The notes under the pieces were generated by a model. It ran no database searches. It was not told the origin of the DNA and was given only the letters and a program-made list of their open reading frames with translations. DNA of 64,000 nt, taken from NCBI RefSeq assembly GCF_004010195.1, contig NC_057726.1, positions 62,246,850 through 62,310,849 of the forward strand, written 5' to 3'. Positions 1 to 64,000 of the stretch are shown here, in pieces. Position numbers and translations under genes: made by a program. This DNA is from Chiloscyllium plagiosum (lineage: Eukaryota). Position 1 is the first letter of the stretch. The number at the start of each line of letters is the position of its first letter.

Positions 1-3000
1 AGACAGACGTTTCTGTGGCCAGCAGAGAAAAGGCAAAATGGTGTGTTGCTTCCCTGGTGCCAGGATCAAGGATGTCTCAGAGAGCGTGCAGAATGTTCTC
101 ACGAGAGAGAGGGGCCAGCAGGAGGTCATTATCCACACTGGAACCAACGACATTGGAAGGGAAAAGGTTGAGACTCTTGAAGGGAGATTACAGAGAGTTA
201 GGCAGAAATTTAAAAAGGAGGACATCAAGGGTAGTAATATTTGGATTACTCCCAGTGCTACAAGCTAGTGAGGGCAGGAATAGGAGGATAGAGCAGATGA
301 ATGCATAGCTGAAGAGCTGGTGCATGGGAGAAGGATTCACATTTTTGGATCATTGGAATCTCTTTTAGGGTAGAAGTGACCTGTACAAGAAGGACGGATT
401 ACATCTAAATTGGAAGGGGACTAACATACTGGCAGGGAAATTTGCTAGAACTGCTTGGGAGGATTTAAACTAGTCAGGTGAGGGGGTGGGACCTAGGGAG
501 ATAGTGAGGAAAGAGATCGATCTGAGACGGGTACAGCTGAGAACAGAAGTAGGTCAAACACTCAGGGCAGGCAGGGACAAGGAAGGACTAATAAATTAAA
601 CTGCATTTGTTTCCATGCTAGGGACCTTACAGGGAAGGCAGATGAACTCAGGGCTTGGTTAGGAACATGGGACTGGGATATCATAGCAATTACGGAAACA
701 TGGCTCAGGGATGGGCAGGACTGGCAACTTAATGTTCTAGGATACAAATGCTACAGGAAGGATAGAAAGGGAGGCAACAGAGGAGGGGGAGTGGCATTTT
801 TGATCAGGGATAGCATTACAGCTGTGCTGAGGGAGGATATTCCCGGAAATACATCCAGGAAAGTTATTTGGGTGGAACTGAGAAATAAGAAAGGGATGAT
901 CACCTGTTTGGGATTGTATTATAGAGCCCCAATACTCAGAGGGAAATTGAGAAACAAACTTGTAAGGAGATCTCAGCTATCTGTAAGAATAATAGGGTAG
1001 TTATGGTAGGGGATTTTAACATTCCAAACATCGATTGGGACTGCCATAGTGTTAAGGGTTTAGATGGAGAGGAATTTCTTAAGTGTGTACAAGACAATTT
1101 CCTGATTCAGTATGTGGATGTACCTACTAGAGAAGGTGCAAAACTTGACCTACTCTCGGGAAATAAGGCAGGGCAGATGACTGAGGTGTCAGTGGCTGAG
1201 CACTTTGGATCCAGCGACCATAATTCTATTAGATTTAAAATAGTTATGGAAAAGGATAGACCAGATCTAAAAGTTGAAGTTCTAAATTGGAGAAAGGCCA
1301 ATTTTGGAGGTATTACACAAGAACTTTCGAAATCTGATTGGAGGCAGATGTTTGAAGGTAAAGGGGTGGCTGGAAAATGGGAAGCCTTCAGAAATGAGAT
1401 AACAAGAATCCAGAGAAAGTATATTCCTGTCAGGCTGAAAGGGAAAGCTGGTCGGTATAGGAAATGCTGGATGACTAAAGAAATTGAGGGTTTGGTTAAG
1501 AAAACGAAGGAAGCATATGTCAGGTATAGACAGGATAGATCGAGTGAATCCTTAGAAGGGTAAAAAGGAAGGAGGAGTATACTTCAGCGGAAAATTAGGA
1601 GTGCAAAACGGGAACATGAGATAGGTTTGGCAAATAGAATTAAGGAGAATCCAAAGTGTTTTTACAAATATATTAAGGACAAAAGGGAAACTAGGAAGAG
1701 AATAGGTCCCCTCAAAGATCAGAAAGGCAGCCTTTGTGTGGAGCCACAGAAAATGGGGGAGATATTAAATGAATATTTTATATCAGTATTTACTGTGGAA
1801 AAGAATATGGAAGATATAGACTGTAGGGAAATAGATGGTGACATCTGTCCAGATTACAGAGGAGGAAGTGCTGGATGTCTTGAAACGGTTAAAAGTGAAT
1901 AAATCCCCAGTACCTGATCAATTGTACCCGAGAACTCTGTGGGAAGTAAGAGAAGTGATTGCTGGGCCTCTTGCTGAGATATTTGTATCATCGGTAGTCG
2001 CAGGTGAGGTACCGGAAGACTGGAGGTTGGCAAATGTGGTGCCACTGTTTAAGAAGGGCGGTAAAGACAAGCCAGGGAACTATAGACCAGTGAGCCTGAC
2101 CTCGGTGGTGGGCAAGTTGTTGGAGGGAATCCTGGGGGACAGGATATACACGTATTTGTAAAGGCAAGGACTGATTAGGGATAGTCAACATGGCTTTGTG
2201 TGTGGGAAATCATGTCTCATAAACTTGATTGAGTTATTTGAAGAAGTAACAAAGAGGATTGCTGAAGGCAGAGCAGTAGATGTGATCTACATGGACTTCA
2301 GTAATGTGTTCGACATGGGAGACTGATAAGCAAGGTTAGATGTCATGGAATATGGGGAGAACTAGCTATTCGGATACAGAACTGGCTCAAAGATAGAAGA
2401 CAGAGGGTGGTGGTGGAGAGTTGTTTTTCAGACTGGAGGCATGTGACTAGTGGAGTGCCACAAGGATCGGTGCTGGATCCTCTACTTTTTGTCATTTATA
2501 TAACTGATTTGGATGCGAGCATAACAGGTACAGTTAGTAAGTTTGCAGATGACACCAAAATTGGAGGTGTAGTGGACAGCGAAGAAGGTTACCTCAGATT
2601 ACAACAGGATCTTGGCCAGATGGGCCAATGGGCTGAGAAGTGGCAGGTGGAGTTTAATTCAGATAAATGCGATGTGCTGCATTTTTGGGAAAGCAAATCC
2701 TAGTAGGACTTATACAATCAATGGTAAGGTCCTAGGAATTGTTGCTGAATGACGAGACCTTGGAGTGCAGGTTCACAGCTCCTTGAAAGTGGAGTCACAA
2801 GTAGATAGGATAGTGAAGAAGGCGTTTGGTATGCTTTCCTTTATTGGTAAAAGTATTGAATACAGGAGTTGGGAGGTCGTGTTGCAGCTGTACAGGACAT
2901 TGGTTTGGCCACTATTGGAATATTGCGTGCAATTCTGTTCTCCTTCCTGTTGGAAAAATGTTGTGAAACTTGAAAGGGTTCAGAAATGATTTACAGATGT

Positions 3001-3464
3001 TGCCAGGGTTGGAAGATTTGAGTTTTAGGGAGAGACTGAACAGGCTCAGGCTGTTTTCCCTGGAACATCGGAGGCTAAGGGGTGACCTTATAAAAGTTTA
3101 CTAGGTTATGAGGGGCATGGATAGCGTAAATAGGTAAAATCTTTTCCCTGGGGTCGGGGTGTCCAAAACTAGAGGGCATAGATTCACGGTGAGAGGGGAA
3201 AGATATAAAAGAAACCAAAGGGGCAACTTTTTAACACAGTGGGAGATACGGGTATGGAATGAGCTTCCAGAGGAAGTGGTAGAGGTTGGTACAATTGCAA
3301 CATTTGAGAGGCATTTGGATGGTGGTATGAATAGGAAGGGTTTGGAGGGATATGGGCTGGGAGCTGCCAGGTGGGACTAGATTGGATTGTGATATCTAGA
3401 CAGCATGGACAGGTTGGACCAAAGGGTCTGTTTCTATGTTGTACATCTCTATGACTCTATGACT
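1..3464 (+). mobile_element. CR1-clade LINE (shark HER1-like), long but frameshifted: esterase-type ORF1 end, APE endonuclease, reverse transcriptase
   Basis: ORF1 CCFPGARIKDV..IHTGTNDI; APE VGDFNIPNIDW, LDLL, SDHN; RT PGNYRPVSLTS, GVPQGSVL, KFADDTKIG; 3' tail (ctctatga)n. Confidence 0.95.
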
Positions 3465-3469
3465 TTGCT

Positions 3470-4050
3470 TTGATATTGCAACGAGAGATTGCTATTGGAA
3501 AGTCTATTGTGAAGAAATAAAACACAGTACCATTTCTATAGAACTGTGCTCGTTCTATTCAATGCTTCATAGCTTGAAGAAAAAGAGATTGTGTTTTACT
3601 CTCTATCATAGTAACTTTGAAGTAACAACAGTTTAAAAAAGATGAAAAGATTACATGAGTCGGTTCGATTAATTCTTTACTTAAAGGGTAAAGGAACTCC
3701 AAACCGTAATCGCTGTTGGAAGCACAATATGTGAAGAATTATTAGAAATTCAAAATTGGAAACTGCACTAGTTGACGAAAGAGGATGGCTGAGATGATTT
3801 GAATGATTCTTTAAAAATGTCAGATCTCAGAATATATTTGATAGTTTATGATTCCACATGGATAGATGTGAGCTCGGTAACTGTGTAATATTTGCAAAAA
3901 AGACATTATTCCATAGACTGAACTGTCAACAATTCCATATCAATGGCATAAGCAAGACTGGCAATCACAAGACAATAAAACAACACAGAACTCTAATCAT
4001 TGACCTCGGATTATCACTCAGGATATGCTGATTTGTAGTAGGCAGTACGG
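3470..4050. repeat. Duplicated non-coding block, copy 1 (downstream of gene A)
   Basis: Colinear similarity with 31228-31825, e.g. ttctttaaaaatgtcaga, cacatggatag.tgtgagctcggt, gaagaattatt, tgatttgtagtagg. Confidence 0.75.
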
Positions 4051-5189
4051 CCTATAGACCAAACTTACATATTTGAGCATATGATTCATGCACAAGAATG
4101 TCCAGATCCCTTGGCGTTGCATTTTTTTGATGTTGTCCTCATTTGATAAATGCACTTCCCTCAAAAGATAAATGATCTCAAAATTTCTTACATTTAATTC
4201 AAAAGGCCAGATAGGTGCTCATGCATTTGACTAATCTAGATACTTTCTAAGATTCCATAAGTCCTATTGCAACAGATCCTCCCATCTATTTTTGTGGCAT
4301 CAGCAAATTTGGATGCATTACACTTCGCTCAATACCTGAAGAATCTTTAAAAATATTCTTCACTCCAGGTATATGGACATCATTGATTGAATCAGCATTC
4401 ATTGCCCAAAGGGAGTTGCCCTTGAAAAGGTACTGGGAAACTTCCTTCTTGAACTACTGTGGCCCATTTTAAGTTAAGTACACGTTGAAAGTATTTTCTT
4501 TTCAGTTTTGTGTTCCTTAATCCTGCGGAATAAAATGAGAAAGAATAGTTTTGAAACCCAGAGATTTACTAGCAAGTAAGGAATTTCAAGCCATGGGGTT
4601 GCTGACATGTGAAGCTGATTAGTTTGTGAACGAGAGACTATTCAATGACAACTGCCCTTCGCCTGCCGACCACAAGGGTATCGGCTGCCAGTCAGCACAT
4701 ACGCTTCGGCTGTGAGTCAGATCAAAAGAGAAACCAGCACAGCAGATGCAAACAGAAACTTGGTCTCTCTATTCTCTGCACTAGATCTCTTTAATCCAAA
4801 AGAAACCGAGGCTGACTTTCCTTCAGAAGATGCTACAATTTGTGATGTTTAATTGTCGAGGATGAGTGACTCAACAGGTCACTTTAATACAGGGAGACAT
4901 TCAAGTGAGGGAAGGAAGTAAAAATGTAGTACAAATAGGGCACAATATGATTAGGGGAATAGAAACAGTTCTCTGCACCAAGAGGAAGAGACCCAAAGAC
5001 TGTGCTGCATATCCGATGGAAAGGTTAAAGATATCTCATCTGGAGTGGAACAAAACTTGCAGAGGGACGGGAAGGATCCAGGTGCTGATATTTATGCTGG
5101 AAGCAGTGACACTGATAGGACAAGAAAGAATGCTTTTTCTGAAATATTTTGAATAGTTAGAAGCTAGATTAGAAATCAGTACCTCAATG

Positions 5190-5790
5190 TAACAACACAG
5201 AACTGCAGATCCTGGAAACGGGACCTTGAGTGGTTGAACTCGATACTGAATCGGGAAGACTGCAGGTTCCCCAAGCTGAGAATGAAATGCCATTCTTCTA
5301 GCTTGCACAAGCTTTCACTGGATGTTGGCCTAAGAACACAATGGTGCATTGTAGTTGCAGGCAACACGGAGTTCAAGATCATTTTTTTGCAGATACAATG
5401 TAGGTGTTCTCTAAAGCGGTCCCCCAGTCTGAGCACGGTCACTTGGAAAGGCGACCACATTGTTAGCACTACCATCCACATTGAAAGGATTATAAGTCAC
5501 CACTTCGGTGAACTCCAGTCGGATGCTCCCGTCCCCTCAATTGTCAGCCAGCGGCACAGCCAGTTTCCAGTGGGAAACCTTGGCCTGCTCCTGCTCCAAT
5601 CCAAATGTCGCCCCAAATACCACGGTGCCTTCCCAGACAATCGCAGATGGTGTAACGCTGTTTCGTTTACTTCCTCCCTCCTCACTACCCAAGGCCCCAG
5701 GTACACATTCCAATTGAAGCAGCTATTTACCTGTACTTAATTCAAACTCATCTACTGTACTCGCTGCTCACCATGTCGAAGAATGAGGCA
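5190..5790. mobile_element. Penelope-like retroelement fragment (GIY-YIG region, two oppositely oriented pieces)
   Basis: Minus-strand RLGDRFREHL. Plus-strand QGPRYTFQLKQLFTCT followed by IYCTRCSPC-like sequence. Confidence 0.7.
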
Positions 5791-6049
5791 AATCAGTGGC
5801 ATACAGCAAAATCCCAGTCATTAATTCTTTGCCATGTTAATTCTTATGTCCACTCAAACTGAATTCACAGCTGGATAAATTTCATTTATGCTACCAGTCA
5901 CTATCACACTGATATTTGTCTTTATTAATACAACTATCGCACATCGTCCCGTTTTCTGTTTTGCCTATTCTTCCAGAACACTGAATACCTTTGAATATAG
6001 TTTTGCCAAAATTAGCCACTCTGCAAACATGTCCCTGTAATGGCTATCA

Positions 6050-6480
6050 ACTCACATTCAATTATTTCTATTTAAGGTGGCCTTTCAGCCTCCCAAACCT
6101 TTCAACGGCAGTATGGTTCGTCATCCTGTCTGCACGTACCCTGTCTAGTTCTGTTCGAATTTTATTAACTTCTGTAAAAGCCCTCCTTTCTTTCAAAGTA
6201 ATCCTTAGCGATTCAGTTTGTGCAGCTGTTCAAGTTTTGAGATCCCAGGAATTATTCTGGAAAAGCTTTGTTGAATTCCATCTTTTGCGAGATCATACAT
6301 TTTTATAAGCAGATACCAAAGCTGCACAGAATGTTCCTGGTTTGGTCTCACCAAGGCCCTGTACATTTGCGGTATATATCCCTGCAACTCCATTCTAATC
6401 TTTTAGCTTTGGAGGTCAACATGCAAAGTGCTTCTTCAACACCTGCTGCGAAGGCATGCTAACTGTAAACGACTGGTATA
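6050..6480 (-). mobile_element. Decayed CR1/L2-type LINE ORF2 3' fragment
   Basis: MYRALVRPNQEHSVQLW matches the LYxxLVRPxLEYxVQFW C-terminal motif of the other LINE copies. Confidence 0.65.
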
Positions 6481-7064
6481 TAACGTTATTCAGACCTCAG
6501 CCTCACACCCACCACTACTGCCATTCAACACATGCCCATAGCAACCAGCCCCACCTCCCCCAATTCCAAACGACCACCACCGCCGCACTTCCCACGCCAC
6601 CTGATTTCCTGGTTTCACTACCAAATGGTAACCTCATGTTTAACTCAAAGATAACCATTTCTGCAATCTCCTTACAGCTAACTCTCACATTAAGGCCATC
6701 TGCAAACATATGAAACATACATTGCGATGGCTTACGAATACATTAATACACATTGAGAATAGCCGAGGTCAAAGTTCTGGCCGCTATGCTATGAATCACT
6801 GAGCGACACTTGGAAAATGAAGCATGCATAGTCTCTCGATACTTCTTGTCTGCCAAACAGTTCGTTATTAAGGCCAAACCTCTTACTGACACATGTCATG
6901 ATGAAATTGTTGTATCAAGCCACTTTATTGCATGAAATGTTATACTTCAACTTAATTGAAATATTTCCAAACCAATTCGTACAGCAAATGCATTAATTAA
7001 GTTGAAACTTAATGTACAAAACGAACAGAGGCATGGTATTGAAAAACGGAATCTGTGTTCATGT

Positions 7065-7390
7065 TTGTAGCCTCATTGCCAGGGATCCAGTTTCGAATCC
7101 ACTCTCGGGCGACTGTCTTTTATATGCAGTTTGCACAATTTCCCCGAGTTTGCGTGGGTTTCCTCCGGGTGCACCGGTTTCCTGCCACGGTCCAGAGATC
7201 TGCAGGTTAGGTGAATTACCATGCTAACTTGCCCACAGTGTTCAGGAATGTCTAGATTAGGTGCATTAGTCATGGGAAATATAGAGTAATAGGGTAGGGA
7301 AATGGGTCTGGGTGGAATATTTTTCAGAGGGTCAGTGTGGACGCGTTGGGCCGAATGGATTGCTTCCACATTGTAGGGATTCTATGATTC
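7065..7390 (+). mobile_element. HE1-type tRNA-derived SINE, 5'-eroded
   Basis: B-box-like gtttcgaatcc, body tgcgtgggtttcctccgggtgc, 3' end shared with the CR1 tail. Confidence 0.8.
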
Positions 7391-9416
7391 TAAAATTGGG
7401 ACTCACACTAAGTAATGAAACACTGAGTACAAAATTTCCCCTTTGGTATTTTTCCCTTGCAATTGAGCTATTCAGGATTAAAAACTTACAATCGAAGCAT
7501 TATTTATGACAGACACAAATGCCGAGGCTACCCTACGAAATGTCCAAGGGGAACAATTTCCATATTTGGGCAGGCTCCCTCCTATGAAACCAGAGCCAAT
7601 GCTGACATACAGTGATAGGGACAGGGAGGTAGAAATTGCTGAGGGACTTTTGAGCAATGGGTTATGTTGACACTGTCCCGTGAAACATCCTGACACATTT
7701 CCTTTGCCTTTCAGTACAAAAGTGCAGGTGTCAATTAATTTTATTCGTACCTGTGAGATAAGGACGACATATGGGTCAATGGCTTCATTGTTGCCAGGCG
7801 TTAGGAGGGTTTAGTCATGGGTATCTATGTGATATGCTTTCTCTGATAAAGACCTCATATTAGAAGATTCCTACAGCCCCCTGCTGCACAAGTGGAGACA
7901 CTCATTCTCTATATTCTTTGTCATTGTGATTCACATTGTCCAGCTCAGAATTCCAGCAAGATCGAAGAAAACAGTAGTACCTTGGAATATGAGGTGATCA
8001 TACCAGGCATGGTCTTACACTTACCCTCCTCCTTGCCACAGTTACCGTTACGACAGATGAACCATGTTTCTCCCTTACTCCTTTTCTAACTGTCCTTTTA
8101 CATGACGTGGTCATTCAAACATAGTTGCTGCAACCCTTTCACAATTGTCAGTCCACCTTCCCCCACTTAGCCTGAAGCATCCAGACTGCACGATCAGATT
8201 GCCATGACTCCTTCAAGTGACAACAGTCTCCCTGCGTTAGTCCCAGGTGAACATAGAAACCAATCTTGACTACTCGACCCTTCAGCTATGATCGACCATT
8301 GAATAAGATCATGGCCGATCAAATTTTAACCTCGATTTTTCATTCCCTAGGTCATCAACAATCTAACAATTTCTGCTTTAAATTATTTTAAGATTCTATA
8401 TCCACTGCTTTTTGAGCAAAGGGACCCCCACTCCTAAGAACATAAGAATATAAGAGCCACAAGCAGGTAAAACCAATGCCATCCCTCCATTCAGCTCCGC
8501 AATTCGACACAAACATGATTGATTTCCTCTCGTCCTCAACTCCATTTTCCTGCCCGCTCTCTATTACTCATTCATCCTCTGAGACATTTTCATTTCTCAT
8601 CCCATTTTCCGTTTAGTTTCCGTGAATGTACCTAATAGGACAGCTCTGGGCAAGCTGTGGCCAGATTCTTCACTCGTGACTATCAATCTGCCGAGTAGTT
8701 TTAATCCCACCCATGGACTAATCTCCGTGAAGCAACAGGACTGGCGATATTCCAGTCCTTAGACTGCAGACTCTGACCAAGACCAACCTGATCAGGGACC
8801 TCACTTTCCTTGTCCTTTAGAATTGTATTAGAGATTGCTCTTCACTTCGTGTTTCAAGACATCCTGAATGCTTAGTACTACCAAGGTTTTGAGACATGGT
8901 TGCCTGCTGGCTACACATGATGTGCCTTTGACTCATACTGTTGGCACTGATTGTAGGGTTAGACTGATAGAGCACATTGCCTACATCAGGTTCAATGTCC
9001 TATTGAAAAAGAATTGCTCATCTGCAAGACAAAGTTGCACGGCTTTGAGACTTCACTAATAGCAGGGCAAAGCATAGATTCTGAGATGATGCAAGAGGTC
9101 AGTAATTGAATGCACGAGAATTGAGCAAGCGAGGCAGCATTCCATGTACTCAAAGTATCTTTCCACCCGACTTTCAACACAGGTCATTGGTGCTCTTGAC
9201 AACAACTAAGTAAAATTAATCTGGTATTAGAGTACAAGTACTAACTATTGCTATCTGATATATCGCTGGAATGCTTATCCACGGAGAAGTGAAATTTAAC
9301 ACGCCTGAAGTTCAAATCTGCAAAACATGCAATCAAAACACGTCCAAACATCTTCTGCGTCTAATTTGTTACGGCTTGCTATTTCTTGCTGGTGCATAGT
9401 TATCTTCTGTTCCTTT

Positions 9417-9545
9417 TCATCTTCCAGTCTGCAGCGCTGCATACTCTATGCCTTCTTTGGGATGATGGTACTTCTCCGGTTTCATTGCACTATTCAACTT
9501 TAGAGCAGTATATGTCACCTTATTAGCGACAGCGTCTTGTCCGAC
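9417..9545 (-). CDS. Gene A exon 7, terminal cytoplasmic exon with ITIMs VTYTAL and IEYAAL
   Basis: Acceptor gcctttacag. Reads VGQDAVANKVTYTALKLNSAMKPEKYHHPKEGIEYAALQTGR, TGA at 9419-9417. Confidence 0.85.
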   Translation of the reverse strand, partial: VGQDAVANKVTYTALKLNSAMKPEKYHHPKEGIEYAALQTGR

Positions 9546-12500
9546 CTGTAAAGGCAGCATTTAGAAATATTGTTGGAATAATATGGAACAGGATGTCCTC
9601 AAAGTGGTCATCAGAAGGACATGGAACTGACTTTCTGTATCTCACATGGTCAATGTGAACTGAGGCAAAAGCCTTCACTGACATCCTGAATCTCGATTTC
9701 ATCCTAATAATGTAAATTCTCCCTTGGTTATTCAGTCTTACCTCGGCGTATGTGCTTCTCTCTACTTCAAATATACGTCTTGGAGTCCTCTTGCCTCTGT
9801 TGAATTCTACCGCAGTGTATTGCACACCCTCCGACGGCGCTTCCTGCCAGGGACAGATGCAAAATATTTCATTAAGTCCCTATTTCATGATTTTAACAAT
9901 TCGTTCACCAAGCAGGGAACAAATGTACCCTTGGCACGACATCACTTGCAGAATCCACGTTTCAGATATATTCACGACATTACAAACATTAATGCATTGT
10001 GGGCAATTTTACAAGCTAAACTTTTCTTGACATGCATTTCGTAACACAATGTTTCAATGTCAAAAAGTGTCGGCATTGGAGAGGATTTATTTTCAATCGA
10101 AATAATGACTGAAAGTGTAAAGTGCTATTAGCTAGAAACATTCTCATAAATATGACCAGATTTTAAAAATACAATTAACATTATTTATCAAAAAGGCCAT
10201 TGCACCAACTGCATTTCAAACGTCGTTGAGTGAGCATATACTTCATTAAATAACCTTAAAGCGTTCTGAGGTGATTAGCATATTTCTGCCATCATTGCAT
10301 GCGTCCCGGGCATTGCAAACCCCTGTGGTGATGAAGGAATGAACTCATTACCTTGTCACGACGATCCGGTTGCCTTGTGCATTCTCCTTCATCTGCATAC
10401 CAATGAAATATAATTACACTATGAGATGGAATTATTAACTCAGTTTTCGTGTGGAAAATGAAGCGTTACATTTCTGAATCACAGCGATTGAAAAAGACTG
10501 TCAATGTTCAGTTGCTACACAACAATAATGAAGAAGGGAGAATATGACATGGTCAACATCAGTTTCTAGTCCTCCCGTTCTTTAAGGAAGAATCATTGCT
10601 AGGAAGAAGAATCACATTGCCAGCTTCATTTCTGGCAGGGTACAATTCATTAGTTATGTTCAAAAGTGACGTTTTTCTTTGGAAACTAATACTCCTGAGA
10701 AATATTAACATTCTAATGAATTGCACCCTGCCAGAAATGAAGCTGTTAATGTTCAAAAGTGACGTTTTTCCTTCGAAACTAATATTCCTGAGAATTATTA
10801 ACATACTGATCACAAAATTATAACTATTTCTGCGTTATGAAATGGGTCTGAAACAATCTGAACTCGCTTAGAAAGTAATCATTTGCGTTTTCACCTTTAA
10901 ATCATTTGGCTTTCTCCCGAACATGCTAATTCCCCTTCATCCCCTTTATTGTCCTCAGACTTCAACTGGATCGAAAATCAAGAGTTGACAGTATTTCTTA
11001 CTTCTGTTAGATCGAAGCCCATATCGCTTTACAATTATGGTCACAAGCACGAGAAACGAAAATCCAACTGCCGCACAAATTGGAGTCCAGAAAATGAGTG
11101 AACTGTTGATACTGTCTGCAAAATTAAGAGGACATTAATTGCTGGTGGTGCTTGGATAGGAACTATTAAGAACTGCAAGAACCGCATTATTGAAGGGCAG
11201 TGAAAAAATAGAAGTGCCAAATATTCTTTCAGTTGAATGTCGAAGTCACTTCCATTTCCAATAGATGGCAAATTCGGAATCAGTTTCTGGAATGGATTGT
11301 TGGTTTGTACATCACAAAGGACTGTTTGCAAAGGTCGGGACACAAAACTGGGTGATTATCCTTGGACTAAAATACTGTTCTTCTGGACTTTGTTACGGAT
11401 TAACACACGTTTTCTTGAAATTAGAGTCATGATTTCACAAGCATTTTCATCGCTGGTCACATCAAATTCTGAAATGGGGTGATCGGATTACGAACCTTTT
11501 GCAAGTAAGTGAACTGTCTTTTTGATATTCATTGTATAACAAAAGACATCTACAAGCTTTGTCAATTGTCGTTTTAAGACAGGACAATATATTGTCAAAG
11601 TTAATGCATCAACTTTGCGCACCATAGACAAGTCTCGTCCTCACATAAGCTTTGTGTTAAGCGTGAGCGCGATCCCGATTGAACGTGCCCTGGGTGGTTG
11701 AGAGATAATACAGTACTTGATAAGGGATGTCTTAGAATTCTGCCTGGACACAACCAACGGGGAATGCAGGTTGGGCGAAACCAAACAAAACAAAGACCTC
11801 CCTTTGTATCGGGAAAGTAGGCAGTCGTCAGGAATGAAGCATTTTTACACGTAAGCAAAACTAGTGAATGAGATGAAGGCAGAAATGGATTGAACAGCTC
11901 ACGTCTAAACATTATTACTACGACATAAATAAAGGAATTAGAATGTAAATAAGGTTTTGTTGCTTTCAACACAAATGACAACTTAATAGAAGGAATTAAA
12001 ATATGGCATTTCCCACGAAAACACTGCAGATTAGCTCCATAATATGCATACATTATGTGATGCATTTCGTTACATACTATAACAATAGTTAACTCACCTT
12101 GTTGGTCTCCAGAAAGTGTGAAAATAGTGTGGACGACGACAGCAGGAGTCTTTAGGGAGACGTGAGATACCGAACAGGTATACATGGTATTACTCGAAGG
12201 AGGTCGAGACACAGCCAAAGAACTGGATACTTCATACAACCCCTCGCTGTTCTGCACTTTATTAGTATTTATTCCGACTGTAGTTTCGGAGTCGTTTATA
12301 TACCAGGCGAGAGTGAAATCCTCCGGATAAAATGGAACTGTTTCACACAGAAGGGTCAAAGAAACTGGTGAGTTTTCTTTATTTAACCTGGACGTAATTT
12401 TCAGTGGTACTGGGGAAACTGCATGAAAAGAATTGAAAAAGCCATGTTATTGGAAAACCGGAAAATGTTAAATTTGAGCATGCTTTTCAACCACTCTGTT

Positions 12501-13856
12501 TTATCACAATCTCAGCATTCAAAGACGCAGCTTATTGTCTACATAACTTTATGTGCAAGCTTTCGAACTGTGGCATTTATTCACTTTTACTTGAAGTATC
12601 GGCTCCAATACTTGCTTTTTCTCAGCAATTGAGCCAGGGCAGTGGAAAGGACAAAGAAAGTAATGTTCATCAGCCCTCGTGTTTTGACGCTCACATGAAG
12701 AGTAACGATGAAAATGCTGCTTGTCGTTCAAATGATGATTATTACGTTAGCCAAATTTCAAAACCAAAGTATTGTTACTCAAGAAATATATTAAATCTGT
12801 TGAACCCCAGGAGCTACCGATTATCTGTATTGTTTTAGATACTAATTGGGGGGCACTGAATCTACTGCGTTGTAAGCTTCAAAATGTGACTTCTTTTGAA
12901 TTGCTCCCCTTCATCAGTAAGTAACTTCACTCTGATTTTCAAGCCATGACGCGGAAATTATGTAAGAGCTAGTTTCTGTACGCTTCAACCTCAGAAGGAG
13001 TAATTGGGTGTAGTCAGGACATCAATGTCACACCACAGACTAGCTAGATTGTTGTGCTCGCATTGACATAAGTTGCTTGTTGTCGAGTATTTGCATCGGA
13101 AATTTTGCTGGTAAACACCTGGTATTTAAGGTGCCTTTGGAATTATGATGGTTAATAGTTATAAAAGTTTCAGTTTTCTGCCTGTGATATTGATTGTCCA
13201 ATTACAATACTTTCAAGAGAATCGAATTACTAAGTGTAGGTCACCGCTCAAGTGATCAGTCCCCATGATTAAACTGCAAACGTTCATGAAATAAGCGATC
13301 AGTATCACGCTCTCACTTACCGTGCACAAATAAATGGGAACCAGTTCCATTTATTTGACCTATTCCTTGATAAATCACACCGCAGTGGTAGACTCCAGAC
13401 TCTTGAATGGTAACGCTCAGCAAGTTACAGAAAGCTGATGCTTCATTGTCAGCACCAAATCGTTTTCTGGGAAGCGTCTGAAAATGATCATTTCCAATCT
13501 GCTTCCACCAAATAACCTTTGGTTTTGAACGGGGCCGAGAGCTGGGGAATGTGCAGTGGAATGTAACGTCCTCCCCTCTGTTCACAGTTATTTCTTTGGG
13601 CGTTTGAGTAACACTGGACGAAGTGTGATCCGCAGCTGTTAGAAACAAAGTAAGATACAGATAACTGTCGTATACGGCATCAAGATAGAAGAATTCAATA
13701 CTTCAACAGAGAGATGAATTAATATTCTTTAAATGAACGAGGAGCTGTTTCGAAAGCCTTTAATTAATTAAAGCAGATCTGTCAATTAAATAAGCAAGTA
13801 CCGGTAAGAATGGACTCAAGTAGAATCAAACAAAGAAAATTCATCCTCGCTGTCAT
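9417..13856 (-). CDS. Gene A: non-rearranging IgSF inhibitory receptor, leader-V(J)-C1-TM-cytoplasmic tail with 4 ITIM-like motifs (SIRP-like architecture), 358 aa, 7 coding exons
   Basis: Exons (minus strand) 13856-13802, 13635-13321, 12418-12098, 11115-11002, 10392-10352, 9843-9742, 9545-9417 total 1077 nt with no internal stop. All introns are GT-AG with phases 1,1,1,1,0,0, the typical IgSF pattern. The paralog at 32.2-37.7 kb repeats the same exon layout. Confidence 0.88.
9742..9843 (-). CDS. Gene A exon 6, cytoplasmic, ITIM VQYTAV and the start of STYAE/V
   Basis: Acceptor tgtccctggcag, donor GAG|gtaaga, 102 nt phase 0/0: EAPSEGVQYTAVEFNRGKRTPRRIFEVERSTYAE. Confidence 0.85.
10352..10392 (-). 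CDS. Gene A exon 5, membrane-proximal cytoplasmic exon (NEGECTRQPDRRDK)
   Basis: Acceptor ggtatgcag, donor AAG|gtaatg. The 41-nt exon converts phase 1 to phase 0 exactly as needed to join exons 4 and 6. Confidence 0.75.
10621..10810. repeat. A-B-A'(inverted)-B local rearrangement in gene A intron 4
   Basis: 33-bp inverted repeat 10621-10653 / 10713-10745 (1 mismatch). About 62-bp direct repeat 10656-10717 / 10749-10810. Confidence 0.9.
11002..11115 (-). CDS. Gene A exon 4, stalk plus transmembrane segment (DSINSSLIFWTPICAAVGFSFLVLVTIIVKRYGLRSNR)
   Basis: Acceptor taattttgcag, donor A|gtaaga, 114 nt phase 1/1. About 23 uncharged hydrophobic residues followed by a KR stop-transfer. Confidence 0.88.
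12098..12418 (-). CDS. Gene A exon 3, Ig C1-set domain
   Basis: Acceptor ttttcatgcag, donor G|gtgagt. C1 signatures LTLLC..FYPEDFTLAW, GLYEVSSSL and YTCSVSHVSL (CxVxH). Confidence 0.93.
13321..13635 (-). CDS. Gene A exon 2, Ig V-type domain with germline J-like G strand
   Basis: Acceptor tttctaacag, donor G|gtaagt. Motifs VTQTP, GEDVTFHC, VIWWKQ, KRF, ESGVYHC and GTGSHLFV (GxG-x-x-L-x-V). Confidence 0.93.
13802..13856 (-). CDS. Gene A exon 1, signal peptide MTARMNFLCLILLESILT
   Basis: ATG at 13856, short hydrophobic core, phase-1 donor G|gtactt. Homologous to the gene B leader MVFQCLILRDIICT. Confidence 0.8.
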
Positions 13857-13920
13857 TCTAAGCAATGGATTCAACTGACGACTCTGTACAGTTCGTGCGA
13901 GTTGGTAACTGCTGAGATTC

Positions 13921-13963
13921 GTTTCCGGTTTGTTTTCTGCGAGGTATGTCGCAATGACGTTTA
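13921..13963 (-). promoter_or_regulatory. Gene A proximal promoter module: ETS-like CCGGAA plus CRE/ATF half-site TGACG
   Basis: TTCCGG at 13923-13928 and ATGACGTTT at 13954-13962. The same two motifs occur at almost the same spacing upstream of gene B. Confidence 0.55.
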
Positions 13964-16559
13964 ACGTTCTGAGAGTGTAGTTGGTATTTTGAGCCTCATA
14001 TGTTCAACGTTACTTTGTAGTTTCTGTGTTTATTTCACGTCTGAAATCACACGTATCACTGGAAGCAAAGTTTCGGAAGAGCCATTTCATTTTCAAATGC
14101 AAAGTTAACTCACACTGCTGATGTCCGTACTGTTTCTAAACACGAGTTGATCTGACTCCATCGTTCTCCTGGTCAGTGCGTCCAGATTTTAATCACAATT
14201 TTGGGCACGTGGCACTTGTTTTGACTTTTATCATAATGGAAGACTCTGGTTCTTGTCACTTCTTTAATGTGATCAGTAGGCTATTATCATTCCTTTCCGA
14301 GTTCTTATAATAGGAACAAAGGCATCAAATCTCCTCTCAACTTTCTCTTCATAAATGGAAATTGCCCGAGTTTCTCTACTAAACTTCGTCCTTCGTCCAT
14401 GGAATCAGGTATGTTTTGTGTCAGTCATCTCTCAGTGAGTTGGGATTTCCTTTCTGTGCTAGAATATACTAGGTGCAAATTACACTCCAGGAAGAGAAGA
14501 CAAAAACCAAGGCAGACAGTAATGGAATATACTACAATGGCAGGGGTGCCGCCTTTCAAATGGATGTTAAATAATCCTTGCAGATCTTTTTTTCAAAGAA
14601 GCGCACTGGAATTATTGGCGTTCTTTCCAATAATTGCGCTTCATTCGGCATAAAAACTCAGATTGCCTTTTTTTAAACGGATTACCGTTTGCAGAGGTGG
14701 GCAGGATATGATGTCAGCTGCGTTTTTTTTTAATGACAATGAATGCACTGGTAAAATAATTCATTGAGTGCAATCTGGTGTCGGAATTACAACCGCCCTA
14801 CAAAAGCTATGAAATTGAAAGCTTTGTTTCATTCTTAAAACTTGTTTCAGCTCAATTTCGAAATGTATTCATATCGTTCCGGACGGGCAAAGCCCAGAAA
14901 TCTACGCAATGCAGCAGTTCAGTCCGAGCCGTGTTTGGGAAATCTGCACCAGAATTTCCTTGCCTTAGTAGAATGTGGTCATACTTATAATGCTAAGGAC
15001 TCAGGAAGAATTATTCATTATTTGCTCTACTTACTTTGTCACTTTCACCAGTCTGTGCACAAATATCCCTGGTCCCTCTACTCTGGAACTCAAAGTAAGA
15101 CTGTTCCTTTCATTTGATATTGTCTGCTCGTGTTTTTCGCTGGTTGCTATCTTTGCTACAAGTACAGCAACTTCGATTGATTCGGTGCGCATTAGGTTTG
15201 ATATCTGCCTTGCTTACTGAGTCATTATTAAAATGCTTTCGAAGTACCATATATCTGAACATCCACATTCTCTATTATTTAGGAAAATCATAATCAAGTT
15301 AATGAGACATGCCTTGCCTTTCGGAAATGCGGATTGATTGCCGATAGGGGCAGGAGTTGGCCATTTGGCCCCTCAAACCTGCTCCAATGTTTAATATGGT
15401 CATGACTAATCGTCCAACTCAGCACCCTGTTTTTGCTTTCTTCCCACACCCTTTGATCTCTTTATGTCTAAGAACAGTATCTAACTCCTTCATGAAAACA
15501 TTCAACCGTTTTCTATGACAAAGAATTAATTTGGTTTTTATGACAGAGTATGGAAACAGAGCAGTGAAGAGAAAACCAGGTGGTGACATGCAACAAAGGT
15601 TGACGAGGTAATAGGGAAAAGGAAGACCAAGATGCAGCAACACGTTGCAGGTTGAGTGCACAAACAATTGTATCAACTTTGAGAAACGGTGTTGAGTCAA
15701 ATAGGGTTGTTGTCAGTTTGGATGTTCACTTATTTGAAATAATAGCTAAATTATGAACCCATTAAGGCAAGTGAATCCAATTTGAATAGGTGCAATGGAG
15801 GACATGGTGTAAGGCTCCAGTAGGTAAAAACACTGACTGCAGATGCTGGAAACCAGATTCTGGATTAGAGTGGTGCTGGAAAAGCACAGCAGTTCAGACA
15901 GCATCCAAGGAGCAGGAAAATCGACGTTTTGGGCAAAAGCGTCACACTTTTCAAGTGCCACTTCAACACGCCACTGTGTTCCCTGGCCATCTTTGTATCG
16001 GGTTTGCTGTTTGTCTCTGCCTGAGACAGCAGTTAACCACAATGGAATGACTTTTGCAAGGCAGAGTACAATTTGCCTTAATCAATTTACTCTTATTCGA
16101 AAATGTATCAAAAATACCAAGTATCAATAATATCCAAATATCAAAATATTCCCAAATACAACTTGTAAGCAGTTAAAAGGAACTACACAAGTCACCCTCT
16201 GCTTCTTTTACCCGAAACGTCGATTTTCCTGCTCCTTAAAGGCTGTCTGAATTACTGTGCTTTTCTGGCACCATTCTAATCCAAAGTAAGGCTCCTGTAG
16301 TGCGGTAGTGCTGTTCCTAACTCTGAAACAAGAAACTTCATGCCTTGCCTGCTTCAAACGTATATAATAATGTCTGAAAATATTGAATAGAACTTGTCTG
16401 AAGTGCACAATACCCTAATCAGAAAGTTTGAATTTTTTAAATCTCAAGAATTGAGGAACTTTCCTGGCACTGTGCGAGCAGAAGGAGTTAGAATTTGCTT
16501 TTTTGCCAAGTAATGTAATCCTTGTATTTCGATTTTCCTAAAACTTATAGAATAGAATT

Positions 16560-16755
16560 CAGAGAATCCCTACAGTGTGGAAATGGGCCATTTGGCCCAA
16601 CAAGTCCATACCAACGCTCCAAAAAGTATCCCACCTAAACACATTCCCCTACACTATTGTGCTACATTTCCCCTGACTAATGCACCTAACCTACATTTTC
16701 CTGAACACTATGGGCAATTTAGCATGGCCAATTTACCTAACCTGCACATCTTTGA
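16560..16755 (-). mobile_element. HE1-type SINE 3' fragment
   Basis: Reverse complement of the SINE 3' half seen at 54358-54680. Confidence 0.7.
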
Positions 16756-16789
16756 ACTTGTCAGCGTTCTCTCTATTGATTTGGAGCTG

Positions 16790-18212
16790 GGGTGGACAAA
16801 GTTAAGAATCACACAACTACAAGTTACAGTCCAGCAGGTTTATTTGGAAGCAGTAACTTTCGAAGTGCTGCTTCTTCATCAGGGTGGTTGTGAAGCAGGA
16901 CCAGAAGACACAGAATTGATAGCAAAAGATGACTTTGATGCAATGATACATTGAGCAAACCTAGATTGCTAAGTCGTTCATCTTTTAGAATGGATTTTGC
17001 TGGTTACGGTTCTTTAATATATAAATCCCAGAAGTTCATTTAAAGCACGTTTTCAAAATAATTTAAGGTTTTTATAACAAAAGCTGACATCTCAACTCAG
17101 ACAATGCCTTGCAGTTGCGAAGTTAGAGTCTGACTGTATCCCAAACTTGAGTCAGACTGGTTCCATTCCAAAGCGGAATTTACAAATATTATATGAATAC
17201 ATTGCCTGCATTGACTGCTTGCAGTTACTGCATTTTTAAGCAAAATAGAACACATTTGGAAGTTGAATTCTGCAAATACAAAGTCACCCCATTAACGTAT
17301 ATGTGTGTGGCGTGGAGTAGAGAGAGAGAGAGATCGCGTGATAGCAAAGGAGCAGAGCAGAAGCTGATAGCCAAGTACGGTACCCATGAGAATGGCCTCG
17401 ATCAGGTCATTGGGTTCATGTCACACTACATGGGACCCCACTCCAACATCGTATACACACACACAAGCACACACACACACACTTACATACTCAGATACTC
17501 ACACAGACCCTCTCTCAGACACAAGTTCTCTCTCATACGCACACACATACTCCTCCGACACTCACACCCACGCAGACACCCTCTCACAGGCTTATACCCC
17601 ATCACACTCACATCCGCACTTTACCAGGTTTCCACACACGCAAACACATATTCTCTCACGTGCACGCACACTCACATACCCACACTCACTCCATCTCCCT
17701 CTTCTGCACGCGCACACACATATATGCTTATGGGGTGAATTTGTATTTGAAGAATTATATTTGTGGATGCATTCTATTTCGCTCAAAAAATGCAGAAACT
17801 GCAAGCAGTCAATGCATATAAAACTTGTGAATTCCACTTTGGAAATAGAACCAGTCTGACTCGAGAATGGGATACAGACAGACTCTCACTTCACAACTTT
17901 AAGGCTTTGTCTGAGTTGAGATGTCATCTTTGTTATAAAACCTTGAATGATCTTGAGAATGTGACTTAGAAGAAGTTCTGAGATTTACATATTAAAGAAC
18001 GGAACCAGCAAATCCATTCTAAAAGATGAAATACTTAACAATCTCGCTTTGTTGAATGTATAATTGTACCACTGTAATCTTTTGCTGTAAACTCTGTGTC
18101 TGCTGGTCCTGCTTCACAATCACCTATGAAAAAGCAGTGCATCGAAGGTTAGCGCTTTCCAAATAAATCTGTTGGACGATAACCTGGTGTTGTGTGATTT
18201 TTAACTTTGTCT
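16790..18212. mobile_element. Penelope-like element remnant with inverted terminal segments and a CA-rich spacer
   Basis: 16790-17290 is the inverse of 17735-18212. EQKLIAKYGTHENGL is a GIY-YIG C-terminus. Hammerhead core at 16854-16882. CA/CT low complexity 17450-17725. Confidence 0.75.
16854..16882 (-). ncRNA. Minimal hammerhead ribozyme core, second Penelope family
   Basis: CUGAUGA-A-GAAG-CAGCA-CUUC-GAAA-GUUA. Confidence 0.55.
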
Positions 18213-18836
18213 CTCTCTGTTGGCAGTGGTTGGAAACAGTTCAAGCTCGAACGGAGAAATTGCGAGTTATTCAAGGTGAACTAGTGAACTGGTAACAGTC
18301 ATGTACACAGTTAAGGGTAAGGCGAGCAGTACTGGTACCTGAAGGAATGATCGGCACTGATCAATATGACATAACATCTCTAATTTGACGAAAGCTGAAC
18401 AGACGATCAGGGATGAACCACAACACGAATTTCACCCTCGAGCATTACTCCTGGAGAGAACAACACCAGAGCAACCCCTCGCCAGGAGGTGGGCGGAAAA
18501 GAGTGAAGGAACTATGCAGACTGGCCACCTGACTATTCCGAGGTAATGTGTTTCGATTTCAGTGCAGTTTTAAAGTAGCAGAGGGTGACTTGTGTAGTTT
18601 CCTTTAACTGCTTACAAGTTGTATTTGGGAATATTTTGATATTTGGATATTTCTGATACTTGGTATTTTTGATACATTTTAGAATAAAAGAGTAAATTGA
18701 TTAAAGTAAATTGTACTCTGCCTTGCAAAATTCATTCCATTGTGAATAACTGTTGTCTGTTGTCTCAGGCAGAGGCAAGCAGCAAACCCGATACAAAGAT
18801 GGCCAGGGATCACAGTGGCGTGTTGAAGTGGCTCTT

Positions 18837-19375
18837 GAAAAGTACAGCTAGTCAGGCAGTATCCGAGGAGCAGGAAAGTCGACGTTGCGGGCATAAACCC
18901 TTCATCGAAATGCAGCAGGCAACAAGAAGCTCCACATCATTTTTGCGGACAGAACGTAGGTGTTCTGCAAAGCGGTTCCCCACTCTGCACTTCATCTCTT
19001 CCATGTAGGCGGGAAACACGTTTTTGAGTACCAGCATCCACTCCAAAAGGACTGCATACCATCATTTCTGCCACCTCCAACAAAATACCACCACCAGATA
19101 TATATTGCTGCTGCCTCTCTTGTCAGCCCTCCACATGGACAGCTCCCTGCAGGATATCTTGGTCCACTCCTCCTCCACTCCAAATGCCGCCCCACACTCC
19201 GCAGTACCTTCCCACGGAATCACAGAAGTTGGAACACATGCCCTTTTACTCCTCCCTCCTCACTACCCAAGGGCCCGGACACATCTTCCAAGCGAAACAG
19301 CGATTTATCTATACTTCACTCAATCTAGTCGACTTTACTTGCTGCTCACCACATCCAATAGTGAGGAAAATCGGT
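18837..19375. mobile_element. Penelope-like fragment
   Basis: Terminal motif gagcaggaaagtcgacgtt, RVGNRFAEHLRSV on minus strand, QGPGHIFQAKQRF on plus strand. Confidence 0.7.
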
Positions 19376-22308
19376 GGCACATTTACAACTCCAAGCCATG
19401 ATTTCTTTGCCAGGTTATTTCTGACTTCCACCCAAACTGACTTCTACTTCAAGATGGATTTAATTCATATCACCAGATACTACCACACTGATATTTTCCT
19501 TTATTATCAAACTTTATTAACCTCGTCTCCTCTTCCGTTTTTCTTGTTCTTCCAGAGCATTGAATATCATTGAATATACGGAAGCCAAACTTGGTCACTC
19601 TAATCGCGATCAACTCATATTCGGTTGTTGCTATTTATGTTGTCAACTCATCGATCATGTTCATTTTATGTTAGCCTGCCTGACTCTCACACACCCACCA
19701 TGGTAAAACGCTTGCCAGTACTAATTTAGCTACTAATGTGTGAGTTTAAATTATACTGTGACTTCAAGTTGATGGTCCATTATTTCCTTTCATTCTTTTT
19801 AACTTGAGATAGGAACGCTGACTTTTTAGCTATATTGTACCATTATTTTCTTGGACTTATTCTTGTTTTCCATTTTTTTCTTCAATGTATCTGCAAATTT
19901 TATTTTTCAAGGATTTTGTTCATTGGGGTTAGGAAGTTGCTGTAAGATCATATTATTTCTTAAACTGCCTCAATTGGCCAGATTTACTCCATTCAGCTCC
20001 AGCCAGTGGGCACTTGTGATTTTTCACTTGTGATTTTTGTTTGGACGGTGGTAACACCATGTCGGGTATTACACATGGGTCACATCCCGACATTTTCAAA
20101 CTTCTCATTGGATTTTGAAACTACATGCTCCATGAACCAAATGACTTGCACCAGAATTAGTCTTTTTCATGGCATCAAAATTCATAGAAACATTCAAAAT
20201 TTTAATTGTTCTACCAGTGCCTGTGTAAAGCAATTTAAATGTCCAGTTTACCTTATGCCACTTCATTTCTCTTGCTAACTTCTCAATTGATGTGTTAATA
20301 CCTCCGCATTAATTTCCTCCTAATGTATAAGTCGAGCCTTTCGAAAGTTAAACATTTCCTTACTGGATTTCATGCCATGATTTCTCCATTTTCTGCAATT
20401 GACATATTTTCATGTTATGTCAGTATTTGCTTTCACTCTTATGAAATACTTTTTGCCTCTTTTCTTCAAGCTCAACATTTTATGTTCCAATTCCCTTTTC
20501 ATCTTCTTTCCGGCTTCCACTTTATTCATCCCACATTCTATCACAAGCTTATGTATGAACATAAAATATGGGAGCAGAATTAAACCATTGAAAAGATAAA
20601 CGTCAACTTCGTTTTTCTGCCTTTTTCCTCCATGTGTTGGTACACTTACTGATTTTAAAACCTGCCCACATCAGTTTTGAATCTGCTTCAGCAACTGTCT
20701 GGCCTACAACTCCAAGGATTCACTACCAACCAGTAGAAGAAATTCACCCTAATCTCGGTCTTAAGTGAGCATTCCTTTCCTCTGAGATTATGCCCACTGC
20801 CCCCATATTCTCTCAAGATATGAAACAGCATCTCCGGATGTACCCTGTAAAGTTCCTAAAGAATCATTCGTTGTCATAAGGTGTTCTTCCAACTTCCAAA
20901 GAGTGAGTAGGGTCTGTACTCAATCCCTCCTCATAATATAGTCCCTCCAAACCTGGAATAAGGATGGACAACCTTGACTGAATTGGCTCAACGTGACAAA
21001 TCTTTCCCTAGATCAAGAGACCAAAACTGTTCACGGTATTCCAGCTATTGTTTAACTCTTGCTTTTATACTTTTAGCATGAACTCCTTCTTCTTTATATT
21101 TCATTGCCTAGAAATTTGCTGTGTTTTCTCTCTTGTTCAAGCAGGTTTAACTGTCACTCAATCTTAACTGACTCCAATATCTCCCTTGGAGTAACAGTTC
21201 TTTCTTGTATTCTAGAAAGCCCAAATGCTGGTATAATAGTTCAATTATTCTTTGTCTTCCTGGCTCTGGACGGTAATACATTTGCTAATTCTATCAGGCT
21301 GGCTTTTGTTATCTCTCGAAAATTTGTCAAGGATTTCTCAACTGCAATAGCATTCGTCTGTGTACAAAGCTATCTTATTTCCGAATGCTAAGGCTGGTAT
21401 CTGCCCTTAAAGACTTACCCTATCTCCAGATGTAATCTTACATTATCATCATTCAAAGTATGCTGGTGGGGAGCCCCCAGACCTTTGTCACAGCTGAACA
21501 GGAAAAAGTGCACCAATAATCACATCCCCACTCTGAAGCAAAGCAAATCAGATGGCTGTTGCCAGGTTTAACTCAAATGTCAGAATTGATTCCAGAAAAT
21601 GCAAAATAATACATCCTCCTTCTAACTATACAAAAGGCGAAGTGAATTGTTCGAATGATACCCTTGACTGCAAGAGAAAAGGTTACTGTGTACGTTAACA
21701 TGCTGAAACACTATCTCTGATGCTATGTGGCATAGACGCTGACAGATCTGTCAGATAATAAGTGCTACTTCAAGAACATGGAACAGGTATATTACAGGAT
21801 AAGCAGGGAAACTAACATTTAATGATTGATTTTAGATTAGTTATAATCACATTTTGAAGTTGATCAATCTAATATTTGGTTTAAGAGTAACCAAAGTAGA
21901 TCTTGATGTTCCTGCATCATGTGGTCGTGTGCTTAATTTCATTTGACAAAAAAAATGAACCATGGGATTGAAACAGGGTAACGACGATAATCTAATGCTT
22001 AAAGTTACAGCTATAAGTTTGAGAAGGGTATATTTAATTTCAGCTCCATGGATCCAAGGTTGAATAATTCCCCACTAATTGCCCTTTAACAAGAAATTAG
22101 AGCAACTGCATTCTTCTACCTTTTATTCCCCGACATTTAACGATTAATTAAATACAACCTTTTCATGAAAATTAAATTTTACCTATGTATTTAGGTTACT
22201 AATTGTTGATTCTAATATCGTTTCAGATTAATTTTTTTTAGAAATTAGCATACTATTAATACACATAAGTTGAAGGATGTCAACCTTGGATCCTTAGTGT
22301 ATATATAG

Positions 22309-25300
22309 TTGGAGAGACAGTTAGAGGCAATGAGGAATTTACAAGACCAAGGGGGTGTGATGGATGGCAGTTATAGGAAGGGAGAAAAGTCTCAGATACA
22401 GTCACTTCGATGGGGTAACTCCAGGAATGGTAAGAGTGTGTTGGAAAATGTAAGGGGTAATGGATTCTCAGGGGAGCCTAGCACGAACAGCCAAGTTTCT
22501 GGTATTGAGACTGGCTCTAATGCAATGAGTGGTACGTCGGGTTCCAAGAGATGAGTTGTGTTAAGGGAGTCTCTAGTCCGAGGTACAAAGAGATGTTTCT
22601 GTGACCAACAGTGAAAACTCAGAATGGCGTGTTGCTTCCCTGGTGCCAGGATCAAGGATGTCTCAGAGAAGGTGCAGAATGTTTACAAGGGGGAGGAGGG
22701 CCAGCAGGAAATCATTATACACATTGGAACCAATGGCATAGGAAGGGAAAAGGTTGGCGTGTTGCTTCCCTGGTGCCAGGATCAAGGATGTCTCAGAGAA
22801 GTGCAGAATGTTTACAAGGGGGAGGAGGGCCAGCAGGAAATCATTATACACATTGGAACCAATGGCATAGGAAGGGAAAAGGTTGAGATTCTGAAGGGAG
22901 ATTACAGAGAGTTAGGCAAGAATTTAAAAAGGAAGTCCTCAAGAGTAGTAATATCTGGATCAATCACACTGCTACGAGCTAGTGAGGGCAGGAATAGGAG
23001 GATAGAGCAGATGAATGCATGGCTGAGCAGTTCATATATGGGAGAAGGATTCACATTTTTGGATCATTGCAATCTCTTTTCGGGTAGAAGTGACCTGCAC
23101 AAAAAGGACGGACTGCACCTAAACTGTAAGGATCTAATATACTGGCAGGGTGATTTGTTAGAGCTACTCGGGTGAATTTAAACTAGTACGGTGGCAGGGT
23201 GGGATCCAGGGAGATGGTGAAGAAAGAGATCAATCTGAGACTCGTACAGTTGAGAACAGAAGCGAGTCAAACAGTCAGTGCAGATAGGGACAAAGCAGAC
23301 AGCAAGGGAGGACTGATAAATTAAAATGCATTTATTTCAACGCAAGGGGCCTAAAAGGGAAGGCAGATGAACTCAGGGCGTGGTTAGGACAATGGGACTG
23401 GGATATCGTAGCAATTACAGAAACATGGCTCAGAGATGGACAGGTCTGGCAGCTTAACTTTGCAGGATACATATGCTAAATGAAAGATAGAAAGGGAGGC
23501 AAGAGAGGAGGGGAGTGGTGTTTTTGATAAGGGATAGCATTACAGAGAGGATGTTCCCAGAAATATATCCAGGGAAGTTATTTGTGTGGAAATGAGAAAT
23601 AAGAAGAGGATGACCACTTTACTGGGATAGTATTATAGGCCTCCTAATAGTCAGAGGGAAATATTAGAAACAAATTTGTAAGGAGATCTCAGCTATCTGT
23701 AAAAATAATGGGGTGGTTATCGTAGAGGTTTTTAACTTTCCAAACAGAGACTGGGACTGCCATAGTGTTAAGGGTTTAGATGGAGAGGAATTTGAAAGTG
23801 TGTACAAGAAAATTTCCTGATTCAGTTTGTGGATGTACCTACTAGAGAAGATGAAAAACTTGACCTACTCTTGGGAAATAAGACAGGGCAGGTGACTGAG
23901 ATGTCAGTGGGGGTGCACTTTGGGGCCGGTGATCAAATTCGATTGGTTTTAAAATAGTGATGGAAAAGGATAGACCATATCTAAAAGTTGAAGTTCTAAA
24001 TTGGAGAAAGGCCAATTTTGACGGCATTAGGCAAGAGCTTTCAAAAGCTGATTGGGGCAAATTGCTCACAGGTAAATGATGGCTGAAATTGGGAAGCCTT
24101 CAGACATGAGATAATGAGAGTTCAGAGAAAGTACATTCCTGTTAAGGTGAAAGGAAAGACTGGTAGGTATAGGGAATGCTGGATGACTAAAGAAATTGAG
24201 GGTTTGGTTAAACAAAAGAAGAAAGCATATGTCAGGTACAGACAGGATCGATCGAGTAAATCCTTAGAAGACAATAGAAGACTTAAGAGGGAAATCAGGA
24301 GGGCAAAAAGGGGACATGAGATCACTTTGGCAAATAAAGTTAAAGAGAATCCAAAGCGTTTTTACAAATACATTAAACACAAAAGGGTAACTCGTGAGAG
24401 AATAGGGTCCCTCAAAGGTCAGCAAGGCAGCCTTTGTGTGGAGCCGCAGAAAATGGGGAAGACACTAAACGAGTATTGTGCATCAGCATTTATCGTGGAA
24501 AATGACATGGAAGATATAGAATGCAGGGAAATAGATGGTGACAACTTGAAAAATGTCCATATTACAGAGGAGGAAGTGCTGGATGACTTGAAATGCATAG
24601 ATCTGACGAAATACAGGGAGGACTTGCCAATTGGATACAGAACTGTCTTAAAAGTAGATGACAGAGGGTGGGATGGAGGGTTGTTTGTCATACTGGAAGC
24701 CTGTGACCATTGGAGTGACACAAGGATCGGTGCTGGGTACCCTACCTTTTGTGATTTGGATGAGCGCATAAGAGGTATACTTAGCAAGTTTGCAGATCAA
24801 ACCTAAATTGGAGGTGTAGTGGACAGCGAAGAAGGTTACCTCAGATTACAACAGGATCTTGATCAGATGGGCCAATGGGCTGAGAAGTAGCAGATAGAGT
24901 ATAATTTAGATAAATGCAAGGTGCTGCATGTTGGGAAAGCAAATCTTATCAGGACTTATACACTTAATTGTGAGGTCCTAGGGAGTGTTGCTGGACAAAG
25001 AGACCTTGGAGTGCAGGTTCATAGCTCCTTGAAAGTGGAGTCACAGGTAAATAAAACTGTGAAGAAGGCATCTGGTATGCTTTCTTTTACTGGTCAGAGT
25101 GTTGAGTACATGAGCTGGGAGGTCAGGGCATTGGTTATGCCATTGTTGGAATATTGCGTGTAATTCTGGTCTCCTTCCTATTGGAAAGATGTTTAAGAAC
25201 TTGAAAGGTTTCAGTAAAGATTTACAAGGATGTTGCCAGGTTTGGAGGATTTGAGCTATTTGGAGAGGCTGAACAGGCTGGGGCAGCTTCCCCGGAGCGT

Positions 25301-26047
25301 TGGAGGTTCAGGGGTGACCTTATAGAGATTTACAAAATCATGAGAGGCAAGGATAGGATAAGTAGACATTTCTCTGGGGTGGGAGTGTCCCGAACTAGAG
25401 GATGTAGGTTTAGAGTGAGAGAGGAAAGATATAAAAGAGATCTTAGGGACAGGAGTTGGGAGGTCATGTTGCGGCTGTACAGGATATTGGTTAGGCCACT
25501 GTTGGAATATTGCGTGTAATTCTGCTCTCCTTCCTATTGGAAAGATGTTTAGGAACTTGAAAGGGTTCAGAAAAGATATACAAGGATGTTGCCAGGTTTG
25601 GAGGATTTGAGCTATAGGAAGAGGCTGAACAGGCTCGGGCAGCTTCCCAGGTGCATCAGAGGCTGTGGGGTGACCTTATAGAGATTTACAAAATCATCAG
25701 AGGCAAGGATAGAATAAGTAGACAAAGTCTTTTCCCTAGGGTGGGAGCGTCCCGAACTAGAGGACATAGGTTTAGGGTAAGAGGGGAAAGACATAAAAGA
25801 CACCTAAGGGACACCTTTTCCACGCAGAGGGTGGTATTTGTAAGGAATCAGCTGCCAGAAGAGGTGGTGGAGTTTGGTACAATTGCAACATTTAAAAGGC
25901 ATTTAGATGGGTATATGAATAGGAAGAGTTTGGAGAGATATGGGCCAGGCGCTGGCAAGTGAGATTAGATTGAGTTGGGATATCCGGTCAGCGTGGATGG
26001 GTTGGACCGAAGGTCTGTTTCCGTGCTGTACATCTCTATGACTCTAT
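22309..26047 (+). mobile_element. CR1-clade LINE copy with internal deletions and two internal tandem duplications
   Basis: Colinear with 1-3464. Duplications 22625-22754/22755-22884 and ~25111-25450/25451-25812. Tail ctctatgactctat. Confidence 0.93.
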
Positions 26048-26929
26048 CTGAATTTGTCTCTTTCACAATGATGTAAAGAATATTTGTAATATAATTTATC
26101 TTAGCAAAAAGTCGTAAAGTGATAATAAAAAAAATTAATTAAGAAGATGGGCTCTTGGATAATTGACAACTTAAAGAATCAGAAAAGAGACAGTGGAAGG
26201 TGATAACTTCCAAATTCCATAATCCTTAAGAGCCAATTAGAAATTGAGTTTGCATCCATAGAGATAAGAAACATGAAAGGTAGAAGCAGCAGTCGGCAAT
26301 TTGACCCCTTGACGCTGCATCACCATTCAATTTTATCATGACTGGTTCATTAAGCCTACTCCCTTGATCCTGCCCTCCCCTCCATCCCTTGATCCCCTTA
26401 GTCACAAGGGCTATGTCTACTTCCTTCTTGAAAATGCATGATGTTTTCACCTGGACCATTTTCTGTGGTCGCAAATTCCATAGGGTCAACACTCTCCGGG
26501 TGAACAAATTTAACTTCATCTCAGTTACTTCTACTCAACTCATATTTGCCTATTCTCATCGCTTAAGCCAATTTGTAATAGGTCTTGCTGATCCGAGGCC
26601 AATCAGAAAATAACGATGGAATTGAGCATGCTGTATGTTTTATTTGTGGCTTGGAAACAGTTAAAAAAGTAAAGCTTTTGAAGTGAAGGCACGCATGAGA
26701 GTTTCATATTATGCTGCTTCTAGTTGGACATGGAATGTTCTTAAGGTATTGGAGAGAAATTGAGAAACCAAGTGTCAACCTGCACCATAAGCAGAATCAG
26801 AGATCAAGAGCCCAAATATCTGTAAAGTCACTGTCCTGCTTTAAAAGGTAATATTCATAACCTGAGCAAAGTCACCTGAGTTATTGCACAAAACTGTCTC
26901 TTGTTTCCTCGTTTGAGTGTAAAACCCCT

Positions 26930-29487
26930 GAGACTTGCAAATCACCTGCCAGGGGGATATAATTTCAGAAGTTTAGGTGAACACAGGTTCAGGGGGAGCT
27001 CTTCAGTGGTCAAGGACATTCAACCTCGGATCTTCAGGTTGAACATCCTCCTAGGCAGACTTCGGGACACGTGAGGATGCAGAGTTGCTGAATAGAGGCT
27101 GATAATCATGTTCGGTATCCATGAGGGCAGCCTCAATCCGGACATTAAGTTCATGTCACACTACAGATGACCCAACCACACTATACATATACTGATATGC
27201 ATGGCACATGTACACACACACTCTCACACAAGCACACACATACGGGCGCTCTCTCATACACACAATACATTCACACTCGTGCTCTCTCATACGCACACAC
27301 GCCCTCACACTCACTCACACTCTCTCTCAAGCACACACAAGCTCACATGCATGCTCTCACAAACATATACTTCCACGCAGTTACACACACTTCCTCTCTC
27401 AAGCAACACATTCTCTCAAGAGCATGTGCACACACACAAACACAGCCACACTCACTCCATCAAACACACCCTCTCATAGATAAGTTCTCTCTCTCTCTCT
27501 CTCTTTCTCTGTCTCTCTCTCTGTCTCCCACACACACACATGCACACACAGATATAGATCTATGGGGTGAATTTGCATTTGCAGACTTGTATTTGCAGAT
27601 GCATTCTATTTTGTTCAAAAACCACACAATGAAGGAGTCAAGACTGTTGATGAGGGCAGAGCGGTAGACCTCATCTATATGGATTTCAGTAAGGCCTTTG
27701 ATAAGATTCCAAATGGTAGGCTGCTCTGGAAGGTTAGCTCACATGGAATCCAGTGGGAGGTGGCAAATGAGATACTCAATTGACTTGATGATAGGAAGCA
27801 CAGGGTAATAGTGGAAGGATGTTTGTTGGACTGGAGGCCTGTAACTAGTGGTGTGCCTCAGGTGTCAGTGCTGGGCCCATTGCTTTTGTTGATTATATTA
27901 ATGATTGGGATGAGAATTTACAAGGCATGATTAATAAGTTTGTAGATGACATTAAAATAAGTGTTATTATGGGCAGGGAGGAAGGAAGGTTATCAGAAAA
28001 TGCAGCAGGATATTGATCAGCTGGGGAAGTGGGCCAAGAAATGGCAAATGAAGTTTAACATAGATAAGTGTGAGGCATTGCATTTTGGAAAGTCAAATCA
28101 AGGTAGGAGTTTCATGGTGAATCGTGGAGCCTTAAGGAGTGTAGTGGAACAGGGGGACTTTGGAGCTCAGGTTCACAGTTCTCTGAAAGTGAAGTCACAG
28201 GGAGACAGGGTAATGAAGAAAGATTTTGGCACATCTGGCCTTCATCAGTCAGATCATTGAATATTGAAGTTGGGAAGTTATGTTGCAGTTGTATAGGACA
28301 TTGGTGAAACTGCGCTTGGAATATTGTGTTCATAATTGGTCACCTTGCTATAGGAAGGATGTTATTAAACTGGAAATAGTGCAGAAGAAATTTATGAGGA
28401 CGTTTCCAGGGCTCAACTGTCTGAGTTATAGGGAGAGATTAGACAAGGTAGGACATTTTTCTCTCGAGCATAGGAGACTGAGCGGCAATCTTTTGAAGTG
28501 TATCAGATTGTGTGAGGCATGGGTAGGGTGAAGGCACACAGTCTTTTTTTCCAGGGTTGGACAATCGAGAACTAGAGGACATCAGTTTAAGTTTAGAGGA
28601 GATAGAATAAAAGGGAACCTGAGGGGCAACATTTTTACACAGAGGGTAGTAAGCATATGGAATGAGCTGCCAGTGGAAGTTGTTGAGGTGGATACAATAA
28701 CAACATTTAAAAGGCAGTTGGATGAACACGTGGATAGGAAAGATGTTAAAGGATCCACTGTACTCTGGGTTAGTGAATTCCACTGATTCATGATCTTTAG
28801 AGAGAAGTAAAAAGGGACATTTAAGCAACTCTTGGATAGGTACATGGAAGATAGTACAATGAAGGGCATATATTAAAGTAGGATAAAAGGCCGGCACAAC
28901 ATTGTGGGCCAAACAGCCTGGACTGTGCTGTACTGTTCTATGTTAAATAAGGATAGGGGTCAAGTGCAGGGAACTGGAGTTAGTGTAGATGGACATTTTT
29001 TGTGGCATGGGCTAGTTTGGACCAAAGGGCCTGTCTCCATGTTGTAGGACTCTATGACTATCGATAGACAGTCAGTCAGTGTGGCATTTTATAAATTCCC
29101 ACTTTGGAAATAAAACCAATCTGGCTCCAAGTTGAAATACAAACAGACTTTAAACATTGCCTCACATCTAAAATGTATTGCCTGACTTGAGGTATGACCT
29201 TTTTTCTGATAAAGCCTGAAGTTATCTTGGGGTAGTGACTTCAAAGAAATTCTGGGATTTCCATATTAATCAATCGAAAACTGCACCTCCATTCTAAACG
29301 ATTAAAGACTGCATAGCCATCTCGGTTTGTTCACATAAACTGTGTGACCCTTTGACCTTTTACTTCTAAATTCTGTTTCCGATGTATTCTCTCTTCCTAG
29401 CTGCCTGAGGAAGGAGATGGGGCTCTGAAAGCGTGTGGTTTCAAAAAAAACCTGTTGGACTATAACCCAGTGTCATGTGACTTTTTG
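26930..29487 (+). mobile_element. Penelope-like remnant (same family as 16790-18212) split by a CR1 insertion
   Basis: 26930-27629 and 29065-29487 join to match 17340-18212. CA/CT-rich spacer 27200-27550. Confidence 0.7.
27630..29060 (+). mobile_element. 5'-truncated CR1 LINE (RT to 3' tail) containing a short second CR1 3' end at ~28745-28945
   Basis: YMDFSKAFDK, GVPQ, LYRTLVKLRLEYCV motifs; tail gactctatgact. Confidence 0.88.
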
Positions 29488-31227
29488 CTTTGCTTTGGCG
29501 AAGGGACTACTGGAATTGCTTTGAAGTATAGGCCCACGAACAGTGACACTGAGATGGTAATGTTTGCTAATCACAGCCCCAAACTTTTATTGACAGTTCA
29601 AATATCAGAATGTAAGTGTATTTTGATATTGTTTGTTATTGCAGCCCTGTCACTTTCAGCTGATGTACATCGCAAGGCAAAATCAACGTGATTAACTAAG
29701 CATCAACATGAGCAGCAGTAGAACTGCGATGGACTGAATGTGAATCTTTGCTTTTGTTGCTTGTGTTCTTCCATGCTTCAAAGCCTTGTAGTTAAGTTTG
29801 TCTAAGCGACAGTTCTTTTATGCCAAATGTGCTATGAAGTGATGTGATCCAAATATTACTAGCAGGCTGTGCAGGCCCCATATACATCTTTAACCTATAG
29901 CAAATAACACATTAATAAGGTAAAGGCATACAACTGCAACAATGGTCCAAATGCAAAAAGAAGGGAAGCTTAGCTGGAATGATACAGTCTGGAGAACTTT
30001 CACAGTCAAAAATATGAGCAGTTTGTAAGTGAGAAAAGAATATTACGTTTTTGAATTCAAGGAAAGAGAATTATCATTTGGACAGAGAGACAACAGCTAA
30101 TTGTTCCACCACTCTTCCTTTGTAACTCTTTCGTATAATGAGTGAGTTGGTAAACTCATCAAATATCATGTTCGCCACACAAAAGTGTTTTGAATAGGAT
30201 TTTATTGGAATCTACGTCATTATAAAAGTAACTGGAAATCAACAAACTGCAGATGTTCGGAGACGACACTCAGTTCCAGAAACGTGTGTGTGCGTGCGCG
30301 CGTGTGTGTGTTGAGTGCTTTCTGAATCAGAATAGTAAATGGGACAAGTTGTGATTTAGTATTTTTTTTTTCTTTGAACTGTCACTTGGACAAAGTGTGT
30401 TAAAATTAATACACTGCAGAATTTTCATTGTTCTTTTTTCTCCTCATTGCGTTTGCTGTTTCTTTAATAGGTTTATTAAAGATGTATATTTGCATACAAT
30501 CTGACACTTGTCAATACCTGCTTCTTTATTAAAGTAATTTGTCCTGGGCGTAAAATATCAATTTGTTGTTGAGTAAAGGAACTTTGCTGACTTGTTCTCA
30601 ATGCTGAACATTTTACAGTCTGTAAATTATATAATTGATGAAATCCAAACATGGGTGCATTTTAAAATGGTATGCACATTGGAAGATTAGGATTAATAAA
30701 ACAAGAGTTCATCTCTCTACTATCAGTCAGGACAATTTGAACGAGAGAATGCTTCAACTAAAATTGGAAATTGGTGATATAAGTTGAAGCGTTCACATAT
30801 TCTCATCTATATCAGGAAAGCATTTCGAAAGTTTCACAAAGACAAATGCAAAATGGAATGTCTGTCGGATGTGAATTGTAAGTGTGTTGCTCATAACACC
30901 GAAATGCAGATGAGACAAGATTGCTACTATTCATCACTAGACACATTTTCCGTATACTGCAATACACAAAATTAATTTTGCAATGCACAAAATTATTTTT
31001 AGAAATATGTGTTGGTGCTCTTGAGCTGAATGACTGAGCCACATCCGTTATTTTGCTTGATTAGCAACTCACAATTTTCAATGTTAATTCTGTGGGTGGT
31101 TAAGGCAATAAGGTTAAAATGATGCAGCCTTCTGTAGAACGAATAGTTCACCCACACATTGACTTTTTATTTGCTTTGTTGTTTTTTAAAGATGCACCAC
31201 CATTTCAGTTAACGCATTATCACCTTT

Positions 31228-31825
31228 TCGATATAGCAACAGTAAACTGCGATTGCAAAATCTATTGTAGTTTAACAAAATACCATTGGTAGTGAGCTGT
31301 GCAAATTCTGTTCAAAGCCTCATGGACTCAAAACGGATTATAGTTTATTCTCTCTGTTAGTATCTTTAAATTAACAGCAGTTTAAATACATACATAACAT
31401 AGGTCGATTCCACCAATTCTTTATAATGACAAGTGACCTCAAATTTACTGGCTGTTGCAAGCAGAATACATGAAGAATTATTTATGAGTTGAAAATGAGA
31501 AAAGTTGAGGAACAGCACAGCTGAGACTATTTGAGTAGTTCTTTAAAAATGTCAGAACCCATAAAATATTTAATATTTTGTGATGTCACATGGATAGTTG
31601 TGAGCTCGGTGGCTGTTAACATTAGCAAAAAGGAAACTGGCATCTCCATTCAGGAAATGCATGGATTATTCCAACGACTTCACCTTCAACAATTTCATAT
31701 TCAATAACATGAATGAGATTGACAATCGCAATACAGCAAAGCACCACAGAACTCAAAGCACTCGCGTGGGAACATCACTCACCAAGAGAAAACAGTCAAT
31801 ATTGATTTGTAGTAGGTAGTATGGA
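31228..31825. repeat. Duplicated non-coding block, copy 2 (immediately downstream of gene B)
   Basis: Colinear similarity with 3470-4050. An AATAAA lies on the minus strand at 31833-31838. Confidence 0.75.
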
Positions 31826-32249
31826 CTCTGTGTTTATTGAATTTAGACCAATGCCCAGTAGAGCTAATGTTGTAGTATTACAAAGTCACAATTAGAGAAA
31901 CGTATCGGCTGAATATAAATTATAACAGACTCGGTGAGGTTTTGTTCAGAAAAACAGTTGAAAGAATTTTAACCAAATACTTGATTTTTTTTTACTGTAG
32001 ATAACATTCTGTGTTACGATATCACTGTATTGTTACATCTCTGGTGGGTCGCATCACACGGTATGCAGAAGCCTGAGTTGACATAACAGATAAATGAAAG
32101 CAAAATTTCTTGTGGATGGGTGGTAGTTTTCCTACCGCTGTGCAAGGAGGTTGGAGTCGGGTCCCAACTGCTTCAGTAGATGTCCATTTCTGAAAAGCTT
32201 GATTACAAAATATGGACAGCAATCTCATGACGCTTGTATCTAAATGTTT

Positions 32250-35200
32250 GTTCCCGATACGTATTGTTTCTATGTAGACCGTGCGTTTCTTTCTACAAAT
32301 GGGCGTATTCTGAAATTCATTCTTCATTTTTCTACATCCACGTTTTCTCTGTGCATATCATCTCATCAAAGGCTAGTACTCGTTCAGTCTGCAAATCCAA
32401 TGTTTGACAATATCACTAATTTATTATTTTAGGCGGTATTTCAAAATAATTACCAGAAAAGCTACCAAACGCCGATTTTCTAAACAGTGTTAAAATTCAG
32501 AAAAACGCATTTCCTTCGTTGTTACATGATTGTTAATGGTACATTGGTGATATAAGTCAGTAAGGCCTACCTTGGCGCATATATATTATTCTTTTCACAT
32601 TTGTGTCGTAATGACTTCTTGCCTCTGCTCAAATCCAACGCAGCACAATGCACGATTTCAGTTACTTCTCCCTGCATGTGTCAGAATCCAAATATTTGGT
32701 TTCCAGCAAATTGCGACTAATAAACAACAGTTGATCAGGGTTCAAGATGAGGTGCACAAACCATATATGTTTGCACAATTGGTCTTACTGGAGCATTGTG
32801 AGCCCTGCAGTTAATACATAATTCTGTCAATGCTCATGCCGCAGCATTGACATGAGCAGCAGATTTACAATATTAAGAATTTTTCTTTCCTCACAACTGT
32901 AGCATGGATGTATCTACAATCAGTTGTCACCTACACATATCTTTCAGGAACCTGGCAATATTCCTTGAGTGATTAAAGGATCATCAGTTATCAGGTGCAT
33001 TCCTCATCATGGTTTTAAAGAGTCACTGACAGCTGGCCAATACTTAGAGAATAGACTTGAACTGTTGGAATGATTTTGTTATACTATTTCCGTTAAAGCA
33101 TGTTTTTCCTTTACCATTTCAACATCTACCTAAAGGAATGAATGAACATATTAGCTCTTCTGTGTATTTTGGCCCATTTATACATTTGTTTATCTGCAAC
33201 AAACAAAATGTAAAAATATTTTAAATGTTTATTTAGTCACCATATTCATGATTGCAAATATACATCAAATGTAAAGGTAATGCGAAGAATAGTTTACGAG
33301 TTTGGATTGAACCAAGGTATTTGAAATGCCGCACCTTATACAAACGAGCAGTAACGTTTCTTTACATTTTTCTTGAAATATCACGGAATATTTTTGGAGA
33401 TTAAGGGAAACCATCTCATTCTTTAAACTTCTTTACTGCATAGATTTCTGGCATTGGAATCCTGCCTGATCTTTATATGACTCAAGAGAAAGATTCGCCT
33501 AGTTCTCTCTTACTTGTGTGAAATGGCTTTGCGCACAGCAAACATAGCAAAGTAAGTGGTTAGAACTGGATTGTATAACAGATCCCGAAGACAGCTCGAC
33601 CACTCAATACAAACCTGTCTAATTTTCCGCCTCAGCTGCACATTCTTCCATGCAGTACATACTCCTTAATTCTTGAGAGACTAAAATCTATCTATTTTAC
33701 CATTCAACATACAACTCGCTGGGGCAGGTAAGTTCAAAGGTGCTCAAGTTTCTGCTTAACGTAGTTGTAGGTGATCGACTGACACTTTGCTGAGACACTA
33801 CCTTTCTATTCAAAATTCCCCCGGCCACCATAAACAATTTCCTAGTGCGTACCCCATCGTGCCTAGTCAGCGCATCGCCAATTTCTCAAAGGCAAATAGA
33901 AATAAAGAATAAATATTGAGCTTTTTCGCAAAGACCAGGACAAGAGAATGAATCAAATGTCTTTTGATACAGGGATAGGGGGAGCTGGTATAGAAACTCA
34001 GCCATATTGGTTTTGTAAACTGCATCAGGTTGAGATGTTGTATTACAGTCCACTTCGGCTAGAGACTCGCCCCCGCTCACTCCTGATCGAACCACAACAG
34101 AATGAGTTAGTAAGTGATTGTTCAGGAGTGAGCATTTCATTTAACATCTTTGAACAGGGACATTTATATCCAAGCAATTATACATATCATTATGACCTTG
34201 TTTAACATTTTGCAATCATACCACCTTCATAAACTGCATTTCAAAATAATCGACATTCGCTCATAACAAATAACAATGTTAGTCGAGCTCTCCTGATGAA
34301 CTTTTGTTTTTTGCCCGAAACGTCGATTCTCCTGCTCCGCGGATGCTGCCTGACCTGCTGTGCTTTTCCAATACCACACTCTCGACTCTCCCTCCCCGTC
34401 GAGTTAGGAAGTTGTCAGTAACACCGAGGTTTGCATTTAAATAGTTAGCGTATAGTAGATCTTATCATTGTTATATCCCACTGGTACCACGTTCCGGCAA
34501 AGATCCCGAACGCCAGGAACATCACTCCAGTAGCCACACACCCAATACCTGCAAAGTGAAATGGTATTCCGACACGAGCTACAAGGTTGAAACAATGATT
34601 ACATTATGGCGAATGTTAACGGAAAAGGCCTTAACATTGATTAGCAAAGCTGGTGCTTTCAGTATATCTGTTCAAATTGCATTAAGACCAGACAGAAAAA
34701 CACAGGTAATATTTGAAGTAACGCCTTCATAAAATAAACTAGACATTCGGAATTAATCTATGAAAGAGCTTGTTGGTTAAGCAATCTCATAATATTAGCA
34801 GAGTGAATTCAATGAGAGAGGGACAGATTCTATGTAATCAGATGACTTAATCAGTTTCTTCGCTTTTTATAAATCAATGTGTTTAAGTGCTTTTCCGGTA
34901 ATGAGAAGTATTATTTCTTGCAGCATCACTTCACTGATTGCGTGTTCTATACTGGCAGATGTTCGAGTGCAAGCGTCGGGATAGTAACTCTTTAAAACTG
35001 CCCCAGTGTAAAGATAGCAGTCAATGGGAACGAAAACAAATCAGAAAAGTATGAACTATAAGCAGATGCGGAAATATATTTAAGTAGAATATAAGGCGTT
35101 TATTAACACGCTTGCCTTCATTGCTCGCAATTTTGAGCATGAGAATTGTGAGGTCATGTTGAGGTTGTATAGACGTTGGCGAGGCCTCTTCTGGAGTACT

Positions 35201-37733
35201 GTGTCCAGTTCTGGTCGCCCTGTTGGAGGGAGGATATCATCAAACTGGAGAGGGTTCCGAAAAGATTTACGAGGATGTTGCCAGGAATGGAAGGTTTGAG
35301 TTACAGGAAGAGGCTGGATAGACTGGGACGTTTTTCAAAGGAATATAGGAGGTTGAGGGATGATGTAACAGAGGTTCTTTTTAATCATGAGAGGTAAACA
35401 TACGGGAAATGGCAGGTGTTCTTTTCCTGTGGTGGGAGACTTCAAGACTAAGGGGTATTTTCTAAGGTGTGAGGCGAAAAAATTAAAAAGAATGTAGGGC
35501 AACACTTTTACACAGAGAAGATTTCATGTGTGAAATGAGCTTCAAGAGGAAGTGGTGAACTGTGGTCGAGTTACAACGATTAAAAGACATGAATCAGAAA
35601 TGTTTGGAGCGATATGAGCCAAGAGCAGGCGGGCGCGGCTATTATAATTTGGGATTATGGCTTGTATAGGCTGGCTGGAATCTGTTTACGTGCTGTATGA
35701 CTTTTATTGTTATTGACTCGGTGTATAAAAGGAAAGAATGTTTGCGGAGAATGACTAATAGTTGGTGATTTAAAGTATTGACAATAAATTGCCTTCAATT
35801 TTAATGTTTGCCTTGATGTATTAGAAAGGATTTCCGTGAACACTCTTCCTGAATAGTAAGAGCCACGAGGTTTACGGTGGAAATCTGTATAAATTGTACA
35901 GGAAGATGGCTCTCCTTTTTGCACTGTTAGCTTCCTACTTCAGGGATCGTATGTGAAGCAGTACCTGAAGTCTGCAGTGAGCTAGGAAAGGTGAACAGAT
36001 ATATCTGGTGTTACTTGGGATAAGTTGCATCTCAACCAAAGAGTTGGAAACTCCATTCAGCCCATCGGGGTTCTTCGCATTAGTTATACGTATCACTATT
36101 GCGTTCTCAATGTCATTTTTATATCAGGTGATCGTGAGTTCCGACGGATGAAATGAAGCTGTTTCACACGCGAGTATCAGAGACAACAGTGGAATTCATT
36201 TCAAGTGGCCTGCAGGCAATCCACAGTGAGCTTGGGGTCGCTGAGGGGTAGAAAACAAACAAAGTTGTTACCGGATTTTGATGTGGGAAATTGAATATAA
36301 TTCAGATTAATATTCAGTAGTTTTATGATTAGAACAGCATTCGAAAGGGACACTTCTGTCATTTTAATGTTTCTCACATCATCTGCACCTATGAATTCAA
36401 TGTAAACGCCAGCATGCGATGAATTTCATGACAGCAGCATTTTCCTAGCTGCTATCAATTCGGAACAGGGACCACTGGAGTCGATAATTTAATTGTTTTC
36501 TCTATACCGACACTGCCAGACTTTCTGAGTTTCTCCAGCAACTTCTGCTTTTGCTTCAGATTTCCAGCATGCAAAATTCTTTGTTTTAAATTTTGATAGC
36601 ATCAAAATGGGCCAACAGTCGTCTATGTACTGGGAGAAGCACATTATTCTGGGTGATTTTCAATTACCATATGTTTGCAATTTGTCCAGAATTTTCTCAA
36701 TCGGGCACATATTATATAACGTACATAATGTACATAATAAGTATGTTATGTTTGCAGTTCTAATCAATCTGATTAAACTTCATTTGTTTTCGAGTTTTGA
36801 GAAGATTTGTAGCTCAGATTGAGTTTCTGGATGTAGGTTTGCTCGCTGAGCTGTAAGGTTCGTTTTCATTTGTTTGTAGTGCTCTTGAGTCCGGCTTTAT
36901 TTGTCTGCCGCTACACCACGGAAGATGAAAGTACGATTTATCTGAAAATGTGCTGATAGTCATGCTTTTACTGACAAAAAAAAACGCAACACAATAATCA
37001 CAAAAGCAAAAAATAGTACTGCGGTTGCTGGAAATCTGAAACTAGCTTGGATATGGCTGGAGAAATTCAACAGGTCTGGCGGCATCTGTGGAAATAAACA
37101 GATATGACTCTTCGTCAGTACTCAACTCTGCTTCTCTCTCCACAAGCGACCTGATCCACCATTTAAATCACAAAACACCACTAATTGCCTTTGATGTATT
37201 TACAACTGTTCGTCTTCCTGGTGATTGTCACCTACCATCCCCGCATCCTTGATGTGATCCGATCCTTGTTGAATACTGTACAGTAATGAAGTCCAAAATC
37301 TTGGATAGTCACTTGCAGCAAGCATAGGAGAGCACTCCCTTCACGGCTAACACCAAATTGCTTTCTGCTATTGCCGGGGATTAGGAATTAATTCTCGCCC
37401 TGTTTCCACCAATGCTCATTTAGCGAGGAATCCTCCCCAGAGGTGGGAAAGAAGCAGATCAAGGCGATATTCTTCCTTCTGGATATAAATACTTCTTTAG
37501 GTTTTTGAATAACACCGAAAACAGCGTGTTCCTCAGTTGCCAGAAAATAGGGTCATAGATAATTTAATAGTACTGGGCAAAGCATGCAGATCGAAGAGGG
37601 AGAAAAGATCTTATTTTGCGGAATTATATTTCGGTAAATAAATATACGATAAATTGATTTAGGTAGGGTGATGATCAAAGAGGTATTTACCTGTACAAAT
37701 AATATCCCTGAGAATCAAGCATTGGAAAACCAT
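32250..37733 (-). pseudogene. Gene B: pseudogene paralog of gene A (leader-V-C1-TM-3 cytoplasmic exons)
   Basis: Leader 37733-37691. V exon 37536-37236 (acceptor CAG>CAA, TAA at 37390-37388, G strand frameshifted). C1 exon 36240-~35922 (frameshifts, conserved Trp>TGA at 36126-36124). TM exon 34578-34466 (donor GT>AT). Probable exon 33193-33155 (donor GT>CT). Exon 32671-32571 (GEVTEIVHCAALDLSRGKK). Terminal exon from 32388 with stops. V domain about 40% identical to gene A by hand alignment. Confidence 0.88.
35090..35705 (+). mobile_element. CR1 LINE 3' fragment in gene B intron 3
   Basis: RPLLEYCVQFWSPCWREDIIKLERVPKRFTRMLPG. Confidence 0.85.
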
Positions 37734-37810
37734 ACTCACTTTTCATTCTGAACACTAAATTTAATTGATACCTTTCAACACTAACTACGAGACTGCAACA
37801 TTGAAAGATA

Positions 37811-37853
37811 ACTTCCGGTTAGAGTTCCATCACTTGTGAGGCTTATGACGTTT
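37811..37853 (-). promoter_or_regulatory. Gene B proximal promoter module: ETS site (ACCGGAAGT on minus strand) plus CRE/ATF half-site
   Basis: TTCCGG at 37813-37818 and ATGACGTTT at 37845-37853, positionally homologous to gene A. Confidence 0.5.
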
Positions 37854-38810
37854 GTCTTCCTGTAACTGCGGCTTCTGCAAATAGGCTTCATTTGTTAGGC
37901 CCAATCTTTGCATTGACACTGAAAGACATGCGCCGTTGACAGAACGGGAAAGATGCGACCTTTTCAAATGTCAAATTTCCCAACACTTACGAGTTCAGTA
38001 ACTAAACATGGTGCGCCACATTAATGCAACCAATTGAACGTTTTGTTGAGCGTGTCAAACGATGCAGGGAAACTCAGAACGCGAAGCAATTAAATGCCGC
38101 TCTTAATTCTTTAAGATAAACGAAGATAAAGTAGGACACTATACATGCGACAGACGTCAGGTGCATAACTGAACTAAGAACCAGGTCGATATAGATTCGA
38201 ATGGGAACTGAAAAGGCAGATTAGAGAAGCTGAAAGAGAGATTATGAGTGGTGAAAAAGCACACCAAAAAGCTTTTCATGGCATTCAATGACTAAAGGCT
38301 GGTAAGAAATGGATTGTGGCCGAGCAGGGTCCAAAAAGCGGATGTAACAATTGAACGGTAGGGATGGCCGAACTACTGAATGCCAATTTGTAAATGTCTC
38401 CTTGAAGAGAGTGCTGCCCTGCTCATGGCGAAAGGATGGATGTTTCGTGCGTTGAAGGTGTTTAAAATTTGATAACAACGAAGCACTGAAAAGACTTTTT
38501 ATGTTACGTTGAAAAGGAATCGGGACGAGATGAGATGCAAGCGATGTTACCAGGCCAAAAAGAGTGGCAATTGTGGACTCACTGGCTGTTGTGAGATAAC
38601 TGAAGGGACTCGATACAAATTAGTAGCAAATTGATAGAATGGAGAACTGCCTCAGAAAGTTTCAAGAAACATCTCAAAAATTTGACTGATCTCTAGATAT
38701 ACATACCGGTTCTGAAAAAATCAAAAATGCCCACAGTTGCATCAGTGCGTCTACACTTTTTGTTCCTTATACTCTTCTGAAAAAAATAAGCTAAACCTCG
38801 CTTTCGTTTA

Positions 38811-39103
38811 TGGGTGGCACAGTGGTTAGCACTGTTGCCTCACAGCGCCAGAGACCCGGGTTCAATTCCCGCCTCAGGCAACTGTCTGTGTGGAGTTTGC
38901 ACGTTCTTCCTGTGTCTGCGTGGGTTTCCTTCGGGTGCTCCGGTTTCCTCCCACAGTCCAAAAATGTGAATTTGCCACGCTAAATTGCCCGTAGTGTAAG
39001 AAGAAGGGGTAAATGTAGGGGAATGGGTCTGGGTGGGTTGCTCTTCGGAGGGTCGGTGTGGCCTTGTTGGTCGAAGGGCCTGTTTCCACACCGTAAGTAA
39101 TCT
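38811..39103 (+). mobile_element. HE1-type tRNA-derived SINE
   Basis: A box tggcacagtgg, B box gggttcaattccc, tail gtaagtaatct. Confidence 0.9.
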
Positions 39104-40587
39104 CAAAAATAAAAAAAACTCTTCTACATCAAAATATCTGGTCCCTTGCCTTCTCTGCCGAAATCCATTTCCCATCTTCGTTATTTGTCCTTTTCGATTA
39201 CCTGTTACCTGCTATTATCAGGAAAACTACTCCCTCCTCAGATCAGCATTATCCCCTCCCAGCATTGTTGATGGCATATACCCTAAAAAGTCGTTGGTCC
39301 TAAAACGTTTTGCAACCCCAGCAAGACTAATTAAAGTTTAAATGCCATGTATCCATGAAACTTCAAGCATTAACCTCTTCAGTTTTCTCCCTTTCCCCCA
39401 AGAGTACAAAGTGCTTCCAGTGCCGCCATAAAGTTATACACAGAAACATCCCACCCCAACTGAATGGTCAGTGCTAAATCTGGCTTCTCTCAAAGGGCAG
39501 TGTGACGGACTTCGTACTCCCCTTTATTTCCTAAATTGGAGGTGGGGTCACCCTAGCTAGACAGTAGGTTCGCATATCAGGATTACTTTCTGAACCTAAG
39601 TAGCTGTGGTTACCACATCAACTTTCATAGTACCTCTCCTGCAGTGCAGGCAATAATCTACCGATAAGAAAACGTAATGAGTAGTTGAACCACATTGGAA
39701 ACAATTCCAATCCATGGGTGAACATTCAACAAAACACTCCATTCCCAAATAGCCACCACCATGTCGTATTCAATCCTTCATTTAAGTCTGTCTCCAGCCA
39801 CTTGGATAACTGTTGGACGGGGAGTCTCTGCTTCATTTTCACCTGGGACTCGCTTGGTCGGATTCAGTAAATGGTTTAACAGTTCAAGGATTCGCTTCCC
39901 CTCGGGAAACAGGTCTCTCAGACTACAGTTTTGTTTGAGGTTGGCTGTTACAATCAGCTCCTGGGCAGAGCCATCAATATTTTCTATACACCTTATTAAG
40001 AATGCTTTTTAATACCACTCGAGCAGGGAGGACTTGAACCCAAAGAGCTACTGAAGGCCTTTTTAGTTTTGAACATGCACACCAGCTGCTGTCCTGGGAT
40101 TTGAACCAAGTCGCCAGATCCTCAACATTGCTACTTCAGTCACATTACCATTACACCACCCTCTTCCCAGCTACGCACCCTGACAACTGGGAACAATTTT
40201 CTGTTACTTTTGTTATTTTAATCAAACTGCTCAGGGATGTTATAACACACTTATAGAGCACGTGGAACATGAACCCTTCCCCATTGTCTGCTCAGAAGTA
40301 GGAACACTACCACTGCACCACATATTATGAAATTTCCAATGACTGCTGTTGCCTTGAGATTGAATCAGAAGTTTGAGTTAATAACTGGAAAGTGATGATA
40401 AGCATACTGACCCCACCAAGGCTTATCTGAGCCACGTAATTGTTTTCTTTACCATGATATGCCACCTACGTGGTTGGTTTGAGATAAAGTTAAGCAATGG
40501 AGTCCCAGCCAGCAATGCTGAGGTCCCACACGTGGATAAAAACAAAAATCTACATTAAATATCAGCTGTAGTAAAAAGTAAAAGAAG

Positions 40588-41150
40588 TCAGAGTCATAGT
40601 CATACAATAATACAGCACAGAAACAGACCCTTTGGTCCAACTCGTCCATGCTGACTCATTATCCTAAACTAATCTAGTCCTAAATGCCAACATTTGGCCC
40701 ATGTCCCTCTCAACTCGTCCTATTCCTGTATCCATCCAGATGCATTTTATGTATTGTAATTATAGCAGTCCCCATTACTCCCTCTGGCAACTTGTTCCAT
40801 ACGCACACCATCCTCTGTGTTAAAACTTTGCCCCTGAGTCCCCTTTAAAACCTTTCCCTTTTCACCTCAAACCAACAGCCTCTAGTTTTGGCCTTCCCTG
40901 ACCTGGGAAAAATACCTTGGCTATTTATCCTATCCAAGCCCCTCATAATTTTATAAATCTCTATACGGTCACCCCTCAGCCTCCGAAAAGCACCTGCCTA
41001 TTCAGCCTCTCCTTGTTGCTCAATCCCTCCAATCCTGGCAACATGCTTATGAAGCCTTTCTGCACACTTTAACAACGTCTTTCCTATAGCAGGGAGATCA
41101 GAATTGAATACAGTATTCTATAAGTGGCCTAACCAGTGTCCTTTACAGCA
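40588..41150 (-). mobile_element. CR1 LINE 3' fragment
   Basis: Reverse complement of the 3' end of 1-3464. Confidence 0.85.
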
Positions 41151-41444
41151 GGTTTCTCCCTCATCAAAGACTGAATACTATTGGTGAGTTTCATTTGAAG
41201 GTTATCAGGCTCAAGTGGGCGACACTAAAAGTGAACTATGTCAGAAAGTTCAGTCTGCCATGAAAAGTAGAAATTCATGAGCAGACGAGGCAGCAAAGTG
41301 GGCAGCAGGATTTGCATTCCCAGAAAAGGTAGCAACATAGGCTAATGGTCTAAAGGAGAACAATAGGCAGAAAATACATAAGGAGACATAAAGAGTCAAA
41401 TTGGAGCAGTAGGAGAAAACAGAAAATGGAAAAAGTTAAATGCT

Positions 41445-41860
41445 GGGACTGCTTCCACCAGGACACCTTTGGTCCACGCCTCCTCCACTCCAAATGCTCT
41501 TCACTCCCGCATGGCACCTCCCCATGCAGTAATAGAAGGTATAACACCTGCCTATTTACATCTTCCCTCCTCACTTTCCAAGGCCCCAGACTCACCTGCA
41601 CTTCACTCAATTTAGTCTAATAAATTCACTGCTCACAATGTGGTCTCTTCTAGATTGGGAAGACAAAATAAAGACTGGGCAGTTACTCTGTGTAACACCT
41701 ATGTTGTGTCAGTTAACAATTTCCTGAGCTGTCGGCAATTCAACACATGACCATGTTTCCTGGAACCATCTATGTCTTGGGCTTTTTGCAGTGCTCCACT
41801 GAGGCTCTTCGCAAGCTAGAAGAACTACTGTGGACTCAATATCGAGTTCAATAATTTTCA
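41445..41860 (+). mobile_element. Penelope-like GIY-YIG fragment
   Basis: TSPCSNRRYNTC..TCTSLNLV followed by decayed IHCSQCGL.IGKT. Confidence 0.65.
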
Positions 41861-42899
41861 TGAGTTACTTCCATGTCCGTTGCCCATGCCCAGACACCAA
41901 GCCATTTCATGACATGCTTGCTTACAGCACAACCAATCTATTTTCTTTTTTGCTAATTGAACAAATGTTTCTAATCAACCTGTTCATAGGTGTTATTGCA
42001 CACCGCTGGAGCAGGTGGACTTGAATCTGGGTTTCCAGGTCCAGGGATTGAGACATTATCATTTTTCCACAAGGGGGCCCCCTGGCAAACCTATTTTCAC
42101 TGATTTAAGTTCCTCATTATCAGCTTTCTCCTTTCCTGGCATACCATTGGAACCAGTTGTGGGGGAGGTGGGACTATTAGAAATTGGACGGTCCGCACCC
42201 AGGCTGGACTGGAACCAACATTCTTGGGGTTGTTTTTGCTAATGCTGTTGGGGCGAATTTAAACTATGTGGAAACTGGATGGGAACCAAATGTGGAGGTT
42301 AGTGGAAAATAAGGAGGTATGAACCAAAGCCAGGAAGGAACTAGATAATGAAGTCAGCGTGATTAAGGATAAGAGTAGACAGGGAGCAGATGATGAATTC
42401 AAAGGGACGGTGAGAAGTTTGTTTTAGTGTGAGAAGTGTAGTGGGTAAGGCAGATGATCCAAGGTTTGGATTCGTACCTGGGAGTACGATATTATTGATA
42501 TTATTGAGACTTGATTGAGGGAAGGACATGATTGGCAACTAAATATCCCAGGATATCAGTGATTCAGGAGGAATACAGAGGGAGTTAAAAAGAGTGGAAG
42601 AGTTGCATTACTGGTCAGAGAGGATGTCATAGCTGTGCTGAAGGAGGGCACTATGGAGGACTCGAGCAGTGAGGCAATATGGACAGAGTTCAGAAATTGG
42701 AAGAATGCAGTAACAATTTTGGGGTTGTACTACAGGCCTCCCAACAGTGAGGGTGAGATAGAGATATAGATATGTAAACAGATTATGGAAAGATGTAGGA
42801 GCAACAGGATGGAGGTGATAGGAGATTTTAATTTTCCCAACATTGACTGTGGTCCACTTAGTGTTAGACATATAGATTGAGCAGAATTTTTAAGGAGCA

Positions 42900-44143
42900 T
42901 CTAACTTAATAGAGTTCTTCGAGGAAGTGACCAAGTTGTTAGATGAAGGAAGGGCTGTTGATGTCATATACATAGACTTCAGTAAGGCATTTGATAAGTT
43001 TCCCCATTGTAGACTAATGGAGAAAGTGAAGTCACATGGTGTGCAGGGTGTTCTGGCTAGGTGGATAAAGATCTGGTTGAGCAACAGGAGACAGAGAGTA
43101 GTAGTTGAAGGGAGTTTCTCGAAATGGAGAAAGGTGACCAGCGGTGTTCCACGGGGGTCAGTATTGGGGCCACTGTTATTTTTAATATACATAAATGATC
43201 TAGAAGAGGGCACTGTTGGTATGATCAGCAAGTTTGCAGATGACACAAAGATTGGTGGAGTGGCAGAAAGCATAAGGGACTGTCAGAGAATACAGGAAGA
43301 TATAGATAGACTGGAGAGTTGGGCGGAAAAGTGGCAGATGGCTTTCAATCAAGAGCCTTTTGTGAGGCAAGTCTAATTCTTGAGCGAATTATACAATGAA
43401 TGGAAGAGCCTTGGGAAAAGCTGATGGGCAGAGAGATCTGGAAGTGCAGGTACATTGTACCCTGAAGATGGCTGCACAGGTGGATAGAGTGGTCAAGAAG
43501 GCATATAGTATGCTTGCCTTCATTGGACGGGGTATTGAGTATAAGAGCTGGCAAGTCATGTTAAAATTGTACAAGACATTGATTCAGCCACATTTAGAAT
43601 ACTGTGTACTGTTCTGGTCGCCACATTACCAAAAGGATGTGGACACTTTGGAGAGGGTGCAGAGAAGGTTTACGAGGATATTGCCCTGGTATGGATGGTA
43701 CTAGCTATGAAGAGACGTTGAGTAGGTTAGGTTTATTTTCACTAGAAAAAAGGAGATTGAGGGGGGACCTGATTGAGGTTCATAAAATCATGAAGGGCAT
43801 AGACAGGGTGGATGGAGACAAGCTTTTTCCCAGGGTGAAGGATTCAATAATGAGAGGTCATGCTTTCAAGGTGAGAGGTGGAAGGTTTAAGGGGGATACA
43901 CGCGGCAAGTACTTCACACAGAGGGTGGTGGGCGTTTGGAACGTGTTGCCAGCAGAGGTGGTAGAGGCAGGCACGGTAGATTCATTTAAGATGCGTCTGG
44001 ACAGATGCACGAGTATGTGGGGAGCAGAGGGATACAAATGCTTAGGAATTGACTGTCAGGTTTAGATAGAGCATTTGGATTGGCTCAGGCTTGGAGGGCC
44101 GAAGGGCCAGTTCCTGAGCTGTACATTTTCTTTGTTCTTTGTT
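42900..44143 (+). mobile_element. Nested 5'-truncated CR1 LINE
   Basis: YIDFSKAFDK, KFADDTKIG, own 3' tail ttctttgttctttgtt. Host sequence resumes at catccagg. Confidence 0.88.
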
Positions 44144-44951
44144 CATCCAGGAGGGTTTTCTAAAGCAGTATGTAAATAATCCAACTCAGGAAGGGGCACA
44201 CTAGACCTATGTGTTGAGGAATGAGCCTGACCAGGTGGTTGAAATTTCAGTAAGGGTTTACTTTGGGAACAGTGATCACAATTCCATAAGTTTTAGAATG
44301 CTCATGGACAAAGATGAGAGTAGTCCCAAAGGAAGAGTGCTAAATTGGGGTAAGGCCAACTATACCATAATTCAGCAGGAGCTGGGAAATGTAGATTGAA
44401 AGCAGCTGTTTGAAGGTAAATCCGCATTTGGTATGTGGCAGACTTTTAAAGAAAGGTTGTTTAGAGTACAGGAGACACATTTCCCTTGAAAATGAGGGAT
44501 AGAAATGGCAAGATTAGGGAACCATGGATGACAGGTGAAATTATGAGACTAGCTAAGACAAAACAGAAAGCATACATAAGGTCTAGACGACTAAAGATGG
44601 ACGAAGCTTTGAAAGCATATTGGGAATGTAGGATCAATCTGAAATAAAGTATGAAGAGGGCTAAATGGGGGCATGAGATATCTTTGGCAAATGTTAAGGA
44701 AAATCCCAAAGCCTTTTATTCATATATAAGGAGCAAGAGGGTAACTAGAGAAAGGGTTGGTCCTCTCAAGGACAAAGGAGAAAAGTTATGTGTGGAGTCA
44801 GGGAAAATTGGTGAGATTCTTAATGAGTACTTTGCATCAGCATTCACCGAGGAGAGGAACATGACAGATGTTGAGGTTAGGCATGGGTGTTTGATTACTC
44901 CAGGTCAAGTCAGCATAAGGTGGGAGGAAATGTTGGGTATTCTAAAATGCA

Positions 44952-45276
44952 GCTGAAAATGTGTTGCTGGAAAAGCGCAGCAGGTCAGGCAGCATCCAAG
45001 GAGCAGGAGAATCGACGTTTCGGGCATGAGCCCTTCTTCAGAAATGAGGAAAGTGTGTCCAGCAGGCTAAGATAAAAGGTAAGAAGGAGGGACTTGGGGG
45101 ATGGGCGTTGGAAATGCGATAGGTGGAAGGAGGTCAAGGTGAGGGTGATAGGCCGGAGTGTGGGTGGGGGCGGAGAGGTCAGGAAGAAGATTGCGGGTTA
45201 AGAAGGCGGTGCTGAGTTTGAGGGTTGGGACTGAGACAAGGTGGGGGGAGGGGAAATGAGGAAACTGGAGAAATCC
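44952..45276 (-). mobile_element. Penelope-like terminal fragment inserted with a 14-bp target-site duplication
   Basis: tattctaaaatgca at 44938-44951 and 45277-45290. Contains a hammerhead core. Confidence 0.88.
45014..45041 (-). ncRNA. Minimal hammerhead ribozyme core (Penelope-associated)
   Basis: CUGAAGA-A-GGGC-UCAU-GCCC-GAAAC-GUC. Confidence 0.7.
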
Positions 45277-46397
45277 TATTCTAAAATGCATTAAGGTGGA
45301 CAAGTCTCCAGGTCCAGATGGGATCTATCTCAGGTTCTTGAGGGAAGTGAAATGGAAATAGCTGGGCCTTAACAGATATCTTTGCAGCATCCTTGAACAT
45401 GGGTGAGGTCTTGGACGACTGGAGAATTGCTAATGTTGTCCCCTTGTGTAAGAAGCATAACAGGGATAATCCAGATAATTATAGACCGGTGAGCCTGACA
45501 TTAGTGATAGGAAAGCTGCTGGAGAAGATACTAAGGGATAGGATCTATTCCTATTTGGAAGAAAATGGGCTTATCAGTGATAGGAAACATGGTTTTGTGT
45601 TTGGAACATCATGTCTTACTTACTTTATAGAATTCTTTGAGGAAATAACAAAGTTGAATGATGAAGGAAGGGCTGTAGATATTATGTACATGGACTTCAG
45701 TAAGGCATTTGATAAGGTTTCCCACGGTAGGCTGATGGAGAAAGTGAAATCACATATGATTCAGGGTGTACTAGCTAGATGGACGAAGAACTGGATGGGA
45801 AACAGTAGAAAGAGAGTAGTAGTGGAGGGGAGTTTCTCAAAATGGAGAACTGTGACCAGTGGTGTTCCATAGTGATTCATGCTGGGACCACTGTTGTTTG
45901 TGATGTACACAAAATGATCTGGAGGAAGATACAGGTGTTCTGGTTAGCAAGTTTGCAGATGACAATTAGATTGGTGGAGTAGCAGATAGTTAAAAGCATT
46001 GTCTGAGAATGCAGCAGAATATATAGATTGGAGAGTTGGGTGGAAAAATGGCAGTTGGAGTTCAATCCGGGCAAATGCGAGGTGATGCATTTTTGAAGAT
46101 CCAATTCAAAAGCAAACTATACAGGAAGTGGAAAAGTGCTGGGAAAAATTGATGTACAGAGAGATCTATTTGTTCAGGTCCTCTGTATCCTGAAGGTGGC
46201 AATGCAGTTCAATAGAGTGGTCAAGAAAGCATACAGTATGCTTTCCTTCATTGGACGGGGTATTGAGTACAACAGTTGGCAGATCATATTACAGTTGTAT
46301 AAGACTTTGGTTTGGCCACATTTGGAATACTGCGTACAGTTCTGGTCCAAAAGGATATAAATGCTTTGGAGAGGATGCACAGGAGGTTCACTATGAC

Positions 46398-46699
46398 TAG
46401 GTTACTTACAGTGTGGAAACAGGCCCTTCAGCCCAACAAGTCCACACCGACCCTGGGAAGAGCAACCCACCCAGACCCATTTCCGTACACCTAACACTAC
46501 GGGCAATTTTAGCGTGGCCAATTCACCTAACCTGCACATCTTTGAACTGTGGGAGGAAACCGGAGCAACCAGAGGAAACCAAGCAGACATGGGGAGAATG
46601 TGCAAACTCCACACAGACAATTGCCCGAGGTGGGAATTGAACCTGGGTCTCTAGCACTGTGAAGCAGCAGTGCTAATCACTGTGCCAACGTGCCGCCCA
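46398..46699 (-). mobile_element. HE1-type SINE nested in CR1
   Basis: Reverse complement of 54358-54680. Confidence 0.9.
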
Positions 46700-47209
46700 T
46701 GCCACCTTGCCGCCATGTTGCCTGGTATGGAGAACACTAGCTATGAAGAGTGGTTGAGTAGATAGTATTATTTTCATTTGAAAGACGGAGGTCGAGGGGA
46801 CCTGATTGAGGTCTAAAAATCATGAGACGTATAGATAGAGTGGATAGCAAGAAGCTTTTTCCCAGAGTGGGAGATTCAATTACTAGGGGTCATGAGGTCA
46901 AAGTGCGTGGGGAAATATTTAGGGAGATATGCATGGAAAGTTCTTTACACAGAGGGTGATGAGTGCCTGGAACATGTTGCCAACAGAAGTGCTGGGGCAG
47001 GCATAGTACCATCATTTAAAATGTGTCTAGATAAATGAATGTGCAGAGACCAGGGGGATACAGATCCTTAGAAAATAGGTGTCAGGTTTAGTCAGAGGAT
47101 CTGGATCAGGCTTGGAAGGCTGAAGGGCCTGTTCCTGTGCTGTAATTTTCTTTGTTCTTTGTCTCTTTGCATGTCTAACTGTCATACAGCTCCCATTGGC
47201 ATCCACCTG

Positions 47210-47560
47210 GGAGAAAGTGAGGGCTGCAGGTGCTGGAGATCAGTGTCAGAAAGTGTGATGCTGGAAAAGCACAGCCGGTCAGGAAGCATAGGAATCATTC
47301 CTGATGAAGAGCTTATGCTCGAAACGTCGATTCTCTTGATCGACTGTGCTTTTCCAGCACCACACTTTTTGACTCTGGGATCCACTTATCGAAGACCACG
47401 CCCTAACCTCGGCAATATGTACTACCTTTCCCAGTTTCTGTGAGTTCTGAAGAACGATCAGTGGATCCGAAACATTAGCTCTGCTTTCTTTCCAAGGATG
47501 CTGCCAGACCTGCTGAGTTTCTTCAGCTTTTCCGCGTTTGTTCGGGCAGTTTCTTTCTTT
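47210..47560. mobile_element. Penelope-like terminal fragments (inverted arrangement)
   Basis: gctggaaaagcacag / ctgtgcttttccagc inverted pair around a hammerhead core. A second degenerate core lies at ~47447-47476. Confidence 0.7.
47301..47328 (+). ncRNA. Minimal hammerhead ribozyme core (Penelope-associated)
   Basis: CUGAUGA-A-GAGC-UUAU-GCUC-GAAAC-GUC. Stem II shows a compensatory change relative to 45014-45041. Confidence 0.72.
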
Positions 47561-48829
47561 GTTCTGTCATTGACGTTCGTCATAATCATTAACCCGTCGC
47601 TTAACCAATTTGTTCGCTCCTGTTTGTGGTATTTGTTAGATTTGTTTTCTTGGAAACGAGTGGCCGGAACTCTTATACATGTTTGAATTGGAAAGCCCGG
47701 CATTTTCTACAGGCTGGTAACAGCTGACATCTGTTTCTCGACTTCAATTTAGGTTACAGCGGCCTCTTCTGGTCAATTTGAATTCCTGACGTTTGCAAAT
47801 TCTACTCCAATCTTCTGCAGCCTGTCAGAATTATCAGACTGGGCATCCAAGTGGTTCAAAGAGAGATAGAGTCACAGAGATGTACAGCACGGAAACAAGC
47901 CCTTTCGTCCAACTCGTCTATGCCGACCAGTCATCCTAAATTAATCTAGTCCTATTTGCCAGCCCTATGTATTCATATACCCATCCAGATGCCTTTTAAA
48001 TATTGGAATTATACCCGCCCCCACTATTTCCTCTGGCAGTTCATTCCATCGAAATGATTTAATGGGGAGATATCATTGCCTGCATAGTACAGGTGTAATT
48101 TTGAACAGAATGGATATGAATAAAAAACAGAAAGCATAATTAAAGTATATATGGAAGTTTTTAACGTAATCAATGTAATGATTGCTGCAATAGTACAGAG
48201 TATGCTAATATGCGAGGAAATGTGATAAATGAAGGCTGAGCATTGCTGAATCACGAAGAATTAGAATTTCAATGATCTGTCGACAGCACAGATAAAGACA
48301 TATTTACATATAGGCTAGTTCTAGAAAACAGGTTCACCAGCTTTATATCGACTCTATAAATACTACTCAACTACATAGATGTACAACAAAACTGGCCCTC
48401 GCGCCTTCGGTTTTTAGTCGTTTGACGGTGACGGTCCAGATATGGTAGAGTAATTTTATTCGTTAGTAGCGCCAAACAGATAACAGCAAATTCCAGCCAG
48501 TGTCATACCGCGTCTGAAATGTCTTCAGGAAAAGGTAAATCCAGAATCAAGTGTTAAACACATTTCGAAATTCTGTTTCAATCACCCAACATTCGGGGGA
48601 AATAGTTTTAAAGAATAGTCAAATTGTTTGTCGTGATTATGATAAAATCTCCCTGGGAACAATATTTCTTCCTACTTCAATCTGTATTTCCGAGGTTAGC
48701 AAATGCTGCTGAGGTGCTTTTTCCTTGTTTTGGCAGTATATTTGAGCCTTAGTATCAGTGAATGATTGAAATATAATCATTCGGGTTCAGTAATATTGTT
48801 ATTAGACATATGTCTGGAGAAATCATAAA

Positions 48830-49185
48830 GTCATTAAAGTCATACAGCTCGGAAACAGACACTTCGGTCCAACCAGTCCATGCCGAACATAACTGTAAAC
48901 TGATCTAGTCCCACCTGCTTACTCCTAGTCCATATCTCTCTACATCTTTCCTAATCATGTATTTATCCAATTTTGTTTAAACGTTGTAACTGTACCCACA
49001 ATCCACCACTTCCTAAAGAAGTTCATTCCACACACTCAACCATGCTCTGTGTAAACAAAAAATTGCCGCCCATGTACTTTTTAAATCTCCCTCCTCTCAC
49101 CTTAAAAACGTGCCTCCTAGTTTTGAAATCCCCCATCTTAGAGAAAAGGTACCTGTCAATAACACTATCCATATCCCTTATTATT
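48830..49185 (-). mobile_element. CR1 LINE 3' fragment (similar short 3' ends at 47860-48049 minus and 49560-49690 plus)
   Basis: Match to the CR1 3' UTR and tail. Confidence 0.75.
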
Positions 49186-51429
49186 TTGTTGTTTTTCTGA
49201 CAATGTTAGGAACCCCAGCTCCTGCAACAAGAAATAATTGTTGCCACATCACCTCAGAGCCATGGTCCATTCTTAAAAGCAATGTGAATTGGCAACAGAC
49301 TGGTTTGGAAAGTGAATGTGTTTGAACAGCTATTCAGGACTTGCTGCAAAGCACAATTTTTCAGATGCAGTTACACAGAAAGCCGAACGAATTTCTCATT
49401 TGAGTCTGATGTATTCTTGCGTTTTGAAAAGCAGAATGCGTTGCTATTTAAAACATTCAGAGCACATTGAATTCAGCAAGTCCTCAATGCAATAGAACCA
49501 TTGGTAGATTTGTACAGCTTTCCCTCACCGTCAAAATTGTATTATAAAACGTCGATGTAATACATGAATAGGATGAGTTCAGAGAGATATGGTTCAAATG
49601 CTGACAAATGGGACTAGATATCTGGTTGGCATGGGCGAGTTGGACCGAAGTGTCTGTTTCCATACTGTACATTTCTATGACTCTATGACATCTCAAGGAA
49701 CCAACCAGGAGATCATTGGGGTAACATCAACAAATATTCATCACCTTTTCGAGTCAATAGACATTGGCTCCCAAATCATATGTCCTTTATACAATTAGCA
49801 ATAAGTCCTGCCTAGCCGAAGTTAATCAGAATGGAATTGATCATGCTATGAGTTATGGCCTGAAAGAGTTGATAAACATCAGCTTTAGGCCATGGAGGCA
49901 TGAATGAGAAAATGTTTGGAATTATCCTGATTCCACTGGGAATGGAAGGCCCTCAAGGCTTTGGAGAGAGACTGAGAAGCCAAGGGTTATCCTGTAACTT
50001 AAGCTGGACAGGAACACAATAGCAGAATAATACCTTTAAATTCACTGCCCTGATTTGATATGTATTATTTATCATATAAATTACATTTCCTGTTTACTGA
50101 ACAAGACTGTCTTCTGTTGCCTAATTGGTTGCAATCTCAAATGAACGTATTAATATTGAGTATAAGACCCCTAAAATGTATAAAATTGTACATCCTGATG
50201 TTATAAAGACAGAATGGGAACATCTGGTTTGTGCAACGAATCATATTGCCAGGCCAACAGCAGTATCAAGGTGGGGAAGGCTAAACTTTGTGGACTTTTT
50301 GAGAACCAGCCAGTGACTCAGACAATATCTATGAAGTGAGAGTAGACAAGGGGTATAGCAAAGGAATATGAACATGCTTACAGAAAGTTTGGATGCAGGG
50401 TACTGAGTTCTGTTTAAAGAAAAATGTTGTGTTTATCCATAGATGTTTGGATTAGATCAAGTTAAAAGCTGATAAGTTATTGAGTCTTTTGGCTTACGGA
50501 GCATACCATCATGCTCAGAAAGTTTATGAGTTTGGGAAAAAGAATCAGGAAGAGATGGAGAACTTGAAAAACAATTGCAGCAATTGCAGAAAGAATGAGA
50601 GATAAATGGTTTAAAGAGGCTGATTCATACTTTATAATTATGAGCAAAACAATCAGTTACTGTAATGCAATAGCAGAGTGATTCCAGCTTGCATGCTGAA
50701 ACTGTTTTGGTTGAGATGCAGCAACTTAAACAGGAACTTGCTGAGCAAAACAAGACAGGTGAGAGTCTCCCGCAGGAGCTAAATGGTATCACAGAAACAT
50801 AGACTCACAGAGAAATGTGTTACTTCTGTTTGAATTTGGGATGTTGAATTAAAGGGAAATTTTGCAGACAACTGGAATTTGTCACAGCCAAGATGAATGG
50901 AGGCAAGGTCCCATATCACAATAGGCGTATTTTTAATTGGTGTTTCTGATTACAAATATAATTATTTCTGTACCTCTCACTCCAACTATAGGAAATATTA
51001 AAATATGATAGTTAAAACCTGAGATTATAAGGAAGTGTTTAGAAAGCAATCAGCTCCGTTGTGTAATGGGGGGAAAGTCATTAACGCTTAGTAGAATGCA
51101 AATCTTATTATTGAATTTCATTGCAGTGATGCATCATCTGTTTGAATATGAACTGTATGGATGTCTGCAAGTCACTGAATAAATGTTAATCCTCTGTGGT
51201 CTGGTCTTGTATATTTCTTTTCTTGCTTGGTTATTAAATATTGTCTCATGTACTTTTGTATTGTGCTTGAGATTTCAAACCAAAAAACAAGAGCTAAGAG
51301 TGCCTGTAACATTGCTAACTTGCTTTAATAGGTATTATTTATAACCCGAGTCGAGTTCTTGCACTGTAGTATCTCTTTTTTTGCTTCATTGATTACAGTC
51401 TCAAATGAACAACATTGGAATTTGAGAAT

Positions 51430-53940
51430 ACAGTCATCGAAATGTACAGCATGGAAACACACCCTTTGTTCCAACCCATCCATGTCGACCAGATATCCCA
51501 ACCCAATCTAGTCCCTCCTGCCAGCACCCAGCCCATATCCCTCCAAACCCTTCCTAGTCATGTACCCATCCAAATGCCTTTTAAATGTTGCAATTGTACC
51601 AGCCTCCACCACTTCCTCTGGCAGTTTATTCCATACACACACCAGCCTCTCTGTGAAAACGTTGTCCCTTAGGCTTCTTTTATATCTTTCCCCCTCACCC
51701 TAAACCTATGCCCTCTAATGTCCTGTACAGCCGCAACATGACCTCTCAACTCCTGTACTCAATATTCTGACCAATAAAAGAAAGCATACCAAATGCCTTC
51801 TTCACTATCCTATCTACCTGTGACTCCACTTTCAAGGAGCTATGAACCTGCACTCCAAGGTCTCTTTGTTCAGCAACACTCCTTAGAACTTTACCATTAA
51901 GTATATAAGTCCTGCTAAGATTTGCTTTCCCAAAATGCAGCACCTCACATTTATCTAAACTCCACCTGCTACTTCTTAACCATTGGCCTATCTGGTCAAG
52001 ATCTTGTTGTAATCTTAGGTAGCCTTCTTCACTGTCCACTACACCTCCAATTTTGGTGTCATCTGCAAACTTGCTAACTATACTTCTTATGCTCGCATCC
52101 AAATCATTTATGTAAATAACAAAAAGTAGAGGATCCAGCACCGATCCATGTGACACTCCATGGTCACAGGTCTCCAGTCTGAAAAACAACCCTCCACTAT
52201 CGCCCTCTGTCTTCTACCTTTGAGCCAGTTCTGTATCCAAATGGTGAGTTCTCCCTGTATTCCATGACATCTAACCTTGCTAACCAGTCTCCCATGGGGA
52301 ACCTTGTCGAATGCCTCAGTGAAATCCATACAGATCACATCTCCCACTCTGCCCTCATCAATCCTCTTTGTTACTTTTCGAAAAACTCAATCAAGTTTGT
52401 GAGACATGATTTCCCACGCACAATGCCATGTTGACTATCCGTATTCAGTCCTTGCCTTTCCAAATACATGTAGATCCTGTCCCTCAGGATTCCCTCCAAC
52501 AACTTGCCCACCACCGACATCAGGCTCACTGGTCTATAGTTCCCTGGCTTCTCCTTACCACCCTTCTTAAACAGTGGCACCACATTAGCCAACCTCCAGT
52601 CCTCCAGCGCCTCACCTGTGACTATTGATGACACAAATATCTCAGCAAGAGGCCCAGCAATCACTTTGCTAGCTTCCCACAGAGTTCTAGGGTACACCTG
52701 ATCAGGTCTTGGGGATTTATCCACCTTGATGCATTTCAAGACATCCAGCACTTCCTCCTCTGTATTATGGACATTCTGCAAGGTGTCACCATCTATTTCC
52801 CTACATTCTATATCTTCCATATCCTATTCCACAGTAAATACTGTTGTACAATACTCGTTTAGTATCTCCCCCATTTTCTGTGGCTCCACACAAAGGCTGC
52901 CTTGTTGATCTTTGACGGGCCCTATTCTCTCCCTAGTTACCCTTTTGTCCTTAATGTATTTGTAAAAACCCTTTGCAATCTCCTTAATTCTATTTGCCAA
53001 AGCTATCTCATGTCCCCTTTTTACCCTCCTGATTTCCCTCTTAAGTATACTCCTACTGCCTTTATAGTCTTCTAAGGATTCACTCGACCTATCCTGTCTA
53101 ACACCCTACATATGCTTCCTTCTTTTTCTGAACAAAATCCTCAATTTCTTTAGTCATCTAGCATTCCCTATAACTACCAGTCTTTCTTTTCACCTTAACA
53201 GGAATATACTTTCTCTGGACTCTCGTTATCTCATTTTTGAAGGCTTCCCATTTTCCAGCCATCCCTTTACCTTCAAACATCTGCCCCCAATCAGCTTTTG
53301 AAAGTTCTTGCCAAATACCATCAAAATTGGCCTTTCTCCAATTTAGAACTTCAACTTTTAGATCTGGTCTATCCTTTTCCATAACTATTTTAAATCTAAT
53401 AGAATTATGGTCGCTAGATCCAAAGTGCTCCCTCACTGACACCTCAGTCACCTGCCCTGCCTTATTTTTTCAGTGTAGGTCAAGTTTTGCACATTCTCTA
53501 GTAGGTACACCGACATACTGAATCAGAAAATTTACTTGTACGCACTTAACAAATTCCTCTCCATCTAAACTCTTAACACTATGGTAGTCCCAATCTATGT
53601 TTGGAAATTTAAAATCCCCTACCATAACCACTCTATTGTTCTTACAGATAGCTGAGATCTCCTTACATGTTAGTTTCTCAATTTCCCTCTGACTATTAGG
53701 TGGTCTATAATACAATCCCAATAAGGTGATCAACCCTTCCTTATTTCTCAGTTCCACCCAAATAACTTCCCTGTATGTATTTCCAGGAATATCCTCCCTC
53801 AACACAGCTGTAATGCTATCCCTTACCAAAAACGCCAACCTCCCCTCAAACCCCTCCCCCCCCCTCACTTTCTACCCTACCTGTAGCATTTGTAACCTGG
53901 AACATTAAGCTACCAGTCCTGCCCATACCTGAGCCATGTT
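51430..53940 (-). mobile_element. CR1-clade LINE, APE plus RT, frameshifted
   Basis: YYRPPNSQ, VGDFKFPNIDW, SDHN, PGNYRPVSL, KFADDTKIG on the minus strand. Confidence 0.95.
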
Positions 53941-54357
53941 AATAAGACCTGTAAAACCTTTATCCATGCACTCCAATTTGATTTACTAGTTTCCTGTCTG
54001 GCACCTTATCAAAGGCCTTCCGAAAATCCAAAAATACCATATCCACTTGTACTTCATGCTTGCCACTATAAAATCCTCAAAACACGCCAACAGGTTTTTT
54101 AAACATGATATCCCTATCATCATTCCATTGTGACAATGTTCTATTTTACCATTATTTTCTAAGTATCCAGAGATGACAAACAAATATATTAAATAGGAGA
54201 AAAATAGACCATTCAGTTCTTTTGAATCATTAAATATTCAGTTTGCATTTCAAATTCCGCATTCCCTACTATTCCCATTTCCCTTTAATTCTTCTGCCTA
54301 AAAAGAATCAATCTATTTCTGTGTTTAGAATATTCACTGATCTCAACTCCACCACCT

Positions 54358-54680
54358 TGGTAGGCAGCACGGTGGCACAGTGATTAGCACTGCTGCCTCA
54401 CAGCGCCAGAGACACGGGTTCAATTCCTGCCTCAGGCGACTGACTGTGTGGAGTTTGCACATTCTCCCCGTGTCTGCACGGGTTTCCACCGGGTGCTCCG
54501 GTTTCCTCCCACAGTCCAAAAATGTGCAGGTTAGGTGAATTAGCCATGCTAAATTGCCCGTAGTGTTAGGTGAAGGGGTAAATGTAGGGGAATGGATCTG
54601 GGTGGGTTGTGCTTTGGGGAGTCGGTGTGGACTTGTTGGGCTGAAGGGCCTGTTTCCACACTGTAAGTAATCTAATCTGA
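54358..54680 (+). mobile_element. HE1-type tRNA-derived SINE, near full length
   Basis: ggcagcacggtggcacagtg, B box gggttcaattcc, tail gtaagtaatctaatct. Confidence 0.92.
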
Positions 54681-54999
54681 TGTGAAATAACCTTCTGATG
54701 GATACAAAGTTCCACAAACTTCTGAGACAAAGAAATTCCCTCATCTCTGGCCTGAAAGACAACCCCTAATTTTAAAACACCATCCCCTAGTTTTGGATTC
54801 TCTCACAAGAGGAAACATTCTCTTCATATTCAACTTCTCAAGAAAATGTGTGAACTATCCACCAAATGATGTCTACAGGGTCTCCTCTATCTACAGCACG
54901 CATTACTCCTTCAAAGAATTCTGACAAACTAACTACTCATGAGTTCTTTTTGATATAACCATTCTGACTCTTCCTGATGCCCAAGAAGTTCTGTTCACA

Positions 55000-55745
55000 A
55001 CTGTACAAGATAAGCATTGGCCTTATATGTCACCAAAATATCTTGATCTGTAAAAAAGGGAATTGGAACAGTGCTACATAATGACACACAATAAATTCGA
55101 GCGCACTTTTCCATACTTTAGACAAAGGAAGTTTCCAAGCTAAAGGCTGTTTGTAATGTTTAACTATCATTTATTTTTGAGACAAGCTGCAAAAAAGGTT
55201 AAACCAGTACTAAAGCATCATTTTGAGTTTGCCATCTTCTGGAAAAACAGAAGAAATGGTGAAGTAATTTGAAAAGTAATGCCTGTTTTCACTGACTCTT
55301 TAGTCAAAGAGTTTTAGAATAAACAATAATAATGGCAATCTACAGCATGTCACTTGGTGTTTCCACAGTAGCAAGACAAGTGGAATCTTTGTCCAAAGAC
55401 ATCAATCGGCAACTACAGAAGGACCTGAAGGTCTGTAAATGCTTTTCATTACAATTCCATGAATCCATCACGATGACGGACTTATATCAACTCATCACAT
55501 TTTTGCACATGCTTTTTAAAGACATAATAAGTAAAGATGATATTCTCAATATTTTGCCCAATGGAGAGAGAATAAGGAATGAGAATATTGATAACAAATT
55601 CAGAAAGTACAAGCTTGAGAAAATCATTCCAATCAATAAACCTGTTTCCACCCCAACTGATGGTGCACCATTCAAGCTTGGCGCTCGTTGGATTTTGCAG
55701 AATTGCTCCTGATTTTGCCACTTTTGTTAATCATAACTGTGCATC
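55000..55745 (+). mobile_element. hAT DNA transposon relic (Buster/SPIN/GTF2IRD2-like transposase fragment)
   Basis: STVARQVESLSKDINRQL..FSLQFHES..QL..VSTPTDGAP resembles FSLQLDES and TTDGAP. A decayed BED-finger-like CLIC..H motif lies near 55020. Confidence 0.85.
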
Positions 55746-55751
55746 ACATTA

Positions 55752-55960
55752 GGGGGTCTAATCAGCTCAGGTGGGAGGTTTGCAACGCAGAGTGATGCCA
55801 ACAGTCTGAATTCAATCCCTGCACTGGCTGAGGTTACCAGGAAGGATTCTCCTCCACAACCTTACCCCTGGCCCAGTGTGATGATCCTCAGGCAAAATCA
55901 GCACTAAACATCTCTGTATAAGGAAGGAGAAGCCCTATGTTCTGATAAGAATACAGTGAT
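55752..55960 (+). mobile_element. Second tRNA-derived SINE family, decayed
   Basis: agctcag A-box-like and ttcaatccc B-box-like motifs; interrupts the hAT relic. Confidence 0.55.
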
Positions 55961-56134
55961 TTCTATATATTATATTCAACTTAATGTGAAATTCTTTCAT
56001 ATTATGGCCACTATTTCTTAAAGGTCAGGTGATTAATTGAGTGCTTCTTCATTACATAATACTAAATACAAAATAGCCCAAATCCTCATTAGGTCTTTAA
56101 GGGAGAAGAATATAAAAACCATCTTGTCAACACA

Positions 56135-57392
56135 GTTTTGTGCATGGGAAATCATCTCTCACTAATTAGATTTACCTTTTTGAAGAAGTGACAAAGAAGA
56201 TTGAAGAAGGCAGAGTGATGGTGGTTATGTATAGGGATTTCAGCAAGGTATTTGACATGGTTTCTCATGGTAGACTAGTTAGCAAGATTAGATCACATGG
56301 AATCCAGAGAGAGCTAGCCATGTGAATACACAATTGCCTTGAAGATAGAAGACAAAGAGTCATGGTGGAGAATTGTTTTTCAGACTGGAGGCCTGTGAGC
56401 AGCTGTGTGCTGCAAGGATCGGTGTTGGCTCCACTGCTTTTTATTATTTATATAAATGATTTGGATGTGAATATAAAGTAATGATCAGTAAGTTTGCAGA
56501 TGACACCGAAATTAGTGGCATAGTGGACAGTGAAGAAGATTATCTCCTGAGTAGAACCTTAATCAGATAGGGTAATAGGTCGAGGACTGATAGGCAATTG
56601 GAGTTTAACTTAGATAAATATGAGGTGCTGCATTGTGGTGAACCAAATCAAGGCAGGACTTAAACACTTAATAATAGGATTCTGGGGAGTATTGCCAAAC
56701 AGAGACCTTGGGGTGCAAGTTCATAGTTCCTTAAAGGTGGAGTCATAGGTAGGCAGATAGTGAAGAAGTGCGCTTGCCTTTCTTGATCAGTGCATTGAAG
56801 ACAGGAATTCAGATGTCATGTTGCGGCAGTATCGGACATTGGTGAAGCCACTTTTAGAATACTACATTCAAGTCTGGTCTCCCTGCTATAGGAAAGATAT
56901 TGTTAAATTTGAAAGGATGCAGAAAGATTTACAAGGATGTTGCCCAGGGTTGGAGGGCTTAAGCTATAAAAAAGGCTGAATAGCCTGGGACAATTTCCCC
57001 TGGAGGGTCAGAAGCTGATGGGTGACCTTATAGATGTTTATAAAACCATGAGGGGCATGGATAGGGTGAATAGCCAAGGTCTTTTTCCCAGTGTAGGGTA
57101 GTCTAAACTAGAGGGCATAGGTTTAAGCTCAAAGAGAGGAAAGACTTAAATGGACCTAAAGGGCAACTTTTTCACATAGAGGGTGGTGCATGGATGGAGT
57201 GAGCTGCCAAAGGAAATAGACCCTTTGGTGTCTGGTTCAATTACAACATTTAAAAGGCATCTGGATGGGTACACAAATGGGAAGAGTTTAGATGGATATG
57301 GGCCAAATGCTGGCAAATGAGACTAGATTAGTTTAGGATATCTGGTCAGCATGGATCAGCTGGACTGAAGAATCTATTTCTGTGCTGTACTT
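56135..57392 (+). mobile_element. 5'-truncated CR1 LINE
   Basis: RT region through the 3' UTR, colinear with 2200-3445. Confidence 0.9.
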
Positions 57393-57829
57393 GAGGAATT
57401 CCTCCTCACCACCATTAGAGCAAATACTGTACATCCTGTGTCGTCCCTGAGCACAGTGCCCTCCAGTGGTAAAGATTGATACATGGTGTAGGCAACTAAC
57501 TGGTAAATACAAAATCTGATAGGATTGCAAATACACTTGTCAAAGTATAGGATAAACTGGAAGGAGAAAAGAGCACTTGGATACTTAGCTTCCTTCTGCC
57601 CTGTAAAACATCCTGCAATTCAATGTATTATTCAGATACAGTTTTCTTTTTGTAACTGTTGAAAAGGAGTGGGAGGAGATGATGTGGGGCAGGTAAATAA
57701 AGTGGATTGATAATTCATAAGGTTCTAGACTATCTACCTTCTCAGAAACAATTTAATCAAAGTAATATGGCACTGAAACCAAACAACATTCCTTTCATTT
57801 TCCCTGCACTTTTGCAGATGTCATTGAAC

Positions 57830-58137
57830 GGAATCCCGACAGTGTGGAAATATGCCAACAAGTCAACACCAACCTTCTGAAGAGCAACCCACCCATTCAT
57901 CTTATCACATCATTCTACATTTACCCCTGACTAATGCACACCCCCTCCCTCCGAATGCTATGGGGCAATTTAGCATGGCCAATTCACATAACCTGCACAT
58001 CTTTGGATTGTGAGTGGAAACCAAAGCATGCAGAGGAAACCCACGCAGACACAGGGAGAACATACAATCACCAGTCACCGGAGTGGGGAATCAAACCGAG
58101 GTCCCTGGCGCTAACCACTGAGCAACTGTGCCATCGT
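57830..58137 (-). mobile_element. HE1-type SINE, decayed
   Basis: Reverse-complement match to the SINE body. Confidence 0.8.
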
Positions 58138-58389
58138 GTTAATGTGTGATGTTCGGCAATTCAAAGTTCTTCTCATGACATATGTCAAATCTCAGGTATA
58201 ATGGGATTTTGGGTGGGTGCACGACAGTGGTTTAAGCAGAGAACATAATTTTGTGTTCTAATGCATTAATGCTCCAAATCTGTTATTTAAGCTGCATTGG
58301 CTGGATTGATCGTTTTGCGTGAATAAGTCCAGAACCAAAGGCATGGCAACAGCTCTACTTAAGGAAGGGAAAACTGTGGGAAAACTGAG

Positions 58390-60378
58390 ACCAGTAGGGT
58401 TCCACAGGGGTCAATGCTAAATTTGAAGACAACATAAACATAGGTAGAAATGCAGATTTGAAGAGGCTTACAAACAGATTAAAGAGAAATATTGGTAGCT
58501 TAAGTTAATGGGCAAAAGGTTGGCAAATGGTGTATAATGTGGGAAAATGTGAAGTTTCTTTTATTTTGGAAGGAATATTTAAAAATTACTTAAATAGGGG
58601 GGGAAAAAACACAAAAAACTGCAACACAAAGGGACTTGGTGATCCTTGTACATAAAACACAGAAAGCTAGCACACGGGGTGCAACAGGTAATCAGGATGG
58701 TGAAAGGAATATTGGCTCTTATTTCAAAGGGGTTGGGGTATAAAAGTAAGTAGGTTTTACTGCAACTATGCAGGGAGCTGCTGATACCACATCTGGACTA
58801 GTGTGAGCAGTTTTAGTCACAGTTAAGGAAAGCAGTTAAGGAAACAAATCACTTCATTGATTTCATTGGAGGCGGTTTCAAGAATGTTAATAAGTATGAT
58901 CCCTAGTATGAAGGGATTGTCTTATGAGTAAAGCCTAGCCAGGTTGGGTCTCTACTCACTGGAGTTTAGATGAATGAGAGGTGATTTCACTGAAACATCA
59001 AGGATTCTTAAAGGGCTTGACAGGGTAAATGTGGAGACGTTTCCCCTCATGATATAGTCTCGGACCAGAGGGCACAGTCAGAATAAAGTAGTGCCAATTT
59101 AAGACTGAGATGAAGAGGAATTTCTTCTCTCTGAGGGTTGTGAGTCTTGCCACATGGAGCTGTGTGGGCAGAGTGCTTGTGTATATTTAATGATGAGATA
59201 GATTCTTGATCAATTGAGGAATCAAGGATTAAGGGGAAATGGCAGGAAAGTGGACGTGATTCATTGAATGATAGAGCAGCCTCAAAGGGCTGAATAGATT
59301 ACTCCTGTTCCTATTTCTTATGGTTTAATGGTCTGACTTTGTGATTTTTAGCAGGTTGATTAGTGAAGGACAACAATTCATTTGATCCTTTTGTAACTAT
59401 AGAGGCCCATTGTATCCTTGTGCATGAATCGCAGAAGGTTGATTTGTATGTGCAACAGGTAATTAAGAAGGCAAATGGAATTTTGTCCTTCATTGCTCGA
59501 GGGATTGAGTTTAAAAGCAGGGAAGTTATGTTATGGCTGCATAAAGTGTTGAGAGGGTTGGCTTATGATGAGAGACAAGGATTAAAACAACAAAGAACAA
59601 AGAAAATCTACAGCCCAGGAACAGGCCCTTCGACCCTCCAAGCCTGAGCCGATCCAAATGTACTGTCTAAACCTGTCGGTCAATTCCTAAGCATCTGTAT
59701 CCCTCTGCTCCCCACCTACTCATGCATTTGTCCAGATGCATCTTAAATGAATCTACCATGCCTACCTCTACCACCTCTGCTGGCTACGCGTTCCGAACGC
59801 CCACCACACTCTGTGTGAAGTACTTGCCGCGTGTATCCCCCTTAAACTTTTCACCTCTCACCTTGAAAGCGTGACCTCTCGTTAATGAATCCTTCACCCT
59901 GGGGAAAAAAGCTTGTCTCTATCCATCTTGTCTATACTCTTCATGATTTTGAAAATCTCAATCAGATTACATTCATTGGAATTTGCAAGATCTTATAGAA
60001 ACATATAAAATTATGAAGGGAATGATAAGATAGAAGCATGAATGACATTGTCACTGGCAGGTGAAACTAGAACTAGAAGGCATGCCTCAAAATTAGGGGG
60101 AGCAATTGTAGGACTGAATCGAGGAGGAACTTCTTCACCCAAAGGATTGTGAATCTGTGGAATTCTCTGCTCAGTGAAGTAGTTGAGGCTTCCTCATTAA
60201 ATGTTTGTAAAGCTAAGATAGATAATGTTTTGAACAGTAAAGGAATTAAGGGTTATGGCAAGAGGGTGAATAAGTGGAGCTGAGGCCACGAAAAGTTTAG
60301 CCATGATGTTAAAGAATGGTGGAATGGGCTCAAAGGGCCAGATGGCCTACTCCTGCTCCCAGTTCTTATGTTCTTATA
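58390..60378 (+). mobile_element. Two older CR1/L2-type LINE 3' fragments (58390-59325, 59410-60378), the second with a minus-strand CR1 3' end nested at ~59583-59964
   Basis: VQQVIKKANGILSFIARGIEFKSREVML; tails cctactcctgctcc..ttcttatg; gatta flanks the nested piece. Confidence 0.75.
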
Positions 60379-61420
60379 TCTTGACATGATGACTGTGATT
60401 TGACTGCGTCACAATAAGAGTTCAAATTAATGCTCATTGTTTCTCCACACACACATATTTTGGAATATGGGAAACTGTAAGTTGTACTTAAACCAGGACT
60501 TTATTTTTCTCTCCCAACCAAATCTTATCTTCCAGCTTCCCTAAAATAAAATAATTATTAACTACTTGCTAATTAATTCAAAGAGCATTAAGCATTTAGC
60601 TTCAAGTATACTTGAGACATATAACAAAATATGACATAAGTTCAAGTCTTTGTTTTCTTTCCAGCTAATACAGTAAATGAAGTCAATATTCTATGGCTGT
60701 AACACGGAATAGTCTGAACAATGCAAGCTCTGTGCTACCTTGCAGATAATAACTTGAGAATTGATGCATGATCCTCAGATGAAACCGCACTGGCGATATT
60801 AAAATAGAATATAAGCCTGTACACAACAGACAGCCCTCAATCCACATCTCTCGGTATATTAGATTAAATGCTCCAAAATGTTAACATTTGAAGAATAATG
60901 TTTGTTCATACTTTCAGGGCAACATCGCAGCCACTTAATTCAAATGTTAAGGGACAAATTGTGGGGAAACCAAGTAATTTGAGTAGTATCATGTGCAGAT
61001 GTGAACATTTTAAGAGTTTTGTGGCTTATTGTATACCTGGACATGAACCTTTCCTTTTCAAGTTCATATTTCCAAATTTCCTTGTTCACAAGCATCAACA
61101 CAAGGTGCCTGGAAATTACTGTATAATACTAACACAGGTCTAAGACAACCCTTTGGCTCTTGAGGGGATTGCCCCTCAAGTTCCAATTGGAGGTAGGCAT
61201 GGCTCATATTCAATTCAGAAAATATAAATACTAAAGTATCAGACTGAAAAAGAACATTTTATACAATTTTGTTAGATGTCCCATTTCCAATTCAATGGAA
61301 TTGTTCCTCCAGTTTGCTGCATACGATGTAGCATTCTAGTATTTGTAGCTTACAGTCTTTATTTTCCACCCTTTCAGGCTGTGTTCTCTTTTCCTGGTTT
61401 TCTAAATAATCTTGCGTATT

Positions 61421-64000
61421 TGTATTAGAACACAACTGATCCTGACTTCACCAAATTGCGAAGCGTGACCAGAAAGCAGCATTATTTATTATTGAATACC
61501 AAAAAACTCATGGTGTACATAGGCTGGTCCCAGCCTGGGACAGACAGTTCTGCAGACTCATCCTTGGGTCTGCTATAGAAAGGGCTCAGGTGATGAGTTC
61601 CAACGGAGCAAGCCATTCCCTGATACCAAGAGAACTCATAGAGAATAAGTTGCATGTGAAGATTAATTAGTGATATACCATTGTCCTTGTAGAGACTATC
61701 ACATCCCTCCCCGTTCGAGTCAAGGGTTCCCCTTCATGCCTCTGAGGTTGGGCCTCTTCCATTGTTTTGTCCATGGCCCTATTCCAGTTGCTTTCCAGCT
61801 CTGGTTGAGAGGTGCATAATAAGTGGACAAAAGTCTTTTCAGTGAAAACCGTCAAAACGCCATTTTAGGGTACTCATCCTCTGTGGCATATCTGTCAGAA
61901 CAATCACCTCTCTGGAGGGTTCCCGATGGAGGGGTGGATTGTGTTTTTTTTTTTGCAATCTTCACCCTGATTTTGACCATGCATGACACCAGTGCGTTTC
62001 TTTTTTAGGATAACCTCTGGGATCCCTGCAGAGCTATCACTGAAGTTTCTTATTTGAACTGTTTCTCCCCCGAATAATGTTTGAACCTAGGAAACATTTC
62101 AACTCCGCTGTGTTTTTTTGAGTCAGACCCTCCTTTTATGGCTTTCACCTTCTCTTTGACTGGGTATAATCCATCCAAGACAATTCTGTATGTTCCCTTG
62201 TTTACCTGTAACACTAATTTTTAGCCAGCTGCTAACCTCAGGAAATGCCATAAGACCTCCTTCAAGTTCTCCATACATTCCTTGCAGTAGCACCTGAGAT
62301 TATCCATCATCCAGATAGTCTACTACTCTGGGCAATTTAGTAGATGTTCTCCATTACCCATTGAAAGGTTGTATAAGATACACCAAAGGGCAGGTGAGTG
62401 TCCTCATACAGACTTTTGTTAGTATTTATAGTAACATAGTTCCTGGATGACCCCTTAAAAGTTCCAACTGGAGGTAAGCATGGCTGATTATCGATTTTGA
62501 AAATATGTGCCCTCCAACCAGCTTTCATAGAAGCCCTACAATGTGGAAGCATGTCATTCAGCATATCAAGTCCACACCAACCCTCTGAAGAGCATCCCAC
62601 CAAAACCCACCACCATAACCTATCCCTATTACTCTGCATTTCCCATTGCCCCTCCACCTAAACTACACATCTTTGGACTGTTACAGGAAACCGGAGCATC
62701 TGGAAGAAACCCACACAGACATGGGGAGAATGTGCAAACTCCACACAGACAGTCGCCCAAGGGTGGAATCGAAGACAGGCCCCTGGCTGTGAGGCATCTA
62801 ACTACTGAGCCACAGTGACGCCACGCACAGAAGACCTGGGTGGGTGGTATCTAAGTGGGAATCTTTGACCGCCAGTATATAATAGCCACCAAGCACAAGG
62901 CCACAAAGACTGACTGAGTTTTCAGGTTTTACAACAGGACTTCTGGCTCAGCCTATTCAGTAAATTGTAGTAGGTGTGATTTCTCTAGGTTCTCCAATTC
63001 GATCTCTACTTTGGCATATTGGCATTTAGGTTGGGCTTCTAGGTCTATGTAGACCTTGGCTTCTGGGACCTTTTATCTTCAAGGGACACTTCAAGATATT
63101 TCCCAATGACTTCAAACAGATTGCCAGTACCAATTTTAAAGGTCTGTTGCCAATCTATGCGGTTTTTCTGTAACCAGTCCTTTCTCAAAAGCTTGGGTCC
63201 TGGCCCTTGCACCACTATTAAGGGAATCGGACTGTCTGCTCTTCAAGCGTAATCGGGGGTTATTATGGTCCCAATAATACATGAGGGCTCCCGAGTGTAA
63301 GTGGCCAATCTAGCCTTGTTATCTTACAGGCCTAAAAGCAAGATGCCCATCAGAGTTTCCCAAAGGTTTCCTCCTCAGTAATAGATACAGCATCTCTATG
63401 TTTATCTCCATGGCTTTTATTGTAATTGGGGCCACTTTGGGAGTAGTGAGGCAATTTAGCTGTACCAGTTCCTCATCCTCAGGCTGACTTATTTGCAAAG
63501 CCTTGCCTTGAGATGGTTTCACCCTCAGCCCAGGGTGAGGGGTACACATTTCTCCTGTTTCAATAATCTTGTCTGTAGCAGACCCTATTACTATTACGAT
63601 GGCATGATGTTCTTGCTTCTCACTGTATTGTGGAGAAACTTCCCATCCAGTTCTGAAACCTTGTAGACTCCAACTCCAATTGTCTTTCCTTGGAAACAAA
63701 AGGGAGCCATGAGTATTATCGAGCCTTGGTTCTGTGGTATGGGGGTGTTGCCCAAGGCTGAAGATGGTACTGTCTATGGTAATCTGAAGCTGTCGAGCCC
63801 CTTTTTTCCCATGTTTTCATGGGAAACGGACAGTTTTATGGCTTTCTTGAGGTCCAGATCAGGTTCAGTCAGCTTCCGTTGGGTTGCAGTATTACATATG
63901 ATTCCATAAACTAAGCAATCCCTTAACATTTCCCAAAGTGCTGACCCAGACTCACAGGAGTCCATCAATTTCCACACTCTCGTCAGGAATTCGGGGATAG
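61421..64000 (-). mobile_element. Gypsy LTR retrotransposon remnant running off the window; 3' LTR 61703-61421, polypurine tract 61712-61704
   Basis: gag LRDCLVYGI..QRKLTEPDLDLKKAI; RT YVTINTNKSLY..LPFGVS..FQWVMENI; PPT GGGGAGGGA abuts TGTGATAG; LTR ends CTAATACA and contains AATAAA. Confidence 0.85.
62527..62825 (-). mobile_element. HE1-type SINE inserted in the Gypsy RT region
   Basis: Reverse-complement match to the SINE. Confidence 0.8.

What the first reader, a model, noticed from the sequence alone, without database searches (positions are those of the whole stretch)
9417..13856. Intact non-rearranging V(J)-C1 antigen-receptor-like gene with a four-ITIM tail in a shark-type genome
Seen: a clean 7-exon, 358-aa model in which a single exon encodes V plus a J-like G strand (GTGSHLFV, no RSS), followed by one true C1-set domain (FYP..W, CxVxH), an uncharged TM and four ITIM-like motifs (VQYTAV, STYAEV, VTYTAL, IEYAAL). 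Established: C1-set domains occur almost only in Ig, TCR, MHC/beta2m, tapasin, SIRP and a few relatives, and a germline-joined VJ-C1 receptor is the predicted form of the pre-RAG antigen-receptor ancestor. SIRPalpha is V-C1-C1 with four tail tyrosines. Inference: this is an inhibitory member of a cartilaginous-fish VJ-C1 receptor family shaped like one TCR/Ig light chain wired to SHP-1/2 signalling, a candidate NK/myeloid self-recognition receptor. The ORF track shows only fragments of it.
Basis: partly seen in the sequence, partly recalled or inferred. Interest (0 to 1): 0.88.

Follow-up and report, generated by a model that had tools for sequence, protein, structure and literature searches.

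The report
Shark SIRP-like inhibitory receptor gene
An intact shark gene encodes a surface receptor built like one antibody light chain or T-cell-receptor chain, fixed in the germline and ending in inhibitory signalling motifs; it is one member of a large receptor family of sharks, rays and chimaeras that databases hold only under automatic names.

Summary
On the minus strand, 13856-9417, there is a clean 7-exon model: six GT-AG introns, phases 1,1,1,1,0,0, 1077 nt, 358 codons plus stop. It encodes a split leader, a V-set domain with a J-like strand in the same exon, and one C1-set domain. Both domains score above Pfam's cut-offs. There is no RSS. An uncharged transmembrane segment and four ITIM-type tyrosines follow, in two pairs 23 residues apart.

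All seven exon translations align in order with a 363-aa zebra shark protein. One run's contig shows intron 4 spliced out exactly as modelled.

The gene is not unique. It belongs to a family found here in 16 cartilaginous-fish species, with inhibitory-type and basic-transmembrane, short-tailed (activating-type) members. A decayed paralog lies in this window. This scan's first-stage notes flag many similar loci elsewhere in this genome.

Public records name these proteins automatically and inconsistently, as SIRP-alpha-like, tapasin-related-like, MHC class II beta-like and others. My paper searches found no description of the family.

Its closest named relative is SIRP, but it scores no closer to SIRP than to Ig light chains, and it has one C1 domain, not two. 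Its function is most likely inhibitory signalling through SHP-1/2; this is inferred. Ligand, cell type and synteny are untested.

The parts
13802..13856 (-). Exon 1: start codon (13856-13854) and the first part of a split leader; ends in phase 1
   Evidence: 71% identical over 17 residues to the leader of zebra shark P0152. The same leader, joined to V in the same way, is in Chiloscyllium punctatum P0001.
13321..13635 (-). Exon 2: end of the leader plus a V-set domain whose J-like G strand (GxGxxLxV type) is in the same exon
   Evidence: Translation. Pfam V-set 5.2e-11. No RSS. 79% identical to P0001 and 58% to P0152.
12098..12418 (-). Exon 3: a single C1-set domain
   Evidence: Translation. 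Pfam C1-set 1.5e-11. 72% identical to P0152. In run X2 the depth over this exon is 42, against about 13 in the next intron; a contig of X1 ends exactly at 12098.
11002..11115 (-). Exon 4: short stalk, uncharged transmembrane segment and a basic stop-transfer
   Evidence: Translation. 43% identical to P0152 over 35 residues. A joint in an X1 contig ends exactly at 11002.
10352..10392 (-). Exon 5: 41-nt cytoplasmic exon
   Evidence: Translation. 10 of 11 residues are identical to P0152. The X1 contig joint 10392->11002 skips 609 nt, with ends CT..AC on the + strand, which is GT..AG on the minus strand.
9742..9843 (-). Exon 6: cytoplasmic. Holds ITIM-type motif 1 and most of motif 2; the two tyrosines are 23 residues apart
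   Evidence: Translation. Motif 1 is conserved in P0152 and motif 2 is not.
9417..9545 (-). Exon 7: the last residue of motif 2, ITIM-type motifs 3 and 4 (tyrosines 23 residues apart) and the stop codon 9419-9417
   Evidence: Translation. 75% identical to P0152 over 40 residues, up to the C-terminus.
35950..37546 (-). Decayed paralog of the same family: V remnant 37546-37265 and C1 remnant 36189-35950
   Evidence: tblastn. In-frame stops in V and at the conserved Trp codon of C1, and no J-like motif.

Best explanation
This is an intact gene for a type I membrane receptor. From the outside in, it has a germline-joined V(J) domain, one C1-set domain, an uncharged transmembrane helix, and a tail of about 90 residues with four ITIM-type tyrosines arranged as two pairs.

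It is the inhibitory-type member of one lineage of a large multigene family. The family is so far seen only in cartilaginous fish. It also has members with a basic residue in the membrane segment and a short tail, which makes it a paired inhibitory/activating family of the SIRP kind.

Likely mechanism (inferred, not shown):
1. A ligand binds the V domain.
2. Src-family kinases phosphorylate the tail tyrosines.
3. Each pair of tyrosines, 23 residues apart, docks the tandem SH2 domains of SHP-1 or SHP-2.
4. The phosphatase damps activating signals in the leukocyte that carries the receptor.

The family evolves by tandem duplication and decay.
For: Shown:
- Gene model, splice sites and phases.
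- V-set and C1-set above Pfam cut-offs.
- No RSS.
- Motif enrichment: 18 of 200,000 shuffles reach three motifs.
- All 7 exon peptides align in order with Stegostoma P0152.
- One contig of run X1 joins 11002 to 10392 exactly as modelled intron 4.

Family:
- 47 of the 150 best representatives found with the V exon have V followed by a C1 that matches this C1 exon.
- All 20 representative clusters looked up (19 of them V-C1, one the V-only fragment P0001), and all 14 hits, are chondrichthyan: 16 species in all.
- Of the 33 representatives with a predicted TM, 14 have a neutral TM plus ITIM/ITSM-type motifs and 7 have a basic TM plus a short tail without a motif.
- In the trees, win_V groups with P0001 (SH-aLRT 95) and then with the Stegostoma trio (99). 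win_C1 groups with the Stegostoma trio (100).
- A decayed paralog lies in the window.

Established knowledge: SIRP-alpha ITIMs recruit SHP-1/2, and SIRP-beta uses a basic TM residue to bind DAP12 (passages of PMC12975943).
Against: - No phosphorylation, SHP binding, ligand or cell type was tested.
- Transcript evidence is thin. It is one spliced joint (30 letters on the shorter side) in a run whose kind is not on record. Two single-cell RNA runs of the species gave 0 reads at 2% and 6% sampling, which is no test.
- The second ITIM is absent in the zebra shark relative.
- Both neighbouring copies known so far are pseudogenes (note s1-885851, unchecked).
- 28 of the 47 V-C1 representatives were not looked up by name, so restriction to cartilaginous fish rests on a sample.
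Confidence: 0.72

Rival explanations
1. The family is simply the cartilaginous-fish SIRP family. On this reading it and tetrapod SIRPs descend from one VJ-C1 paired-receptor gene, and this gene is a SIRP-alpha co-ortholog that has one C1 domain instead of two.
For: - The nearest named clusters by protein-language-model features are SIRP-alpha, for both P0020 and P0152 (0.97 and 0.96-0.97).
- With the family profile A1, SIRP-alpha d1-d2 scores 67.3 bits. SIRP-alpha d3 alone scores 45.3 bits, the best C1-only stretch printed. For comparison: UrIg2 C3 35.9, IgG CH3 27.7, CH1 27.0.
- Both families have paired inhibitory and basic-TM forms (PMC12975943 passages).
- The most frequent automatic name is SIRP-alpha-like.
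Against: - There is one C1 exon only, and no second C1 remnant in the introns.
- The only V-C1-C1 relative seen (skate P0044) has two C1 copies identical at 98 of 101 residues, so it is a recent duplication.
- Ig kappa and lambda chains score the same as SIRP over V-C1 (66.5 and 66.3 bits).
- With a V-only profile, SIRP is not among the best 60 PDB sequences, while VNAR, lambda V, TCR beta, CD79b and TCR alpha are.
- Automatic names scatter over at least seven families.
- No tree with SIRP references and no synteny could be made.
Confidence: 0.3
2. The copy is intact by sequence but silent or dying: a recent duplicate in a birth-and-death cluster that no longer serves as a receptor.
For: - The paralog 22 kb away in this window is dead.
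- A first-stage note reports another pseudogene 22.6 kb before the window (s1-885851, unchecked).
- 0 reads were found in two single-cell RNA runs.
- Motif 2 is not conserved.
Against: - The frame is open over all 358 codons, and 6 of 6 introns are canonical.
- The cytoplasmic exons are conserved with a species of another genus; exon 7 is 75% identical.
- Runs X1 and X2 show a spliced joint and raised exon-3 depth.
- The single-cell runs were sampled at only 2-6% and count as no test.
Confidence: 0.08
3. It works as a two-chain, antigen-receptor-like molecule. On this reading the C1 domain, and perhaps the V domain, pairs with a second chain of the family, so the binding site is formed by two V domains as in Ig and TCR.
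For: - C1-set domains usually occur in pairs in Ig, TCR and MHC (established knowledge).
- The best single-V matches of the V profile are antigen-receptor V domains.
- UrIg2 forms dimers (PMC12227049 abstract).
Against: - There is no cysteine in the short stalk between C1 and the membrane.
- 33 of 47 family representatives carry an N-x-S/T sequon that starts one residue before the J-like GxG. In Ig and TCR this is where the V-V interface lies; that point is inference from established structures.
- No structure prediction was possible.
Confidence: 0.12

Closest known systems
SIRP family (SIRP-alpha, -beta, -gamma)
   Same: - V domain with a J-like strand followed by a C1-set domain, in a type I membrane protein.
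- An inhibitory form with several ITIM tyrosines, and sister forms with a basic TM residue and a short tail (PMC12975943 passages).
- SIRP-alpha clusters are the nearest named clusters by features.
- SIRP-alpha d3 is the best C1-only match printed.
   Different: - One C1 domain, not two.
- The V domain is not specially SIRP-like.
- The family is no closer to SIRP than to Ig light chains over V-C1.
- It is much more expanded: 47 representative clusters at 50% identity.
- CD47 binding and synteny are untested.
UrIg and UrIg2 (non-rearranging shark VJ-C1 genes)
   Same: - Single-exon VJ, split leader and C1-type constant domain, found in cartilaginous fish (PMC12227049 sections 4 and 7).
- The PDB entry 9dmx matches the C1 exon at E 4.1e-15.
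   Different: - UrIg has three C domains and is secreted. Nurse shark UrIg2 has nine C domains plus a TM. The passages I searched hold no 'ITIM'.
- The family profile scores UrIg2 V-C1 at 48.6 bits, against 66-67 bits for IgL and SIRP.
- The paper describes UrIg and UrIg2 as individual genes (one MHC-linked, one in the antigen-receptor complex), whereas this is a large family.
Ig light chains and TCR chains
   Same: - V(J)-C1 layout with a split leader and phase-1 exon boundaries.
- The best single-V matches are VNAR, lambda V, TCR beta V and TCR alpha V.
- Kappa and lambda chains score 66.5 and 66.3 bits over V-C1.
   Different: - V and J are one exon, with no RSS.
- The tail signals by itself through ITIM-type motifs.
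- There is no stalk cysteine for an interchain bond.
PRARP (non-rearranging VJ genes of non-mammalian bony vertebrates; Fu et al. 2019)
   Same: A non-rearranging VJ IgSF membrane protein discussed as a remnant of the antigen-receptor precursor (mention in PMC10751288 passages). Anything further about its architecture would be recalled only, so I do not rely on it.
   Different: Could not be compared. The paper is not held and no PRARP sequence was available to me.
CD33-type Siglec / CEACAM1-type ITIM plus ITSM tails
   Same: A membrane-proximal (V/L)xYxxL motif followed about 20 residues later by a (T/I)EYxx(L/V/I) motif near the C-terminus. That this is the Siglec and CEACAM1 pattern is recalled. 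CD33 clusters score 0.94 by features.
   Different: The ectodomain is unrelated in detail: no sialic-acid-binding V-set and no C2-set domains.

Membership tests
C1-set immunoglobulin domain | Match to Pfam PF07654 above its gathering score, with the conserved Cys...Trp...Cys core and the YxCxVxH strand F motif | tested here: met
   44.9 bits against a cut-off of 21, E 1.5e-11. The motifs are visible. C, W, C and H are invariant in the 24 aligned relatives.
Germline-joined VJ domain | V-set domain whose G strand carries the J-like GxGxxLxV motif within the same exon | tested here: met
   V-set 43.1 bits against a cut-off of 26. The motif lies at the end of exon 2. 43 of 47 family representatives have it.
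Rearranging antigen receptors (Ig, TCR) | Separate V and J segments flanked by recombination signal sequences | tested here: not met
   V and J are contiguous in one exon. No heptamer (at most 1 mismatch) + 12/23 (+/-1) spacer + nonamer (at most 2 mismatches) on either strand of 13000-13950.
SIRP | Ectodomain of one V-set and two C1-set domains | tested here: not met
   The definition is from PMC12975943 passages. Here there is one C1 exon, and tblastn finds no second C1 in the gene.
SIRP | Inhibitory form with cytoplasmic ITIMs; sister forms with a basic TM residue and a short tail | tested here: met
   Four ITIM-type motifs here. In the family, 14 representatives have a neutral TM with motifs and 7 have a basic TM with a short tail, out of 33 with a predicted TM. 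This is at motif level only.
SIRP | Closer in sequence to SIRP than to other VJ-C1 families | tested here: inconclusive
   SIRP-alpha d1-d2 scores 67.3 bits, against kappa 66.5 and lambda 66.3; d3 scores 45.3, the best C1-only stretch printed. SIRP is absent from the best 60 of the V-only profile. SIRP-alpha is first by features. No tree with references could be made.
SIRP | Conserved synteny with the SIRP locus; CD47 binding | not testable with these tools
The window holds no conserved neighbour gene, only retroelement fragments.
UrIg / UrIg2 | VJ exon with a split leader followed by three or more C1-type domains | tested here: not met
   The split leader and VJ are met, but there is only one C domain. 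The definition is from PMC12227049 sections 4 and 7.
ITIM-bearing inhibitory receptors | (S/I/V/L)xYxx(I/V/L) in the cytoplasmic tail of a membrane receptor; phosphotyrosine recruits SHP-1/2 | tested here: inconclusive
   The motif part is met four times (shuffle control). Phosphorylation and SHP binding cannot be tested with these tools.
Unnamed chondrichthyan V-C1-TM family | Collinear similarity over all exons to annotated members, and placement inside the family tree | tested here: met
   7 of 7 exon peptides align in order with P0152. Tree placement has SH-aLRT 95-100.
PRARP | Sequence kinship with chicken PRARP-A and PRARP-B | not tested
   No sequence or paper was available.

The most novel reading that the evidence does not exclude
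The family may be a third surviving lineage of non-rearranging VJ-C1 genes, beside UrIg and UrIg2, and the only one that keeps the single-chain, membrane-bound V(J)-C1 plan of an Ig light chain or TCR chain. Its V domain is nearest to antigen-receptor V domains. Its C1 domain is nearest to SIRP and IgL. It is already organised as paired inhibitory and activating receptors. If it branches at or below the split of SIRPs and rearranging receptors, it would be a living model of the receptor the RAG transposon invaded, and would suggest that the ancestor was an innate paired receptor.
Probability: 0.15. Interest if true: 0.9.

Novelty: new variant of a known kind. Interest (0 to 1): 0.55.

Why it matters
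Genes that combine a joined VJ domain with a C1 domain are few, and they are central to the debate on how antibodies and T-cell receptors arose.

This family would put a SIRP-like, paired inhibitory/activating VJ-C1 receptor system at the base of jawed vertebrates. It would do so in a simpler one-C1 form and in many copies.

It offers testable material: trees, synteny, ligands, and SHP and adaptor binding. These bear on two questions. One is what the pre-RAG receptor looked like. The other is innate self or pathogen recognition in sharks.

The single gene in this window adds one intact inhibitory member. The value lies in the family.

Tried and rejected
Led nowhere:
- The Atlas would not take the C1 exon.
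- The search for homologous proteins with P0152 gave 6 hits, and with profile A1 gave 14 hits. All were cartilaginous-fish relatives. I therefore obtained no SIRP, IgL, TCR, tapasin or MHC reference sequences and made no cross-family tree. I left the third search unused.
- Two single-cell RNA runs gave 0 reads.
- The V-only PDB profile was topped by multi-domain I-set proteins through summed scores.
- Tandem Repeats Finder found nothing in the gene.
- The bacterial promoter scan has no bearing on a shark gene.
- The search for 'PRARP' was swamped by unrelated acronyms.
- Paper searches found no description of this family. The library lacks most subscription journals.
- I did not ask for the supplements of PMC12227049 (table S1, figs S1-S2). 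They are closed and may list related gene models.

Considered and rejected:
- Rearranging Ig or TCR gene: one VJ exon and no RSS.
- UrIg or UrIg2 ortholog: one C domain and a lower score.
- MHC class II beta, tapasin-related protein or B7-H6 (automatic names of relatives): the N-terminal domain is a V-set with J, not a peptide-binding or tapasin domain.
- Pseudogene: the frame is open, the splice sites are canonical, and a spliced contig exists.

Full report
**What is there.** The window has no N. Reading the minus strand between 13856 and 9417 and translating each exon by reference gives seven exons:
- 13856-13802: leader
- 13635-13321: V(J)
- 12418-12098: C1
- 11115-11002: stalk and TM
- 10392-10352: cytoplasmic
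- 9843-9742: cytoplasmic
- 9545-9417: cytoplasmic, with the stop

All six introns begin GT and end AG behind pyrimidine-rich tracts. The phases are 1,1,1,1,0,0. I did not build, search or fold the joined protein.

**Domains.**
- Exon 2 matches Pfam V-set (E 5.2e-11, 43.1 bits, cut-off 26).
- Exon 3 matches C1-set (E 1.5e-11, 44.9 bits, cut-off 21). The next family for exon 3, C2-set_3, stays below its own cut-off.
- The V exon ends in a J-like GxGxxLxV strand inside the same exon.
- A scan of 13000-13950 on both strands found no RSS-like heptamer-spacer-nonamer.
- The TM segment is uncharged.
- The tail has four (S/I/V/L)xYxx(I/V/L) motifs. Two are in exon 6 (the second ends with the first residue of exon 7) and two are in exon 7. 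The tyrosines of each pair are 23 residues apart.
- Three or more within-exon motifs arose in 18 of 200,000 shuffles of the two exon peptides.

**Independent support for the model.**
- A search of 1.84 billion representatives with the V exon gave 212 hits at E up to 1e-3 and 45 at E up to 1e-10.
- The best hit is a Chiloscyllium punctatum fragment, 79% identical. It has the same leader joined to V at the same place.
- A 363-aa Stegostoma tigrinum protein (P0152) aligns with all seven exon peptides in order:

| Exon | Identity to P0152 |
|---|---|
| Leader | 71% |
| V | 58% |
| C1 | 72% |
| TM | 43% |
| Exon 5 | 10 of 11 residues |
| Exon 6 | 41% |
| Exon 7 | 75% |

- Motifs 1, 3 and 4 are kept in P0152 (motif 4 as TxYxxL). 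Motif 2 is not.
- Reads: two single-cell RNA runs of the species gave 0 reads at 2% and 6% sampling, which is no test.
- Runs X1 and X2, whose kind is not on record, cover the whole stretch, introns included.
- One X1 contig joins 10392 to 11002, skipping 609 nt with ends CT..AC on the + strand. This is exactly modelled intron 4. It has 30 letters on the shorter side and depth 10.6.
- Another X1 contig ends exactly at 12098, the 3' end of exon 3.
- In X2 the depth over exon 3 is 42, against about 13 in the next intron.
- This is thin but positive evidence of splicing. Two other joints in that table (9901->12644 and 11322->12773) fit no exon boundary.

**The family.**
- 47 of the 150 best representatives have a V followed by a C1 that matches this gene's C1 exon.
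- I looked up names for 20 clusters. 19 are V-C1, and one is the V-only fragment P0001. I saw 14 named hits. All are chondrichthyan.
- They come from 16 species: Chiloscyllium punctatum and C. plagiosum, Stegostoma, Hemiscyllium, Rhincodon, Cetorhinus, Mustelus, Scyliorhinus, Heterodontus, Heptranchias, Hypanus, Hemitrygon, Mobula hypostoma, Amblyraja, Pristis and Callorhinchus.
- The names are automatic and scatter widely: SIRP-alpha-like (PTPNS1-like), SIRP-beta-1-like, SIRP-gamma-like, tapasin-related-like, H-2/HLA class II beta-like, NCR3LG1-like, Ig lambda-1-like, TCR beta-like, or uncharacterized.
- Of the 47, 33 have a predicted TM:

| TM and tail type | Representatives |
|---|---|
| Neutral TM, tail with ITIM/ITSM-type motifs | 14 |
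| Basic residue in the TM core, short tail, no motif | 7 |
| Basic TM with a motif | 2 |
| Neutral TM, long tail, no motif | 5 |
| Neutral TM, short tail | 4 |
| Acidic TM | 1 |

- The other 14 have no predicted TM and may be truncated models.
- The family is therefore a paired inhibitory/activating family.
- Quick IQ-TREE trees place the window's V with the C. punctatum fragment (SH-aLRT 95) and then with three Stegostoma proteins (99). The C1 groups with the same three (100).
- In the V tree this group sits inside a clade with Heterodontus, Heptranchias, Mustelus, Scyliorhinus and a ray (SH-aLRT 89). Both trees have few columns and midpoint roots.
- A second copy in the window (V 37546-37265, C1 36189-35950) has stops in both domains and no J motif.
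- First-stage notes of this scan, which I did not check, report a further pseudogene 22.6 kb before the window. They also report clusters of like genes on the same piece at about -154, -532 and -734 kb and at +6.6 to +7.9 Mb, and on other pieces.

**Relation to known families.**
- With the 24-member family profile A1, the V-C1 stretch and the C1-only stretches score as follows:

| PDB match | Bits |
|---|---|
| SIRP-alpha d1-d2 | 67.3 |
| Ig kappa chain (V-C) | 66.5 |
| Ig lambda chain (V-C) | 66.3 |
| UrIg2 V-C1 | 48.6 |
| SIRP-alpha d3 (C1 only) | 45.3 |
| UrIg2 C3 (C1 only) | 35.9 |
| IgG CH3 (C1 only) | 27.7 |
| IgG CH1 (C1 only) | 27.0 |

- With the V-only profile A2, the best single-V chains are a shark VNAR (51.5), lambda V (50.3), TCR beta (47.8), CD79b (47.7) and TCR alpha (46.5). 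SIRP is not among the best 60.
- By protein-language-model features, the nearest named clusters for both P0020 and P0152 are SIRP-alpha (0.96-0.97). Ig kappa-like and CD33 follow at 0.94. These are leads, not tests.
- The one V-C1-C1 relative seen (skate P0044) has two C1 copies identical at 98 of 101 residues. The ground plan of the family is therefore V-C1.
- I read this as a SIRP-like family that is about equally far from SIRP and from Ig light chains: V leans to antigen-receptor V domains, and C1 leans to SIRP and IgL.
- It fails the SIRP definition of V plus two C1-set domains (PMC12975943 passages).
- It fails the UrIg and UrIg2 plans of three and nine C domains (PMC12227049 sections 4 and 7).
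- PRARP could not be compared. The paper is not held. I saw it only as a citation and mention in PMC10751288 passages.

**Mechanism.**
- Shown: a type I membrane protein with V(J)-C1 outside and four ITIM-type tyrosines inside.
- Inferred from established ITIM biology (for SIRP-alpha: passages of PMC12975943): ligand binding leads to tyrosine phosphorylation. Each 23-residue-spaced pair can hold the tandem SH2 domains of SHP-1 or SHP-2. Activating signals are then damped.
- The basic-TM, short-tailed relatives would signal the opposite way through an ITAM adaptor.
- Against a two-chain, Ig/TCR-like assembly: the stalk has no cysteine. Also, 33 of 47 representatives carry an N-x-S/T sequon starting one residue before the J-like GxG, which is where V domains of Ig and TCR meet. 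That last point is inference.

**Novelty.**
- Paper searches found UrIg, UrIg2, NKp30, PRARP and SIRP discussed as VJ genes. They found no account of this family.
- The library misses most subscription journals, and supplements were closed.
- The proteins themselves are in public records, and this scan has seen the kind repeatedly in this genome.
- I rate it a new variant of a known kind, of moderate to good interest as a family. The single gene is one member among many.

**Limits.** There is no cross-family tree, because no reference sequences were obtainable. Transcript evidence comes from one run of unknown kind.

Noticed in passing
window 35950-37546 (-): A decayed paralog of the receptor. 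The V has an in-frame stop and no J-like motif. The C1 has a stop at the conserved Trp codon. It is about 38-39% identical to the intact gene's domains.
   Followed up: partly
window about 34470-34545 and about 32560-32650 (-): Read by eye: a hydrophobic TM-like exon behind an AG, and a stretch resembling the family's tail motifs with the tyrosine replaced. These may be the TM and tail remnants of the dead paralog. No tool result supports this.
   Followed up: no
window 10656-10717 and 10749-10810 (intron 4): A 62-nt direct repeat, 90% identical, with 93-nt spacing. Contigs of runs X1 and X2 skip 98 nt here (10676->10775, with 2 letters between). This is either an indel difference or a collapsed repeat.
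   Followed up: partly
window 9316 (+): One X1 contig ends here and runs on into 18 A. This suggests a polyadenylated + strand RNA end about 100 nt beyond the receptor's stop codon on the other strand, or an artefact. The first ATTAAA after the receptor's stop lies 711 nt downstream, at 8705.
   Followed up: no
window 1003-1563, 42927-43376, 45393-45872 (+); 51746-52189, 52371-52820, 53470-53868 (-): Fragments of LINE-type endonuclease and reverse transcriptase fill much of the rest of the window. The ORFs listed and scanned showed no conserved neighbour gene.
   Followed up: partly
window 17193-17859 and 27167-27667 (+): Long ORFs that translate as runs of T and H. They look like CA-rich simple repeats. 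This was seen only in the ORF list.
   Followed up: no
protein P0068 (Polypterus senegalus) and its cluster mate P0187: A bony-fish protein with two tandem VJ-like domains is among the V exon's weaker hits. A cluster mate is annotated as fused to PRRC2A, a gene that I recall as lying in the MHC class III region. This points to an MHC-linked, possibly NKp30-like, VJ gene.
   Followed up: no
protein P0044 (Amblyraja radiata): The only V-C1-C1 relative seen. Its two C1 domains are identical at 98 of 101 residues. This is a recent exon duplication, or a gene model that joins two genes.
   Followed up: yes
family-wide, end of the V domain (window 13322-13350 region of exon 2): 33 of 47 family representatives, and this gene, carry an N-x-S/T glycosylation sequon that starts one residue before the J-like GxG. 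This is an odd place if the V domains paired as in Ig and TCR.
   Followed up: partly
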